A stretch of 64,000 bases of DNA from an uncultured Thermodesulfobacteriota bacterium. Its GTDB lineage: Bacteria; Desulfobacterota; BSN033; WVXP01. The notes beneath the pieces were generated by a model that did not search any database, had not been told where the DNA came from, and saw nothing but the letters and a program-made list of their open reading frames with translations. Where the stretch lies: contig CAYFYO010000002.1 in assembly GCA_964347335.1 (NCBI GenBank), forward strand, positions 4,911-68,910, in the 5' to 3' direction. Position numbers and translations under genes: made by a program. Of the stretch, positions 1-64,000 are shown one piece after another (position 1 is the first letter of the stretch; the number at the start of each line of letters is the position of its first letter).

Positions 1-747
1 GGCATTGACGCTGTCATAGATGGAAGAACGGAGAGCATCTTTGCCCTGGTGAGGCCGCCTGGGCACCACGCCGAAAAGGCCAGAGCCATGGGGTTTTGCC
101 TCTTCAACAATGTTGCCATTGCTGCGAAGTACGCCCAAAAACGACACGGTCTCGATCGCATTCTCATCGTGGACTGCGATCTGCATCATGGCAACGGCAC
201 TCAAAACGCCTTTTATGATCGGCAGGAGGTTCTCTACTTCTCCACTCACCAGTACCCGTTTTATCCTGGAACCGGCGCAGCCAAAGAATTTGGACGAAGC
301 GAGGGGGAGGGTTATACCGTAAATATCCCCCTCAGTATGGGCTGCGGTGACTCGGAATACGCTCACATTTTCAATCACATTCTCAAGCCTATCGCGCTTG
401 CATACCAACCCCAAATCATCCTGGTCTCTGCTGGATTTGACATCCACTCCCGGGATCCCTTGGGGGGCATGAGGGTCACGGCGAATGGGTTTGCTCGCCT
501 GATGAATATCTTGAAAGATATCGCTCGTTCTGCTTGTTCCGGCAGAATTGCCGTGACCCTTGAGGGAGGATACGATCTGACAGCACTCAGTGAGTCGGTC
601 CGGGCCGTCTTGCTCGAAATGAAGGCAGATGATAGCTGGCTAGATCAAGAAAAATACCGGAACCAAGAGAAAAATGACTACAAAATCATCGAGAGGGTGA
701 TCGAAAGAATTCAGGAAATACAGAGTCGCTATTGGAAGTTTTCCTGA
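1..747 (+). CDS. histone deacetylase / acetoin-utilization AcuC family deacetylase (5' end lies outside the window)
   Basis: Frame 1 is open from nt 1 (GIDAVIDGRTESIFALVRPPGHHA...). The FALVRPPGHHA and CDxDxHHGNG motifs are hallmarks of the arginase/deacetylase fold. Stop is TGA at 745-747. Confidence 0.85.
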   Translation, partial: GIDAVIDGRTESIFALVRPPGHHAEKARAMGFCLFNNVAIAAKYAQKRHGLDRILIVDCDLHHGNGTQNAFYDRQEVLYFSTHQYPFYPGTGAAKEFGRSEGEGYTVNIPLSMGCGDSEYAHIFNHILKPIALAYQPQIILVSAGFDIHSRDPLGGMRVTANGFARLMNILKDIARSACSGRIAVTLEGGYDLTALSESVRAVLLEMKADDSWLDQEKYRNQEKNDYKIIERVIERIQEIQSRYWKFS

Positions 748-793
748 CCTCTCAGAAACCTGCTTCCACCTCTACACCCTATCGCCTTTACAA

Positions 794-1075
794 TCAGGAA
801 CCGGAGTTGACCCGCTCTTTGAGTTCCTTTCCGACTTTGAAGAAGGGAAGTTTCTTGGGTGGAACAGAGACAATCTCTCCAGTCTTTGGGTTCCTCCCCT
901 TATAGCCACCATAGCTTCGAATCACGAAACTCCCAAAACCCCTGATCTCAATCCTTTCACCACGGATCAGGGAATCCCTCATACCGTCAAAGATCGTGTC
1001 AACAATGACCTTCGCCACTTTTTGTGTGAGGTTTGTCCGCTCTGCCAAGTGAAGCGTCAGCTCAGCCTTGTTCAT
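794..1075 (-). CDS. HU/IHF-family DNA-binding protein (IHF-beta-like)
   Basis: MNKAELTLHLAERTNLTQKVAKVIVD...GFGSF...NPKTGE is the typical bacterial DNA-binding protein (IHF/HU) fold sequence. The internal ATG at 1075 was chosen because the upstream part of the ORF is not conserved-looking. Confidence 0.8.
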   Translation of the reverse strand: MNKAELTLHLAERTNLTQKVAKVIVDTIFDGMRDSLIRGERIEIRGFGSFVIRSYGGYKGRNPKTGEIVSVPPKKLPFFKVGKELKERVNSGS

Positions 1076-1117
1076 ACCTACCTCCTTTCCACAATTTCTC
1101 AATTATTCCAGAATGTT

Positions 1118-1942
1118 TCAGAGACTATGCCGAATGTACTCGACTGCATTCCTAAAGAACGCCACCCCGGCTCCTTCCTCGTCGAGCTTCTCCCTCGTCC
1201 ATCGTGGGTGATTGGTGGCATGGGTGAACGCCTCGGGATGGGGCATCAGGCCCATGAGTCTGCCTGTCTCATCGCAGATCCCCGCAACCGCATCGACTGA
1301 ACCATTTGGGTTCAGGGGGTAGTCCATCGTGGGTCGGCGGAAATCTCGATCCGAATACTGAGCGACGACCAATCCCCTCTCTTTTAGTTTCTGGAGCGTG
1401 CCATCATCACGCGGTATGAATTTGCCCTCCCCATGTCTCACTGGCAAGTAGACCCCCTCTAGGCCCCGTGTGAAAATACAAGGAGTTTCTCTATTGATTT
1501 TGAGATAAACCCAGCGGTCTTCGAACCGCCCTGAATCATTGAAGGTCAACGTCATCCGTTGCGTCTCATAATCGCCATCGAAACCAGGAAGCATACCAGA
1601 CTTAATCATGAGCTGAAAGCCATTACACACGCCTAAGATCAGTTTTCCCTCTCCGATAAATCGTAAGATCTGATCGTAAAGCCTCTCACCCTTGGTCTTC
1701 ACCCGCGTATACCGGAGGCGATTTGCCGCCGCCCGTGCAGCACCCAAGTCATCACCGTTGAGGAAACCTCCCGGTAAATTGAGAAACTGATAGTCGTCCA
1801 ACCACTTCTTGCCATGGACCAATTCGCTCATGTGAACGATATCAACGACGTCGGCGCCGGCCAGTCGACAGGCGTGTGCCATCTCTCGTTCACAATTGAT
1901 CCCATATCCTGTGATCACGATACACCGAACAGTCTTAGCCAT
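1118..1942 (-). CDS. purQ: phosphoribosylformylglycinamidine synthase glutaminase subunit PurQ (long form)
   Basis: Class I GATase motifs GVCNGFQ and HGEG/HPE are present. It is similar to the glutaminase domain of large PurL. 274 aa. Confidence 0.8.
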   Translation of the reverse strand: MAKTVRCIVITGYGINCEREMAHACRLAGADVVDIVHMSELVHGKKWLDDYQFLNLPGGFLNGDDLGAARAAANRLRYTRVKTKGERLYDQILRFIGEGKLILGVCNGFQLMIKSGMLPGFDGDYETQRMTLTFNDSGRFEDRWVYLKINRETPCIFTRGLEGVYLPVRHGEGKFIPRDDGTLQKLKERGLVVAQYSDRDFRRPTMDYPLNPNGSVDAVAGICDETGRLMGLMPHPEAFTHATNHPRWTREKLDEEGAGVAFFRNAVEYIRHSL

Positions 1943-1981
1943 TGACGCGCCGAGCTGCTTGAATTGCCCAGATGAAGAGCT

Positions 1982-3364
1982 TCAGGCCGCCTTCAGTCCG
2001 ATTTGCTCGAGACGCTGAATAATCTCAGCGAACTCCCTTTCAAAACTCACTTTGTTGCGATGGGTGTTTCCCCCGAGCAGCACCTCCCGGGGCTTTCCAT
2101 CCTTTGAGGAGATATAGACCCAGAGTCTGCGGTGGGGTACGAAAAAAGCCATAATCGTGCCAAGAATGAGTAGACCACACCCAATCCAGACGACCCAGAC
2201 TCCGGGGTCCTTGGTCACCTGAAGAACCGTGAACTCCCTGATGAGGATATCTTTGAGGGTATATACGAAACGCCCCCCTCGCTTTTCATCAAAGTCAGGA
2301 ATCTCTTTGAACAGCCAGATCCGACGCGGAGGCTGATCCTTAGAGAAAAGAGCGACCTGAATCCCTTCTCCGAAGGTATGGACTTCCGGAAAATACCCCA
2401 GGAGCTGAAGGGCTATCTCGTCCTCAGGAACTCTCACCCGCTGTCCCTGACGAATCTGGACCTCGTAGGAAGCAACGCCGTCCCTTTCGTTCACCCGGAT
2501 GACAACCTCCGCCTCCTGGCCATAGGAGGATTGATAGAACTTGAGACCCCGATGGGTCATCGGATGGTTCACCCGGACCTTCTGTCGGCGGATTTCCTGA
2601 CCATTTTCCAAAACGGTCAGACTGCTCGTGTATTCACTGACGAATCTGTTCGGCCCGGGAGTGTCGTAATAGGATATATCAAAATCATCACATCGAATCT
2701 GGTAACCCAAGGGATAGCCTACGAACCGGCCATTCTTTCGGAGAGAGACCTGATCGACCGTCTCCCCCTCAACAATTCTGACGATACCCTTAAAACCAAA
2801 GACCGATCCCACCATTCCTCCAACCAGGATAACGATAATGCTCAGATGGGCAACATAAACCCCGAAACGTCCATAGCGACCCTTCTCGAAATAGAGGAGA
2901 AGGCCCTGGGATTTTTCAATCCGCCTGGGTTCACCGAAAAAGCGGCGGATGGTTTTCTGGATCTTCTCCCCCAACCCCTTTCCTACCTTAGCCCCCCGAA
3001 GGTTCCTCCTCAAGGGCAGCGCCTGAATGCTTTTGGGACTCAAATCAACTCGTTGATGAAAAACCTGCCGCCAAAGGGAGGGAAGTCGCTCGAGGGAACA
3101 GAAGACCAGATTGAGCACGAGCAGGGCCAGAATGGCCAAGAACCACCATGAATGGTACATATCGAAGAGGCCAAAGAAGTCGAGGATGCTGGCGAGATTG
3201 GGACCATATTCGGCAAGGTACTGCTGGGGAGTGCCTTGTTGCAGGATGATCGTTCCCAAGATTGAAGTGGTTGCAAGAAGGATAAGAAGGAATATCGTCA
3301 GTCTCAGGGAGGCGAAGAGGTTCCAAACGACAATACTTAGCCCACTGGAATCTTTCTTCTTCAA
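1982..3364 (-). CDS. resB: cytochrome c biogenesis protein ResB/Ccs1 (system II)
   Basis: N-terminal TM helices, a large periplasmic domain and a C-terminal TM. ResB-like sequence (LRLTIFLLILLA... WWF..LLVLNLV). 460 aa. Confidence 0.75.
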   Translation of the reverse strand: MKKKDSSGLSIVVWNLFASLRLTIFLLILLATTSILGTIILQQGTPQQYLAEYGPNLASILDFFGLFDMYHSWWFLAILALLVLNLVFCSLERLPSLWRQVFHQRVDLSPKSIQALPLRRNLRGAKVGKGLGEKIQKTIRRFFGEPRRIEKSQGLLLYFEKGRYGRFGVYVAHLSIIVILVGGMVGSVFGFKGIVRIVEGETVDQVSLRKNGRFVGYPLGYQIRCDDFDISYYDTPGPNRFVSEYTSSLTVLENGQEIRRQKVRVNHPMTHRGLKFYQSSYGQEAEVVIRVNERDGVASYEVQIRQGQRVRVPEDEIALQLLGYFPEVHTFGEGIQVALFSKDQPPRRIWLFKEIPDFDEKRGGRFVYTLKDILIREFTVLQVTKDPGVWVVWIGCGLLILGTIMAFFVPHRRLWVYISSKDGKPREVLLGGNTHRNKVSFEREFAEIIQRLEQIGLKAA

Positions 3365-3479
3365 AATGACCCTCTTTTTGCGGGTTCAGTCGATCTCGGC
3401 CCGGTGATCTAGAAGTTGCCGAAATTTTTAACATACTCCCATTTTGGTGTCAACCTCAAAAGACCGAAAATATCCCCCT

Positions 3480-4490
3480 TTATTGAAATTCGATCCTCTT
3501 TTCCATTCCCGATGAGACACGAACCTCTCCCTTCGAATCAATGATCAGCGTTTCCACCCCGGCCAGTTCCTCAACCAAAGGAATCCCCTTCTCCGGTCCC
3601 AAAACAAAGACGGCCGTGGCCAGGGCGTCTGCCCAGATCAACTCGTCATGAATGACGGTCACACTTTGCGACTTCCTTGCCGGAAATCCAGTTGAGGGAT
3701 CGAGGATTTCATGATACCGAACGCCATCTCTCATAAAGTATCGCTCATAGTCTCCAGAGGTGGCAACGGAATCGTCTCTCGCCTCGATGGTCGCTAGAAT
3801 TCTCGATTTGTCCCTCGGATCCTGGATTCCGACAGCCCAGGGTGTACCCAGCTTGGTACCGGCCGTTCTGAGATCACCACCAGCGTTCACGATGAAGTCT
3901 CGGAATCCCGAGTCCTGAAGAAAACGAACAGCCAGATCCACTGCATAGCCCTTGGCGACGCCGCCGAGAACGATTTCCATCCCCTCTTTTCTCAAGAAGA
4001 GGGTTCTCTCCCTTTCGTCGATTTCGAGTAACCGGTAGTCTACCAACCGAAGTGATTCTCTGACCTCAAGTTGAGAGGGAAGCCGATTTTCCTGACGACA
4101 TCTATCCCAAAGATTCACCAGACTTCCTACGGTGATATCAAAGGCGCCATCGGACAGGTCGGATGTTTCCAGGGCGACCTGGATGACAGAGAGAAGATCG
4201 GAGCCCACGGTTACCCCCTTTTTGCCGGCATTCCGATTGAGACGCCAGACCGCACTCCCCTCGATTCTTCGACTCATGAGTCTTTCGATTCTCTGCATCT
4301 CCTGAAAAGCCCCTCTGAAAGCATCAGCAGTTGCTGTGTCGTCTGGAGCGATCAACGTGATCTCAACCAGGGTACCCATGATGTACTGGGTTCGCTTCAG
4401 AATCCCTGGGCTTTTTGGCTGACAACCAGCCCAAAATATGAGCTGAATGATAGAACACACGCAGAGGTATCTCAAAAAAAAGACCTTCAT
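3480..4490 (-). CDS. apbE: FAD:protein FMN transferase ApbE (lipoprotein)
   Basis: Lipobox ...FWAGC after a signal peptide. ApbE-family conserved blocks (GGVAKGYAVD, TSGDYERYF, DP.TG.P). 336 aa. Confidence 0.8.
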   Translation of the reverse strand: MKVFFLRYLCVCSIIQLIFWAGCQPKSPGILKRTQYIMGTLVEITLIAPDDTATADAFRGAFQEMQRIERLMSRRIEGSAVWRLNRNAGKKGVTVGSDLLSVIQVALETSDLSDGAFDITVGSLVNLWDRCRQENRLPSQLEVRESLRLVDYRLLEIDERERTLFLRKEGMEIVLGGVAKGYAVDLAVRFLQDSGFRDFIVNAGGDLRTAGTKLGTPWAVGIQDPRDKSRILATIEARDDSVATSGDYERYFMRDGVRYHEILDPSTGFPARKSQSVTVIHDELIWADALATAVFVLGPEKGIPLVEELAGVETLIIDSKGEVRVSSGMEKRIEFQ

Positions 4491-4708
4491 GGCTTCGACA
4501 AGACCTTACGGTATGGGACCTTCACCCATCTTGGGTTCTCCCCGGTTACAGAGGGGAGGCAAGAAGTGGAGACGGTGACTTGAGCACCACACCGGACGAA
4601 CTCTCAAAACCCGCGGAGGGAGAGATCAAAGCCTGTTCCGAACATCGACAAAAAAGGGGCTCGACGCCCCCTATTCTGTTTCTCACCACTCGGGAACTGG
4701 AATGGATC

Positions 4709-5152
4709 CTAGGGCTTTCGAGTCCAGACCGTTGTTCGACCGATCAGGGAAAACCCAATGTAGCCCCGGACTTTCAGCGTATCACCCTTGAGGTTCATCT
4801 TACAGGAATAGGTCTTCCCGTTGTCCGGATCGTAAATCTTACCGCCCACCCATTTGTTATCGCCGTCATATCTGAAGCCCCACACGATGTTCAGACCGAT
4901 GATCTTGCGGTCTCTTTTGCCAGGGTCAGGGTTCTCCGTATCCAGCTTCTCAGTCCCGTCCTCATTCTTCGGCTCTTTGAGCCAGACGATCTTCCCGCAG
5001 AATTGGTCGTCGCACCGGTAGACCTCGACGACAGCTTTCCCCTCTTCGGTTAACCAATGCCCAAGAATGGCATCGCCTTCACCGTGTTGGGCATACACAT
5101 TCAAAATCTGCAACAGGATCAGACATGTCGTAAACAGAAATAGCCGTTTCAT
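4709..5152 (-). CDS. secreted DUF2147-family protein
   Basis: Signal peptide MKRLFLFTTCLILLQILNVYA. GKIVW...NPDP...GGKIYDPDNGKTYSCKM...RGYIGF matches the DUF2147 signature. Stop is TAG. Confidence 0.7.
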   Translation of the reverse strand: MKRLFLFTTCLILLQILNVYAQHGEGDAILGHWLTEEGKAVVEVYRCDDQFCGKIVWLKEPKNEDGTEKLDTENPDPGKRDRKIIGLNIVWGFRYDGDNKWVGGKIYDPDNGKTYSCKMNLKGDTLKVRGYIGFSLIGRTTVWTRKP

Positions 5153-5351
5153 CGTGGGACTCCTCTCAATGGAATCTTCTGAGAACAGTGTGACGTGGCG
5201 AGTTTCGCATTGTACACACTCCGGTTCGGCAACTCAAGCGGTGACCCTATGAGATTCGCCAATTCCGCCCTCACAGGACAAAGGTAAAAGGTTCAATGAG
5301 ACGCACTCCTAACAACCCTTTGTCATTGGTGATTGGTCACTGGTCATTTGC

Positions 5352-5480
5352 CATTCGCCTCTAATCTCTGGTCTCTACTCGCAAGTCTTAAGTCCTCAGT
5401 CTCTAATCTCCAGGCTCTAGTCTCAATTCTTCAGTCCTTAGTCTCTAATCTCCAGTCTCTGCTCCCTTGTTTGTCAGGGA
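5352..5480. repeat. degenerate tandem repeat, about 3 units of about 45 bp (TCTCTAATCTCCAG-containing)
   Basis: AGTCTCTAATCTCCAG recurs at about 5396 and 5441, with a related CCTCTAATCTCTGG at about 5359. Low-complexity CT-rich tract in the intergenic region upstream of the DUF2147 gene. Confidence 0.6.
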
Positions 5481-5694
5481 ACCCAACCGCCTCCGCGGGA
5501 TCGCTCAGAGACAACAGACCGCCTCAGAAATGGGCGGGCTCCTCATGATCGCTACTTCCCCACGAAAAACAAAAGTGGCTGAGTTGTCAATGAGTCTCGG
5601 CGAAGAAGATTAAAAGAGTTTAATTCTCAATTAATCTTCTTTTAACCCTCGTCTTGTATAGATTGAGGAGAGAGAAACATATACCTCCTTTGTA

Positions 5695-5724
5695 AAGCAG
5701 AGCTGGGTGGCTCTGCTTTTTTTT
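5695..5724 (+). terminator. intrinsic (Rho-independent) terminator: AAGCAGAGC-tgggtg-GCTCTGCTT followed by 8 T
   Basis: A perfect 9-bp GC-rich stem with a 6-nt loop and T8 on the + strand. No + strand CDS precedes it. On the minus strand it lies 20 nt 3' of the stop of CDS 5744-6175 but has only a UUUA tail in that orientation. Confidence 0.7.
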
Positions 5725-5743
5725 GTGTTCGCCAGCCCTCGCA

Positions 5744-6175
5744 TCAGCCACTTGATCGAGGAGGCGAGCTCTTGGGTATCAATTCAAGGTTTACCTGGTC
5801 TCCAAAGTGCTCCGATAGGGTTCGCTCAAGCGTCTGAAACTGTCTCTCATCCTCCATTTCCACGACGAGGCCTCCGTCGTCGAATATTTTGAGCCAGCCC
5901 AGAGGCTTAACAACCCTGCAGAAATCCCCTGGATCCACGGTGATCCATCCTTTCATCCGGTGGGCCAGCTCCTCCCCAGAGAAGGGCCGTTCGATTGTCA
6001 ATTCCACCTCTCGGAATTTAGCCTGCCAGCCAATCCTGGCGGGTTCAACCAAGATGGGCTGCACGGGGTCCTTCATGGCAGCACATCGAAACCAGACCCT
6101 GGCACGAATCATCACACCGTCCTCCCCCGTGGTGAAATAGATTCTAGGATACTGAAAGCATGCTGAAGCCGTCAA
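5744..6175 (-). CDS. hypothetical protein
   Basis: 143-aa ORF with no recognisable family. Alternative internal starts are MIRARVW at 6112 or MKDPVQ at 6076. Confidence 0.35.
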   Translation of the reverse strand: MTASACFQYPRIYFTTGEDGVMIRARVWFRCAAMKDPVQPILVEPARIGWQAKFREVELTIERPFSGEELAHRMKGWITVDPGDFCRVVKPLGWLKIFDDGGLVVEMEDERQFQTLERTLSEHFGDQVNLELIPKSSPPRSSG

Positions 6176-6365
6176 GGCAGAACGACGTCATTCAAACAGC
6201 CAATCCCTTCAAGGAGCAGGTCGATTCGCTTAATCAATTTCTGGTAAATCTGAAACGAATCCCAATCCCCCAAAATCCAAAACAAGAGATATCTTTGAGA
6301 GTTCCGAATACATCTCGGGTCAATCCGGAGAATGTTTTGGTCACTTGATATTCGAGTTTTGGAAG

Positions 6366-6614
6366 AGTTCGCAAGAGATGATTTTGACTCTGGCCCGATC
6401 TTTCGAGAAGAAAAATCAGGCCACCCACTGAGCCCCCCCGGGGCCATGCAATACAGGTTTCACAAAGAATCGGGTCGTGGGATCAAATCAATTGACACAT
6501 GCGAAGGCGTTGACGCTTTCGACCTGAATCGCCTTCTCAGCGATTCAGGTCGAAACTCAGGGATCTCAGTGTGCTCTGCGAGAGATGGAAACTGACTTTA
6601 TGCACTTGCACTCG
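6366..6614 (+). repeat. about 250-bp dispersed repeat, copy A (hairpin-rich, non-coding)
   Basis: About 85% identical to 8206-8452 in the same orientation. Contains a perfect 12-bp stem GACCTGAATCGC/GCGATTCAGGTC and a GGCC...AAAATCAGGCC hairpin. Reading frames are not conserved between the copies. Confidence 0.85.
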
Positions 6615-6704
6615 TCTGACGTGGCTCTTCGGTCAACCGAGAATCCATTGCAATTCGTCTGACAATCTTTTAACTTATGACCGGTGCTTCCCTCAGGAGG
6701 AAAA

Positions 6705-7358
6705 ATGGATCTGGAAACCGCTATAGAGAATCGCAAGAGTTATCGTGCTTTTTCCTCGAGACCCGTCGATCAGGAGCTCGTCGAGGAGATTCTTCGCCGG
6801 GCAGGAAGAGCCCCATCGGCGCTGAACGTCCAGCCCTGGGAGGTGACCGTCGTGATGGGAGAAGAACTGGAGCGCTTGACTCGAAGGCTTCTCCGAGCCT
6901 ATCGAGAGCGATCGGTCGCGTGCACACCTGGAGCCGTCCGTCCCCTGCCGGCGCGTTTTCAAAAGCGAAGGAGAGACTCTTTCAGGCCACTGGCCCGACT
7001 CCTCGATCGAGAGCATCTCACATTGGACGCCTTCGTCGGAGAGGGGAGCTGCCGTTTCTATGGGGCACCGGTCGCAATTCTCATCTGCATGGACGAGGCC
7101 TTCTCCAAGGAACGATACCTTTGCATCGGGGCGTTCCTTGGTTATCTTGTGCTGTCGGCTCATGATTTGGGTCTTGCCACGTGCCCTGTGGGATTGATCT
7201 CAGCCTACGAAGAAGACATCCGGGAACAACTCAACATCCCAGAAGCCAAGCGGGTCGTCATCGGCGTGGCAATCGGCTATGGGGATGAGTCCTCACCTTT
7301 GAGCCAGTTCAGCACGCCAAGGGACCCCCTCGAAGGCTACGTGAGATGGTTCATGTGA
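6705..7358 (+). CDS. nitroreductase-family protein
   Basis: MDLETAIENRKSYRAFSSRPV...SALNVQPWEVTVV has the nitroreductase fold signature. AGGAGG lies 4 nt upstream of the ATG at 6705. Confidence 0.8.
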   Translation: MDLETAIENRKSYRAFSSRPVDQELVEEILRRAGRAPSALNVQPWEVTVVMGEELERLTRRLLRAYRERSVACTPGAVRPLPARFQKRRRDSFRPLARLLDREHLTLDAFVGEGSCRFYGAPVAILICMDEAFSKERYLCIGAFLGYLVLSAHDLGLATCPVGLISAYEEDIREQLNIPEAKRVVIGVAIGYGDESSPLSQFSTPRDPLEGYVRWFM

Positions 7359-7375
7359 GGGGGAGGCGCGGGGAA

Positions 7376-8125
7376 ATGGCAAAAATCCTCATCGGAACAA
7401 GCGGTTATAATTATCCGCACTGGGGCAAAGGAGTCTTCTACCCCAAGGGGACACCTCAGCGTCAGTGGCTCGAATACTACAGCCGTCATTTCGACACTGT
7501 GGAACTCAATGTGACCTTTTACAGGCTCGTGAAAAGACAGGTGTTTGAAGGCTGGTACCGGAGGACTCCAGAGAAGTTCCTTTTCGCTGTCAAAGGTAGC
7601 CGATACATTACTCACATCAAAAGGCTTCGGAATTGTGAGGAAGCAATCCAACGCTTCTCAGAGAACTGTCAGGGTCTCGGGGAAAAACTCGACGTTATCC
7701 TCTGGCAACTTCCGCCTCAGTCTGTCTACCGGGGGGAACCTTTTGCCACTTTCTGCAAACTCGTGTCCGGGTTTCCCGTTTTAAGCAAAACACACCACGC
7801 CTTCGAGTTTCGACATGACAGCTGGTTCGTCCCTGAGGTCGTTCGTCTTCTTGAGCATTATGGATTCTCTCTGTGTATCTCTGACTCTCCAAATCTTCCT
7901 TCTTGCGAGACGGTCACTGCCGATTTCGTCTACCTCAGGTTTCACGGAAGCCAAGCCCTTTATGGTTCCAAGTATACAGACGAGGAACTCACCCGCTGGG
8001 CCCAGAAGGTTCAGTTCTGGCTGAACCAAAGCAGAGCGGTCTATGCCTATTTCAACAACGACGTGTCGGGTTATGCCCTGGAAAATGCCCGGCGTCTCCG
8101 AGAACTCGTCACGCCAAACTCATAG
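7376..8125 (+). CDS. DUF72 (YecE-like) family protein
   Basis: IGTSGYNYPHWGKGVFYP...DVILWQLPP is the DUF72 signature. GGGAGG lies 9 nt upstream of ATG 7376. Stop is TAG. Confidence 0.75.
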   Translation: MAKILIGTSGYNYPHWGKGVFYPKGTPQRQWLEYYSRHFDTVELNVTFYRLVKRQVFEGWYRRTPEKFLFAVKGSRYITHIKRLRNCEEAIQRFSENCQGLGEKLDVILWQLPPQSVYRGEPFATFCKLVSGFPVLSKTHHAFEFRHDSWFVPEVVRLLEHYGFSLCISDSPNLPSCETVTADFVYLRFHGSQALYGSKYTDEELTRWAQKVQFWLNQSRAVYAYFNNDVSGYALENARRLRELVTPNS

Positions 8126-8205
8126 GAGCGCATTAAACGTCTTCACATTGGCTTTTCAGGACAATGCCCGACCACGCGCTCTGTCGCCCTTGCTTGGGCC
8201 CACAG

Positions 8206-8452
8206 AGTTCGCAAGAGATGATTCTGAGGCTGGCCTGATTTTTTGAAAGGAAAATCAGGCCACCCATTGAGCCCGTTTGGAGCCATGCAATACAGATTTC
8301 ACAACGAATCGCGTGGGGGTATCAAATCAATTGATCCATGCAAAGCGCCGACGCTTTTGACCTGAATCGCCCGCTCAGCGATTGAGGTCGAAACTTAGAG
8401 ATCTCCGCGTGCTCTGCGAGAGATGGAAACCGACTTCATGCGCCTGCATGAG
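8206..8452 (+). repeat. about 250-bp dispersed repeat, copy B
   Basis: Same element as 6366-6614. Here the GGCCTGATTTT/AAAATCAGGCC stem is perfect and the 12-bp stem has one mismatch. It lies about 200 bp upstream of the cNMP/DUF4388 gene. Confidence 0.85.
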
Positions 8453-8658
8453 CCCATTTTCCCTCATCCTTACAGGAAGACTTTCTCCATCGAAATCGAC
8501 GATTTGCTGAGGCAGTGCAGGGCTTGACCCACCCATCGAAAGAGGGTACTTTTAACACCATATCTCGATGGGATCGCCTTTTCTATTCCCCATTTGTGGA
8601 CATCTTTACGGAGCTACGGCGGTGCCCCGGAATCCTGTGGCGCTCAGGGGGACCTATC

Positions 8659-9669
8659 ATGAATGATCCATTGAACAAGGACGAAGTTCTGGCTTTCCTC
8701 AAACAATGTCAGCTCCTTGACTCTCTTCCAGACGAAAACCTCGGCCAGATCGTCGAGAAGTGTACCCTTGAAACTTACGGACCAGGCTCAGTGATTTTTG
8801 ATATCCAGGATCCCTCCGACAAGCTCTACATCATCAAATCAGGGGTTGTCGAGATCTCCCGAACCGGTCCAAAGACCCAGAAAATGGAGGTTGTCGCCTA
8901 TCTTGGAGAGCGGGAAATGATCGGCGAGATGGCCATTTTGACGGGTTCGCCTCGCGGCTCAATGGCACGTGTCCCGGAAAAGGCCGAACTGTTTGTCCTG
9001 TCCCGGAAGGCTTTTGTGGGTCTCTTGGGGAAGATTCCCCTTCTGACGGTTCGGCTCGCTACCATACTGGCAAAGAGACTCGAAGCATGGATTCGAAAGG
9101 AGAGACTGCAGATCAAGGGACAGGAACTTTCCGGAAGTCTCGAGTACTTCGATGCCTCGACACTGATTCAGACGCTGGCTCAAAGTGATCGGACTGGACT
9201 CCTAACGATCGTTGATAAGAACAACGAACCGGTAGGAGAAATATATATTGAAAAAGGAGGGGTCCGCGCGGCCAAGCTCGGTCACCTGAGAGGGGTCGAG
9301 GCATTCTATCAGGTCTTTCAATCTGTCAGCGGCGAAGCTTTTACGTTCAAGGTTGGAGAATTTGAAGCGATGCAGCAGGAAGAAAGGATTCCCTTTCGAA
9401 CCATTGCGCTCGTATTTGAGGCAAACCGGCTTCGAGACGAACTCAATAAACTCAAGCAAGAGATCCCGGACGCCAACAAGGTGTTTGTCCCGAAAGCCCA
9501 GGGATTCTCTTGGAAAGACAAGGAGACATCGCCACTGGCAAAAGAGATCTGGGATCTCATTCGTCAGGGCAAGTCTTTGAGTTTCATTCTCGAAAATGTA
9601 ATGGCATCCCATTCTTCAGTTTATAGCATCATATCTGAGATGCTCAAACAGGGCCAGATCAGCTCCTGA
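8659..9669 (+). CDS. cyclic-nucleotide-binding domain protein with C-terminal DUF4388 domain
   Basis: N-terminal Crp-like cNMP-binding beta-barrel (GSVIFDIQDPSDKLYIIKSGVVEI...GEMAIL). Followed by an LEYFDASTLIQTLAQSDRTGLLTI DUF4388-like segment. ATG at 8659 is preceded by GGGGGA. The ORF-track N-terminal extension is made of repeat copy B. Confidence 0.65.
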   Translation: MNDPLNKDEVLAFLKQCQLLDSLPDENLGQIVEKCTLETYGPGSVIFDIQDPSDKLYIIKSGVVEISRTGPKTQKMEVVAYLGEREMIGEMAILTGSPRGSMARVPEKAELFVLSRKAFVGLLGKIPLLTVRLATILAKRLEAWIRKERLQIKGQELSGSLEYFDASTLIQTLAQSDRTGLLTIVDKNNEPVGEIYIEKGGVRAAKLGHLRGVEAFYQVFQSVSGEAFTFKVGEFEAMQQEERIPFRTIALVFEANRLRDELNKLKQEIPDANKVFVPKAQGFSWKDKETSPLAKEIWDLIRQGKSLSFILENVMASHSSVYSIISEMLKQGQISS

Positions 9670-9863
9670 AAACGAGCAGCCTGAAGGGGCTCGCCTCGAC
9701 GGCTCTCTGCGAAAAACCCCCGTGATCCGGGTGCTGCCTCTCGATCTGTCCACTCCGTCTTTTTTTCTAAAAGCTAGAGAACGCCCAGGTGCGCAGGTAT
9801 TCGTCTCCATAGTGAAACGATCTCCATGGGTCGCCTGGGGCACGCCGAAACGAGAATGACCAG

Positions 9864-10391
9864 GTGATTGAATTGAGACGTTATCTCCCCTCTTACGACA
9901 CGTGTTTTGTCTGTGGGAAAAAGAACCCGATAGGATTAAGATTGTGCCTGTATGTCGAGAATGGTCAGGTGAAGGCCGAATTCAGGCCTAGGGAGGAACT
10001 GTGTGGATTCTCTGGAATCCTCCACGGGGGGATCGTCTCATGCGTGGTCGATGAGGGCCTCTGGTGGTCCTCAGCTGTTGCATCCGGAAGGCTTGTGGTG
10101 ACCAAAGATTTGAGAGTCAACTACATCCGGCCTTTGACCCTCCGAAAGACGTATATCGTGGAAGCAGACCCCGCTCGAGCTGACGGAGAGTTTTACGTGT
10201 GTAAAGGAAGAATCACTGATCGAGCCGGTTCGACTTGCGCCGAGGGAGAAGGCACCTATTTTCCACTCAGATGGGGAAAGAACCGAAATCCCGATGAAAT
10301 CCTCTCGTACGTCGACGAAAACGGGGATCCCCTCCCCGAGGGTAACATCTATCAATTTGAAATCAGGGAAACGACGGGGACCGAGGAATAG
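9864..10391 (+). CDS. PaaI/4HBT-family hotdog thioesterase
   Basis: CFVCGKKNPIGLRL...LHGGIVS...D is the PaaI thioesterase signature. GTG start. Stop is TAG. Confidence 0.7.
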   Translation: MIELRRYLPSYDTCFVCGKKNPIGLRLCLYVENGQVKAEFRPREELCGFSGILHGGIVSCVVDEGLWWSSAVASGRLVVTKDLRVNYIRPLTLRKTYIVEADPARADGEFYVCKGRITDRAGSTCAEGEGTYFPLRWGKNRNPDEILSYVDENGDPLPEGNIYQFEIRETTGTEE

Positions 10392-10526
10392 GTCGTGATT
10401 GCCCTATCGAGGCTGCTGGCACAATAGCGAACGGAGGACGAAAGCCTCTTCCGATTATGAAGGAGGGAAAAAGACCAGCATATACCATCGTGAGGCGTGG
10501 CGCCTGTGGGCCAAGACAAGAGACTT

Positions 10527-10688
10527 TCAAGAATCGGGAGGCACTTCTTTCAAGTCCTTAACCCTGTGCTCGAGTCCTTCGGCGCATTTCAGGAAGAGCA
10601 AGAGGACCTCCAAATCCTCGTCAGAGGCTACATAGACCTCGCAATGTCTTTCTGTTGATGGGTCAGTAATCTTGACCGCATAACGCAT
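10527..10688 (-). CDS. small hypothetical protein (53 aa) missed by the 60-aa ORF cutoff
   Basis: ATG at 10688 has GGAG 8 nt upstream. Translation is MRYAVKITDPSTERHCEVYVASDEDLEVLLLFLKCAEGLEHRVKDLKEVPPDS. There is weak resemblance to N-terminal HicB-like antitoxin folds. Confidence 0.3.
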   Translation of the reverse strand: MRYAVKITDPSTERHCEVYVASDEDLEVLLLFLKCAEGLEHRVKDLKEVPPDS

Positions 10689-10898
10689 AGGCTAACTCCT
10701 ATCTGTTCATACCCCTGTTTTGTGAGGGACAACTGTCCTTATTTGGAAAAACCGTTTCTCAACGCAAAACCAACCGCCTCGGTTTCCGATCACCCCCTTA
10801 TTCTAGCCGGACTTATGGCTAAAGTCTATTGACCTGTGAGAGGAGTTTCCTCAGTTTTGTGGACGCTCATGTCCGTGAGGGACGTTTGCAGAAGCGTT

Positions 10899-11025
10899 GG
10901 GGACCCATCGAGGGTGAGCAGGAAGGGGAAAACCCCGCCTTCAGAGCGGGGAAGGGGCAAGTATTCCCCACCTGCGAACCCCGAAGGGGTCAACGCGAGA
11001 GCAAGGGAGCGAAGGGATATGAGCG
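10899..11025 (+). repeat. about 130-bp structured dispersed repeat, copy 1
   Basis: Inverted copy of 12985-13111 (about 85% identity). Contains a hairpin CCCCGC-CTTCAGA-GCGGGG flanked by GAAGGGG on both sides, and ACCCC-GAA-GGGGT. Confidence 0.8.
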
Positions 11026-11132
11026 TTCCATCTAAAGATCCAAGATTCTCTTGAAGCATCAAGAAGTTATAAATTTCTTGCTTTGAAACCCCAGGCAACT
11101 CCTCACCTGTGAAGCAGGCTGGAGCATTTCTT

Positions 11133-11618
11133 CTAGTGCGCCTTTTCCGTGTGACGCTCCCTGGTGAGCCCCGGGTGAAGTCTGGGGCCAAGTTCCTCGT
11201 CGAGGGCCGGTTTCCAAATAGAGACCTTGATTTCGTCCTGATACCGATGCACCGTATAACTCAGGCTCACAGACACCATCAAGTAGCCCCGCTCAAATCC
11301 CTCTTCATCTGTGATTTTGATCGCCGAACGGTATCCCCTGATCCTCCTCTGAATTTCGGCGACGTACGGTCCGGGTCGGTCCATGCCAACCCTTTCAGTT
11401 CTATCGGTATGGCGCATATAAACCCGTTTTCCATCGTTTGGGATGTCTAAGAGAACGGCATACATGTCAGGCGTGAAACTGTAAACGTAGATCTCGTATT
11501 CCCTATCTGGAATCTCGGCCACATTGACCCGCTCGGATGGGATATAGCGGTAACATCCCAAAAGAAGAACCAAGAAAAGGGGCACAGAGGCGACCTGTAA
11601 ACATCTTTGTATCTTCAT
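11133..11618 (-). CDS. hypothetical lipoprotein
   Basis: Signal peptide with lipobox LLLGCY. 161 aa with no family recognised. Stop is TAG. Confidence 0.5.
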   Translation of the reverse strand: MKIQRCLQVASVPLFLVLLLGCYRYIPSERVNVAEIPDREYEIYVYSFTPDMYAVLLDIPNDGKRVYMRHTDRTERVGMDRPGPYVAEIQRRIRGYRSAIKITDEEGFERGYLMVSVSLSYTVHRYQDEIKVSIWKPALDEELGPRLHPGLTRERHTEKAH

Positions 11619-11832
11619 CAGACAATCCCCTTCTCAGCCCGCTCTTTTATTATACACCGCAATTTCTCAGAAAGCCGTTCTTATCCATTCGGGATTTTAC
11701 TACGATAAGCTTTGAAGGGATTCCTGCCCGAAAGGAGAACTGGGCGGTTGGCCTCAAATGTATGATGGGAGTGAGGAGGTTGGACTAAAATCGATTAGGG
11801 GCGGGATCTTTTATGAAGGTGGAAGCATCTCC

Positions 11833-12291
11833 TCAAGCCCCTTCGAATCGTATAGCCATTCCCCGAATGTATATCCTCTCTTCCTCAATCGTCACGGGGG
11901 CAGGATAGATCCGATAATCCGTGGCAGCTCCGCCTGAGACATCGTGTCTTACACCGGCCCTCCCGACTTCCAAGACCGTTTCGCCGGCTTCGACAACGAT
12001 AACCCCTTGGGCACCGATCTGACGAACAGCTTCGAGAAGACGTTTTTCCAGTGAATCCTTTTCTTCGCCAAGCCTTCCAACGATCAGCACCTCGCCAATC
12101 ACCCGATGCGGCTGCCCTAGACCACTTTGATATAGCCTGGCCTCCTCGGCCTCTGGGAAGGTTTCGTCAGTTGTGGGGTTAAACGTGAAATCTTTCATCT
12201 GACTCATCGAGGCGCAACCCCAGATGAGTAAACCCACCCACACACAAGTCCATTTGGAGAGGGAACGGTGAATGGAAGGACCAGTAAACAT
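11833..12291 (-). CDS. hypothetical lipoprotein
   Basis: Signal peptide with lipobox LIWGCAS. 152 aa. Confidence 0.5.
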   Translation of the reverse strand: MFTGPSIHRSLSKWTCVWVGLLIWGCASMSQMKDFTFNPTTDETFPEAEEARLYQSGLGQPHRVIGEVLIVGRLGEEKDSLEKRLLEAVRQIGAQGVIVVEAGETVLEVGRAGVRHDVSGGAATDYRIYPAPVTIEEERIYIRGMAIRFEGA

Positions 12292-12540
12292 AAAGCGTGT
12301 CCTTTCGGGTCATGGAAGGGTTTCCCTCCGTCGAACTGGGAAACACCTCATCACTGCTTCTCTTTTTGATTCTTTGAACCTCTCCTATAACAATATCCTC
12401 TATTTCTTCGCTCTTGTAAAGGGTTTGCAAAGTACCGTCTCTCAGTTGTTCGCTCCAGCTTCGCTTCGAAGACCCGCTTTCGGGCAAGGGCACGTTTTTT
12501 GCAAACCCCCTCCGGTGAATCCTACCCCTGGGGGATTGCC

Positions 12541-12879
12541 ATGAAGAACACCGGATGGATTGTCGGATTGATCCTCTTCACCTCTGTCTCCATAACATTT
12601 GCCGCCGACCTTGAATTCACGGAAGGCAACAATTTCGTCGAGAACGGATCCTTCTTGGTCATGGGTTTTCTCAAAAATACTTCCGACCACACGATAAAAG
12701 ATATTCGCATCACTGTGAAGTACTACGACAATGGGGGGAATTTTCTCCGATTTGAAACGACCCACGCCAATCCTTCACTGCTCCACCCAGGAGAAGAGGC
12801 AAGCTACCGGATAGCCATTCCAGAAGACAAGCGGATCGCTTCGATCAAGAAAACGGCCAGAGGCCAGCCCCAGGAGTAA
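12541..12879 (+). CDS. small secreted protein (beta-sandwich-like)
   Basis: MKNTGWIVGLILFTSVSITFA is a signal peptide. 112 aa. Confidence 0.45.
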   Translation: MKNTGWIVGLILFTSVSITFAADLEFTEGNNFVENGSFLVMGFLKNTSDHTIKDIRITVKYYDNGGNFLRFETTHANPSLLHPGEEASYRIAIPEDKRIASIKKTARGQPQE

Positions 12880-12984
12880 ATCCGAGGAAGGACGTCCATA
12901 ACATTTGGGGAGTCCCCCATTTCCCGAAGGATATTTCTCAGAAGTTAAGGATTTCTGTGATTATTTCGGAGTTCTCAAATGGGA

Positions 12985-13111
12985 GCCCACTCTCCCCTCG
13001 CTCCCAAGCTCTCGCGGTGACCCAATCGAGGTTCGCAGGCGAGGAATACCTGCCCCTTCCGCGCTCTAAAGGCGCGGCTTTCCCCTTCCTGATCATCCTC
13101 GAAGGGTCCCC
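12985..13111 (-). repeat. about 130-bp structured dispersed repeat, copy 2 (inverted relative to copy 1)
   Basis: Its reverse complement aligns to 10899-11025. The hairpin is CCGCGC-CTTTAGA-GCGCGG, with compensatory C>G / G>C changes relative to copy 1. Confidence 0.8.
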
Positions 13112-13256
13112 ACCGCTTCCGCTACGTCGCTCAGAGACAGCAGGCTCCCCCAAAAATGGGGGAATCCCTCATAACATTCCCATTGTCAAAAAGCGCCGGT
13201 GCCGATATAGTATCGGCGCTTTTCATTACTGCGGACGCCGTAAGATCAGCCGACGG

Positions 13257-13910
13257 ATGAAAGATCCACAGATTCACGAGGCCGTTCGAATGCTTCGCCG
13301 TGCGGTCAGGCAGTGGGAAGACCCGGCGGTCACCCAAGTCGCCCAAAAGAGAGACCCCTATTTGGTTCTCGTCTCATGTATCCTCAGTCTGAGAACTCAG
13401 GATGAAACAACCCACCAAGCTTCAAAGCGCCTCTTCGACCTTGCCAGACGGCCCGAGGAGATGATCAGGCTCTCGCCTGAACAGATAGAAAGGGCGATCT
13501 ATCCTGTTGGATTCTATCGTAACAAGGCCAGAACGATTCTCCATATCTCAAGGACCCTCATTGAGGAATATCAGGGCAGCGTGCCTGACGAAATCGATGA
13601 AATCATGAAACTGAAGGGGGTGGGGAGGAAAACCGCCAATCTCGTCATCACCCTTGGATACAATAAGCCCGGCATCTGCGTCGACACCCATGTGCATCGA
13701 ATTGTCAACCGCTGGGGATACGTCGCCACAAAGACTCCTGAGCAGACTGAGTTCGCCTTGAGGAAAAAGCTGCCTGCCGAATACTGGATCGAAATCAACG
13801 ACATGCTGGTCTCTTTCGGTCAGAGAGTTTGCCGTCCAATCAGCCCCAAATGTAGCACATGTCCCCTCGCCGTGCATTGTAACCGGGTGGGAGTCACAAG
13901 GAGCCGTTGA
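13257..13910 (+). CDS. nth: endonuclease III (DNA-(apurinic or apyrimidinic site) lyase Nth)
   Basis: HhH-GPD motif LKGVGRKTANLV and a C-terminal 4Fe-4S cluster loop (CxxxxxxCxxCxxxxxC, CRPISPKCSTCPLAVHC). The upstream part of the track ORF is repeat-derived. Confidence 0.85.
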   Translation: MKDPQIHEAVRMLRRAVRQWEDPAVTQVAQKRDPYLVLVSCILSLRTQDETTHQASKRLFDLARRPEEMIRLSPEQIERAIYPVGFYRNKARTILHISRTLIEEYQGSVPDEIDEIMKLKGVGRKTANLVITLGYNKPGICVDTHVHRIVNRWGYVATKTPEQTEFALRKKLPAEYWIEINDMLVSFGQRVCRPISPKCSTCPLAVHCNRVGVTRSR

Positions 13911-14151
13911 CCAACCAAGGAATCAATCCCGCTCTCGAATCGGGCCCTCTTGTCCCTTCGCACCCCTTCTCTGGCGGTGACACGATTTGGGCCGTTTTCG
14001 GAATTCTTCCGCAGATGTCTCTCAGGGGCGAGGGCATACACAAAATTGCAATGCGTCTCCTGATCAATGCTTGCAAAGGGTTCTCGATGCCTGGTACCAT
14101 CAAGGACGACCCAAGAGCCCTCCCTGTGCACAATTCTCAGGATCTTCGGAC

Positions 14152-14904
14152 ATGGCAAAGATACTCGAAAACACATCCCTCAAGGGGAAAAGACAGGTAT
14201 TCAAGGACAGGACTGATGCCGGACGGCAGTTAGTCCCTCTCCTCCAGAGGGAAGTCGGCGGGAAAGCCCTGGTACTGGCAATCCCATCCGGAGGTGTTCC
14301 CGTTGGGCTCGAGATTGCTCACGCCATGTCTATCCCCTTTGACATGATCATCGTTCGGAAGGTCCCCATTCCCGGGAATCCGGAGGCCGGATTTGGAGCC
14401 GTCACCCTGGATGGTGACGTTTTTCTCAATGAATCTTTGGTCGGGACATTGGGATTGACACCCTCCCAAATCGACGCATCCATAGCGCGTGTTCGAGAAA
14501 AGGTAGAAATAAGGAATCGACTCTTCCGGCAGAACAAGCCACCCGCCCCCATCCGGGGTAGCACGGCGATTCTCGTCGATGATGGCCTTGCATCCGGCTA
14601 CACCATGATGGCATCGATCGAATCGGTCCGGAGAGCCAACGCCAAAGAGATACTTGTCGCCGTCCCCACGGCACCCATGCACTCGATTCAAAAAATCGCT
14701 CCGCTCGTGGACACGATCATCTGCCTCAACATTCGAGAAGGACCCTATTTCGCGGTCGCTGAGGCGTATGACAATTGGTATGACCTATCTGAGGATGAAG
14801 TACTGAAACGTCTAAGTCAAGTTAGCATTCAGGGATCTGCGAAAAGCTATCAGCAGAATGGGACAGAGGATCCAGCACTGAAGCGCGACAGGGATAATAA
14901 TTAA
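14152..14904 (+). CDS. phosphoribosyltransferase-domain protein
   Basis: PRPP-binding motif ILVDDGLASGYTM (type I PRTase). 250 aa. Confidence 0.55.
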   Translation: MAKILENTSLKGKRQVFKDRTDAGRQLVPLLQREVGGKALVLAIPSGGVPVGLEIAHAMSIPFDMIIVRKVPIPGNPEAGFGAVTLDGDVFLNESLVGTLGLTPSQIDASIARVREKVEIRNRLFRQNKPPAPIRGSTAILVDDGLASGYTMMASIESVRRANAKEILVAVPTAPMHSIQKIAPLVDTIICLNIREGPYFAVAEAYDNWYDLSEDEVLKRLSQVSIQGSAKSYQQNGTEDPALKRDRDNN

Positions 14905-15057
14905 GCATTCTCAGAGGTTTCTCAGCCTATGATCCACTTATTCCTCATGTGACTCAGGGAGAATACCTTCTGTTAGGGTCCGTTGGAAAGCTGGACGCCG
15001 ACAGCTGAAAGCTAAATGCCTATAAAGAATAAACCCTGACCATGGAGAGAGAAAAGA

Positions 15058-16218
15058 ATGAACACAGGTATCCCACCTGAACATGAGCGACCTGAAGCAG
15101 ATCTGGCCTTTCCTGTCCCAGACTATCGTTTCGATCAGAAGAACGAAATGTTCAAACGAAGTGTCTGGGATGAAAAGATGCAGCCCCATGCGGAACGCTT
15201 CTATCGGGAGGTAAAGTACCAGCACACGGTGGGGTATCGAAAGCTTGACTATGCTTTTCGCAATGCCGCATGGAACCTGGAGTGGGGTTTCGGCTTCGCA
15301 AACTCCCGCAGTAACTCTGGGCTCTATTCATGGGACGGTGTCCCGGCCAAAATTCGACATTTCGTGGAAGCCGGGGATCCGGTCAAGGATTCGCCAGAGG
15401 AGATGAGCCGCATTATCAAAAAGGTCGTCAAGTTCCTGGGAGCCGATCTGGTGGGTATCTGCCGGCTCCATCCAAACTGGGTCTATTCTCATGAATTCAA
15501 CCTGATCACTGGAGAGCACTATCCGATTGAAGTCCCTGAGGGATACCATCACGCCATTGTGATGGCGATTGAAATGGACTATGGTGCAATTCGTTCTTCT
15601 CCCACGGGCGTCGCAGGAGCTGCAACGGGACTTGGATATTCCAAGATGGCCTTCATCGCAAACCTCGTGGCCGCATTGATTCGAGGAATGGGTTACCGGG
15701 CGATTCCGGCCGGGAACGACACGGCCCTCAGCATTCCGCTCGCCATGGCCGCAGGACTGGGGGAGTGGAGCCGAATGGGGCTTCTCATTACCGAGAAATT
15801 CGGTCCGAGAGTGCGACTCTGCAAGGTCCTTACGGACCTTCCCCTGATGCGCGATTCCTACCAGGCCTTCGGAGCTGTCGAATTCTGTCAGACCTGTAAG
15901 AAGTGCGCCATACACTGTCCTTCCCAGGCTATCCCCCACGGAGAGATGACCGCAGAGGGCCCAAATTTCTCCAATCATTCTGGTGTCTTGAAATGGTACG
16001 TTGACGCAGAAAAGTGCTTTTCCTTCTGGGCCAAAAACCGGCTGGACTGCGCCACCTGTATCCGAGTCTGCCCCTTTAACAAAGCGCGAGGGGCAATTCA
16101 TGATGCCGTTCGCAGCGTGGTCCGGAAGACGGCCCTTTTTAACCGTTATTTCGTCTGGATGGACAGCGCTCTGGGATATGATAAGCCTTACCCTGCAAGG
16201 AGATTCTGGAATGAGTGA
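15058..16218 (+). CDS. reductive dehalogenase (RdhA)/QueG-superfamily Fe-S protein, no Tat signal
   Basis: Two C-terminal 4Fe-4S motifs, FCQTCKKCAIHCP and CATCIRVCPFNK. An RdhA-like KFLGADLVGICRLHPNWVYS block. 386 aa with no twin-arginine leader. Confidence 0.6.
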   Translation: MNTGIPPEHERPEADLAFPVPDYRFDQKNEMFKRSVWDEKMQPHAERFYREVKYQHTVGYRKLDYAFRNAAWNLEWGFGFANSRSNSGLYSWDGVPAKIRHFVEAGDPVKDSPEEMSRIIKKVVKFLGADLVGICRLHPNWVYSHEFNLITGEHYPIEVPEGYHHAIVMAIEMDYGAIRSSPTGVAGAATGLGYSKMAFIANLVAALIRGMGYRAIPAGNDTALSIPLAMAAGLGEWSRMGLLITEKFGPRVRLCKVLTDLPLMRDSYQAFGAVEFCQTCKKCAIHCPSQAIPHGEMTAEGPNFSNHSGVLKWYVDAEKCFSFWAKNRLDCATCIRVCPFNKARGAIHDAVRSVVRKTALFNRYFVWMDSALGYDKPYPARRFWNE

Positions 16219-16350
16219 ACTCATTCCTGCCGTCAAGTGAAGCGCAAGAACGATATCGAGGCGGCTCGGGTATTTAGACTAGAGGGACTGTGCTTTTGAG
16301 TTTTTTCGAACGGACCGCCTAAGGGTTTCATCAAAGAGGGGAGGCAAGCC

Positions 16351-17331
16351 ATGTTTGACGTTGTCGCATTGGGGGAGGCGATGCTTCGCCTCGTACCTCC
16401 GAATTATCAGCGGTTGGAGCAGACGGACAGCTTCAATGTGACCATCGGTGGTGCAGAACTAAGTGTGGCCACCAATGTGAGCCGTCTTGGCCTTCGTTCT
16501 GCCTGGGTTTCGAAACTGCCCACCAATCCCATGGGGCGCATGATCGCCAACAAGGCCAGGGAACAGGGGGTGGACACCTCCCACATCGTCTGGACAAAAG
16601 AAGGAAGGGCGGGTCTTTATTTTGTAGAATTCGGGAGCACTCCCAGAGCGACGTCGGTCATTTATGATCGGGGGGGGTCTGCAGCCAGCATGCTTGGTCC
16701 CGGCGAAATCAACTGGAACGAAATCCTCAAAGGAACGAGGATCTTTCACACCTCTGGGATAACGCCTGCCCTGAGCCCGGGTTGTCGTGAGGCGACAGTA
16801 GAGGCCATCGAAAAGGCCAGAGCAGCCGGCTGCAAGACGAGTTTCGATCTCAACTACCGGGCAAAGCTCTGGTCTGCGGCCGATGCCAAGGCATGTTTTG
16901 AGAGGATTCTCGACAAGGTCGACATCGTCATTACGACCCAGTTTGATGCCGAAGAGGTGCTCGGATACACAGGGGATTATGAGGACATTGCGAAGCAGTT
17001 TTCAGACAATTTTGGCATTCCCATTGTGGCCATTACCCTGAGAGGGGTAAAGACCGTACTGACCGGCACCTGGACGAGTCTGGTCTATGCGGAGGGAGAG
17101 ATCTACCGGGATGATGTGGCTGAAATTGATATTGTCGATCGGTTTGGCGCGGGAGACTCATTCACGGCGGGTTTTATTTATGGCTATTTGCAGGAGGGAG
17201 TCGAGCAGGGTTTGAAGATCGGCGATGCCATGGCAGCCATCAAGCACTCGATTCCGGGTGACATTAACTGGATTACTATGGAAGACATTCAGAAGTTTCT
17301 CAAGAGCAAGGATTTTCGGGTCCAAAGGTGA
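16351..17331 (+). CDS. kdgK: PfkB-family sugar kinase, likely 2-dehydro-3-deoxygluconokinase
   Basis: Ribokinase-fold motifs GGAELSVA and DRFGAGDSFTAGF. Adjacent to eda. Confidence 0.75.
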   Translation: MFDVVALGEAMLRLVPPNYQRLEQTDSFNVTIGGAELSVATNVSRLGLRSAWVSKLPTNPMGRMIANKAREQGVDTSHIVWTKEGRAGLYFVEFGSTPRATSVIYDRGGSAASMLGPGEINWNEILKGTRIFHTSGITPALSPGCREATVEAIEKARAAGCKTSFDLNYRAKLWSAADAKACFERILDKVDIVITTQFDAEEVLGYTGDYEDIAKQFSDNFGIPIVAITLRGVKTVLTGTWTSLVYAEGEIYRDDVAEIDIVDRFGAGDSFTAGFIYGYLQEGVEQGLKIGDAMAAIKHSIPGDINWITMEDIQKFLKSKDFRVQR

Positions 17332-17341
17332 GGAGGAACCC

Positions 17342-18001
17342 ATGGAAAAAGATAAGCAACGGCAGATAATCCGGCAAACAGGCATTGTTGCAATCATCCG
17401 GGCCAAAACATCGGGCGATCTCGTCGAGGCGGCAGAGGCAATCAAAGCGGGGGGGCTTGGGGTCATCGAGGTGACCATGACGACTCCCGGTGCTCTGAAT
17501 GTCATTTCTGAGGCGACCCAACGGTTTGGCACTGAGGTTCTCTTTGGCGCGGGCACCGTGCTAGATCCTGAGACGGCCCGCGCCGCCATTCTTGCTGGTG
17601 CACAGTTTATCGTCTCACCAACGCTCAACCCAAAGACCGTGGCGCTTTGTCGGCGGTATTCCAAAGTGGTTATTCCAGGATGTTTCACACCGACAGAGAT
17701 TCTCAAAGCCTGGGAGTTGGGGGCCGATTTCGTGAAGGTCTTTCCAGCCGATGTAGGAGGTCCATCCTATATCAAGGCAATTCTCGCTCCACTGCCTCAG
17801 GTTGAGCTCATTCCGACCGGCGGCGTAACGGTCGAGACGACTGGGCCATTTCTCAAGGCAGGAGCCGCCGCTGTCGCGGCAGGAAGCAGCCTGGTGAGCC
17901 AGAAGATCCTCGATGAGAAGGACTTCGCCCAACTTACGGAAAGAGCCACGAAGTTCCGGGAGGAAGTCGCAAAGGCCCGGCAAGGGCAAATGATGCTGTG
18001 A
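17342..18001 (+). CDS. eda: KDPG / 4-hydroxy-2-oxoglutarate aldolase
   Basis: Eda-family sequence (GIVAIIRA...GVIEVTMTTPGA...KVFPA). GAGGAGG lies 6 nt upstream of the ATG at 17342. Confidence 0.85.
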   Translation: MEKDKQRQIIRQTGIVAIIRAKTSGDLVEAAEAIKAGGLGVIEVTMTTPGALNVISEATQRFGTEVLFGAGTVLDPETARAAILAGAQFIVSPTLNPKTVALCRRYSKVVIPGCFTPTEILKAWELGADFVKVFPADVGGPSYIKAILAPLPQVELIPTGGVTVETTGPFLKAGAAAVAAGSSLVSQKILDEKDFAQLTERATKFREEVAKARQGQMML

Positions 18002-18241
18002 AAGTCTGCTTCCCAGACGGCATTTGCAACGGACGACACCGATTTCATTATCCCTCTATTCCAACCAGAGACACTCTCGCCTGACATACGCGTTTCGAAA
18101 CTGCGGGAGATCCCATGGCCGAACCTGGAAGCTGAGTCGCTTGGGAGTGAGTTTACTTAAAGGAAATCTCAAGATCCGTTCTCGTCTCTTATCTCTGCTT
18201 AGGGTGTTCTCCATGAAACTCCCACCGCCCACCGTGCTATA

Positions 18242-19861
18242 ATGGCAAAGATGGAGAGATTTGCCCAAGTTTGCGAGGCGATTTCTGCAACGACGAAGAG
18301 ACTCAAGAAGGAATCCGTTCTGGTTGAGTACCTCAGGTCTCTTGGCGATGATGACCTACGGGTCGCCGCCGTCTTTCTCTGTGGCCAACCCTTTCCCTCG
18401 ACACATCAGGAAACGCTTCATCTTGGCTGGGCATCGGTCCGGCGGGTCTTGATCGATCAGTTCGGTATTTCACCCAATCAGATGGCTTCAGCCTACCTGC
18501 AGACCGGGGACACGGGGGCCATGGCCGAAGCCCTCCTTTCACGTACGGGGACCCGCAAAGGACTGACGTTGCGGGATGTCGCCGATTTCTTCTCCTCCCT
18601 CCCGGGCACTCGGAGCGCCAAGCACCGGCAGGATGCCCTCTACAAAATTCTCCGTGAAGCCTCGCCCCTCGAAGCGAAATACGTCCTCAAGATCATCACC
18701 GGAGACATGCGGATCGGCCTCAAAGAGAGCCTGGTGGAAAGCACCCTGGCAAAGGCCTTTGGTCGCGATCTCAAGCAGGTTCAGTGGGCCAACATGCTAA
18801 GCGGTGATATTGGAGAGACGGCCTTACGGTCGAGATACAACACCCTTGACCAGGCCAAAATGAACCTTTTCCATCCAATCAAGTTCATGTTAGCCACCCC
18901 GGAGGATTCCCCACAGAGGATTATCGAGGCCATGGGCAAGTGCTGTTTGGTGGAAGACAAGTACGATGGCATTCGATCACAGATCCATAAAGAGGGAGAG
19001 CGTATTCGGGTTTATTCCCGAACCATGGACGATGTGACCGCTTCTTTCCCGGACGTCGTTCGGGGTCTGCATACCCTCAGAGCTGACTTTATCTTGGACG
19101 GTGAAATCATCGTTCTGAAAGCGGGTCGCATTCAACCCTTCTCTTCTCTTCAGAGGCGGCTCGGAAGAAAACAGCCCTCAGAAGCCATTCTTCAAGAGGC
19201 TCCAGCACACTTTGTCGGCTTTGATGTTCTCTACCATCAGGGAGACATACTCCTCGAGAGGCCGCTCAGTCAGCGAAGGGCACTCCTTGAAAGACTCCAG
19301 AAGTCCCAAGCCTTCTCTCTCGGCCAGATGACCGAAGCCGAAGCCCCCCGCGACATTGACCAGGCCTTTGATGAGGCTCGCGGTCGAAACAACGAGGGAC
19401 TCGTTGCCAAGGCGCCCGATTCTCCGTATTCGCCGGGAAAGCGGGGGAGGGCTTGGCTCAAGATGAAGAAGCCCCTCGCCACCCTTGATGTCGTGGTCAC
19501 CGCTGCCGAGTATGGCCATGGAAAACGAAAAGGACTTCTCTCAGACTACACCTTCTCGGTTCGAAGGGGGAAGGAACTCGTGGCCATTGGGAAGGCTTAT
19601 TCCGGTATCACGGATCACGAAATCGAGACACTCACCACCCGATTCAAGGATTTAACGATCAAGCGATATGGCCCAGTCCACATCGTCCGACCAGAGGTTG
19701 TCCTCGAGGTGGCCTTCGATACCGTCAACAGAAGTCAACGTCACAAAAGCGGCTTTGCCCTCCGGTTTCCCCGCATCAAGCGAATTCGGAATGACAAGAC
19801 AGTCCAGGAGATTGACGATATCGAAAAGGTGAAGGGTATCTTTGAGAGGAGCCACTCCTGA
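18242..19861 (+). CDS. ATP-dependent DNA ligase (Lig1-like, with N-terminal DNA-binding domain)
   Basis: Adenylation motif I KYDGIR, plus OB-fold and N-terminal DBD blocks. 539 aa. No Ku or LigD polymerase/phosphoesterase domains nearby. Confidence 0.85.
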   Translation: MAKMERFAQVCEAISATTKRLKKESVLVEYLRSLGDDDLRVAAVFLCGQPFPSTHQETLHLGWASVRRVLIDQFGISPNQMASAYLQTGDTGAMAEALLSRTGTRKGLTLRDVADFFSSLPGTRSAKHRQDALYKILREASPLEAKYVLKIITGDMRIGLKESLVESTLAKAFGRDLKQVQWANMLSGDIGETALRSRYNTLDQAKMNLFHPIKFMLATPEDSPQRIIEAMGKCCLVEDKYDGIRSQIHKEGERIRVYSRTMDDVTASFPDVVRGLHTLRADFILDGEIIVLKAGRIQPFSSLQRRLGRKQPSEAILQEAPAHFVGFDVLYHQGDILLERPLSQRRALLERLQKSQAFSLGQMTEAEAPRDIDQAFDEARGRNNEGLVAKAPDSPYSPGKRGRAWLKMKKPLATLDVVVTAAEYGHGKRKGLLSDYTFSVRRGKELVAIGKAYSGITDHEIETLTTRFKDLTIKRYGPVHIVRPEVVLEVAFDTVNRSQRHKSGFALRFPRIKRIRNDKTVQEIDDIEKVKGIFERSHS

Positions 19862-20076
19862 GAGTATGGCAGGGGAAGTCGAGGGCTCAATCGAAACCAG
19901 GCCCTTCAATCTGCACGATGATCTCAGGTTGGCTCCGAGTCGATAACCACCTGTCTTCTCGGGATTTGACCAAGAACCTGAAGCCTTCCGGTTGCCTAAG
20001 CACAATTGTTTTCACGCAAGCACATCTCTCCTGCTCTATGTCGTCCAACCCATAGTTGCTGGATAATGAATCGTAG

Positions 20077-20871
20077 TCATGATGTTGGTTTTTTTTCGCT
20101 CTTGAATATGTCTACCGCCTCGTTGACCGATGCCTGCTCGTGCACAATCGCCCGGAGGGCCTTCATCATGGCGACAGGGTGGTCATGTTGCCAAACATTT
20201 CTCCCCAAGTTGAGTCCAATGGCTCCCCGCTGCATGCCGTCATATACGAATTCGAAGACCTCACGCTCCGTCTCACACTTGGGGCCGCCGGCCATCACAA
20301 CGGGAACGGGACAGCCATTGGTAACCCGCTCAAAATTCTCGCACCAATAGGTCTTGACGACCTTAGCGCCAAGCTCGGCGGCGATCCGAGAACAGAGGGC
20401 CAGGTAGCGGGCGTCTCTCTTCTCGAGCTCCTTTCCCACGGCAGTAACGGCCATCACCGGAATGCCATAGTTCTCACACTCATCGACGAGTTTACCGAGA
20501 TTGAGCAGAGAGTCGTGTTCGTATTCGCTTCCCACGAAAATCGACATGCCCACCGCAGCCACGTTGAGCCGAAGGGCCTCCTGAATCGACGTGGTGATTC
20601 CTTCGTGGGCAAGATCTGTCCCAATGATACTCGTTCCGCCGGAGATCCTCAGAATGATAGGTGGGCTGTTCTTGGGATCTACGCAGGAACGGAGGACTCC
20701 GCGTGTCACAAAAAGCCCGTCCGCGTAAGGAATCAGGGGGGCGATGGTCTCCCCAGGCTTTTCCAAGCGGGTCGTTGGCCCCTGAAAATAGCCATGATCG
20801 ATCGGTAGAAAAAAGCAGTGGCCGTCCTGCTGAATCAAACGAGCCAAACGATTCTCCAACCCCCAATCCAT
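20077..20871 (-). CDS. class I aldolase, DhnA/FbaB (DeoC/LacD) family
   Basis: DhnA-type class I fructose-bisphosphate aldolase / ADH-synthase-like sequence. GGAGGAGG RBS before ATG at 20871. The track ORF extends upstream without support. Confidence 0.7.
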   Translation of the reverse strand: MDWGLENRLARLIQQDGHCFFLPIDHGYFQGPTTRLEKPGETIAPLIPYADGLFVTRGVLRSCVDPKNSPPIILRISGGTSIIGTDLAHEGITTSIQEALRLNVAAVGMSIFVGSEYEHDSLLNLGKLVDECENYGIPVMAVTAVGKELEKRDARYLALCSRIAAELGAKVVKTYWCENFERVTNGCPVPVVMAGGPKCETEREVFEFVYDGMQRGAIGLNLGRNVWQHDHPVAMMKALRAIVHEQASVNEAVDIFKSEKKPTS

Positions 20872-21193
20872 AACAACCTCCTCCTTCGTATATTGTCTTT
20901 GCGACGTCCGACCCGACCTGTCCTGAGCTGAGCGATGGATGAGCGTCACTGACTTGGACAGTCCCTCACACAATCCCTCGAAGTACACAGCGATGAATCA
21001 CCAGAGAGGGACAGAGACTCCTCTTTCTTGACCAATCCTTCCAAAAGATGGGACCGCCTGCTAAGACAAGCTAGGCTTTCACGATGAATTGGCTCAAGGA
21101 GCCCGAGCAGCCCTTCTGTTTGTCGGGAATTCCCGACAAACAAAAAAACATCCTTCCCGTTGTCCTCGGCGTCTCCGTGGTCAATCGTTTGAG

Positions 21194-22222
21194 TTACTTT
21201 CGAGGTTCGATGATCACTTTAATGGATTCTCTTGCCGCTGCAACCAGGGCGAACCCCTTGCCGGTCTCTTCGAGGCCGAGTCTGTGGGTGATCATTTCTC
21301 TAACACGGAGCCGTCCCAGACGAATCAATTCGAGCGCTTTCATGTGGTCAGCTGGACTTCCGGCGTAGGACGTCGTCAGCGTAATATCATTCCGAAACAA
21401 GAGATCATTTATTGAAAGCGGGACTGTCACACCGGGGTCTGTGGGCGCGAAAAACAGGACGGTGCCTCCTCTCTCGACCGATTCCATACCCTGGATCTGA
21501 GCCGATCTCGCTCCCGTACAAACGAACACGAAATCGGCCAACCACCCACCATTGGCCTCCCTGAGCCGACCCGGAATGTCTTCTCTCGCATTGAGAACCA
21601 CATCGGCACCGAGTCGTTTTGCGAATTCAAGACGGGTTTCCACGAGATCTGTTGCAACGATACGGCCGGCTCCGAATATTTTGGCCGTATGGACATGCAG
21701 TAGACCGGCGATACCGCTTCCCAAGACTAGGACGGTCTGCCCCGGCTCGAAACGAGCCATTCTCAATGACCGAAGAACACAGGCGACCGGTTCGAGGAAA
21801 GTCGCTTCCTCATAGGAGACTTCATCGGGCAAAAGATACACGCCCCGGTCTACATTGATCGATGGGAGACGAACGTATTCAGCAAATCCTCCTGGATCGA
21901 AATTCGTCTGACGGAGCGTATCACACACGGTGTGATGCCCCCTCAAACAGTAACGACATGCATTGCACGGCACATGATGAGACGCGGATACACGATCCCC
22001 TTTCCGGTATCTTTCGACCCCCGCTCCCACCGCAACCACTTCCCCCGCGATCTCATGGCCCAGCACCAGTGGAGCCTTATCGAGACGATACCACTCCATG
22101 ACGTCGCTGCCGCATATGCCGCTTGCCTCGATCCTCATGAGTAGCTCGCCTGACCCGATCTCTGGCACCGGACGCTCTTCGATCTGGATATCCTGATTGT
22201 TGTAGTACATCGCTACTCGCAC
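21194..22222 (-). CDS. Zn-dependent medium-chain alcohol/polyol dehydrogenase
   Basis: GHE..G..VAVG, C..C..C..C structural zinc ligands and a GxGxxG Rossmann motif. 342 aa. Confidence 0.85.
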   Translation of the reverse strand: MRVAMYYNNQDIQIEERPVPEIGSGELLMRIEASGICGSDVMEWYRLDKAPLVLGHEIAGEVVAVGAGVERYRKGDRVSASHHVPCNACRYCLRGHHTVCDTLRQTNFDPGGFAEYVRLPSINVDRGVYLLPDEVSYEEATFLEPVACVLRSLRMARFEPGQTVLVLGSGIAGLLHVHTAKIFGAGRIVATDLVETRLEFAKRLGADVVLNAREDIPGRLREANGGWLADFVFVCTGARSAQIQGMESVERGGTVLFFAPTDPGVTVPLSINDLLFRNDITLTTSYAGSPADHMKALELIRLGRLRVREMITHRLGLEETGKGFALVAAARESIKVIIEPRK

Positions 22223-22334
22223 AGGAGAATTTCCCCTCCTTGGCCACCCAGGAGCATTCTCATGGCCAAAACATGATAGCTCAGGCCCAAATAGACTTCA
22301 AGTTCCCCCCTGACAAATGCGGCTAGCCCAATAC

Positions 22335-23747
22335 CTATACACGCCCTTTTTTCCATGTTCCTCGACGGAATGCCAGTGCCATGATAACCCCTTGAATGGT
22401 TATGGAAGTGGCCATGGCCCACCAGATGCCTGAAGTGGGGGGATTCGTAAACCCTGGGAGAATCAAAGCCAAAGGTATCATCAGAAGAATAAAGGTAAAG
22501 CCGATGATTCCCGCTGGGGTACGGGTGTCGCCTGCACCATTGAAGGCCATGGCGCAAATCATGCTCAGCCCCAAAAAGGGATAGCTGAGCGCCACGATTC
22601 GGAGGTAGTCGCTTCCAATTCGGATCACCCGAGAATCATCATTAAAGAGACTGACCAATGAATCGGCAAACGCGAAGAAGCCCGTTCCGGCAAGCACCAT
22701 GAACGTGCAAAAAATGGAAACGGCCAACCACGCGCTCTTTTCGGCTCGATCGGGGCTCCGGGCGCCGAGGTTCTGGCCAACCAGGGTCGAAGCGGCTCCA
22801 CCGATCGCCCATCCGACCATCATGACCAAGAGATTGATTCGAAGGCCAATCCCAAAGGCCGCTACGGCCAGCGTACCGTAAAGGGCAACGATCTTCATCA
22901 AACCAAGATGCGCCAGGCTCCGGAGCCCACCCTGAAACGTTCCAGGTATCGCAATCAGGACCATCCGTTTCATGAGTCTTGGCCTGAAACGGAAATGGGG
23001 AAGGTAGATGTGGATCCTCGAGTACCCTCGAAAGAGAATCCAAAGGCCGACCATCATGGCAATCCCCTGCCCAATGACAGTGGCATAGGCAGCTCCCCTC
23101 ACTTCGAGACGGGGAAATACCCAGGGCCCAAAAATCAACAGGGGATCCAGAGTGATGTTAAAAGCCGTTGCGACGATCAATATAATCATCGGAGTTTTTG
23201 CATCCCCTGCCCCACGCAGGATGGCGCCCGAGAGGAACATGAAGATGAGTGTGAACGAACCGGTGAAGACGATCTTGAAGTACGCCGTGGCCGGTGCCAT
23301 CATTTCCGGTGAGGCGCCAAGCGTTTTCAATACAGGCTCATTGAGGAACAGACCAAACAGGGCGAGAAAAATGGATATGACTCCCCCCAGAATCAGAGAT
23401 TGGGCCCCTGCCGCGTTCGCTCGTTCAAAATCTCTTGCCCCGAAAAACCTCGCCACCACAGCCACCGTGCTGATGGCGACACCGATCAGGAGTGTCCAGG
23501 CGACCATCATGACGAGTCCACTGATGGATACGGCTGCAACAGCTACAGGTCCAAGCCTTCCCACAAAGATCATGTCAACCACAGAGAAGGCATTCTGCAA
23601 GACATTTGCGACGGTCATGGGAAGCGCCAGGGTCCAGAGATTTCTCAAAAGGGATCCGCTTGTCAGGTCACGATAGAGAGGAATTTCAGGCCCTGTCTCA
23701 AGCACGGTAACCGATTCAAGATTTTCTTTCCTCAGCACCATCATCAA
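22335..23747 (-). CDS. MATE-family efflux transporter
   Basis: 470 aa with 12 predicted TM segments. MATE-like sequence. Stop is TAG. Confidence 0.75.
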   Translation of the reverse strand: MMMVLRKENLESVTVLETGPEIPLYRDLTSGSLLRNLWTLALPMTVANVLQNAFSVVDMIFVGRLGPVAVAAVSISGLVMMVAWTLLIGVAISTVAVVARFFGARDFERANAAGAQSLILGGVISIFLALFGLFLNEPVLKTLGASPEMMAPATAYFKIVFTGSFTLIFMFLSGAILRGAGDAKTPMIILIVATAFNITLDPLLIFGPWVFPRLEVRGAAYATVIGQGIAMMVGLWILFRGYSRIHIYLPHFRFRPRLMKRMVLIAIPGTFQGGLRSLAHLGLMKIVALYGTLAVAAFGIGLRINLLVMMVGWAIGGAASTLVGQNLGARSPDRAEKSAWLAVSIFCTFMVLAGTGFFAFADSLVSLFNDDSRVIRIGSDYLRIVALSYPFLGLSMICAMAFNGAGDTRTPAGIIGFTFILLMIPLALILPGFTNPPTSGIWWAMATSITIQGVIMALAFRRGTWKKGRV

Positions 23748-23913
23748 GCCGTCCAGAATTCACAAAACCTAGGCGTCACGTACTGTATCGTACGGCTGTT
23801 TTGCATTGCAAGCCTCAATGGTCACGAGCGACGAGAATTGCCTCTCCTTGATCCACTCGGTCCATTTTGTTAAGCTGGCGGTGGAACATCAAACGCTGTG
23901 GAGGATCAGCAAT

Positions 23914-25359
23914 ATGACATCAGACCCAGTCGATCTGGAGTCGAACACCCACAGGAGTGACATACCGGTCTTCACGACACCCACGGATTTGATGAAAAGC
24001 ATCTCAGGCCTTACGCTGAAAAATAAAGCCATCGAAATCCTTGATGAAAGAGATGCTCGCCGTTCCATGGACATCCTGGCTTTCAACGCCGTTGATTTTG
24101 GTGAAGGGAAGAGCGCCTCTCCTCAGGTCATTGCGCTGGCCCGATACCTGATCTCGGAAAGCGCCCGTCAGTTGGGTGCCGTTCCGGCTTCTATCTTTCC
24201 ATTTTATGCCGCCATGGCAAGCGGAGAAATCGGTCGGAATCTCACGGTGGCTGCCATCAACATCCGAGGGGATGCCTACAATACGGCTCGCGCTTTGTTT
24301 CGGGCCGTCCAGGCGAACGGGGTCGGAGCCGTCATTCTCGAACTGGCTCGCACCGAAATGACCTATACAGCTCAGCCACCAGCCGAATATGGAGCCGTCA
24401 TGACCGCTGCCGCTGTCCGGGAAGGCTTCAAGGGGCGTCTCTTTCTGCAAGGTGACCATTTTAAGGTGGACGCAAAGCGGTACCGGGACAATCCTGAACA
24501 AGAGCTCGAGACTCTGCAAGCCCTCATCCGAGAGAGTATCCGGGCTGGTTTTGGGCAGATCGACATCGATGCCTCGACACTGGAGCGGAGAGGGGAATCA
24601 GGAATCTCGGTCGAGGAGGCGGTCCGAGAGAATGCCGAGCTTACCGCTTCTTTGACTGGGTTTATCCGTCAGACCGAGCGTGAGTTGCAAATCCCCTACG
24701 CCCTCTCGATCGGAGGCGAATCGGGAGAGGTTGGAAAGACCAATACCACCGTCGAGGAGTACCGGGCATTCATGGGAATACTCACAGAGAGGCTCACCCG
24801 GTCGGGCATTGACCGTGGAATCAGCAAGATCTCGGTAAACACCGGAACAGCCCACGGAGGCGTTCGTCTTCCGGATGGAACCCTTGCAAAGGTCAATATC
24901 GATTTCGATACCCTCAAGGCGATCAGTCGAGCGGCCCGCAGAGATGGGTTGGCAGGTGCCGTCCAACATGGTGCCTCGACGCTTCCGGACGAGATTTTCC
25001 ATCGGTTTGTCGAGTATGAAACCGCCGAGGTTCACCTGGCCACAGGTTTTCAGGATATCACCATGGACAACATGCCCAAGGATCTGCTCAATGTTCTCTA
25101 TGACTGGGTGAGGGTGAACTGTGCTGGGGAGAGAAAACCGAACCAGACCGAGATTCAGTTTCTCTTGGCGAATCGAAAACAATGCTGGGGACCGAACAAG
25201 GAGATCGTATGGAGAATGGACGAAGAGGCGAGGACGAGAGCGACCGAGGCACTGGAGACCAAATTTGCCTTCCTATTTCAGCAGCTAAACCTGGTCGACA
25301 CCGAGGATCTTATCGAAAGGTGGGTTCCTGAACCCAATGTGGTCTTCCAACATCCATAG
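23914..25359 (+). CDS. class II (metal-dependent) ketose-bisphosphate aldolase family protein, long form
   Basis: Class II aldolase blocks (AINIRG, QGDHF, IDIDAS, NTGTAHGG). About 480 aa, which is longer than canonical FbaA. ATG at 23914. Confidence 0.6.
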   Translation: MTSDPVDLESNTHRSDIPVFTTPTDLMKSISGLTLKNKAIEILDERDARRSMDILAFNAVDFGEGKSASPQVIALARYLISESARQLGAVPASIFPFYAAMASGEIGRNLTVAAINIRGDAYNTARALFRAVQANGVGAVILELARTEMTYTAQPPAEYGAVMTAAAVREGFKGRLFLQGDHFKVDAKRYRDNPEQELETLQALIRESIRAGFGQIDIDASTLERRGESGISVEEAVRENAELTASLTGFIRQTERELQIPYALSIGGESGEVGKTNTTVEEYRAFMGILTERLTRSGIDRGISKISVNTGTAHGGVRLPDGTLAKVNIDFDTLKAISRAARRDGLAGAVQHGASTLPDEIFHRFVEYETAEVHLATGFQDITMDNMPKDLLNVLYDWVRVNCAGERKPNQTEIQFLLANRKQCWGPNKEIVWRMDEEARTRATEALETKFAFLFQQLNLVDTEDLIERWVPEPNVVFQHP

Positions 25360-25372
25360 ATCCTGATCGTGT

Positions 25373-28300
25373 TCAAAAGAGATCCAACTGTTTACGGCTC
25401 TTTTCTGGTGGCGGTTTTCGAAGACTGACGGAGCCTTCCCTGAGATGGTCTTCAATATCCTTAAGAAATGGGGAGGCCTCTTGCACTCGCACTCGGCCAA
25501 AGACGGTTCGTCGGCGGGCGCGGGTGAGAAATATTTTCGCCTTACCTCTCGTCAGACCGACGTACAAGAGCCGACGTTCCTCCTCCACTGGAGAAGGAGG
25601 CCGTCCCTCGGGCCTGTAGGGTAGCAAATCAGCCTCACATCCCGCAACAAACACGATGGGAAATTCGAGTCCCTTGGATGCATGAAGGGTCATGAGCGTG
25701 ACCTTTTCGGCGCGAGGGTCAAAAGTGTCGAGATCCAATCTCAGAGCCATATGGGCCAGAAACTCGGCAACATCACCTGTGCTCGCTCCAGCCTCGCAAA
25801 CGAGGGTTTTGAGGGCATCCTCGGTCGGATCAAAACCCAGCTCCCTGGCGATCCTCCGTATCATCTCAGCAAGTGAAGCGTCGCTTTCCCCCCCTTCCAA
25901 CCCAGGGGCTAATCGAGCGTGATCCTTTTCGAACTCGGGCACCTTCCCCGCCTCGAGGTCGCTTCGAAGCACTTCAAGCACCCCTTTGACGCCCTCGTTA
26001 TTTGCCAGGGCCTCTCCACCGATTCGACGGAAGGGAATGCCTGACCTTTGAAATGCCTCTTCGATCAACTCTCCCTGGAAATGGAGACGGTAGAATACGG
26101 CAAAATCAGAGAAACTTCTGGTTTCCGGGCTCTCCACGCCATCGACCCTGCCGCTGTCCAAGGAGAAATGGCTCGTCCCCCCCATGAGCTGCTCAATGGT
26201 CTGTACGATCGACTCGGCTTCGGCTCTGTCAGTCGGATACTCGGCCATTGAGAGGAAATCGTCTCCTCCTATTCCAGACCAGATAAGGTTTTCAAGGCGT
26301 GAACTGCCCAGGCTCATGAGTCTTGCCGACGCCCTGACAATGGTCTCTGAGCTGCGGTAGTTCTGTTTGAGGCGGATGACCTCTGCACCGGGATAGTCAT
26401 TCTCAAATTGGAGGAAATACCGGTTATCTGCCCCTCGAAAACCGTAGATCGCCTGATCTGGATCCCCGATCACGCAGAGATTTTCGCCATGAGGCGAGAG
26501 CAATTGGATCAATCGGTATTGGGCGTAGTTGATGTCCTGGTATTCATCGACAGAAACGAAACGGAAACGCTCCCGATAATCGTTCAAGACCTCCCGATGG
26601 CCTTCAAACAGCCTGACAGGTAAGACAAGGAGGTCGTCCAGATCGACACATCGCGCCCTCTCGAGGGCCTTCTCGTAGGCGCGATAAACCATGGCTAAAC
26701 CAGGATCTGAGGTCTCAATCACCTCAGGGCCTTGGAGGTTCTGCTTCAGCCTGGAGATCCTATCTAAAATGGCGACCCTTTCTCTACCGGAGACCGAGGG
26801 ATCCAAGCCGTTCAAAACCGCTCTGAGGAGACCTTCGGCCCGAATGTTGTCAACGATGAACGAACTTCCGGACCTTCCACTCAGTTGCTTTTGCTCTCTG
26901 AGGATTTGATAACCTAAAGCGTGAAAGGTTTGGACCGTGACCTGTGCCTCCTCTCCAAGAAGGGCGATTAACCGCTCTTGCATCTCCTGGGCTGCCCTAT
27001 TCGTGAAGGTGAGGGCCAGAACCTGTTTGGGCTTTGCAATTCCATGGCGAATCAGAAATCCAATACGACGGGTGAGCGTCAAGGTCTTGCCTGTTCCTGG
27101 ACCCGCTACGATCAGCAAAGGCCTCTCCCCGTGACGAATAGCCCTCATTTGATCCGGATTTAGCCCTCGAAAAAGTGGATCGGCTTCATCGCTTGAGGCG
27201 ACATTCGCCGGCTGAAAACCTCTTGAGAGGCTGGAATCGCTTCGCCGAATCTTACGCGCCTCTTCGGTTTTTCGAGGGAATCGGGGCCTTTCCGATGGCC
27301 TTTTTTTCAAACTCATTGAATCGACTTCAAAAGCGATGAGACTTCCCTGACCGGATAGGGTGCGTCTTTCCTCTTGTGTAAACAATGTAATGGACCCAAA
27401 CTCTCCATCATAGCCTGCAGCGATGTGGACCTCACCCTTCCGCATGCGGCGCAGTCCCTCGACAAGCATGCCATGGCCTTTTCTGTCCAACTCCTCAAGA
27501 GGGAGGTCCATGAGAATAGCGAACTCCGGTCCACACTGTTCCAAAAGTCGCCGGTATTGAGCTTGGACCCATTTTGTCTGAGAACCGACTCCACGAATTT
27601 GGGAAAGGATTTCAGATAGCGTCAAAAGACTGCGAAAAGATGCGGCCCCTTCCGGATGCAAGCCATCTTCACGGTCCGCGAGTTCCTCAACCCGGTGCAT
27701 GACGCCGATGGTCACGGGCCGACCGCATTTCGGACAGAGATTGTTGTTTTCGAGTGTCTCCCGCGGACTCATACGCATGTTGCATTTCCTGTGGCCGTCG
27801 TAATGGTATTTTCCCTCCTCGGGGAAGAACTCAACGGTTCCGAAAAACCGATGTGGATCTCTCGATTTGAGCGCATCAAACATGGAGAAATACGAGAGAT
27901 CTGTGTCAAAGATGTTCGCCTCTCTCCCGAGGTTGGAGGGGGAGTGGGCATCGGAATTTGATATCAGCGCTAGACCATCGAGGGCCGAGAAACGCCAGTT
28001 CATGGGAGGGTCTGAAGAAAGACCTGTTTCCACAGCGAAAATGCGCGGAGAGAGATCTCCGAAGCACTCTTCCAGAGAGTCAAACCCAGATTTCGAACCG
28101 AAGAGAGAAAACCAGGGTGTCCAGATATGGGCCGGGATGAGATGAGCGTCCTCGCTCGCATCGAGTACGGTCTCCAGCAAGTCACGAGCATCAAGGCCAA
28201 GAATGGGGCGACCATCCGACCGGATATTCCCAATACGTTCCAGATCCCGTGTCAATCTCTCTGCCGCTTCGAAATCAGGGACGAAGACGACATTGTGATT

Positions 28301-28615
28301 TTTCCGGGTCTTGCCGTTCTTTTTGTAAATACAACTGATCTCGGTCGCAAGGACAAAGCGGACCGGAGCCCGGCATGATGCCGGCACCTGTGACTCAGTT
28401 ACGCCCACAAATTCGGATTTAAGTCTAAAAAGGCCCGGCTCGGCATGCTCGAGCTTTTCTCTCAGTTCAGAGAACCACTGGGGATGCGTAAAGTCACCCG
28501 TTCCCAAGACCCGAATGCCTTTTAGCTGAGCCCAGAGATTGAGATGCTCGAGGTCAAGGTCCCTTGCCGTGGCTCTCGAAAGGTGGGAATGAATGTGGAG
28601 ATCGACGATAAACAT
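25373..28615 (-). CDS. fusion protein: N-terminal EndoQ-like PHP-domain nuclease with Zn-ribbon + C-terminal UvrD/PcrA-type superfamily-1 helicase
   Basis: N-terminus DLHIHSHLS...LGTGDFTHPQW...NSDAHSP..LGREANIF...CPKCG resembles archaeal endonuclease Q (COG1379). The C-terminal 650 aa carry Walker A AGPGTGKT and the SF1 motif VDEYQD. 1080 aa. Confidence 0.8.
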   Translation of the reverse strand: MFIVDLHIHSHLSRATARDLDLEHLNLWAQLKGIRVLGTGDFTHPQWFSELREKLEHAEPGLFRLKSEFVGVTESQVPASCRAPVRFVLATEISCIYKKNGKTRKNHNVVFVPDFEAAERLTRDLERIGNIRSDGRPILGLDARDLLETVLDASEDAHLIPAHIWTPWFSLFGSKSGFDSLEECFGDLSPRIFAVETGLSSDPPMNWRFSALDGLALISNSDAHSPSNLGREANIFDTDLSYFSMFDALKSRDPHRFFGTVEFFPEEGKYHYDGHRKCNMRMSPRETLENNNLCPKCGRPVTIGVMHRVEELADREDGLHPEGAASFRSLLTLSEILSQIRGVGSQTKWVQAQYRRLLEQCGPEFAILMDLPLEELDRKGHGMLVEGLRRMRKGEVHIAAGYDGEFGSITLFTQEERRTLSGQGSLIAFEVDSMSLKKRPSERPRFPRKTEEARKIRRSDSSLSRGFQPANVASSDEADPLFRGLNPDQMRAIRHGERPLLIVAGPGTGKTLTLTRRIGFLIRHGIAKPKQVLALTFTNRAAQEMQERLIALLGEEAQVTVQTFHALGYQILREQKQLSGRSGSSFIVDNIRAEGLLRAVLNGLDPSVSGRERVAILDRISRLKQNLQGPEVIETSDPGLAMVYRAYEKALERARCVDLDDLLVLPVRLFEGHREVLNDYRERFRFVSVDEYQDINYAQYRLIQLLSPHGENLCVIGDPDQAIYGFRGADNRYFLQFENDYPGAEVIRLKQNYRSSETIVRASARLMSLGSSRLENLIWSGIGGDDFLSMAEYPTDRAEAESIVQTIEQLMGGTSHFSLDSGRVDGVESPETRSFSDFAVFYRLHFQGELIEEAFQRSGIPFRRIGGEALANNEGVKGVLEVLRSDLEAGKVPEFEKDHARLAPGLEGGESDASLAEMIRRIARELGFDPTEDALKTLVCEAGASTGDVAEFLAHMALRLDLDTFDPRAEKVTLMTLHASKGLEFPIVFVAGCEADLLPYRPEGRPPSPVEEERRLLYVGLTRGKAKIFLTRARRRTVFGRVRVQEASPFLKDIEDHLREGSVSLRKPPPEKSRKQLDLF

Positions 28616-28745
28616 AGTCGGAGGTGGCCACGATTTCAGTTGACTGGAATCTATCAGACGGCCGAGAATTTGTCAATATATTGTTTCTCGGAAAGATCAA
28701 AGCACAATATATTGTTATACATAAACAAACCCCTCGGAGTGACTC

Positions 28746-29039
28746 CTAGGGGTAGACAAAGACAAATACGCTGTATTTTTCTTGGTTCACCAGGAAGGAT
28801 TCAAATCTCCTATTGATCTCATGCCTCTCTGGGTGGTTCCGCCATGCCTCCCAATCCTCCACGCTCTGCCAGTTACTGATGACGATATACTTTGAGGCAT
28901 CGTCCCTAGAACGCAGCGTTTCCCCTGAAATATAACCCTTTTGAAACAGGGCCGAGGTTCGAAGCTCCCTCATCAGGTTCATCAGCTGGGCTTGCTGACC
29001 CTCTTTGACCTTCCTTTCAATGATCACCTTAACTGCCAT
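28746..29039 (-). CDS. antibiotic-biosynthesis-monooxygenase (ABM/Dabb) domain protein
   Basis: 97 aa starting MAVKVIIERKVKEG. GGGAGG lies 6 nt upstream. Stop is TAG. Confidence 0.55.
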   Translation of the reverse strand: MAVKVIIERKVKEGQQAQLMNLMRELRTSALFQKGYISGETLRSRDDASKYIVISNWQSVEDWEAWRNHPERHEINRRFESFLVNQEKYSVFVFVYP

Positions 29040-29308
29040 GAAAGCCTCCCTGCTCAGGTGTCTAAACCGTTTTCTTGCGCAACGGTCGACCCCCTTCCGA
29101 TCCATGCCGGGGTCTTCGCCAGGACTGTTTTTCCCGGACTAAGCCGTCCTTTGGCAAGCGCGTGAATCCCATGGATCTTTCACCCGTATTATTCTAGCCC
29201 CATCGATGCAAAAATCAACAAAAATCTCGTCGTTCCAGAAAGCCCTTGACATCGCTTTGAGTTCTGCGGTAATTGACGGAAACAAAATGGGAAAAGGAGG
29301 TGCATTCA

Positions 29309-29716
29309 ATGGCTAAGGGCTATATTTATGAGCACGTCGTTACACCTCGTGATGTGACGGCTCAGGCGATCGTCTATGACGAGTCCTACGTAGAGTGGGC
29401 CTGCACCGCGAGGGAGCGTATGATCGTCGAACACACGGAGAGTCGGCCCCGTTTCTTGGTGGGTGAAACCTATTTTCGGTACTTGAATCCAGCTTACCTA
29501 TATGATCGCGTGGAAATCCGCGTAACGATCGGGGATCATCACGTCAAAAAGGGACGTCTTAAACTGGATTTTCGTTTTAGTAACCAGGCGAGCAGCCAGA
29601 TGTTAGCCGAGGGTTATCAAATCATTTTTTTCCATGACTTCGAGAGTGGAAAACGGATACCCATCCCGGAGGAGTTTCTCAAACTGGCTGACCTTGGAAC
29701 CGCAGAGGAGTTGTAA
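29309..29716 (+). CDS. acyl-CoA thioesterase (hotdog fold, YbgC/4HBT-like)
   Basis: AAGGAGG lies 8 nt upstream of ATG 29309. Hotdog-fold thioesterase-like sequence. The track start at 29273 is a TTG. Confidence 0.6.
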   Translation: MAKGYIYEHVVTPRDVTAQAIVYDESYVEWACTARERMIVEHTESRPRFLVGETYFRYLNPAYLYDRVEIRVTIGDHHVKKGRLKLDFRFSNQASSQMLAEGYQIIFFHDFESGKRIPIPEEFLKLADLGTAEEL

Positions 29717-29769
29717 GTCCAATCCCTGACAAACGGTAGGGTGATGGAAAAGAGGAATTCATGTCTTAA

Positions 29770-30180
29770 CTGGAAGCAGTCCTTAGGTATGTCGCATTCG
29801 CCCTCGCCGCGACAGGTGTCGGTCTCGTCTTTTACTCATGGCATCTCTCAACGCGGATCGAGGCACGATTCTCGGGCAGACCTTGGAGTATTCCGTCCAG
29901 GGTTCTTTCTGACGTCACCACCCTCTATCCCGGGCAGAGAATTGACCAAGCCCTCATGGACGAAAAACTCCATGACCTTAAATACCTGCAGATTTCACAT
30001 CGGCCGGATCACAGGAGGGAAGTCCGCCTTTCGCCATCCGAGATCAACCTTTTCCTTCATGACCTCGACACCCTTCGCCTTGCTAGGATTTATCTTGAGG
30101 GGGATTCGGCCGGAACGGCTCGGCTCATTGAACCGCAAAAACGAATCAAGAAACAAACCAGGCAAACGAAGAACGGCTAG
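29770..30180 (+). pseudogene. remnant of a PBP1B-type bifunctional penicillin-binding protein (TM helix + UB2H domain only)
   Basis: Frame opens right after TAA with no start codon: ...VAFALAATGVGLVFYSW-HLSTRIEARFSGRPWSIPSRVLSDV.... This matches the PBP1B N-terminus ([22 protein letters not shown]). It terminates after about 137 codons exactly at the hisIE stop. The transglycosylase and transpeptidase domains are absent. Confidence 0.5.
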
Positions 30181-30782
30181 GGCCCTCTTCGCCTTTTCAC
30201 CTCTTGAGTGATTTCGAGAAACTCCACTTTCTTTTCAACGAGAAGCACAAAGAGATGATAGAGGACATCGACGCTTTCTTCGATGAGCCGCTTTTTGGAT
30301 TCGCGCTTCGCCGCATGGATCACCTCTCCCGATTCCTCACCCACTTTTTCACAGATTCTGTTCAGGCCTCTCGCAAAAAGGGAGGCCGTGTAGGAGCCCT
30401 CAGGCATCTTTTCCTTACGCTCAGCAATGACAGCATACAGCTCATTGAACATGTCATGTCCCTTGGTGGTGCGAAAGCACGATGTCGAACCTGTATGACA
30501 TGTGGGGCCCTGTGGTGAGACTTGAACCAGGAGGGCGTCCCCGTCGCAGTCAGCCTGCACTTTGACCAAATCCAAAGTGTTTCCACTCGTTTCACCCTTC
30601 ATCCAAAGCCGTCCCCTTGACCGACTGTGAAACCAAACCCGGTTTGTCTGGAGTGTCCTTTCCAGCGCTTCCTGATTCATATAGCCGAGCATCAAGACCA
30701 CGCCTGTTTCCGCGTCCTGAACAATGGCAGGGATCAGTCCATTTTCCCTTTTCCAGTTGAGTTCGAGTCTCGTCTGTTTCAT
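30177..30782 (-). CDS. hisIE: bifunctional phosphoribosyl-AMP cyclohydrolase / phosphoribosyl-ATP pyrophosphatase
   Basis: HisI block ([19 protein letters not shown]) followed by a HisE-like C-terminus. The start overlaps the upstream stop as ATGA. Confidence 0.85.
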
Positions 30783-32911
30783 GACCGAATCGGTATGTTA
30801 TTCTCGCTGAGATAGGCCTTCAGTTCGGGAATTTCAAGCTCCCGGTAATGAAAGAGACTGGCCGCAAGTGCCGCATCGGCCTTTCCCTCGACAAAAGCTT
30901 CCAAGAAGTGGACCTTTGTTCCTGCTCCACTGGATGCGATAATTGGAATGCTCACGTTTTCGGAGAATGTCCGCAAGAGCTCAATGTCATAGCCATTCTT
31001 CATGCCGTCTTTATCGAGAGAGTTCACCAAGAGCTCTCCCGCGCCCAGACTTTCCATCTGTCTCGCAAAGGCAACCGCATCAACTCCAGTCGGCTCTTTG
31101 CCACTTTTGATATACAGCTCCCAGTGATCGCCCCTCCTTTTTGGATCAATGGAGATCACGATGCATTGGGAGCCGAACTGCTCGGCCGCAGCCTTCACAA
31201 AGCCGGGATCCTGCACCGCCGCCGAACCGATGGACACCTTATCAGCTCCGCATTTGAGGAGATTTCTGATCGTCTGGAGTGACCGAATTCCGCCACCTAC
31301 GGTGAACGGAATGTTGATGTTTTGAGAGATCCTTCTCACCAGATTATAGAAGGTGTCTCTATTTTCCACCGTCGCCATAATGTCGAGATACACAAGCTCG
31401 TCCGCTCCCATTTCACTGTAAAGCTTACCGAGTTCGACAGGATCACCGGCATCTCGAAGCTGAAGGTAGTTCGTACCCTTGACAACTCTCCCCTCTTTGA
31501 TATCCATACACGCGATGATCCGCCTTGCCAGGCTCGCCCGTCCTCCCGAGGTTTCTTCAAATTCGGTGCATACGGGAAGCTCTCGTTTCGCCCACGCCCT
31601 GAGATCGACTTTACCCTCATAGAGTGCTTTGCCGATGACAACGCCCCAAGCCCCCATACGATCGAGCTTTCTGACATCCTCGTCCGAGGAAATGCCCCCG
31701 GCGACAATGATGCGAAAGGGGGATTCGAGCACCTCCTCGATGAACGCAAAATCTGGACTCTTGAGCGTTCCGTCTCTCCGGATATCTGTCAGAATGACGA
31801 ACTCGACGCCGAGTCCTCGCAAATCACGGAGAAAATCGAATAAGGTTCTCTCGGCCGTTTCCTGCCAGCCTTTAATTGCGACCTCGCCATCCCGCACGTC
31901 AACCGCCACGACGATGCGACTTTTCCCGTATTTGCTGATCAACCGCTCGATGAGCCGGGGATTGGCCAAAGCCGAGGTTCCCAGAACAACCCTTCTCACC
32001 CCACCTTCGAGGTAGCTCTTCGCGTCTTCATAGGTTCTGATTCCACCCCCAACCTGTACGGAAATATTCAAAGATCGTGTGATTTTGAGAATCTGCTCCA
32101 TGTGCCCTGGCGTGCCCTCTCTCGCACCATTCAAATCGACGATGTGGATGATGGAGGCCCCATGGTTCTGGAAGTTGACAGCCTGCTCATGTGGATCCTC
32201 GGAGTAAATCGTGCGCTGGCTGTAATCGCCTTGAATGAGCCGGACACATTTACCGTCGAGAAGATCCAGCGCGGGAATCACCTCGATCTTTCCCGCTTTG
32301 CGAAGCGGCACTTTGCAGAAATTGTAGAGGAGCTTGAGACCAACCGGGCCCGATTTTTCCGGATGAAACTGAACGCCATAGAAATTGTCTTGCCTGAGGA
32401 TCGCTACGAATTCTTGCCCATAAGCTGATTTGCCCAGAGTCACACGTTCGTCAGCATCGACATAATAGGAGTTAACGAAGTAGAAATATGAGCCATCGGG
32501 AATTTCACTGAAAAGGGGATCCTCCTGGATTTGGTGCACGGCATTCCACCCGATCTGAGGAACCTTAATTCTGAGTTTTGGACCCTTATCCGTTACGAAT
32601 CGGTTGACCCTTCCGTCGACAATCCCGAGGCAGGTTGTATTGTCTTCTTCGGAAAAGGGCAGAAGAAGCTGCATGCCTAAGCAAATACCGAGAAACGGCA
32701 CCTTGACGTCCTTGATCACCCTATCGAGGTGCTTTTTCTTCAGTTCCCTCATCGCTGGAGCTGCCCTTCCCACACCCGGGAAAATCACTCGATCGGCCGC
32801 GCTGATAATGTCCCGGTCGGCCGTGACCGTATAGGTTACCCCCAGTGAGTCGAGGGCATTGGTTACCGAGGCGATATTTCCCGACCTGTAATCGATGACC
32901 GCAACTTTCAT
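30779..32911 (-). CDS. hisHAF: tri-functional fusion HisH (glutaminase) - HisA (ProFAR isomerase) - HisF (IGP synthase cyclase)
   Basis: HisH motifs GICLGMQ...FHPE. His[15 protein letters not shown]...GGGIR. His[16 protein letters not shown]...GGGIRS...IASSGAG. All three lie in one 710-aa polypeptide. ATGA overlaps occur with hisB upstream and hisIE downstream. Confidence 0.85.
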
Positions 32912-33969
32912 ATGACTCCCTTCGTTGATGGTAAGGAATCTTCCAGACGACGGTCCGGTTCGCACGCTATTCTCAAAGCCCGCCCAAAGGCCTTGAAGAT
33001 GGCCTCTATTTTATGATGCTCATTTCTGCTGTACCGAACGTTGACATGGATGTTCGCTCTAAGGGACTCAGATAGTGATCGGAAAAAATGTTCGACCATT
33101 TCTGTCGGGAGATCTCCGACTTTCTCGCGCTTGAATTCACAGCTGAAAACGAGATAAGGCCGGCCACCCAGATCCAAAGCGACTTCTGCCAATGTATCGT
33201 CCATTGGCAATAGAAAACCATATCGTGAGATCCCTTTTCTCGGGCCTAATGCTCTCGAGATCGATTGGCCCAGGGTCAGACCAACATCTTCGACCACGTG
33301 ATGTTCGTCCACGTTTGAAACGGCCTTGGCTCGGATTCTCAGGTCTATGAGCGAGTGTTTGGAGAGCTGCTCCAGCATGTGGTTGAAGAACTTCAGCCCA
33401 GTCTCGATCTGAAAGTCTCCTGTTCCATCGAGGTTGCATTGGATGAATACATCCGTTTCCTCGGTCTTTCTTTCTACATTGGCCAGCCTTGGAAAGGAAC
33501 CATTCGTTTGCATCCTGACTCCCCATACACCGAGATTTCTGGCAAACTCCATATCCGCTTCCCGATCACCGATCATGATCGATCGGTCGAGACCGACCTT
33601 TTGTTGTCGGAGAAAATCTTGAACGAGACCGGTACGAGGCTTCCGGCAGTCGCAGTCATCCTCGGCAAAGTGTGGACAAATGAGGATTCGATAGAATTCG
33701 ATTCCTTCCTTTCTGAGCAGCTCCAGGAGCCTCTTCTGAGGCCTTTGGAAGTCTGCTTCTGGAAAAGAGGAGGTCCCCCGACCGTCCTGATTCGAAATCA
33801 TCACCAACCAATACCCTTCCTCTTTGAGCCGCTTCAGGCCTCCCACAACACCCGGAAGCATCCTCACCTTTTCAACCAAGTCGATCTGTCTCGTATCGGG
33901 TGGCTCGAAGATCAGCGTCCCGTCCCGGTCAAGGAAAGCGATCTTCAGTTCTGACGATAAACCTGCCAT
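32908..33969 (-). CDS. hisB: bifunctional histidinol-phosphatase (HAD) / imidazoleglycerol-phosphate dehydratase
   Basis: N-terminal HAD motif FLDRDGT. C-terminal IGPD motifs (ETDV..., HHVVED, RYGF). 353 aa. Confidence 0.85.
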   Translation of the reverse strand: MAGLSSELKIAFLDRDGTLIFEPPDTRQIDLVEKVRMLPGVVGGLKRLKEEGYWLVMISNQDGRGTSSFPEADFQRPQKRLLELLRKEGIEFYRILICPHFAEDDCDCRKPRTGLVQDFLRQQKVGLDRSIMIGDREADMEFARNLGVWGVRMQTNGSFPRLANVERKTEETDVFIQCNLDGTGDFQIETGLKFFNHMLEQLSKHSLIDLRIRAKAVSNVDEHHVVEDVGLTLGQSISRALGPRKGISRYGFLLPMDDTLAEVALDLGGRPYLVFSCEFKREKVGDLPTEMVEHFFRSLSESLRANIHVNVRYSRNEHHKIEAIFKAFGRALRIACEPDRRLEDSLPSTKGVI

Positions 33970-34028
33970 AGGATCTTCCGGCGCAATCTCGCGTCAGTGT
34001 CTGACGCGAGATACTTATAAAGGCAAAA

Positions 34029-35312
34029 TCAACACCCAAAGCGGGCGCGTATTGCCTCTTTGTGTCCTTCGAGCCCCTCACTCATTGCCAGTGTCTCGAC
34101 AGTCTCCCTCAGATTCTCAATCCCTTTTCGTGTGACCTTCTGGACCTGAATCATCTTCCCAAAGGATTCGGTCGAGAGGGGCGAGAAAACTCTTGCGAAA
34201 CCCGACGTTGGCAGCGTGTGGTTTGCGCCTGTCGCATAGTCACCGAGAGAGACAGAAGCATATCCTCCGAGAAACACAGAACCCGCATTCGTGATCCTTT
34301 TGAGGATGTCTGCCTCCTTTTTCACGACGACCCCTAAGTGTTCCGGGGCATACGCATTGGCAATCGCGCATGCCTCATCAAAAGAACGAACGACAACAGC
34401 AAAGCTATTTTTCACGGATTCTCTGATGATCTCCCGACGGGAGGATTGATTCATCTGTCCCTTCACCTCCTGAACGACCCTCTCAGCGAGCGTCTCCGAT
34501 GGTGTCACGAGCACACCCTGAGAATCTTCCCCATGCTCGAGTTGGGCAAGCAAGTCTGCCGCAATCCACCGGGGGTCTGCACCCTGGTCAGCGATAACAA
34601 GTAGCTCAGACGGCCCGGCTGGCATGTCTATGTCGACGACGCCGTACACCAGGATTTTTGCAGTTGTCACATAAGGACTTCCCGGCCCCAGGATCTTATA
34701 TACCTTTGGCACTGTTTCCGTACCGTATGCCATCGCGGCGATTGCCTGGGCACCACCGATCTTGTATATGCTTTCGATTCCACAGAGATCGGCAGCAACG
34801 AGGACGGCTGGGTGGCATCGGCCGTCTTTCCAAGGGGGGGTGCTAAGGATGACCTCGCTACACCCGGCTATTCGAGCCGGAACGGCAAGCATCAGCACCG
34901 TGGAACAGTACGCCGCCTTTCCCCCCGGAATGTACAGCCCTACCCGTTCGATTGGTCTGAACTCTCGCCATACCCTCACACCTCTCTCTGTCTCAATCGG
35001 TCGCTCTCTTGGCGCCACATGAGATCTGTGGAACTTTTCGATATTTCTTTTTGCCCTTTTCATCGCTCTCAACAGTCGATCATCCACCCTCCCATAAGCT
35101 TTACGGACCTCCTCTTTGCCCACGGTCAGTGAGCCTAGCTTCACGCCGTCGAATTTTTCCGCAAGCTCAAGGAGCGCGCGATCACCTCTCATTCTCACCC
35201 GGCTCATGACATCTCGGACGGCTCCCTCCAGATCGAGCCCCCTCGGCTGCGGTTTCCGAAGCTTCCTCGATATTTTCTCTAAGCTAAGGTCTTGTGTCGA
35301 CAGTATCTTCAT
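34029..35312 (-). CDS. hisD: histidinol dehydrogenase
   Basis: HisD family (427 aa). ATGA overlap with the hisG stop. Confidence 0.9.
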   Translation of the reverse strand: MKILSTQDLSLEKISRKLRKPQPRGLDLEGAVRDVMSRVRMRGDRALLELAEKFDGVKLGSLTVGKEEVRKAYGRVDDRLLRAMKRAKRNIEKFHRSHVAPRERPIETERGVRVWREFRPIERVGLYIPGGKAAYCSTVLMLAVPARIAGCSEVILSTPPWKDGRCHPAVLVAADLCGIESIYKIGGAQAIAAMAYGTETVPKVYKILGPGSPYVTTAKILVYGVVDIDMPAGPSELLVIADQGADPRWIAADLLAQLEHGEDSQGVLVTPSETLAERVVQEVKGQMNQSSRREIIRESVKNSFAVVVRSFDEACAIANAYAPEHLGVVVKKEADILKRITNAGSVFLGGYASVSLGDYATGANHTLPTSGFARVFSPLSTESFGKMIQVQKVTRKGIENLRETVETLAMSEGLEGHKEAIRARFGC

Positions 35313-35929
35313 GGGCTCAGAAATTTGAATCGATTCACCTTTGGAAAGGGGCTTTCGATCAGCACGGCCTGCGACTCCAGTACCGTGACCAGGGGAATCA
35401 GGTCGTGTTCCTTCAGGGTCTTTCCCGTCTCCGTAATATCACAAACGGCATCTGCGAGATTCAGAGTCGGGGTAACTTCCACGGAACCCTTAATCGTGAT
35501 GATCGCTCCATTAATTCCTCTTTCTCCCAGGAACTTCGCAAGCAGCCGTGGGTAGGAGGTCGCAATTCGTTCCCCTTCTAAGTCTTCGAGCGTCTTGATC
35601 TGGGACCCCCCGGGGACCGCGATCACCAGCGAACAGGAACAAAAGTCCAGTCTCTTCAGCACACTCACGTTGACCTCCTTTTCGTAGAGGACATTTTCAC
35701 CGACGATGCCATAATCAACGACACTACGACAAACATATTCGGGAATATCGTCATCCCTGAGGTGAAGAATGTCGATTGGATAGTTGTTACATGGCGTGAC
35801 CAAATTCCGACCGTTTGGTTTGAACTTTAGCCCCTGAGCGTAGAGGAAATTCAAACTCGGTCCCGCCAACCGCCCACTTCGCTGCACAGCAATCCTCGTT
35901 TTATCGATTCGCGACATCGTTGTAACCAT
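35309..35929 (-). CDS. hisG: ATP phosphoribosyltransferase, short form
   Basis: 206 aa short-form HisG (RIAVQRSGRL...). Its 5' end overlaps the hisS 3' end by 29 nt. Confidence 0.85.
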   Translation of the reverse strand: MVTTMSRIDKTRIAVQRSGRLAGPSLNFLYAQGLKFKPNGRNLVTPCNNYPIDILHLRDDDIPEYVCRSVVDYGIVGENVLYEKEVNVSVLKRLDFCSCSLVIAVPGGSQIKTLEDLEGERIATSYPRLLAKFLGERGINGAIITIKGSVEVTPTLNLADAVCDITETGKTLKEHDLIPLVTVLESQAVLIESPFPKVNRFKFLSP

Positions 35930-37202
35930 TGAGATAGGCCGTGAGTTGATTCTGAGGGATTGTCTTTTGCTTCCCGGTTTTCATTACTCTGATCGTTGCT
36001 TCACCCCGCTCAATTTCATCAGGGCCGCAGATCACCACAAAAGGGATCTCCGTCCTGTCTGCGTACTTGAGCTGTTTACTCAGTTTCTGTGGTTCAAAAT
36101 AGATCTCCGCACTGATTCCGGCGGTCTGCAGGTCATTCAGGATCTTGAGGGAGTTCTTGAGTGTCGACTCGTCAAAATATGTTACCAAGACCCGAGAGTT
36201 CAGTTTGACATCGAGGAACATATTGAGTTCTTCCATGGCAAGCATGATTCTGTCAAAACCGAAGGCGACCCCGACACCACTAAACTGATCCTTTGAGAAC
36301 AATGTGCAGAGCCCATCGTATCGCCCACCGGCGCAAATCGCTCCGATGTCTACATCCTGGAGAAAGGTCTCAAAGACAATGCCTGTGTAGTAGTCCAGTC
36401 CCCGTGCGAGACTTAAATCGAAGACCAGACGATCCCTGGGGACCCCAAATGCTTTACAGATCGTCAGAAAATCCTCTATCTCCCTCGTATCGAATTCTCT
36501 CAGAGACGCGATCTTCTCCTCGGTCGTGCCGCGAGCCGTCACAATTTGCAGCAACACGTCGAGGGCTCGCCCTTTCAAAAGCGGCGTGAGCTCCTTGAGG
36601 ACTCCCTCGCGCTCAATTCTCCCGAGCTTATCCAACGCCCGGATGACTTCCTTCTGCCGTTTGAGGGGAATATCCAGGTGGGTGAGGACGCTATTCATCA
36701 AACGGCGGCTGTTGAACTTGATCACGAAAGCATCGAATCCGAGCCACTCGAAAACACGGTTCACGACCTTTGCGATCTCCCCTTCTGCCAGAAGGCTGCT
36801 CGTTCCAATGATGTCAACATCGCATTGGTAAAACTCCCGATACCGGCCTTTCCCCGGCTTGTCTGCTCGCCAGACTTGGGAGATTTGATATCGCTTAAAG
36901 GGCATGGCCAGTCTCTTGTTGTGTGCTGCCACAAATCGGGCAAAGGGAACGGTTTGGTCATACCGAAGGGCGATCTCCCTTCCAGCCTTATCCTGAAAGG
37001 TGTAGGTTAATTTCGTATCTTCGTCTCCATACTGTCCCAGGAGGGTGTCGGCATACTCGATCGCGGGTGTCTCGATCGTGTTGTAGCCAAAATTGATAAA
37101 CACGGATCTGATCCTTTCCATGACAAATCGCCTTTTTGCCATATCTTTAGGCAAAAAGTCACGGGTACCTTTCGGGATTCTCGGTGCGATGAAATCAGCC
37201 AT
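35901..37202 (-). CDS. hisS: histidyl-tRNA synthetase (intact class II motifs and anticodon-binding domain), possibly also serving as the HisZ partner of short HisG
   Basis: Motif 2 KGRYREFYQCDVDIIG and motif 3 AICAGGRYDGL. C-terminal anticodon-binding domain is present. Start MADFIAPRIPKGTRDF at 37202. Confidence 0.75.
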   Translation of the reverse strand: MADFIAPRIPKGTRDFLPKDMAKRRFVMERIRSVFINFGYNTIETPAIEYADTLLGQYGDEDTKLTYTFQDKAGREIALRYDQTVPFARFVAAHNKRLAMPFKRYQISQVWRADKPGKGRYREFYQCDVDIIGTSSLLAEGEIAKVVNRVFEWLGFDAFVIKFNSRRLMNSVLTHLDIPLKRQKEVIRALDKLGRIEREGVLKELTPLLKGRALDVLLQIVTARGTTEEKIASLREFDTREIEDFLTICKAFGVPRDRLVFDLSLARGLDYYTGIVFETFLQDVDIGAICAGGRYDGLCTLFSKDQFSGVGVAFGFDRIMLAMEELNMFLDVKLNSRVLVTYFDESTLKNSLKILNDLQTAGISAEIYFEPQKLSKQLKYADRTEIPFVVICGPDEIERGEATIRVMKTGKQKTIPQNQLTAYLNGYNDVANR

Positions 37203-37278
37203 AGCGACTGCCCGATAGAGAAAATAAAAAATCCCACTCAATCAGTGGGACCGGGTGGACACGAACTGGTTAGGGGGA

Positions 37279-37569
37279 CTAACGCTGCATGCGCTCAAGG
37301 ACCAGCTTATATCCACCCATGCCATGATGAACCCAGTGTGCTACGCGGGTTATCGTGGCTGTGCTCGAACCGGTTTTCCTATTTATCTCACGATACGTCT
37401 CACCCGCAATGACCCTCTTTGCAACCTGAAAACGCTCTGCCATGGCCTGGAGCTCGGAAAGCGTGCAAAGATCGCGAAACAGTTTCTTGCACTCACCAGT
37501 CGTTTCCAGTTCCAGAATCGCCTCAAACAATTCTTTCATTTCTCTGCTGTTAAGTACTTTTTCCGCCAT
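37279..37569 (-). CDS. TrpR-family YerC/YecD-like regulator (HisR-like) at the head of the his operon
   Basis: 96 aa with the YerC/YecD TrpR-like fold sequence (...TYREINRKTGSSTATITRV...). Lies 76 bp upstream of hisS on the same strand. Stop is TAG. Confidence 0.65.
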   Translation of the reverse strand: MAEKVLNSREMKELFEAILELETTGECKKLFRDLCTLSELQAMAERFQVAKRVIAGETYREINRKTGSSTATITRVAHWVHHGMGGYKLVLERMQR

Positions 37570-37586
37570 GACCAGGTTTTAATGTG

Positions 37587-37633
37587 TTAATGTTTTAAAA
37601 CGTTAATATACACCCAGTGAGGCACTTTGTCAA
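37587..37633 (-). promoter_or_regulatory. sigma70-like promoter (TTGACA-17-TATATT) with overlapping 20-bp imperfect palindrome TTAATGTTTTAAAACGTTAA: candidate autoregulatory operator of the his operon
   Basis: On the minus strand the -35 TTGACA lies at 37633-37628 and the -10 TATATT at 37610-37605. The palindrome at 37587-37606 spans the -10 and predicted +1. It is 18 bp upstream of the yerC-like ATG. Confidence 0.45.
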
Positions 37634-38239
37634 GGAGAAATTCTCCTGAAGGTTTCTGACTTTTATGGAATGAATCGCCGTGACCATTTGAAAATTGAAA
37701 TGACTTCGATTCTGTCTGGTGAACTTCATTGCCCCCCCGACGCTCCCGAATCAACCCTTTCGAGGTTGTCGCATGAACCTGGGGGAGGACAAGAGAAAAA
37801 AGGGAAAGGAACAAGGAGAGGAACTCAGAAGAGAGTTCGGTCCTTTAACCTTTATCCTCTGACCTATGTGGGTACCCCGCTTCTCCCGCGAGTCGCTCGT
37901 GGGCGACAGCGTTCATCAGAGACTCAGGAAACTTCGCAAAATGCTTTTATGAACCGATCTCTCGAACAGCCTCCTCAGGGCTGAATGGGGCTTTCGGAAG
38001 GGAGGGCGACTTTCTGTCACTCTCGGATAACTGTTCTCTCCAGCGATCTCTCAGAGGCCGGAGGACAAAATGTCCGATATCTCGATAGATTGAATCAAGG
38101 GTTTTGGCAAAAAAGTTGTTTAAAATCAGGCTCTTATCAAAAACTGTCCATTCATTTTTGTTGGTACGGACTTTGCGATGGTTCCCGTAGCGACTATCCT
38201 ACCATCGGATTGATTGTGTCTTTCAGGAGGAGGAGTGAG

Positions 38240-39145
38240 ATGCAAGGTATCACAGGCCCCAGGGGGTCAGGGGACACGAATGGACTCCGGACAGTCAAGC
38301 TTCCAAAGGCCCTCGTGCTGATCGGCCAATGGATCATGAGGGTATTTGGCAAAGAGGAAAACGGAACTGCCAATGAAATCGATGGGCTCCTGAGTCTTCT
38401 CGAAAGGAATCCAGCCGACACAGTGGGCCAGACGAGGCCTGCAGAACCTTATTCACCAGCCGCGGATCAAGAATTCGCCGGCAGGGAGTATCAAGCGGCG
38501 GCCAACCATCTCAGTGCGGACGGCTTCGATCTCGAGGCCATTGCCATTTACAAGAGACTTCTCAACTCCAGTGGCGTCTCCCTGACCAGAGAAGCTTCGG
38601 CTTCACTGGAGGAGGCTGAAGACCTCCTGATGCGAGCGAAAAGGGCTTACGAGGCGGCCCTGCAGACAAACCCGCAAAATGATGAGGTCGACGAGTCTAC
38701 AGGGGCTTATCAGCAGACGACCTCGGAGCGGAGAGCGGACCCAGAACGATTGGAGATTCCTGAAAAAGAAGAGGCCGAACCCATCCCCATCGAGATGCTT
38801 CTCGATCGATCTCAAGATTCGAAAGCACCAAATGAGAGGGTGGAGGAGTATTCCGTGCAGCCGGAAACCCTTTCTTCCGATGGTCTAGCCCTTGTTAGCC
38901 CGAAAAGTGGTGATGGGGATTTCCATATTGACATCAATAGCGTCCAGATCGATGACGACCTCGAGGCCATCCTTTTCGGTGATGAGGCTGAACCGATTTC
39001 AGACGACCGCCCGACTCCTTACGCTTTCCGACCTCAGTCGGATGAAGATATTATCTATGGCCTCCAGAAAAAGCTCAGCGACATCAGGGCGCAAGCCAAA
39101 TCCTCGCCCTCCCGTTCGCCGGGGCGACCAAGCTCATCGGTGTAA
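38240..39145 (+). CDS. hypothetical acidic protein
   Basis: GGAGGAGG RBS before ATG 38240. 301 aa, Glu/Asp-rich low complexity with a Pro/Ser-rich tail. Confidence 0.45.
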   Translation: MQGITGPRGSGDTNGLRTVKLPKALVLIGQWIMRVFGKEENGTANEIDGLLSLLERNPADTVGQTRPAEPYSPAADQEFAGREYQAAANHLSADGFDLEAIAIYKRLLNSSGVSLTREASASLEEAEDLLMRAKRAYEAALQTNPQNDEVDESTGAYQQTTSERRADPERLEIPEKEEAEPIPIEMLLDRSQDSKAPNERVEEYSVQPETLSSDGLALVSPKSGDGDFHIDINSVQIDDDLEAILFGDEAEPISDDRPTPYAFRPQSDEDIIYGLQKKLSDIRAQAKSSPSRSPGRPSSSV

Positions 39146-39525
39146 GATCTCAACCGGACCCTGGACCCGACCTCTGACAACTCTCCGTGGCCAAGGGGGA
39201 TTTACACCCTGGATATGAACCGGGAAGCAAGAACCTCGACCGCTATCATTTCCAGAGGAGGGGGGGAGTACGTGGACATATACATGGACGCATACGCATT
39301 CTTGTTGCACTTCCTGAGATAATCGCATAATCTAAGTTCTCAAGATGGACACCCCATCGCTTCCACCATGTCACTTAAGGACAGGTGGATCACCTGAGAT
39401 GGAAAAACGCGCCGAACTCTAAAGCCCATCCAGATAAGCGGTGTGGAGAGGCTTTCGCCAGGAGTGAATTGAGGTGAGGACATCCCTTTCTCAGGGCTGG
39501 GGCATCGGAGGATGGATCTGAGTTC

Positions 39526-40239
39526 ATGGATATTATCAGAATCGAAAGCGTCGACAAAATCTTCGGGAAGATAAACGCGCTGAGGGGCGTCTCATTAAAC
39601 GTTCCCGATGGGTGCATTTTAGGCCTGATTGGTCCGAACGGCGCTGGCAAGACCACTTTACTCAACACCATCAACGGGCTCTACAAGCCTGACGGTGGGC
39701 ATATATATTTCGAGAATCGGGATATCACCCAAATGGAAATCTACGAGATCGCCCAACTGGGGATTTCGAGGACCTTTCAGATTGTAAGAACCTTTCGCCG
39801 GTTGTCGGTGATTGAGAATATGTTCGCCGCCACGATCTATTCCAAACATGAGAGTCGCTTTCATTTGGGACGGGCAGAGGCTCTCCTCGCATTTGTCGGA
39901 CTTCTGGAAAAGAGGGATCAGTACGCCTATGAGCTTTCCGGTGGACAGCAGAAACTGCTGGAGTTCGCCCGCGCTCTCATGCCAGACCCCAAGTCTATAC
40001 TTATGGACGAGCCCTTCGCTGGGGTTCATCCCGAGATAAAGGGTCAACTCCGAGACAACATCAAGGAGATGAATAAGAAGGAGAAGAAGACCTTTGTTGT
40101 CGTCAGTCATGACATGGAATCGATCGAGGATTTGTGTAATCGCTTAGTTGTATTGAATATCGGTGAAAAACTGACCGAGGGGTCGACCCAGGACGTCTTG
40201 TCCTCAAAGAAGGTCATCGATGCCTACCTGGGAGAGTGA
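39526..40239 (+). CDS. livG: branched-chain amino acid ABC transporter ATP-binding protein
   Basis: Walker A GPNGAGKTT, signature LSGGQQK and Walker B LMDEP. Confidence 0.85.
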   Translation: MDIIRIESVDKIFGKINALRGVSLNVPDGCILGLIGPNGAGKTTLLNTINGLYKPDGGHIYFENRDITQMEIYEIAQLGISRTFQIVRTFRRLSVIENMFAATIYSKHESRFHLGRAEALLAFVGLLEKRDQYAYELSGGQQKLLEFARALMPDPKSILMDEPFAGVHPEIKGQLRDNIKEMNKKEKKTFVVVSHDMESIEDLCNRLVVLNIGEKLTEGSTQDVLSSKKVIDAYLGE

Positions 40240-40955
40240 AAAAGATGCCCCTGGAAGTCATCAATGTCACTGTTGGGTACCATCGGGATGTCTATATCCT
40301 CAACGAGGTCTCTGTAAAGGCAAAAGACGGTGAAATCACGTGTATCATCGGGCCCAATGGTGCTGGCAAATCAACACTGCTGAAAACCATCTATGGTTTT
40401 CTCAAACCTCACAGAGGAAGCGTCATTCTCGACGATCGGGATATCACCCGTCTCATGCCTTACCAGACTCTCGGTATGGGGATCGCTTATATTACCCAGG
40501 ACGGTGGGATTTTGTTGGATATGGATGCCGAGGAGAATCTAGAACTGGGTGCCTGGCTATTCAAAAAGAATAAGGAGCGCGTCAAAAGGAAAATAGCCGA
40601 GATCTATGACAGATATCCCGTGCTCAAGGAGAGGAGCGGGGTGAAGGCACGCCAACTCAGCGGTGGGGAGCAGAGGATGCTCGAGTTGGGAAAGGCGCTC
40701 ATGAATGACCCCAGGGTAATCCTCTTCGATGAGCCAGTCGCTGGGTTAGCGCCTGTGGTCGCAAAGGAGATCTATGGGGAGATTGAGAAGCTAAGAGATG
40801 AGGGGCGAACCATCGTGTTGGTTGAACAGAACGTCAAGAAGGCTCTCGCCATTTCGGATTACGCCTATGTGATCGAATTGGGGAGGGTTCAATACCAGGG
40901 GACCGAAGATCAAATGGAACTGAGAAAGATCGTGGCGCCCTGGTTGAGGAAGTAA
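40236..40955 (+). CDS. livF: branched-chain amino acid ABC transporter ATP-binding protein
   Basis: GPNGAGKST, LSGGEQ, LFDEP. Overlaps the livG stop by 4 nt. Confidence 0.85.
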   Translation: MKKMPLEVINVTVGYHRDVYILNEVSVKAKDGEITCIIGPNGAGKSTLLKTIYGFLKPHRGSVILDDRDITRLMPYQTLGMGIAYITQDGGILLDMDAEENLELGAWLFKKNKERVKRKIAEIYDRYPVLKERSGVKARQLSGGEQRMLELGKALMNDPRVILFDEPVAGLAPVVAKEIYGEIEKLRDEGRTIVLVEQNVKKALAISDYAYVIELGRVQYQGTEDQMELRKIVAPWLRK

Positions 40956-40969
40956 GCGCTGTCTGTCTA

Positions 40970-41917
40970 TCACTTGAATTTACCTCTCAGTCTCGGCACG
41001 CTCTCCTCCAGGGCCCCGATAATTCCGTGGCGCATAAACACGACGATCCCGCCGAGAATAAAGCCCAAGATGATGAGATGGGAGAAGGGCGACTTTGCCC
41101 ACACAAAATCCTCGATAAGATAGAGGATCACCACACCGATCAGGGGCCCGACTAATGTCCCACTTCCCCCAAGCATGGTCATCACGATCACCATGACGTT
41201 TGTCTCAATATTGAATGCCGCTTCAGGGTAGATATAGCCGATATAACAGACGTCCAGGCCACCCGCTATCCCCATAAAGAAAGCGCTCAGGGCGAAAGCT
41301 CTGACCTTGTATCTCGCCGTGTCGATCCCCATCACTTTAGCCGCATCCTCGTCTTCCCTGATGGCCTTTAGGGCGATACCGTGCTTAGAATGGGTAATAA
41401 AGTAGACAACGCACAACAGTATTGCCGCGAGGGCCACCATGCCGTAAAAGCTCACCGTGGGTTTTCGAATCATCGGGACCGGGATCCCGAAGGACCCTCC
41501 TGCCAGCTCATCCGGTACGTTGAAGATCACCACCTTCAGGGCTTCGTTCAGGGCGATGGTGGCGATGGCAAAGTACGCACCCCGGAGCTTCATCAGGGGA
41601 ATCCCGAGGAAGAACGCGGCGAATCCAGCACCCAAGCCACCCATAATCAGCGGAACGATATAGCCATAGAAGGAAAACCCCATCTTCCAAGTTAGAATGG
41701 CGGCAATGTAGCCACCGATGCCGAAAAAAGCCACATGTCCGAAACTGATGTATCCCACATATCCGGCCACGAGATTAAAGCATTGGGCGAGGATAATGTA
41801 CTCCACCAGCAGAAAATAAAAAGTCAGGGAGCGGATACCCGAGAGGGGGGCCAGACCCAAAAAGGCGAGACATCCAACAAAGACGATGATCTCTTTCAGA
41901 CTGTATGTGGGTCTCAT
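40970..41917 (-). CDS. livM: branched-chain amino acid ABC transporter permease
   Basis: Polytopic membrane protein, 315 aa. Convergent with livF. Confidence 0.75.
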   Translation of the reverse strand: MRPTYSLKEIIVFVGCLAFLGLAPLSGIRSLTFYFLLVEYIILAQCFNLVAGYVGYISFGHVAFFGIGGYIAAILTWKMGFSFYGYIVPLIMGGLGAGFAAFFLGIPLMKLRGAYFAIATIALNEALKVVIFNVPDELAGGSFGIPVPMIRKPTVSFYGMVALAAILLCVVYFITHSKHGIALKAIREDEDAAKVMGIDTARYKVRAFALSAFFMGIAGGLDVCYIGYIYPEAAFNIETNVMVIVMTMLGGSGTLVGPLIGVVILYLIEDFVWAKSPFSHLIILGFILGGIVVFMRHGIIGALEESVPRLRGKFK

Positions 41918-41920
41918 TTC

Positions 41921-42811
41921 TCACCGTTCCCTAACGGCACCGAATAGGCCCGTGGGCCTGACAATCAAAATGACGATGAGAAGGATGAAGGCGACAGCCG
42001 GAGAAAGCGCAAAGGATGCGAAGAGGGTCGTTGCACTCTCGGCCAGACCGAGGATGAGACCGGCGGCGAAGGCCCCAATCGGGTTCCCCAGACCACCCAG
42101 TGCAACAACCGTAAAGCACTTTAGGAGATAGAAATATCCGAGAAACGGGGTAACTGGGGAGACGAGGGAGATGAGAACCCCAGCGACCATCGCATAACCA
42201 ACGCCGATACTGAAGGAGATGGCAAATATTTTTGCAGGATTTATCCCCGAGAGCATGGAGACATCTCTACTCTGCATGACCGCTCTGATCGCCTTTCCAA
42301 GGTATGTTCTTTTGAGAAATTGCTGAAGGATAACCCCGCAAATCACCGCCACGACGAAGGTCGCGAGCCGCGACGTCGGAATTTCGATTCCAACAACCGA
42401 GAGTGGCGGCATGACGATCGGAATACCCCTGATGTCTGCTCCCCAGACATTCAGTGCAGCCCCGTAGAGGATGATGGAGACCGCAAAGGTGAAGAGGAGC
42501 GTCATCATCTCCATCTCAAAATCATTCGAGGCAGACGCGATGATCCTGTCGATTACGGATCTGTAAATGAGGATTCCAACGCCCAACCCGATGAAGAGGC
42601 CCAGTACAATCGAGACCAAGGGATGAAGTCCGAGAAATTTGAAGGCCCAGTAGCTGACATAGGCACCGAGCATGATGAAGGCACCGTGGGCGAGGTTAAC
42701 GACTTTCATCACACCCCAGATGAGGCTCAGCCCGAGTGCTGCCAGGCCGTAAACCCCACCAATGAGGAGGCCATTGATGACAATCTGTAGGATTTCCCTT
42801 AAACCGATCAT
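41921..42811 (-). CDS. livH: branched-chain amino acid ABC transporter permease
   Basis: LivH-like permease, 296 aa. Confidence 0.75.
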   Translation of the reverse strand: MIGLREILQIVINGLLIGGVYGLAALGLSLIWGVMKVVNLAHGAFIMLGAYVSYWAFKFLGLHPLVSIVLGLFIGLGVGILIYRSVIDRIIASASNDFEMEMMTLLFTFAVSIILYGAALNVWGADIRGIPIVMPPLSVVGIEIPTSRLATFVVAVICGVILQQFLKRTYLGKAIRAVMQSRDVSMLSGINPAKIFAISFSIGVGYAMVAGVLISLVSPVTPFLGYFYLLKCFTVVALGGLGNPIGAFAAGLILGLAESATTLFASFALSPAVAFILLIVILIVRPTGLFGAVRER

Positions 42812-43011
42812 GGCGATACTGGTCGCTCAACCCTTCCGTCTCACTTCAGGCCATCTCACACGGGCGGGCGGTCAGGGCGAAGCTCAGAGGGCGGGGACGA
42901 GGTTAAGGCTGATAGGGTCTCTTTACACAGGCACCGTACGGTAGACTCCAGGGGTCAGATACGGCATGACTCAACCGTTCTCCTCGCATCTGACTCCTGG
43001 ATAAGCTATCT

Positions 43012-44262
43012 CTATTCCCAAAAAGGGATCGGATAGACCAGTTTCGCTTCTGCGAGACTGAGCGGCCAGACAACAACCAATTTACCGTCTTGCCATTGGG
43101 GGACGACCATCTCGTGGCCCACTTGAATGCCTGTCTCTGGGTCGATCTTGCAGCGCCCGTAGAAGGACATGAAGTCCATGTCATTGAGGGCCTTCCGGAT
43201 CTTGTCCGTATCGAGGCTACCACTCTTTTCAATGCCCCACTGGAGAGCGAGACCCGCCTGAAAGATCTGGGTTCCCCGGAAATCCGTTGGTTCTCCCCAC
43301 GTTTTCTTGAACCATTCGTTGAACGCTTTTCCCGTCATCTTGGGGCCATACCAATTGGGGAATTTTGCCGGATCTGGGGCGTCGACTGGTTCCCACTGTG
43401 ATGTGGAGATATGATAATTAGCGGCACTCCCCAGGGTCTTCCACCACTCGGTGGTAGAGGGGGCAGATCCAAACCCGATCAATTTCGTGTAGACTTTGTA
43501 TTCCGCGATCTGCTTGGCCAGCAATGCCCCATCCTTGAAGTGGGAAGCGGCCAAAATGGCATCCTGATCGGCCCCCTTCACCTTCGTCAATATGGGTGAA
43601 AGATCCGTTGGATGAAGAGGGTACACCTCATGAAACACCTCTTCAAATCCCAAGACCTTAGCCCACATCCTGATGCCATCCCTTATGGAGAGGTTAAAGG
43701 GGTTGTCCTCGACAATGATTGCGATTCTTTTGACCTCGGGTTTTAGTTTCGCCATCATCTCCATGGCGCTCATGTAATAGCGAGTCGATGGTGTGAGAAC
43801 ACCGATCACATACTTCCACCCCCGGTGATAGATCTTGTCCGAGGCCCCGGCATGAATAATCATGAGCTTCCCATACCGCTCGGTAACCGAAGCAGCGGCC
43901 ATGTTCAAGCCACTTCCATAAGGGCCGAGGATGTAGTCGACCTTGTCTTCAACAATCAACCTTTCGATCATCTTAACGGTAACGCCCTTGTCACTCTTAT
44001 CGTCGTACCAGACCAGCTCGATGGGGAGTTTCTTTCCGAGCTCCTTGACGTGAATGCCGCCTTTTTCATTCACCCACTGGGCCCACAATTTCGAACCCCA
44101 GAGCTCCCGTTTGCCGAATACATCATACTTCCCGCTCATGGACAGGGACATCCCAACCTTGATTGCATCCCTGTCCGCCCACGAAGGGGAAACTGCTCCG
44201 AAGGTCAAAACGCTCAAGATGAGAGCCAATGCAAGCATGATAACCAGGTATTTTTTCCTCAT
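43012..44262 (-). CDS. ABC transporter substrate-binding protein, Leu/Ile/Val (type I PBP) family
   Basis: Signal peptide MRKKYLVIMLALALILSVLTFGA. 416 aa LivK/J-like. Stop is TAG. Confidence 0.75.
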   Translation of the reverse strand: MRKKYLVIMLALALILSVLTFGAVSPSWADRDAIKVGMSLSMSGKYDVFGKRELWGSKLWAQWVNEKGGIHVKELGKKLPIELVWYDDKSDKGVTVKMIERLIVEDKVDYILGPYGSGLNMAAASVTERYGKLMIIHAGASDKIYHRGWKYVIGVLTPSTRYYMSAMEMMAKLKPEVKRIAIIVEDNPFNLSIRDGIRMWAKVLGFEEVFHEVYPLHPTDLSPILTKVKGADQDAILAASHFKDGALLAKQIAEYKVYTKLIGFGSAPSTTEWWKTLGSAANYHISTSQWEPVDAPDPAKFPNWYGPKMTGKAFNEWFKKTWGEPTDFRGTQIFQAGLALQWGIEKSGSLDTDKIRKALNDMDFMSFYGRCKIDPETGIQVGHEMVVPQWQDGKLVVVWPLSLAEAKLVYPIPFWE

Positions 44263-44415
44263 AATCGTTCCCTCCTTTTCCTCCTAAAGTTTAAGGCCAT
44301 GTACCCCCTTTCTTGAAGTCTCTCATCACCTCCCCCATTTGATAGGCTAATCCCTTGATTTAGCAATACAAAATCTCTGTCGTCTAGGCGAATATAGTTC
44401 ATCGTTCTCAAGGTG

Positions 44416-45231
44416 TCAACGATTATGATTCGAGGAGATGTCCAAAAAATCCATGACAACCTTCGCAAACGCCTCCGGCATCTGATCAACCATTGGAACC
44501 ATGCCGCCCCTAATGATAGCGGTACGACTCCCCTTTATGGCCTTGGAGAGGGGCTCCATTCGAGGAAATGAGAAGGGATCGTCCGTCCCTGCGAGGATGA
44601 GCGTGGGAGCCTGAATGAATGCGACTTTTTTTTCCATCGTATACCGACTGACTGCGTGGTGTCCTTCCTCGACCCTCTCCCCGACCTTGAGCGCGTCAAT
44701 CACAAATCGGGCGAGAAGGTCAGGGCGGGTTTTCGGATAGAAGTTCATCCTTTTCTGCCAGAGTTCGGTCAGATGCGATCCGTCCTCTTTCGGCTCAACC
44801 TGATCGATTGGAGGCTGCCCCTTTCGACGCTCCCGGTCGGCGGCATCGACATAGGGGGTCGAGGACAGAACCAACTTGCTGACACGTTCGGGGTATGAAG
44901 CGGCCACTTCAACAGCAATGACACCTCCGGTGTGATGCCCAACGATAGAGACGCGGTCAATGGACATCGCATCGAGAAAGGCGATGACACCTCGGCCATA
45001 GGCCTCGATTGAACCTTCCGCCTCGAGCCTATATGAATCTCCGAAGCCGATCGTGTCCATCGCGATAGCCCGGTACTTCTGACCCATGATGGGTAGGACT
45101 TCGCGATATTCGTCCCAAGAACGTGGGGTCTGATGCAAGAGCAAAACCGGCTTTCCCTCGCCGGCCACTGCAAAATGAATCTGGCCGTCTGGGGTCTCCG
45201 CAAAACCCCGCCGTATGACAATCTCTCCCAT
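44416..45231 (-). CDS. alpha/beta-fold hydrolase
   Basis: Nucleophile elbow GHHTGG. 271 aa. Confidence 0.75.
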   Translation of the reverse strand: MGEIVIRRGFAETPDGQIHFAVAGEGKPVLLLHQTPRSWDEYREVLPIMGQKYRAIAMDTIGFGDSYRLEAEGSIEAYGRGVIAFLDAMSIDRVSIVGHHTGGVIAVEVAASYPERVSKLVLSSTPYVDAADRERRKGQPPIDQVEPKEDGSHLTELWQKRMNFYPKTRPDLLARFVIDALKVGERVEEGHHAVSRYTMEKKVAFIQAPTLILAGTDDPFSFPRMEPLSKAIKGSRTAIIRGGMVPMVDQMPEAFAKVVMDFLDISSNHNR

Positions 45232-45249
45232 CGTAACACCAAAGGAGTC

Positions 45250-46297
45250 CCAAAGGGGTCAAGTCTGCTCTTGACTCTTTTTCAAGACCGCCATAAGCCT
45301 TTCAACTCTTTCCCTCAGGTTTCGATCTTTGTCAATGAGGGCCCTCATTCTCTCAATGACGCTACTGACCGAACTGTATTTGCCAATGTGAAACTCTTGG
45401 CCAACTTGTTTTAGACCGTCACCTCGCAGCCGTCGAGTCAAATAGATCGCCACGTTTCTCGGCTGATTGAGTGTCCCTCTTCTGGATCGCAGGAGATCAG
45501 ATTCACTGACCCCGTAAGACTCGCAAACAACCCTTTTGATTCGATCCGGATCAGGTGCAAGTTCTCTGAACTGGGGGACCTCATCATCGACTTCCCTGGG
45601 GAAAAACCTCCCTTTTATTCGATTGAGAAAAACCTCTGAGCCCAAAAGCGACGGCCACTTCTTACTCTCGAATATCTGGGCGATCTCTGCTTCATCTTCC
45701 AAAGACACAAACTCCCGGTACCTCCTTACCCTTTCCGTCTTTCTCTGAGATAACATGGAAAGGATATATACCTTGTGGAGCCAGTTCCATCTCTTTGCAT
45801 CCGATAAATAGCCTTTATGGCTACTCCAATCGTATCTTTCGAGCTTTTCCGCTAGGCCTGCCCTCAGGGGGTTTCGGTGAATGTATCGGACCAGTTGCAG
45901 TAGATAGCTTTCAGCATCAACGAGAATCGACTTGTATCGACCCCGAAACAGTTGTCCGTCACTCTGGTGAAGGCGGTTGTAGCGCTGGGTGTAAACACCA
46001 TCGATGTGTCGCATACATCTGGATATATTACCATCCGGGGTCTGGACGAGAAGATGGTAGTGGTTGGGCACCAAGCAGTAGGCCGCAACCCGAAGATTCC
46101 AGATCTCAGCGGTTTTCTTGAGAAGATGAACAAAAAGCGCGTAGTCCCGATGACTCCGAAATACGGGCTCACCCCGTCTCCCGCGGTTCATCACATGATA
46201 CCATGCATCTCGATACTGTATTCTCAGTGGCCTGGACATGTGGGAAGCGGTATCACAAAGATTCGATAAGAGTCAAGAGCAGACTTGACCCCTTTTT
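45250..46297 (-). mobile_element. REP-associated/IS200-like tyrosine transposase (RAYT) element bounded by 28-bp perfect inverted repeats and flanked by 7-bp direct repeats AGGAGTC
   Basis: Left IR 45252-45279 AAAGGGGTCAAGTCTGCTCTTGACTCTT is the reverse complement of right IR 46268-46296. Each IR is itself a hairpin (GTCAAG..CTTGAC). AGGAGTC occurs at 45243-45249 and 46298-46304. Confidence 0.7.
45259..46239 (-). CDS. Y1 HUH transposase (IS200/RAYT type) fused to a DnaA C-terminal-like HTH domain
   Basis: HUH motif VPNHYHLLVQ and catalytic Y region in the N-terminal 150 aa. The C-terminus VAIYLTRRL...YSSVSSVIERM resembles Bac_DnaA_C. The stop codon sits inside the left IR. Confidence 0.75.
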   Translation of the reverse strand: MSRPLRIQYRDAWYHVMNRGRRGEPVFRSHRDYALFVHLLKKTAEIWNLRVAAYCLVPNHYHLLVQTPDGNISRCMRHIDGVYTQRYNRLHQSDGQLFRGRYKSILVDAESYLLQLVRYIHRNPLRAGLAEKLERYDWSSHKGYLSDAKRWNWLHKVYILSMLSQRKTERVRRYREFVSLEDEAEIAQIFESKKWPSLLGSEVFLNRIKGRFFPREVDDEVPQFRELAPDPDRIKRVVCESYGVSESDLLRSRRGTLNQPRNVAIYLTRRLRGDGLKQVGQEFHIGKYSSVSSVIERMRALIDKDRNLRERVERLMAVLKKSQEQT

Positions 46298-47514
46298 AGG
46301 AGTCTCTGGGTGAGGAGAGGAGGTGTCATGGCCGTCGTAATGAAAACCATCATGATGATAGCCGCATAAAGGGTCGGATCCAGAAGGGGCACACCTGCAA
46401 TCTTAAGCCCGGCACCGAGGCCAGCAAATATTAATCCCACCTCACCTCGAGGAACCATCCCAAGGGCAACAGCCCACCGATCTGGCGCCTCTTTCCCTCG
46501 GATAACCCCTGCCGCGCAGGCCATCTTTCCGGCCACTGCCGCTGTGGAAAGCACGAGACCTAACACCATAGCCTTGACCGAAAATAGGGCCCCGAGATCG
46601 ACCTGCATGCCCATGTGAAGAAAGAATATGGGCACAAAGAGTGTCGAGAGGGGGGTGAGGAGATGTTCCAGGCTGTCCTTCTCCAGTCTGAAGAACCGGG
46701 AATGCTCGGGTTCTAGAATAAGACCAGCAGAAAAAGCACCGACAATCGGCGCGAGTCCGAATTTGTGAGCAAGAAAAGCAAAGGCAAAACACAGCGTCAA
46801 GGACAGGGTGAGTAGCATCCCTCTCATTTGCAAACCCGCCGCCCAACGGTATAAGCGCTTGCTGAAGAGCACTCCGAGAATCGTCCCGACGATCAAGAAA
46901 CCAAAAGCTTTTGAGAGTATCACCAGCACCTTTCCCATGATCGATGTTGAGCCGGTTGAATCCGAAGAACCGATCATGGCGACGACAACGGCCAGAATGA
47001 TCAGACCAAGAACGTCATCCACCACAGCAGCCCCGAGAATTGTTCTCCCTTCCGAACTCTGTATGCTATCCAGATCCTTCAACACCCTGGCACTGATTCC
47101 CACACTCGTCGCACAGAGGGTGGCTCCCAGAAAGATATCTACCCAGAGTGAAAAATCGGGGAAAAACAGCCTTACCGTCCCAAAACCCACGACAAATGGC
47201 GTAATCACACCGAGGAGCGCCACAAGCAGTGCACTTCTCCCTACACGCATCAAGTCCGGAACGGTGCTCTCCACCCCCACCTCAAACATCAGCAGGATGA
47301 CACCCAGTTCAGCCAGTGTGGCGAGACTGGGATCGTGCTGAATCCCCTCGAAGAAACCGATCCCAACAAGCGTCAAGTTGCCCAGAATCACCCCGGCGCA
47401 GAGTTCTCCCAGCACGACCGGCAGGCGAACCGTTCGCGCCGCGAGCCCGCCGAGCTTGGCAGCTGTGAGGACCAAGGAGAGTTCAAAAAGAAGGACGACA
47501 AATGAATGCGGCAT
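46273..47514 (-). CDS. cation:proton antiporter (CPA2 / Na+/H+ exchanger family)
   Basis: 413 aa polytopic protein with Na_H_Exchanger-like sequence. Its last codon and TGA stop lie within the right IR of the RAYT element. Confidence 0.75.
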   Translation of the reverse strand: MPHSFVVLLFELSLVLTAAKLGGLAARTVRLPVVLGELCAGVILGNLTLVGIGFFEGIQHDPSLATLAELGVILLMFEVGVESTVPDLMRVGRSALLVALLGVITPFVVGFGTVRLFFPDFSLWVDIFLGATLCATSVGISARVLKDLDSIQSSEGRTILGAAVVDDVLGLIILAVVVAMIGSSDSTGSTSIMGKVLVILSKAFGFLIVGTILGVLFSKRLYRWAAGLQMRGMLLTLSLTLCFAFAFLAHKFGLAPIVGAFSAGLILEPEHSRFFRLEKDSLEHLLTPLSTLFVPIFFLHMGMQVDLGALFSVKAMVLGLVLSTAAVAGKMACAAGVIRGKEAPDRWAVALGMVPRGEVGLIFAGLGAGLKIAGVPLLDPTLYAAIIMMVFITTAMTPPLLTQRLLKRGQVCS

Positions 47515-47722
47515 GGCACTTCTGCTGTCGGCTATCGGCAGTCAGCTTCCAGACCCTTGATGAACGATACGGACATGGGTCTTGCCCTGTGAAGTCCACT
47601 CTACAAAAAGCGATCTGAAAATCCTACGATCTTAGACCATTCTACTTATAGAAGGCCTGGTCTCTTGTCAATCCCTTTGTGATTTCAGCGGCGATCGGTG
47701 TCACCATCTTCTTTGCTTTACC

Positions 47723-47750
47723 TTGACATCAGATTCGTTCTCAGAATAAT
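47723..47750 (+). promoter_or_regulatory. candidate sigma70 promoter TTGACA-16-AATAAT immediately upstream of the DUF3047 gene (near-leaderless)
   Basis: TTGACA at 47723-47728. AATAAT at 47745-47750. The first ATG is at 47756 and a second at 47762. Confidence 0.35.
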
Positions 47751-47755
47751 AGAGA

Positions 47756-48550
47756 ATGATCATGAAAAAAACCGTCCTGAAAAAGCTCAATCTTCAATGG
47801 TTCCAGAGCGCCTCCCCGCTCTTTGTCTTTATTTGCCTCTTTATCCTTATCGGTTTTCTGAGACCTGCGCTCGGAAAGGAGAAAACAATCCTTCTTGGTT
47901 TCCGGCAGGGCGAGGATTCGGAATTCCCTCCTGAGGGATGGGAACTTCTCACCTATCCCGCGACGGCAGAGAACGAATTTTCTCTCACCCAGGAAGACGA
48001 GAGCATGGTCCTCCATGTCAAGAGCCTGGGGAGTGCATCTGGCCTTCTGAAAACGCTCAATGTCAACCTCGAGGAGTTTCCCCTTCTGGTCTGGAGATGG
48101 AAGATCAATCGAGTCGTCGGAATGGCGGTTGAGAATCAGAAAGATCGGAACGACAGCACGGCCAGGATCCGCGTGATTTTTGGAAAACGAGTCGAAAAAC
48201 CCCCACCCGTTTCACCACAAATCGAGGAACTCCTCAAGTCACTCGGTATCGAGAGCACTGCGAGAGAACCATCCGGATTCAAGATCGACTACATCTGGGG
48301 AAACCGCCTACCACTCGGTAAAGTCCTCGACTCTCCAAGCTCGCGGAATCACAAAATCGTGTTCGTTGAAACTGGTAACGAAATGGCCAACCGATGGATC
48401 TGGGAGGAAAGAAACCTCGTCGAAGATTACGAGCGGCTCTTCATGGCCGCGCCGCCGGGGCTTTCAGCAATCGTTGTCCTTACGGATACCGAGGACACCA
48501 ACGAGGGAGTGGAGGCATGGTACAGCAGTATCGTTCTCATGGGCGAGTAG
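47756..48550 (+). CDS. secreted DUF3047-like protein
   Basis: Signal peptide ...LFVFICLFILIGFLRPA. 264 aa. The family assignment is tentative. Confidence 0.55.
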   Translation: MIMKKTVLKKLNLQWFQSASPLFVFICLFILIGFLRPALGKEKTILLGFRQGEDSEFPPEGWELLTYPATAENEFSLTQEDESMVLHVKSLGSASGLLKTLNVNLEEFPLLVWRWKINRVVGMAVENQKDRNDSTARIRVIFGKRVEKPPPVSPQIEELLKSLGIESTAREPSGFKIDYIWGNRLPLGKVLDSPSSRNHKIVFVETGNEMANRWIWEERNLVEDYERLFMAAPPGLSAIVVLTDTEDTNEGVEAWYSSIVLMGE

Positions 48551-48566
48551 GACCGTTCCACCGTGC

Positions 48567-51548
48567 TTATTCGACTTGCGCAAGGGGACTCTGCCAGGCC
48601 TCTTTCAGGGATTGAATATAGGTCTGGACAATCGTCTTTCCCCCAAGACCCGTCAGTTCGAATCGATCATCCTGCCTCACTGTGCCGACAGGGGCATAGG
48701 CTTGCCCCGAGAATATCCTGTCGAAGGCGTCCCTGGCTTCGGGGCAAACGGTGACAACGAAGCGACTCTGAGATTCGGAGAAGAGAAGAAAATCGTCTCG
48801 TTCGACACCTTCTGTGGGGACCTTTCTCAGGTCTACCGTCATCCCTAAACCTCCTGAAAAAGCCACCTCTGCAAGGGTCACGGCAAGACCGCCGTCAGAA
48901 CAATCATGACACGAACCCACCAAACCCTCCTCAATGGCCCTGTGAAGGGCCCTGTAGAGGAGGACTGCTTTCTCGGGATCGACGATAGGAACTTGATTCC
49001 CCATGTGCCCTTTGCTCGCAAAATACTCAGACCCACCGAGCTCATTACGGGTCACCCCCAACACATAAACCAGGTCATTTGGGCTCTTGCAATCGGCCGT
49101 CACAGCCTTCCGGACATCGTCTATCTTCCCAATAATGGAAAAGAGAACCGTAGGAGGAATGGATATCTTCACTTCGCCGATTATGGTGTCGTTCTTCATG
49201 CTGTCTTTCCCGGAAATGAGGGGAATGCCGTAGGCAACCGTATAGTCGTAAAGGGCCTGGTTTGCCCGGACCAACTGGGCTAACTTATAATGACCGTCTG
49301 GCGTCTTTTCCGACTGGACTGGATCACACCAGCAGAAATTGTCCAAACCTGCCATCCGATCGGGCCGTCCACCCACAGAGAGTGCATTCCGAACCGCCTC
49401 ATCGATGGCGCACGCCATCATCCAATAGGTATCAATATCGCTATACCTCGGACAGATTCCATGGGAAACGACGACCCCCTCCATCGACCCCAAGACGGGG
49501 CGGAGGACAGCCGCGTCATTCGGACCGTCGCTCTCGACACCTCCGAGGGGCTTGATCACGCTCCCTCCCTGAACCTCATGATCATACTGCCGAATCACAC
49601 TCTCCTTACTGCAAACATTCCATCGGCCGAGGATCTCACTTAACGATGAGGTGAGGTCCTTGGGCTCTGAAAAAGCGGGCTCCGAGTGGACCGGACGGCT
49701 CCATCGCGCCTCGAGCTGCATTTTTGGGAGGCCCTCATGGAGAAAATCCATAGAGAGGAGACCAACAGTTTGACCCTGATAGAGAATATGAAAGCGACCG
49801 GTGTCGACGAATCTCCCGAGGACCGTGGATTCCACGTCCATCAGTCGAGAGAGCTCGAAAAACTCATCGATTTTTTCCGATGAGACAGCCAAGGTCATCC
49901 GCTCTTGTGCCTCGGAAAGCAGGATCTCCCACGGATCAAGCCCTGAGTACTTCAACGGGGCTTTATCCAGATGGAGTTCGCACCCGATATGACGTCCGGT
50001 CTCTCCCACCGAACTCGAAAGCCCCCCTGCTCCGTTGTCGGTGATGGCCTTATAGAGGCCCCGATCTCTCGCGATGAGAAGGAAATCGGTCATCTTTTTC
50101 TGTGTGATGGGATCTCCAATCTGGACGGCCGCTGTGGGAGATTGCTCGTGGAGTTCCTCCGAGGAGAAAGTGGCTCCATGGATCCCATCTTTTCCAATTC
50201 GTCCTCCAACCATGACAATAAGATCTCCTGGATCGACCCGCTTGATGTGGCTCTCCTCTCCCAGGATCCTCCGGGGAATAATGCCACCCGTGCCGCAGAA
50301 GACGAGTGGCTTTCCCGCAAATCGATCATCAAAGACGATGCTGCCGTTGACTGTCGGAATCCCGCTTTTGTTCCCTCCATGCTCAACGCCCTCCCGTACA
50401 CCTTCGAAAACTCTCCGAGGGTGGAAGAGTCTGGGGGGGAGGGACCCCTGATAGTCTGGCGGTGCGAAACAGAACACATCGGTATTGAAGATGAGCCTCG
50501 CCCCCTTCCCAGTTCCGAAGGGGTCCCGATTGACCCCAACGATTCCGGTAAGGGCACCACCGTAAGGATCCAGAGCCGATGGGGTGTTGTGGGTTTCCAC
50601 TTTGAAGACTAGGCTGTAATCCCGGTTGAATTCCACCACACCTGCGTTGTCGTGGAAGACCGAAAGGCACCAGTCTGCCGGTCCAAGACGTTCCCTGATG
50701 CTTTCCGTGGCTCCCTTGACAAAGGTTTCGAATAGGCTATCGATCGTTGTTTTCTGACCCGCGTCGTCCCAATAATCGATCAATGCATTGAATATTTTGT
50801 GCTTACAGTGTTCAGACCAGGTCTGGGCCAAAGCCTCGATTTCCACATCCGTGATCTGACCATCCAAAGCCTGAGCCGCTCGCTCTTTCCCCACCCGAGG
50901 GTCTCTCAGATACGCCTGAATCGCCTTCATCTCGGTGAGACTGAGTGCGAGAAGTCTCTGCCGGCTGATTTCCATAAGTGTATCATCGCCCACCTCGAGA
51001 CTGATTCGCTCGACTGCGTGTCGATCCGCCCCCTCGACCTTCGGAACAACCGGATGGAAGCGGTCGCCCCTCTCCCACATCTCACGATCCAAAATATCAA
51101 ACCTCTGAATGAGGGTGTTGCCGAGAAGTGCCGTTGCAATGCTTTCGACCTGCGCCCGCGAAATCTTCCCCGAGATGACGTACTGGGTAGAGGTATAAAC
51201 CTTTTCATTCTCGCCAAAGGACCTTCCCAATCGAAGCATTGCGGCCTCTGTAGCTGTCTTTCCTACATTGTCAGTCACCCCGGGTTTGAACCCCACCTCG
51301 ACCAGCCAGTCAAAGTCCAATGCCAGGGGAGCATCAATCTTGTATAGCTGGCTGACCGGGTCGAGATAGACATCAGAGGCCAGGGCTTCCAGTTCCTCTC
51401 TGGAGAGGCCGGAGTCGACGGTGTAAACATCTATCGTTCGCACGCGTTCGACAGGAAAGCGGAGATCCCGGCCGATCCTCTGCCGAATCCGTTCACCACG
51501 CGCGTCCACAAGATCTGGCTTCAACGCAATTTCAATCCGATGGGCCAT
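48567..51548 (-). CDS. purL: phosphoribosylformylglycinamidine synthase PurL with N-terminal PurS-like extension (993 aa)
   Basis: AIR-synthase-related duplicated domains with the WSEHCKHK.FN motif at about residue 245. About 200 extra N-terminal residues compared with small PurL. No glutaminase domain; purQ lies 47 kb away. Confidence 0.85.
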   Translation of the reverse strand: MAHRIEIALKPDLVDARGERIRQRIGRDLRFPVERVRTIDVYTVDSGLSREELEALASDVYLDPVSQLYKIDAPLALDFDWLVEVGFKPGVTDNVGKTATEAAMLRLGRSFGENEKVYTSTQYVISGKISRAQVESIATALLGNTLIQRFDILDREMWERGDRFHPVVPKVEGADRHAVERISLEVGDDTLMEISRQRLLALSLTEMKAIQAYLRDPRVGKERAAQALDGQITDVEIEALAQTWSEHCKHKIFNALIDYWDDAGQKTTIDSLFETFVKGATESIRERLGPADWCLSVFHDNAGVVEFNRDYSLVFKVETHNTPSALDPYGGALTGIVGVNRDPFGTGKGARLIFNTDVFCFAPPDYQGSLPPRLFHPRRVFEGVREGVEHGGNKSGIPTVNGSIVFDDRFAGKPLVFCGTGGIIPRRILGEESHIKRVDPGDLIVMVGGRIGKDGIHGATFSSEELHEQSPTAAVQIGDPITQKKMTDFLLIARDRGLYKAITDNGAGGLSSSVGETGRHIGCELHLDKAPLKYSGLDPWEILLSEAQERMTLAVSSEKIDEFFELSRLMDVESTVLGRFVDTGRFHILYQGQTVGLLSMDFLHEGLPKMQLEARWSRPVHSEPAFSEPKDLTSSLSEILGRWNVCSKESVIRQYDHEVQGGSVIKPLGGVESDGPNDAAVLRPVLGSMEGVVVSHGICPRYSDIDTYWMMACAIDEAVRNALSVGGRPDRMAGLDNFCWCDPVQSEKTPDGHYKLAQLVRANQALYDYTVAYGIPLISGKDSMKNDTIIGEVKISIPPTVLFSIIGKIDDVRKAVTADCKSPNDLVYVLGVTRNELGGSEYFASKGHMGNQVPIVDPEKAVLLYRALHRAIEEGLVGSCHDCSDGGLAVTLAEVAFSGGLGMTVDLRKVPTEGVERDDFLLFSESQSRFVVTVCPEARDAFDRIFSGQAYAPVGTVRQDDRFELTGLGGKTIVQTYIQSLKEAWQSPLAQVE

Positions 51549-51883
51549 GGAGGTCTCGATTGATCCGAAGTTTCACGAGGTCCCTTGAAAGGGCTACCCT
51601 TCCCTGTATAGAGGCTTTCTGCAGGGTGTCAGTTGTCGGTTGTCAGTTGTCATGAAGGAGTTTTTCGACCACGGATGAAATCCCCTCGCCCTGACCCTGA
51701 ATAGGTGGATGAATATCCGTGAGCAATGAATCATGTCCAAAGGACCCCCAACAACGACCCTGAGCTCCAGCTCCCGTTTTCCCGTTTCTCCGTGATCTCT
51801 CACATCCTACATTCAAGTCTTCGGGACCCTATGATAAGCAAAAAGAAACACATGATCAGTGAAGATTAGGGAGCTCACTGGGA

Positions 51884-53272
51884 CTATTGAGGCAGGATCT
51901 TACCCGGATTCAATATGCCGTTGGGATCCAGAAGGTCCTTGATCTTTTTCATCAGTTTGACTCCCTCCCCATGTTCCTGGACCATAAATCGTCTTTTCCC
52001 GATACCAACACCGTGCTCCCCAGTCGCCGTGCCACCCAGGGAGATGGCATAGGAAACGATCTCTTCATTCGCCCGATTCAGCCTTTCAGAAAACTCTTGG
52101 TCCTCCATGCGACCGACAATGTTGAGGTGAATATTTCCGTCCCCGGCATGGCCCAGGGCATAGGCTTTCAAATGATAGGAGGCCGCAATCCTTCTGGCCT
52201 CTTCGACCATGCTCGAATACTTTGACAGGGGTACCGCTGTATCCACAATCAAAATATCGAATCCCGGATTAGACCGCCGCACCGATTCGTATGCCTCGTG
52301 CCGGACCTCCCAGAGGCGATTCCGCTCTTCACGGCCCACGCCCGATTCAAAACCCATAGCCCCATGGTCTTCACAGATTTCCTTTGCCAGCCTGAGGTCT
52401 TCCTCCAAGCAGACATCACTGGATCCTGTGAATTCAAGAAAAAGGGTCGGCTTTTCTGCCAACCTCACCTTACCGTCTCGGTTAATGGCTCCAACGGTCG
52501 CAGCATCCAGCAGTTCCAGCGCCGCTGGTGTAAGTCCTGAACCCATGATTTCATAGACGGCATCAGTCGCATTCTTGACCGAACCAAAAGTCACGACAGC
52601 GGCGCTGAATTTTTCGGGGATCCCGGAAAGCCTCAAGGTGATTTCTGTCATGATTCCAAGGGTTCCTTCAGATCCGACTAACAGTCGAACAATGTCATAG
52701 CCTGATGAGGTTTTGTGGGAAAGAGAACCGGCGCGAAAAATCTCGCCTGTCGGAAGAACCACCATCAATCTCAGGACGTTGTCCCGGGTTGAACCATATT
52801 TGACTGTCCTTACGCCGCTCGCATTGTTGGCCACCATGCCTCCAATGGTGGCATTTGCTCCAGGATCTGGGGCGAAAAACAGACCCTGACGGGCCAGAAC
52901 CCGATTCATGTCTTTGTATTTCACCCCCGGCTGGACATCGACTTGAAAGTCATCGGCCCTCACGGCCAGGATTTGGTCCATCCGGTCGAAATCGAGGAGA
53001 ATGCCCCCCTCGACGGGAAGCGGGTTTCCCTCGAGACTCGTTCCCGACCCCCAGGGCGTGACCGGAATCATCCGCTCATTGGCCAGTTTCAGGATGGCAA
53101 CGACCTCTTCGGTTGAGTGGGGCCACACGACGACATCGGGTCGGTACCCCTTATGATAGGACTCATCTCGGGAATGGAGGTCGAGCACCGATTGCCCCGT
53201 CGAGACCCAATTCGGTCCCACAAGAGATTTCAACAACTCCAAGACTTCTTTGGTGACACGATTGAAACGCAT
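51884..53272 (-). CDS. FAD-linked oxidase (GlcD / D-lactate dehydrogenase family)
   Basis: FAD_binding_4 plus FAD-oxidase C-terminal domain sequence. 462 aa. Stop is TAG. Confidence 0.8.
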   Translation of the reverse strand: MRFNRVTKEVLELLKSLVGPNWVSTGQSVLDLHSRDESYHKGYRPDVVVWPHSTEEVVAILKLANERMIPVTPWGSGTSLEGNPLPVEGGILLDFDRMDQILAVRADDFQVDVQPGVKYKDMNRVLARQGLFFAPDPGANATIGGMVANNASGVRTVKYGSTRDNVLRLMVVLPTGEIFRAGSLSHKTSSGYDIVRLLVGSEGTLGIMTEITLRLSGIPEKFSAAVVTFGSVKNATDAVYEIMGSGLTPAALELLDAATVGAINRDGKVRLAEKPTLFLEFTGSSDVCLEEDLRLAKEICEDHGAMGFESGVGREERNRLWEVRHEAYESVRRSNPGFDILIVDTAVPLSKYSSMVEEARRIAASYHLKAYALGHAGDGNIHLNIVGRMEDQEFSERLNRANEEIVSYAISLGGTATGEHGVGIGKRRFMVQEHGEGVKLMKKIKDLLDPNGILNPGKILPQ

Positions 53273-53516
53273 TCATGTCCTCTTGTATGACAATTTCCTT
53301 ATAGAGTTATAAACTTAGCGCAGCCAATTTTGGTGAAGCGCCTTCGAATTAAATGATTCTTGGGGCCTTTCCACTGGACCACACACTAGGCATTTTTCAG
53401 GGGTGGAAAAAGTTTTGTTCCTATCATCCATCTGAGAAGGAATATCCCTTCTCGTTCACATGATACATTCTTTTTGACAACAAACAAGGGAATCAGTCCA
53501 CTGGAGGGCAAAAAAT

Positions 53517-55259
53517 TTATCTTTCCTCTTGTGCCATACGGTTATACAACTGGTAAACACTTTCTAGTTGTTGGTCTGTGACATCAAAAACGGTTTGCTT
53601 TGATGACAGGACCTCTTCCCTAAAGAAATCCGGTACTTTATCCACGCGCCTCAATCCCGCTTTTTCGTTGAACGAATATTCTCGAACCAAGGTCTCCACC
53701 CCTATCTGAATCATATCCGCTTTGGAAAAAACTTTTCCATATTTTGCAGTCAGGAAATCTGCGAAGATGTCCAGTGTCTCCAAGGTTGAACCGACGAAAA
53801 AACACACACCCGCCGCATCAATGGATGCCAACATAATCTGAAGCTCCCGAGAGATCACTTCTTGACCTTTCGGGTCCGCCGGTCCTACAACATAGGATGG
53901 ATCAAATCCCGGTCGTCCAGGCAGACAACTGCCCGCAGTATGGTCTGCTCCCATAGGGGACGTGCAGAAGGTTACTCCCATTCCCTTTAAGGCTCTCGGG
54001 TCAAATGCTGGCATTCCTTGACCCTTAACGGTTGGCACCCTGGTCTGACCAAAAACCCTTCCCACGGCCGCCGCTCCACTGCCCACCACTCGTCCCAGAA
54101 CTGTACCCTGCCCGATCTCTTGAACGACTTTGATAGCCCCCCCGCCGTCACCAAACGCCAAATATCCCGATTCCATCAATACACCTAACGCTCCCCCTGT
54201 TTCGATCGTATCAAGCCCAATGTCATCGCACAGCCTGTCCAACTGTGCGATGATATCCAGGTCGTTAACTCCCAGATTTGACCCCAGCATGACAATCGTT
54301 TCGTACTCCAAACTGGTTGTGAGGAACTTTCGTCGCTTATCCATGTAAACGTTGGAACAGGCGATGGTACACCCGGGCATACATGCATGAGTCGGTTTAC
54401 CCTCCCTTTCAATAATCAATTCATGAAGAGTTTCTCCGCTAATCTCATTCGCATGATTAAAACGTCCATCTCTAAAATTCCTCGTTGGGAGCCCACCCGC
54501 CTCATTGATAATGTTGATTGATACGGCGGTCCCATATTTGGAGAGGGCTGTCTTCGTCTCGGCCATTTTCTTCCCAAACTCCCTCGAGAGCTTTACAATC
54601 CTTTCCCTGTCCGAAAAAGATGGGGTAACCGTCTCGGTGGTGTCAAATACGATGGCCTTAATCCCTTTAGAGCCCATCACCGCACCACATCCCCCCCGTG
54701 CCGCATGATGTCCTGGCCTTCCGCTTGTGTCCATCGCGGCGATGCTCGCGGCACCCAATTTCATTTCCCCTGCCACGCCGATAGAAAGAATTCCACTTCT
54801 TTCCCCGAACCTCTCCCTCAGGTGTTGCACAACCTCGTAGTTCTTCATTCCCCACAACTTATCGGCTTTCTCAATTGTGAGTCCGCCTTTGGTGACTCTC
54901 AAAATATGTGCTTCTCTGGAAGTTGGCCTTCCTTCGATAATAATGGCCTTCGTACCAGCTGCGGCCATTCTCTGGCCAGCCGAACCACCAACATTGCTTT
55001 CCTTGATTCCCCCTGTTAAGAGGCTCTTGCACCCTATCGAAAGACGACCGTTGCAGCTGAACGGAATGCCGGCCATATATCCAGTTGCGATTACGAGCTT
55101 ATTCCTTTCCCCGAGAGGATGGCAAAGGGGATCCACCTCATCTGCCACAATCTTTGATGTTAAGGCTCGTCCACCTAGAAGCGTATCCTTCCCACTCTCC
55201 CAATTCTGCTCAATGACTTTCTCCTTACGCATATTTACACGATAGATCTTCTCCCTCAT
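53517..55259 (-). CDS. aldehyde:ferredoxin oxidoreductase (tungsten-containing AOR family)
   Basis: AOR N- and C-domain sequence. Start MREKIYRVNM at 55259 has GGGAGG 6 nt upstream. The ORF-track start is 81 nt further upstream without an RBS. Confidence 0.85.
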   Translation of the reverse strand: MREKIYRVNMRKEKVIEQNWESGKDTLLGGRALTSKIVADEVDPLCHPLGERNKLVIATGYMAGIPFSCNGRLSIGCKSLLTGGIKESNVGGSAGQRMAAAGTKAIIIEGRPTSREAHILRVTKGGLTIEKADKLWGMKNYEVVQHLRERFGERSGILSIGVAGEMKLGAASIAAMDTSGRPGHHAARGGCGAVMGSKGIKAIVFDTTETVTPSFSDRERIVKLSREFGKKMAETKTALSKYGTAVSINIINEAGGLPTRNFRDGRFNHANEISGETLHELIIEREGKPTHACMPGCTIACSNVYMDKRRKFLTTSLEYETIVMLGSNLGVNDLDIIAQLDRLCDDIGLDTIETGGALGVLMESGYLAFGDGGGAIKVVQEIGQGTVLGRVVGSGAAAVGRVFGQTRVPTVKGQGMPAFDPRALKGMGVTFCTSPMGADHTAGSCLPGRPGFDPSYVVGPADPKGQEVISRELQIMLASIDAAGVCFFVGSTLETLDIFADFLTAKYGKVFSKADMIQIGVETLVREYSFNEKAGLRRVDKVPDFFREEVLSSKQTVFDVTDQQLESVYQLYNRMAQEER

Positions 55260-55976
55260 TCTCGCCTCCCTCATGAGGCCATCGGTTTGGTTTCCTTCCT
55301 TCAAAGCAGACAAGTAGGCCTCAATTTCTTCATAAGTCAAAAATCATAATACTGGGTCACCATCTAAGTGAATTACGGGGTGACATTGATCTCAACTCGT
55401 CATCTGGGGCACGATCGCTTACTCTCCTAAACCGCCTCTATCCTGTGCGATACCATTCAAAAAGCCTTCGAGACGCATGATGTCCACGACGGACTTAGCT
55501 GAGTGAGTAATTTCTGTAACAGTCATAGCCATGTTTCGGAGCCTTAGGGTTTCCGTCCCGAATATCTAATTTCGTTCCCTTCATTTCTGGCATATCCCCA
55601 AAAAGATTCGAAGCATTTGGGATTTCAACTGGTCGCTAACTTTATTCCGGACCTTCCCAGGTCCCCCAAAACCTCTTCCAGAGCTGCCTTTGCTGGATCC
55701 GGTTCATCCCCCGTGTCTATATCGCTACGACCCAGTCTGAAGTTTGCGGCCGAATTGTTTTTTCCCGCGGATGCCCAGAGGAGTGCGGCTTACGTCGGCA
55801 AGATGAAACGATGATAGTCTGGTCTGTTTAAGACACGGAATTCACTATGATAGCGAGACCGCGAAGCAGCCGGTACCGAGAACACGACCTGACTCGTTGA
55901 ATTGAATGAATAGCACAATGGACACTGTTGATTCTCGATCCTCCTACTTTCGCAGAGACTTCCAGTCTTAATGGCA

Positions 55977-56828
55977 TCAAGGTTTCGCTCTCAATTCTAC
56001 AAAGGGCCGATAAGCTTCTGGGACTGATTGCCCCTTCCAATCCTTCATCATCTCCCGGTATTCATATAGTTTTGAAATGTCGATGGTTGCTATAGCTATT
56101 CCATCGCTAAATTCACCTGCATTGGCTAAAATCTCCCCCATCGGACTTATGATTCTACTGCCACCTAAAAAATACATATCTCCAGAAGGAGTATTCCTAA
56201 AATAACCCACGGGATTAGGAGCCACAATATAGATCATATTGCTCCATGCGGCAGCACAAAGCAGATACCGATGAGCGTCAACCCACTCACCAGAGCAAAT
56301 ATGGGGAGCAACTAATACTTCGCATCCCTTCTGAGTTGCTACCCATGGAGCAATAGGAACATCCAGGTCTACCGCTGCCAGAAGACCTATACTCCCGATG
56401 CCATCTGTCTTATAAACTGGGATCTCCTTGCCTCGTTCAAACTGAGCTTCCTCCCATATTCCGGGAACAGGGAAAATATGAACCTTTCGATACTTAGCCA
56501 AAACCTCTCCCGAAGGACCTATGAAAGGAAGAGTTGAATAGAACTTGTCCCCTTCCTTCTCTACCAAAGTCCCAGCAGCTACGTACATCTCATAGCGCAC
56601 AGCTATCTCCCCAAGGCGTTGAGTCGTAGGTCCTGGTATGGGTTCAGCATCTTTCTTTCTCCCATAGGCAGTCAAAAAATACTCCTGGAGCACGGCCAGT
56701 TTTGCCCCTTCCTCCCCAGCCTCGCTCAAAAGAGCTTCTGCCTTGGCCAGGTTCTTCCCCTTATCTTCGGGATCCCACTCGAATTGGATAGCCGCCACCT
56801 TATATCTTGGTCTCTCCATATCCTCCAC
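55977..56828 (-). CDS. carbon-nitrogen hydrolase (nitrilase/amidase superfamily)
   Basis: CN-hydrolase fold with E-K-C triad context (..YRKVH..., ..GICYD-like). 283 aa. Confidence 0.8.
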   Translation of the reverse strand: MEDMERPRYKVAAIQFEWDPEDKGKNLAKAEALLSEAGEEGAKLAVLQEYFLTAYGRKKDAEPIPGPTTQRLGEIAVRYEMYVAAGTLVEKEGDKFYSTLPFIGPSGEVLAKYRKVHIFPVPGIWEEAQFERGKEIPVYKTDGIGSIGLLAAVDLDVPIAPWVATQKGCEVLVAPHICSGEWVDAHRYLLCAAAWSNMIYIVAPNPVGYFRNTPSGDMYFLGGSRIISPMGEILANAGEFSDGIAIATIDISKLYEYREMMKDWKGQSVPEAYRPFVELRAKP

Positions 56829-56839
56829 CCCTCCTGAGA

Positions 56840-57790
56840 TTATCCGGATATAAACTGGTAGTTCTTGATACCCTTTTTGTCCAAATCAATGATGACACCT
56901 CTCAAAATCCCCTCCGAGTACTCACTGCCGGGATTCAAACATAATGTTCTCCCAATCCTAAAAGCACCCCTTGACTCATGAATGTGTCCGTGTAACCCCA
57001 AAAGGGGCTGATATCTCTCTATACAAACCCTAACGGCCTCACTGCCCACTGGAACCTCATGAAATTGGCCTCCCAGACCCACTGGCCTCAAACTCTCATC
57101 GATTTCAATGGCCGTGTCTATCCCAGTATCGTTAGGAGGACAATGCAGATTAAAGATACACTTCTCCATGTTCTGGATCCGCGAGGCTACCTCTTCGATC
57201 TTCCCCCTCATCTCTTCTTCAGAGACATCTCTGGGACACCTCCAGGGAGTAAGATTAGACAAACTCGAGCTTATCATCTCATGGTGCTCATCAATCTGAA
57301 CTACCTGGTCCTCCGGATCGACAACATAGTCAGAACTCCTCAGTATTGCATTAATGTCCCAAGGATCATCATTGCCTCCGGTCATATAGCATCTAATTCC
57401 AGTAGGCCTAAGACGTTCCTCAGCTAACTCTATCCACTGCTTTAGCCTATCTCGCATCAAACTAGCAAAAAGCTCATTCTTTTGTTCTGGAGAAGAACTG
57501 AGCTTCTCCTTCTCCTCGGCAGTAAGGACATAGAAATAGTAACCTGAATTTACAATCCGTTTTTTCAACTCTTCCAGCTCTTCTGGTGTTCTCAAAGTAC
57601 TTGATTTCTCGAAGAAATCACATTGAAATCTATCCTCAGACACTCTAATGATAGGAACGATCATTTTCCCCGTGAGATCACCACCCAGAATAAGAACATC
57701 CGCCTTATAGAACTTCCCAGCATTGACAAATTTTCTAAAACATCTCTCCGACCCGTGAACGTCCGTGGCAAAAAAAACTCTCGTGGCCAT
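56840..57790 (-). CDS. calcineurin-like metallophosphoesterase
   Basis: Metallophosphoesterase motif series DVHGSE, GGDLTGK, GGNDD, GHIHE. 316 aa. Confidence 0.7.
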   Translation of the reverse strand: MATRVFFATDVHGSERCFRKFVNAGKFYKADVLILGGDLTGKMIVPIIRVSEDRFQCDFFEKSSTLRTPEELEELKKRIVNSGYYFYVLTAEEKEKLSSSPEQKNELFASLMRDRLKQWIELAEERLRPTGIRCYMTGGNDDPWDINAILRSSDYVVDPEDQVVQIDEHHEMISSSLSNLTPWRCPRDVSEEEMRGKIEEVASRIQNMEKCIFNLHCPPNDTGIDTAIEIDESLRPVGLGGQFHEVPVGSEAVRVCIERYQPLLGLHGHIHESRGAFRIGRTLCLNPGSEYSEGILRGVIIDLDKKGIKNYQFISG

Positions 57791-57802
57791 TAACTCTTCC
57801 CC

Positions 57803-58540
57803 TCAAGATTTCACAATATCCTCTACATCGGCGTACCATTTCATTCGAGTGCCAATCATAGCCCTTAGCTTCCACCCCAGCGACTTCTCTTGCTGCTCAA
57901 TCGCACCAATAAGTTTTTCAATACGACTTTCCACCTTCGACAATTCCATACCCAAAAGATCCTTACGGTCTCTAACTTTCTCACTAAGTTTCTTCAAATT
58001 TGATTTCGCCGTATAATAAAAACCCCAATCACCCGAAAGAAGTTGAGCAATATATTTTGAATTAATTGTCTCCTCGTCATTTCCCGACACATCGTGTTCT
58101 ATGAAAAGCACGATCAGATCTTTGAAATCCTTCTCGGTGATTTTAACTATCTGTAGCTTCTCCAGTACTAAGTCAGCGAGACTTATCGTCGGGTAATCAA
58201 CGGTTAGGCGATTCTTGAACTCTATGCAATGACACATTTCCAACCGGTCGAAAAAGACATCTGCCACCCGATTACCGCTACTACTAACAAATTTCTTTCG
58301 ATCCATGAATCGTCCGTAGTTTAGCGAATAACCCAACTCCTCAAACATAGAGACGACCTGTCCTGAATAAGACCTTAAAGAAGCAAAATCCAGATCCGAA
58401 ATATCCCGACGTAGTTGATCAAGTAGGTTGGTGGAGGCGGGGCAATGAATTCTATATGCCACCGCCCCCATTACCCTTAGGAGAATACCTCTCTCCTCAG
58501 CGGTCTTAACAAATCTCCTTGCTTCCTCCTCCCACCGCAT
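57803..58540 (-). CDS. hypothetical protein with minimal nucleotidyltransferase-fold signature
   Basis: GAVAYRIHCPASTNLLDQLRRDISDLDF fits the hG[GS]..x..DhD pattern of the pol-beta NTase fold. 245 aa. Confidence 0.4.
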   Translation of the reverse strand: MRWEEEARRFVKTAEERGILLRVMGAVAYRIHCPASTNLLDQLRRDISDLDFASLRSYSGQVVSMFEELGYSLNYGRFMDRKKFVSSSGNRVADVFFDRLEMCHCIEFKNRLTVDYPTISLADLVLEKLQIVKITEKDFKDLIVLFIEHDVSGNDEETINSKYIAQLLSGDWGFYYTAKSNLKKLSEKVRDRKDLLGMELSKVESRIEKLIGAIEQQEKSLGWKLRAMIGTRMKWYADVEDIVKS

Positions 58541-58571
58541 TTAGCTATTCTCCAATCTTACACGTCGATGA

Positions 58572-60194
58572 CTACTCCGGCGGTATTTCCTTGAAAGCCA
58601 GGCCCACATCGATGCCCTTTTTCCTGTTATATAGCTTCATACCGTAGAAGAGAAGAATCCCTGCCAAAATTACCAACAGAAACACTCCAGTTACCGGTAA
58701 GGTCCAAACGAACCGATAGGCCGGATCCACCAGGTATATGAAGGATCTCAATGCGCTAATCACGGCGAAAATGAACCCAGAAATGCTCACGATTGGAACT
58801 CTACCGATTCGTTGATTCATCGGTGACGCCTCGAAGATTTCCTTCTTCCAGTACGGAAAAACCATCGCAGCAACCCCTAGCAGTATGAAAGAAATATTCT
58901 CCAAGGAGTAAGCTGGGATCATTTTAAAAAACGCTGCCCGATAGACATAGATCAACAGACTTATCTCTCCCCCGATCATGGCCACAATGATCCCTTTGAT
59001 AGGAACTTTGTATCTGGGATTAACATCTCCCAAAAACTGAGGCGCAACCCTATCTAAAGACCAGGCCATCAGACATCTGGATATGACTGTATAGACGGTA
59101 GGGATATACATAACAGCCCAGATGCTCATGGCCACCCCGATAAAACACAGGGCAGCTATGTTATCGGTAACGAGACTAGCGAAAGTGCTATAATACGGAG
59201 GTACGCTCCAAGGAAGAGCATATCCTTCAGATCCTAAAGTAAACAGGTAGTTAAGGGATTGGAAAAGCTCAAGCCCGACAGTCTTTGTAAGCGCCCACAT
59301 TACCAGGATCAGAGAAACGGCGGCCGCCAACATTCCTCCAACTATCGCCAATATCTGGCTTCGTTCAACCTTTTTCATTTCCCCGGCTATATAGGAGGAA
59401 TTAAAGAATCCCCACACAAGGTTACCCAGGGCCGCAGTCAGTATTATCTTTGCTGTAGGTAAGTTTCTAAAGGGTAGTCCGATCTGAGCTCCCTCCGCCT
59501 TGGCTTTCCCAATGGCTACACTGGCATAGTCTTGAACAGCACCAAAGTGTTCGCTGAATTCACTGAATCGTCTTAGGAAGAACGAACGGTCTGCAGTCAT
59601 TAATAGAATAAGCGTCAAAATGAATCCAGCAATGCCAATAATGCCCATGACCAATTGAAATCGCATGTAACGTCTCATCCCCAGCATGGGGAGGATGGAA
59701 AACCCAATTATGAAAACTGAGCCAACTACAAAGGAATTGATGGGCGTTGCCAAAGATTCTGCCAGACCCATTAGAAATGGTATATTTGCAGAGGCGCCAA
59801 CTGTTGCTAGGGTCACCGGAAAACTCCACGTACCTACCATGCCAGCCCACATTCCGAGCCAAAAGAAGAAAGCCATTACGTGTAGCCAGTTGCCCACGAA
59901 CCCAATAGCCGGACTTAGAATACGGCTAACATAAACGTAGTCCCCTCCAGAACGAGGCATAGCCGTGGAAAGTGCAACGTAGCTATAACATCCACTAACC
60001 AAGACCAGGAAAGCAGCAATGGATATCGCCCAGATGAAGTGGCCCTGAGGAAACACAAAAACTGCATCTGCGATTACGAACCATGCGGCGCACCCAAGAG
60101 AATAGTTAAACATGTTAAAAAGTAGAGCTCCCGAAGGTGTCACATGTCTAATCAAACCACTAGCTGTCCTTGTAAAGACATCCTTTTGAGCCAT
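58572..60194 (-). CDS. APC-superfamily amino acid/polyamine permease
   Basis: 540 aa with 12-14 TM segments and APC-like sequence. Stop is TAG. Confidence 0.8.
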   Translation of the reverse strand: MAQKDVFTRTASGLIRHVTPSGALLFNMFNYSLGCAAWFVIADAVFVFPQGHFIWAISIAAFLVLVSGCYSYVALSTAMPRSGGDYVYVSRILSPAIGFVGNWLHVMAFFFWLGMWAGMVGTWSFPVTLATVGASANIPFLMGLAESLATPINSFVVGSVFIIGFSILPMLGMRRYMRFQLVMGIIGIAGFILTLILLMTADRSFFLRRFSEFSEHFGAVQDYASVAIGKAKAEGAQIGLPFRNLPTAKIILTAALGNLVWGFFNSSYIAGEMKKVERSQILAIVGGMLAAAVSLILVMWALTKTVGLELFQSLNYLFTLGSEGYALPWSVPPYYSTFASLVTDNIAALCFIGVAMSIWAVMYIPTVYTVISRCLMAWSLDRVAPQFLGDVNPRYKVPIKGIIVAMIGGEISLLIYVYRAAFFKMIPAYSLENISFILLGVAAMVFPYWKKEIFEASPMNQRIGRVPIVSISGFIFAVISALRSFIYLVDPAYRFVWTLPVTGVFLLVILAGILLFYGMKLYNRKKGIDVGLAFKEIPPE

Positions 60195-60332
60195 TTTCTT
60201 GTACCTCCTCCCTCAAGGTTCTCCCGACATTAAATTGAAGTCTCCCCATAACTTAAAGAATCAAATCAGGAGTTTTTGATGATCACCTCCTTTCATGTTC
60301 TGCACTCTTCCGTATCACCCTCTGAAACCCCA

Positions 60333-61124
60333 CTAGGAGGGTGAATCACACGAAGCCAGCCTACCCCCATCAATTACGAAATCAGACCCGGTGACAAAAG
60401 AGGATTCGTCCGAGGCCAGATAGAGAACTAGTGAGGCGATCTCCTCGGGCATTGCAAGTCTGTGCATAGGTGTTTTTCGGGCATGCTCCTCGAGGATTAC
60501 TTCGGCCGGCTTTCCTTTCTGGCGGGAGTAAAAATCCATTTCCCACTCAAGCATGTCTGTCCTGACGGACCCAGGGCTGATACAATTGACTCTGATGTTC
60601 TTTTGGACACACTCCAGTGCCATGGTCTTTGTTAGAAGAACTACCGCGGCCTTTGCTGCGCAATAGGCTGCATAGTTTTGGGCACCCGATATACCGAAAA
60701 TTGAGGATGTGTTTATGATCGATCCCCCACCCTGTTCTTCCATAAGAGGAATAGCAAACTTCGATACAAGAAACACACTCTTTAGATTGACAGCCATCAT
60801 TCTATCCCATTCATCTTCCGTCATTTCCACGATTTTTCTAATCAGAACAATTCCGGCATTATTAAATAACACATCCAATTTTCCGTATTCCTTTATTGTC
60901 AATCTTGCAATTCTTTCTGCATCTTCAGCCCTAGATGCATCCGCCCTGACGAAAATGGCAGAGCCGTCACCCTTATTTATTTGATTTGCGGCTGCCTCCC
61001 CTTTTTCAGGATTTCTTCCAACAATGACAACTTTCGATCCTTCACGTGAAAAAATTCTGGCCGTCGCTAATCCTATGCCGGATGTACCTCCGACAATGAG
61101 CGAGACCTTGTCTCTTAGTCTCAT
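60333..61124 (-). CDS. SDR-family oxidoreductase
   Basis: TGGTSGIG Rossmann motif, NNAG, and a Y/K active-site pair. GGAGGG lies 5 nt upstream of ATG 61124. Stop is TAG. Confidence 0.85.
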   Translation of the reverse strand: MRLRDKVSLIVGGTSGIGLATARIFSREGSKVVIVGRNPEKGEAAANQINKGDGSAIFVRADASRAEDAERIARLTIKEYGKLDVLFNNAGIVLIRKIVEMTEDEWDRMMAVNLKSVFLVSKFAIPLMEEQGGGSIINTSSIFGISGAQNYAAYCAAKAAVVLLTKTMALECVQKNIRVNCISPGSVRTDMLEWEMDFYSRQKGKPAEVILEEHARKTPMHRLAMPEEIASLVLYLASDESSFVTGSDFVIDGGRLASCDSPS

Positions 61125-61367
61125 GAAACCCTCCAAGGTCTGGTGGTACTTCCGATTACCTAGCCCGACTTCCAATGAAGCTGGAACCTCTATCCCTGGC
61201 GAGCAAAGTTCACTCTCCGTTGCTATCAAAACTTAGAATGCCACAGTGCGGCGTTGCGCCTCTCAGCCAAACCGAACTGTTATCCCTACCCGAGGCGCCC
61301 GAACCTTGGCCAGGTGTCAACATCTGAACTTGTAACTTCCAGATAGCATATATAGCGTCAATTTCAG

Positions 61368-62756
61368 TCAACGCCTACCAATTCTCTTTTTGAACCTACT
61401 AACCGAGTTAATCTCAATGTCTAACAGTTCCGCTATCCTAAACTTCGCATCGATCCCTTTGGCTCGGTTAGGAAGCGATCTTACCAAACCGATATCCAGA
61501 TCGTCTCTCACTTCGGCCATCAATACAGGGTCCGATAGATCCCTAACCGACACGGATAGTCTGCCGGCCACATACTCCTTCGCCTCTTTGATCTTCATAC
61601 CATCGGTCATTTGCATACGTGCCACAAGATCTCCCGCGGTACGCATTCCGCCCATGCCCGAGGCAACGGCGTGAGTTATCGCCATACCCAAAGGATCGCC
61701 TACACCAACCTACAATCCGTCCAACCGACAGATTTCAACCATAGCTTTAGACGCTCGGGATACTGCATCTATTGGAGGGTTGTCCACCACAGGAACCGCA
61801 CCTACGCCCATACCCATGTTCACATGGATCGGAATAGTTGAATTCTCAACACAGGTCTTCACAAATGTCACAGCCCGGGCCAAGTTCCATGGACAGGACT
61901 TGGAGGTATTCGTATTGACTACCGGGCCAAAAATAGTCACCCCTGCTTTTTCAGCCAAGGCGACTTGCTGGTGAGGATACAGCCCCGCTAGCCGTACGCC
62001 CTGATAGGTCAACTCCCCATGCATTCCAAGGATGAACTCGCCGGCCATGCCGATCTCGACACACATGTCGGGGTATTTCCCTTTGAGAATCTCGCAAGCC
62101 TCCAAGGTCGCCAGAAAGTCCGCGTCCCCAGCAGCCCCAGTGGTGTCGAAGTTGATCCCATCAGCCCCAGATTCATACATGCCGCTCGCCACATAAACCA
62201 TATCCTTAACTGCGTGCTGCACAGCAGCTTCGTAGGATGCTCTTGCTTCGACGATTTTCCCTTGAGGGAGTAACTCTGCAGGATTCGGTGTAGGGCCATC
62301 AGGCTGACTGTAGGACCCGAGATTCGGCATGGCTCCATAGAACAAGGGGATGCTTGTCACCAGGAGGGCCTGTTCAAATTCCTGCTGTTCGTCACCCAGA
62401 ATGGTCTTTACGGGTTTAAAACTGTAGTCTATATGGGCCATCTCCATGGTATCGGCCCCCAATGCGCGTTCCATAATTTGTATGTTATGGATTCTCCCGG
62501 TGTTTATTCCTAACCGCTGAAGCTTCAAGGTGCCACCATCAAAAGAAAGGACCACCTCGTTTCCTGGCTCTACACCTACAACTCTCGCTGGAGAAGCACA
62601 GATCTCAAAAAGATGCCCTAATTCGTCCTCCGAAAGGGAAGGAACGTCACCTTTCTCAGCAGCGTCTATCGTCCCTTCCTCCAAGTCCTTGGTTAATTGG
62701 GATTCATCTATTTCGATGAAAGAACCGTCGCCCATCCGTGTGATTATTTTGTTCAT
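61368..62756 (-). CDS. mtbB: dimethylamine methyltransferase MtbB-family homolog containing one in-frame TAG (61710-61712): candidate pyrrolysine read-through or nonsense-split gene
   Basis: N-terminus [11 protein letters not shown]...EIP.LS.DE and internal blocks [76 protein letters not shown]. Then [38 protein letters not shown]... continues in the same frame with no RBS or ATG. Total 462 codons. Confidence 0.6.
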
Positions 62757-62937
62757 AAACAATTCCTTTTTTGTCCAAATCTAGAACTCTTGAAATCTCG
62801 CACAGTGTCACCAGAACAGCCCCAGCCAAATTCGGAGGTTGTTATCAAATGCTCTTCAAACGACAACTCAATAACATATCCTCAACCTTCCGCTTTCGCG
62901 GGAGATCCCAGTTGGAATGGCATCATGGGTTACACCT

Positions 62938-63280
62938 TAATTCCACAAGGGGTCTGTAGGCTTCCGGGACTGATTGCCCCTTCCAATCCTTCATCATCTC
63001 CCGGTATTCAAGTAATTTTGAAATGTCGACGGCCGCTATGGCCATTCTATAGCTGAATTCACCTGCGTTGGCTAAAATCTCACCTATAGGCAGTCAAACA
63101 ATACTCCTGGAGCACGGCCAGTTTTGCCCCTTCCTCCCCAGTTCCCTCAAAAGAGCCTCTGCCTTGCCCAGGTTCTTTTCCTTATCTTTGGGATCCCACT
63201 CGAATTAGATAGCCGCCACTTAATGCCTTAAGTCTTTCCAGAACCTTCACCCCTTCTGAGATTATCCGGATACAAATCGG
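62938..63280 (-). pseudogene. decayed, internally deleted copy of the carbon-nitrogen hydrolase gene (paralog of 55977-56828)
   Basis: 62938-63088 matches 55993-56143 and 63089-63280 matches 56668-56858, at about 88% identity. About 520 bp are missing between short microhomologies (CTCCCCCATCGG / CTCCCATAGG). The frame is disrupted. Confidence 0.75.
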
Positions 63281-63307
63281 CAAACCAGGACTCGTAATAT
63301 GACTTCA

Positions 63308-64000
63308 CTACATTCTCACATTTGCTATATTAATTACCGTCTTCTTGATGTCTGTGTACTCGTGTATCCCGAACTCGCTGCACTCTCGGCCAACACCGCT
63401 GCCCTTGACTCCGCCGAAAGGACTCAACTGATCCCAGTGATTTGTCGTATCATTGACAATTACCGCGCCAAACTTCATCTTTTCACTCATTTCAATTGCA
63501 TCTCTTAAATTACTCGTGAAAACCGCTCCTTGTAATCCGTACGGGTTACTATTGGCAATCTCCAAGGCCTCTTCTTTGTTTTTCACTTTTATTATCGTCG
63601 CTACCGGACCAAATGTTTCTTCCCTAGCAATGATCATATCCTGCGTCACATTGTCCAGCACCGTGGCCTCATAGAATAGGTCCTTGCGTTTTCCACCTGC
63701 CAATAATCTTGCTCCCTTGTCCACAGCATCTTTTATGTGACGGTCAATGATCTGGGCCTGTTCTTCTGAAGCCACCGGCCCCATATCTGTTTCTTCTTTT
63801 GAGGGATCTCCAACTTTTATCTTTTTTACTTTATCCAGCAACTTTTCGACAAATTCTTCATGAACTCTTTGAAGGATTATCAATCTTTCGCATGACGTGC
63901 AGTTTTGACCGGCTTGATGGTATACGCCAAACATGGCAGCATCAACTGCAGCATCTATATTTGCGTCCTCAAGAACTACTATCGGACCAGTATCGCCAAG
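63308..64000 (-). CDS. aldehyde dehydrogenase (NAD(P)+), C-terminal part; gene continues beyond window end
   Basis: ALDH catalytic Cys context FGVYHQAGQNCTS and EETFGPV. The frame stays open to nt 64000. Confidence 0.85.
   Translation of the reverse strand, partial: LGDTGPIVVLEDANIDAAVDAAMFGVYHQAGQNCTSCERLIILQRVHEEFVEKLLDKVKKIKVGDPSKEETDMGPVASEEQAQIIDRHIKDAVDKGARLLAGGKRKDLFYEATVLDNVTQDMIIAREETFGPVATIIKVKNKEEALEIANSNPYGLQGAVFTSNLRDAIEMSEKMKFGAVIVNDTTNHWDQLSPFGGVKGSGVGRECSEFGIHEYTDIKKTVINIANVRM

Follow-up and report, generated by a model that had tools for sequence, protein, structure and literature searches.

An apparently intact bacterial mtbB gene with an in-frame UAG at the pyrrolysine position and a conserved RNA hairpin downstream of it

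Introduction

Two minus-strand open reading frames (ORFs) of the window studied here (by which we mean the whole 64-kb stretch of DNA analysed) lie in the same frame and are split only by a TAG codon at 61710-61712 and six sense codons (VGVGDP), as an earlier note on this DNA had seen. Is this one gene for a pyrrolysine (Pyl)-containing dimethylamine methyltransferase, MtbB, or a gene that has been broken by a stop codon? In MtbB, Pyl activates dimethylamine, and one methyl group is passed to the Co(I) of the cognate corrinoid protein (MtbC type). A second methyltransferase is thought to pass the methyl group in bacteria to tetrahydrofolate, from which it enters the Wood-Ljungdahl pathway (PMC8318568, PMC5424206). 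Pyl-encoding mtbB genes have been known in bacteria since 2007 and are already documented in Deltaproteobacteria, Firmicutes and Chloroflexi (PMC1976440, PMC8318568, PMC5424206).

Results

Reading frame and family assignment

The longer of the two listed ORFs (61710-62762, minus strand) encodes 350 aa from a TTG codon and ends at the TAG. We found that the conserved mtbB start is the ATG at 62756, which gives 348 aa before the TAG and fits the ortholog N-terminal consensus MxKIxTRMGDGS. A Shine-Dalgarno-like AAGGA, read from the sequence at 62764..62768 (minus), is located 7 nt 5' of this ATG (-12 to -8), at the place where the orthologs have GGAGG or AGGAG. After the TAG the same frame runs through the VGVGDP codons to a TTG, the listed start of the 107-aa ORF (61368-61691). 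The earlier note had read this TTG as an internal Leu, and rightly so: it supplies the Leu within the family's GDPLGM motif and is not preceded by a Shine-Dalgarno sequence. As the residue at this site is variable in orthologs (L/M/F/A/I/Y/Q/V), the TTG is no conserved start codon. The complete mtbB coding sequence (61368..62756, minus) therefore has 348 + 1 + 113 = 462 codons followed by a TGA stop at 61368-61370, provided that the internal UAG is read through; translation gave the same joined product of 462 residues with the TAG at codon 349 that had been proposed.

Profile searches were in line with this frame. The joined product scored 688 bits against PF09505 (cut-off 25), covering profile positions 4-462 of 463, and 571 bits against the NCBIfam equivalog TIGR02368 (cut-off 369), which confirmed the MtbB family call made from the sequence by eye. 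When the halves were searched separately, the N-terminal 348 codons (61713..62756, minus; a stand-alone protein according to gene callers) matched PF09505 positions 4-353 with 513 bits, and the 113 codons 3' of the UAG (61371..61709, minus) matched positions 355-462 with 158 bits. The one missing column, 354, is where the in-frame UAG of codon 349 (61710..61712, minus) falls, so that the predicted placement of the TAG on the Pyl column held and the codon is a putative pyrrolysine codon. No sequence homolog of the product was found in the PDB at E <=1.

Run ERR2564004 has its own independent Logan assembly, in which a contig (L081, 1800 bp) was identical to the window over approximately 1790 nt, TAG included, and an assembly error is thus excluded as the source of the TAG. 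Look-ups of the N-half and C-half products returned no contig other than L081. One NCBI protein (P0003) matched the MtbB product of the window at 100%. Apart from these NCBI and Logan duplicates of its own, no sequence that we recovered exceeded 79% identity to the window mtbB. Exact look-ups with the permease, SDR, PurQ-like and FAD oxidase products of the window were negative, a 41-nt tag taken at its end did not occur in the metagenome collection, and the truncated aldehyde dehydrogenase had homologs of no more than 82% identity.

Conservation of the TAG and constraint on both halves of mtbB

We found TAG at the Pyl column in all 187 orthologous mtbB copies (91/91 from genomes and 96/96 from metagenomes), at 57-79% identity. 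These orthologs span Desulfobacterales, Dehalococcoidia, Bacillota, Actinomycetota and one archaeon, and 108-120 open codons follow the TAG where the contig is long enough. A multiple alignment of 87 mtbB sequences placed the stop in one common column in all of them. Judged from this census, the TAG at codon 349 is ancestral. In P0149, a divergent member of the family, the Pyl column is occupied by Trp, whose codon TGG is one step away from TAG; P0149 is only 40% identical to the window MtbB and belongs to a separate paralogous system, with a corrinoid protein and a URO-D methyltransferase encoded beside it.

Constraint was similar on either side of the TAG. The window MtbB kept every column that was at least 95% conserved in MtbB orthologs, 85/85 in the N half and 30/30 in the C half (115/115). 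The dN of the C half (0.125-0.215) resembled that of the N half, and omega was about 0.09-0.18 where dS was computable. Neither half was rate-accelerated, with outgroup distances matching those of four other loci (L001, L002, L003 and L028); the relaxed constraint downstream of the TAG that the earlier note had named as the sign of a pseudogene was not found. The six VGVGDP codons between TAG and TTG were among the most conserved in the family. These substitution patterns show purifying constraint on both halves, as would be expected of an intact mtbB gene.

Pyrrolysine genes and the surroundings of mtbB

No pylT, pylS or pylBCD was detected in the 64-kb window by ARAGORN, a tRNA-Pyl covariance model or tblastn, and ARAGORN found no tRNA gene of any kind. 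The covariance model was built from 15 tRNA-Pyl genes and run with filters off; its best match (10 bits, E = 2.6), together with the ARAGORN result, ruled out that the window conceals a tRNA-Pyl, even a degenerate one. Tblastn with the corrinoid protein of L002 gave no window match at E <0.3, the Pfam survey of the window revealed no B12-binding domain, and neither RamA nor an MT2 methyltransferase was present in the 64 kb. The reported lack of pylT/S/B/C/D, mtbC and ramA in the window thus persisted under dedicated searches. On the upstream side of mtbB these searches covered no more than 1.2 kb, where the window ends.

The upstream neighbour of mtbB is an aldehyde dehydrogenase gene. Downstream are an SDR, an APC-type permease, an unknown gene, a metallophosphoesterase, a CN-hydrolase, an AFOR and an FAD oxidase; the SDR, APC permease, metallophosphoesterase and nitrilase (CN-hydrolase) that had been listed by eye were all seen in the Pfam survey. 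We found no support for the neighbours as conserved mtbB partners: in 160 loci no permease homolog was found beside mtbB, and the SDR gave a weak signal (~34% identity, 5 loci). Promoter, terminator and permissive Rfam scans around mtbB yielded nothing above background.

In the closest clade, pylT-pylSn lies directly 5' of mtbB, with tRNA-Pyl within 1 kb, in 11/12 testable copies. L002, a Dehalococcoidales MAG whose mtbB is 75% identical to that of the window, has a cassette of pylSc, corrinoid protein, pylB, pylC, pylD, tRNA-Pyl (pylT), pylSn and mtbB. The nearest relatives with such a compact pyl-mtbB cassette have mtbB genes 72-79% identical to the window copy and the same hairpin downstream of the UAG (see below), whereas in the window the slot of pylT and pylSn holds the aldehyde dehydrogenase gene and a featureless gap of 551 nt (62757..63307, minus), in which nothing was recognisable. 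The gap gave no match to a PylSn HMM and no nhmmer match to a profile of the pylT-to-mtbB interval, while held-out relatives, used as a positive control, were recovered at E = 1e-104 and 1e-130; there was also no Rfam match at E <=1. One candidate for a decayed pylSn relic in the gap, in which the tail of an ...EFGWGCSG... translation resembled the PylSn C-terminus FKRGWGS, was ruled out by the PylSn HMM and nhmmer. The window mtbB is therefore an exception in its own clade, with no adjoining pylT-pylSn and no detectable relic of the cassette. In other clades mtbB was unlinked to pylT in 39/46 and 54/56 copies. Because most mtbB copies in other genomes are unlinked to pylT, the absence of pylT from the window weighs little.

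We also recorded corrinoid genes near mtbB. Such a gene lies within 10 kb in 49/80 related mtbB loci, and the window mtbB is without one. A nearby corrinoid gene is a contextual feature and not a property of the MtbB protein.

TAG as an ordinary stop codon

TAG was found to be the stop of 14/56 other ORFs in the window (at least 100 aa, greedy non-overlapping set, mtbB itself left out) and was not depleted as a stop codon; the earlier estimate had been about 14 of about 50 genes. We looked for other Pyl candidates among the TAG-terminated genes of the window with long in-frame extensions, and none was convincing (the DUF3047 gene, for example, was complete before its TAG). Since TAG is a frequent true stop in this genome, its decoding is presumably ambiguous or set by the timing of pyl expression. 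This agrees with published accounts in which TAG is also a frequent true stop and its decoding regulated or ambiguous (PMC1976440, PMC12626013), and with the expectation of the earlier note that read-through would be regulated or context-dependent.

An RNA hairpin downstream of the UAG

A conserved stem-loop in the 100 nt 3' of the TAG had been raised as a possibility, and it was borne out in part. The Rfam model RF02509 (PYLIS_2, 'pyrrolysine insertion sequence mtbB') matched 61613..61712 (minus) over model positions 1-100 of 100 with 89.4 bits, against a gathering threshold of 36. The match begins exactly at the TAG, and its score comes mostly from conserved sequence. Folding of the whole matched 100-nt stretch gave an unexceptional energy (z = -0.79). 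Rfam hairpin 1 (nt 7-38) found little support as a conserved structure, several of its pairs being mostly non-canonical (14-31, for instance, is GG in 62/86 sequences). Rfam hairpin 2 (nt 73-92) was well supported in the orthologs and could be extended to nt 67-98, counted from the U of the UAG.

The extended hairpin (61615..61646, minus) pairs over as many as 14 bp around an AGAU loop, its inner 8 bp (nt 73-92) lying at 61621-61640, and it is present in the minimum-free-energy fold of the window sequence. Pairing in orthologs was canonical in 88-91% of cells, compared with 17-49% in slid controls. Covariation is seen at the wobble-wobble pairs 72-93 and 78-87, which have changed many times independently and in several bacterial phyla, and a sister-pair test gave p = 0.006. 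Synonymous codon entropy was 0.68 over codons +1 to +34 and 0.90 elsewhere (p = 1.7e-4), with the minimum of the whole mtbB gene at the hairpin. The window's own two synonymous changes convert C78-G87 to G78-U87 and so keep the pair. Judging from covariation and codon choice, nucleotide-level selection acts on the hairpin 67-98 nt 3' of the UAG.

Discussion

We consider it likely that a single intact gene is present here, on an ordinary bacterial chromosome, and that it encodes a pyrrolysine-dependent dimethylamine:corrinoid methyltransferase (MtbB), a reading that draws on frame, family profile and orthologs. The ribosome would read the UAG of codon 349 with a Pyl-tRNA(CUA), to give a 462-residue MtbB (about 50 kDa) with Pyl in the active site, and the tRNA would be provided by pylT, pylSc/pylSn and pylBCD located elsewhere in the genome. 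Decoding of the UAG would presumably be ambiguous or governed by pyl expression, and not by a SECIS-like mandatory signal.

The earlier note had left the choice between a Pyl methyltransferase and a very recent nonsense inactivation; the former is supported and the latter is not. That a sense-coded gene acquired the TAG by recent mutation, or by a sequencing or assembly error, is effectively refuted by the ortholog census: 187/187 orthologs at 57-79% identity have the TAG. The 113 codons after it are under the same degree of constraint as the 348 before it, and the independent assembly has the identical sequence. The Trp of P0149 indicates that a sense codon at this column is possible in principle, but its distance from the window MtbB and its separate paralogous system count against this precedent. 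It might also be asked if the two pieces that callers annotate, a 348-aa N-terminal product and a separately initiated C-terminal product of 105-107 aa, assemble into an active enzyme without Pyl, as almost all database entries are fragments of 341-350 aa or ~105 aa. We regard such a split gene as very improbable. Neither the TTG nor the ATG of the second ORF has a Shine-Dalgarno sequence in front of it, the variable TTG position offers no conserved start, the VGVGDP codons that would then lie between the two products are among the family's most conserved, and the active-site residue would be lost. Moreover, the archaeal enzyme is one read-through polypeptide: in MtbB of Methanosarcina, the one MtbB for which Pyl incorporation is known, mass spectrometry found the mass of pyrrolysine where the UAG lies (PMC2933860).

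A more serious rival is an orphaned or relic mtbB, whose host lost or never acquired the Pyl machinery, so that translation would stop at the UAG and yield a truncated, probably inactive protein of 348 residues; the gene would look intact as the loss was recent. The 64 kb without pyl genes and the missing clade-typical pylT-pylSn directly upstream speak for it, and there are precedents of mtxB genes beside incomplete or non-functional Pyl systems in MSBL1 archaea (PMC5424206) and B. weybense (PMC12626013). Against it stand the full set of conserved residues and the absence of rate acceleration in either half, and the lineage-specific pair of synonymous changes that preserves a base pair of the hairpin suggests that selection is still acting beyond the UAG. 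The absence of pylT from the window is also the situation of the majority of mtbB copies in other genomes. We therefore find a relic unlikely, and prefer the intact, Pyl-dependent gene.

The Methanosarcina barkeri enzymes MtbB1/2/3, the founding members of PF09505 and TIGR02368, belong to the same equivalog-level family as the window MtbB and are about as long; they share with it one in-frame UAG, located at the same column, and the flanking motif (D-G-L/I)-UAG-(V/I)-G-V-G-D-P. Methanogen mtbB is normally paired with mtbC, unlike the window mtbB with no adjoining corrinoid gene. The methyl group goes to coenzyme M via MtbA in methanogens, whereas tetrahydrofolate is its presumed acceptor in bacterial hosts (PMC8318568). 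Closer parallels are the delta-1 symbiont of Olavius algarvensis and marine Deltaproteobacteria (PMC1976440, PMC8318568) and the Pyl systems of Chloroflexi (PMC5424206), which likewise have a bacterial mtbB with a conserved UAG while TAG still serves as an ordinary stop. Such genomes typically have several copies of mtbB and mttB, scattered at a distance from one pyl cluster (PMC1976440, PMC8318568, PMC5424206); the cluster itself was observed there, whereas none is visible in the 64-kb window. With the window, Pyl-type dimethylamine methyltransferases extend to one more bacterial lineage, a moderately divergent one, in which this mtbB copy stands apart from the pyl cassette found beside it in its nearest relatives.

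Like the PYLIS elements of Rfam (RF01982 for mtmB and RF02509, PYLIS_2, for mtbB), the hairpin lies inside the coding sequence downstream of the Pyl UAG, and its inner helix (nt 73-92) is Rfam hairpin 2. PYLIS_2 stems from a prediction by Have et al. 2013 (PMC3639795). The window helix differs from it in being continuous, including the pair 78-87, reaching nt 67-98 and showing covariation at 72-93; the Rfam consensus, which is largely archaeal, gives no support to the outer part. As the inner half is already in PYLIS_2, novelty would be confined to the extension, the evidence of covariation and a function, if there is one. Pyl insertion in mtmB does not require its PYLIS, and according to reviews mtbB shows no element of this kind (PMC2933860); no targeted Pyl insertion mechanism is known (PMC12626013). 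We suggest only tentatively, and with some doubt, that in bacterial-type mtbB mRNAs the hairpin may work as a cis-element which affects UAG decoding, for example through the ratio of read-through to termination, or the fate of the mRNA after termination. Should it act on decoding, mtbB would have its first well-supported RNA structure associated with recoding. For bacteria in which UAG also serves as a stop, the hairpin is a concrete target for mutagenesis in asking if Pyl insertion is modulated by anything in the mRNA.

The locus is also a case of standard gene callers splitting every Pyl gene at the UAG, and because they do so, methylamine use by anaerobic bacteria is systematically under-annotated. 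The best 120 homologs of the window MtbB were all N-terminal pieces of 341-391 aa, nearly all of 341-350 aa. Among the best 150 representative clusters matching the C half, 149 were fragments called after the TAG.

The mtbB reading frame and its family

Translation of the minus strand and a separate Logan assembly (run ERR2564004), identical to the window over ~1790 nt including the TAG, confirmed that two ORFs are joined by a single in-frame TAG, as an earlier note had proposed. The first ORF (350 aa with a TTG start, 348 aa if the ATG at 62756 is used) terminates with the TAG at 61710-61712, after which six sense codons (VGVGDP) lead in the same frame into a 107-aa ORF (61368-61691, minus strand). 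The read-through frame of mtbB (61368-62756, minus strand) comprises 348 + 1 + 113 = 462 codons, with TGA next. Its ATG at 62756 is preceded by AAGGA at -12 to -8 and agrees with the ortholog N-terminal consensus MxKIxTRMGDGS. The TTG from which the second ORF was called encodes, as suspected, an internal Leu (GDPLGM motif); as this residue varies among orthologs, it is not a conserved start. The NCBI call for the gene (P0003) begins at Met8, not at the conserved Met1. A short stop-to-stop frame 5' of mtbB (62753-62880, minus strand) ends in a TGA overlapping the mtbB start (ATGA); lacking a clear start codon and any homology, it is unlikely to be a gene.

The 348 codons before the TAG (N half) matched Pfam PF09505 (Dimeth_Pyl) with 513 bits at profile positions 4-353, the 113 codons after it (C half) with 158 bits at positions 355-462, and the joined product with 688 bits. 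Column 354, the sole column uncovered by the two halves, is where the TAG falls. The joined product also scored 571 bits against the NCBIfam equivalog TIGR02368 ([dimethylamine--corrinoid protein] Co-methyltransferase; cut-off 369). The MtbB family call and the position of the UAG on the pyrrolysine (Pyl) column are both upheld. No sequence-related solved structure was found for the MtbB product, and the experimental anchor for the family was taken from the literature, where mass spectrometry of Methanosarcina MtbB showed a residue of pyrrolysine mass at the UAG position (PMC2933860). The best 120 homologs of the joined product were all N-terminal pieces of 341-391 aa, mostly 341-350 aa; judging from these and the best 150 matches to the C half, public gene calls nearly always break this family at the UAG.

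The TAG is ancestral and both halves are constrained

One genome per species was scanned, yielding 80 loci with 91 mtbB copies. TAG occupied the Pyl column in 91/91, followed by 90-120 open codons (mostly 108-120) except in two copies truncated where the contig stops. Metagenomes contributed a further 96 copies with TAG in 96/96, bringing the total to 187/187. The sources were Desulfobacterales, other Deltaproteobacteria, Dehalococcoidia, Bacillota, Actinomycetota and one archaeon, and the top identity to the window copy was 79%.

Constraint was evident on both sides of the TAG. Of the columns conserved at 95% or more among 87 aligned read-through products, the window copy retains 85/85 in the N half and 30/30 in the C half (the other sequences averaged 0.985 and 0.981 when each was left out in turn). 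The proposed comparison of the downstream codons with orthologs gave a C-half dN of 0.125-0.215 against the closest relatives, equal to that of the N half (0.154-0.211), with omega ~0.09-0.18 where dS was unsaturated. Distances to 41 outgroups were not larger than for the related loci L001, L002, L003 and L028. When the C half alone was searched against 1.84 billion representative proteins, 149 of the best 150 matches were post-TAG fragments of 48-219 aa and one was full length. The alternative raised earlier, a very recent nonsense inactivation, is therefore ruled out: the TAG is present in every copy, all 115 conserved columns are kept, dN is equal in the two halves and the C half recurs as post-TAG fragments.

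The single full-length match among the best 150 representative clusters, P0149 (L162:2487-3878; JGI 3300009373, contig Ga0118719_1032299), is an MtbB-family paralog 463 aa long; it aligns over its full length at 40% identity and has Trp (TGG) at the Pyl/UAG column. Its gene lies in a set of three with genes for a URO-D methyltransferase and a B12-binding corrinoid protein. Non-Pyl homologs of MtbB were absent from a 2007 survey (PMC1976440). This rare paralog, together with its corrinoid protein and MT2 partner, is among the most useful by-products.

A conserved hairpin downstream of the UAG

The sequence across the UAG is also under selection at the nucleotide level. Synonymous variation reaches its minimum for the whole gene directly after the UAG: normalised codon entropy was 0.68 in codons +1 to +34 and ~0.90 elsewhere (Mann-Whitney p = 1.7e-4), and Gly+26 was encoded by GGA in 86/87 sequences, Asp+27 by GAT in 83/87 and Leu+28 by CTG in 81/87. 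The 100 nt from the UAG matched Rfam RF02509 (PYLIS_2, 'pyrrolysine insertion sequence mtbB') with 89.4 bits. This model derives from computational prediction (PMC3639795), and an earlier review saw no PYLIS-like element in mtbB and described the mtmB PYLIS as dispensable (PMC2933860). The fold of the 100 nt was not unusual (z = -0.79) and Rfam hairpin 1 was weakly supported across 86 orthologs, which argues that the PYLIS_2 score mostly reflects conserved sequence. Within this stretch lies a conserved, covarying hairpin at nt 67-98 from the U of the UAG (61615-61646, minus strand).

The inner helix (nt 73-92) forms a continuous 8 bp with an AGAU loop, including pair 78-87, which is unpaired in Rfam. 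Its cells were 88% canonical compared with 17-48% for slid partners, with the same outcome in another 71 distinct sequences from metagenomes (91% versus 19-49%), and the minimum-free-energy fold of the window sequence lengthens the helix to nt 67-98. Among 161 distinct sequences, all four pairs joining third codon positions (69-96, 72-93, 75-90 and 78-87) exceeded 2000/2000 shuffles. Pair 72-93 occurred as at least five canonical pair types and was canonical in 133/161 (83 expected). On a UPGMA tree its two sides underwent at least 22 and at least 29 changes, with canonical pairing in 98/122 leaves (controls 33, 53), and pair 78-87 was canonical in 122/122 (controls 7, 50); pairs 69-96 and 75-90 are weaker there, as one control did equally well for each. 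In 42 disjoint sister pairs, single changes retained pairing in 13/31 cases versus 9/59 when the partner was displaced by a codon (Fisher p = 0.006). In the window the codons are GCG and CTT rather than the GCC and CTG of all near relatives; these two synonymous changes preserve the pair (C78-G87 to G78-U87). In P0149 the otherwise invariant pair C77-G88 is broken. As the Rfam consensus (a-G, G-a and a-a at 70-95, 71-94 and 72-93) does not support the extension, this seems to characterise the bacterial-type clade. At least 64 nt from the UAG, the hairpin would be too distant to touch a ribosome decoding it. The covariation evidence for the extended hairpin also ranks among the most useful by-products.

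TAG as an ordinary stop

TAG is also a real stop in the window, as the earlier note had estimated (about 14 of about 50 genes): it terminates 14/56 other ORFs of at least 100 aa. The median number of codons to the next in-frame stop was 10 for TAG genes, 22 for TGA and 29 for TAA, and the distance was shorter for TAG than for other stops (one-sided Mann-Whitney p = 0.022, n=14 vs 42). In this small sample, the short extensions hint at back-up stops, which selection might favour where UAG is suppressed. Bacterial Pyl users still use TAG as a stop (PMC1976440), and none of these organisms is known to have a mechanism that targets Pyl insertion (PMC12626013).

Pyl machinery in the window and in related loci

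The reported lack of pyl genes, corrinoid protein and RamA within the window was borne out by every search. No tRNA of any kind was found in the 64 kb, and a covariance model built from 15 tRNA-Pyl genes adjoining mtbB orthologs gave, with filters off, noise only (best 10 bits, E = 2.6). PylSc, corrinoid protein, PylB, PylC, PylD and PylSn probes from L002, a Dehalococcoidales locus with a 75% identical mtbB, found nothing at E < 0.08 in the window, and its 53 ORFs included no B12-binding protein, RamA or URO-D methyltransferase by Pfam. Only 1.2 kb of the window lies 5' of mtbB, and not finding the machinery reflects this limit rather than showing that the organism lacks it.

At L002 a compact cassette (4466-11386) holds pylSc, the B12-binding corrinoid protein gene, pylB, pylC, pylD, tRNA-Pyl, a 115-aa ORF and mtbB, in that order. 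The 115-aa ORF matched no Pfam family; it is probably PylSn, as it adjoins pylT and contains a stretch (NSKNSRAARWLRN...C..C) that we take to resemble the N-terminal domain of archaeal PylRS. Such cassettes also occur at L001, L082-L087, L093, L095 and L113, and in the nearest relatives the cassette is apparently mobile. Near-identical tRNA-Pyl genes in MAGs labelled Deltaproteobacteria and Dehalococcoidales suggest horizontal transfer of whole cassettes.

Among mtbB copies with enough flank, tRNA-Pyl lay within 1 kb in 11 of 12 at least 72% identical to the window copy (its closest clade), 7 of 46 at 65-72% identity and 2 of 56 below 65%. An mtbB unlinked to pylT is therefore the overall norm, consistent with genomes where multiple mtbB copies accompany a single pyl cluster (PMC1976440, PMC8318568), and the window copy, lacking an adjoining pylT, is an exception inside its own clade. 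The 551-nt gap 5' of mtbB encodes a short ...EFGWGCSG tail resembling the PylSn C-terminus. A PylSn HMM and an nhmmer profile of the pylT-to-mtbB interval found nothing in this gap, while the same profiles recovered the held-out relatives L083 and L116 (E = 1e-104 and 1e-130). A decayed pylT/pylSn there is ruled out, and the resemblance is chance.

Functional interpretation

With both halves constrained around a TAG shared by all 187 copies, we consider it probable, on sequence grounds, that the window mtbB is a functional Pyl-dependent MtbB. The UAG would be decoded by a Pyl-tRNA(CUA) encoded elsewhere in the genome, and dimethylamine would donate methyl groups to a corrinoid protein, from which they would pass to tetrahydrofolate (PMC8318568, PMC5424206). 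The main rival, an orphaned mtbB in a genome without working Pyl machinery, has precedents in MSBL1 archaea (PMC5424206) and B. weybense (PMC12626013); set beside the undiminished constraint on the C half, it appears unlikely. A split gene is a negligible alternative, and so is an error, the separate assembly being identical in sequence.

The window mtbB adds to a known gene type and is an ordinary finding for the field: descriptions of Pyl-type mtbB in bacteria go back to 2007 (PMC1976440), and such genes are reported to be widespread among marine Deltaproteobacteria (PMC8318568). Chloroflexi, too, are reported to have Pyl systems (PMC5424206).

Other genes of the window

Pfam annotation of the 53 ORFs showed an ordinary bacterial chromosome segment (his operon, purL/purQ, ResB, ApbE, UvrD, ATP-dependent DNA ligase, Liv-type ABC transporter, an IS200-like gene and others). 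mtbB is flanked upstream by an aldehyde dehydrogenase gene and downstream by genes for SDR, APC permease, an unknown protein, metallophosphoesterase, CN-hydrolase, AFOR (aldehyde:ferredoxin oxidoreductase) and FAD oxidase. AFOR (53517-55340, minus strand; 6 kb from mtbB) has homologs within 10 kb of mtbB in 19/160 related loci. Components of the Liv-type transporter (39526-44262; 17-22 kb from mtbB) do so in 11-25 of 160, its substrate-binding protein in only 3/160. This recurrence could reflect clade synteny or a functional link, e.g. amine uptake.

In the his operon, a 728-aa ORF (30779-32965, minus strand) combining a class-I glutamine amidotransferase with two His_biosynth domains looks like an unusual HisH-HisA/HisF triple fusion. 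A 993-aa FGAM synthase (48567-51548, minus strand) has an N-terminal PurS fused to PurL, and a PurQ-like amidotransferase is encoded far away (1118-1942). The window's only mobile-element-like gene (45259-46239, minus strand; 326 aa), 15 kb from mtbB, joins an IS200-like Y1 transposase domain to a DnaA C-terminal helix-turn-helix domain.
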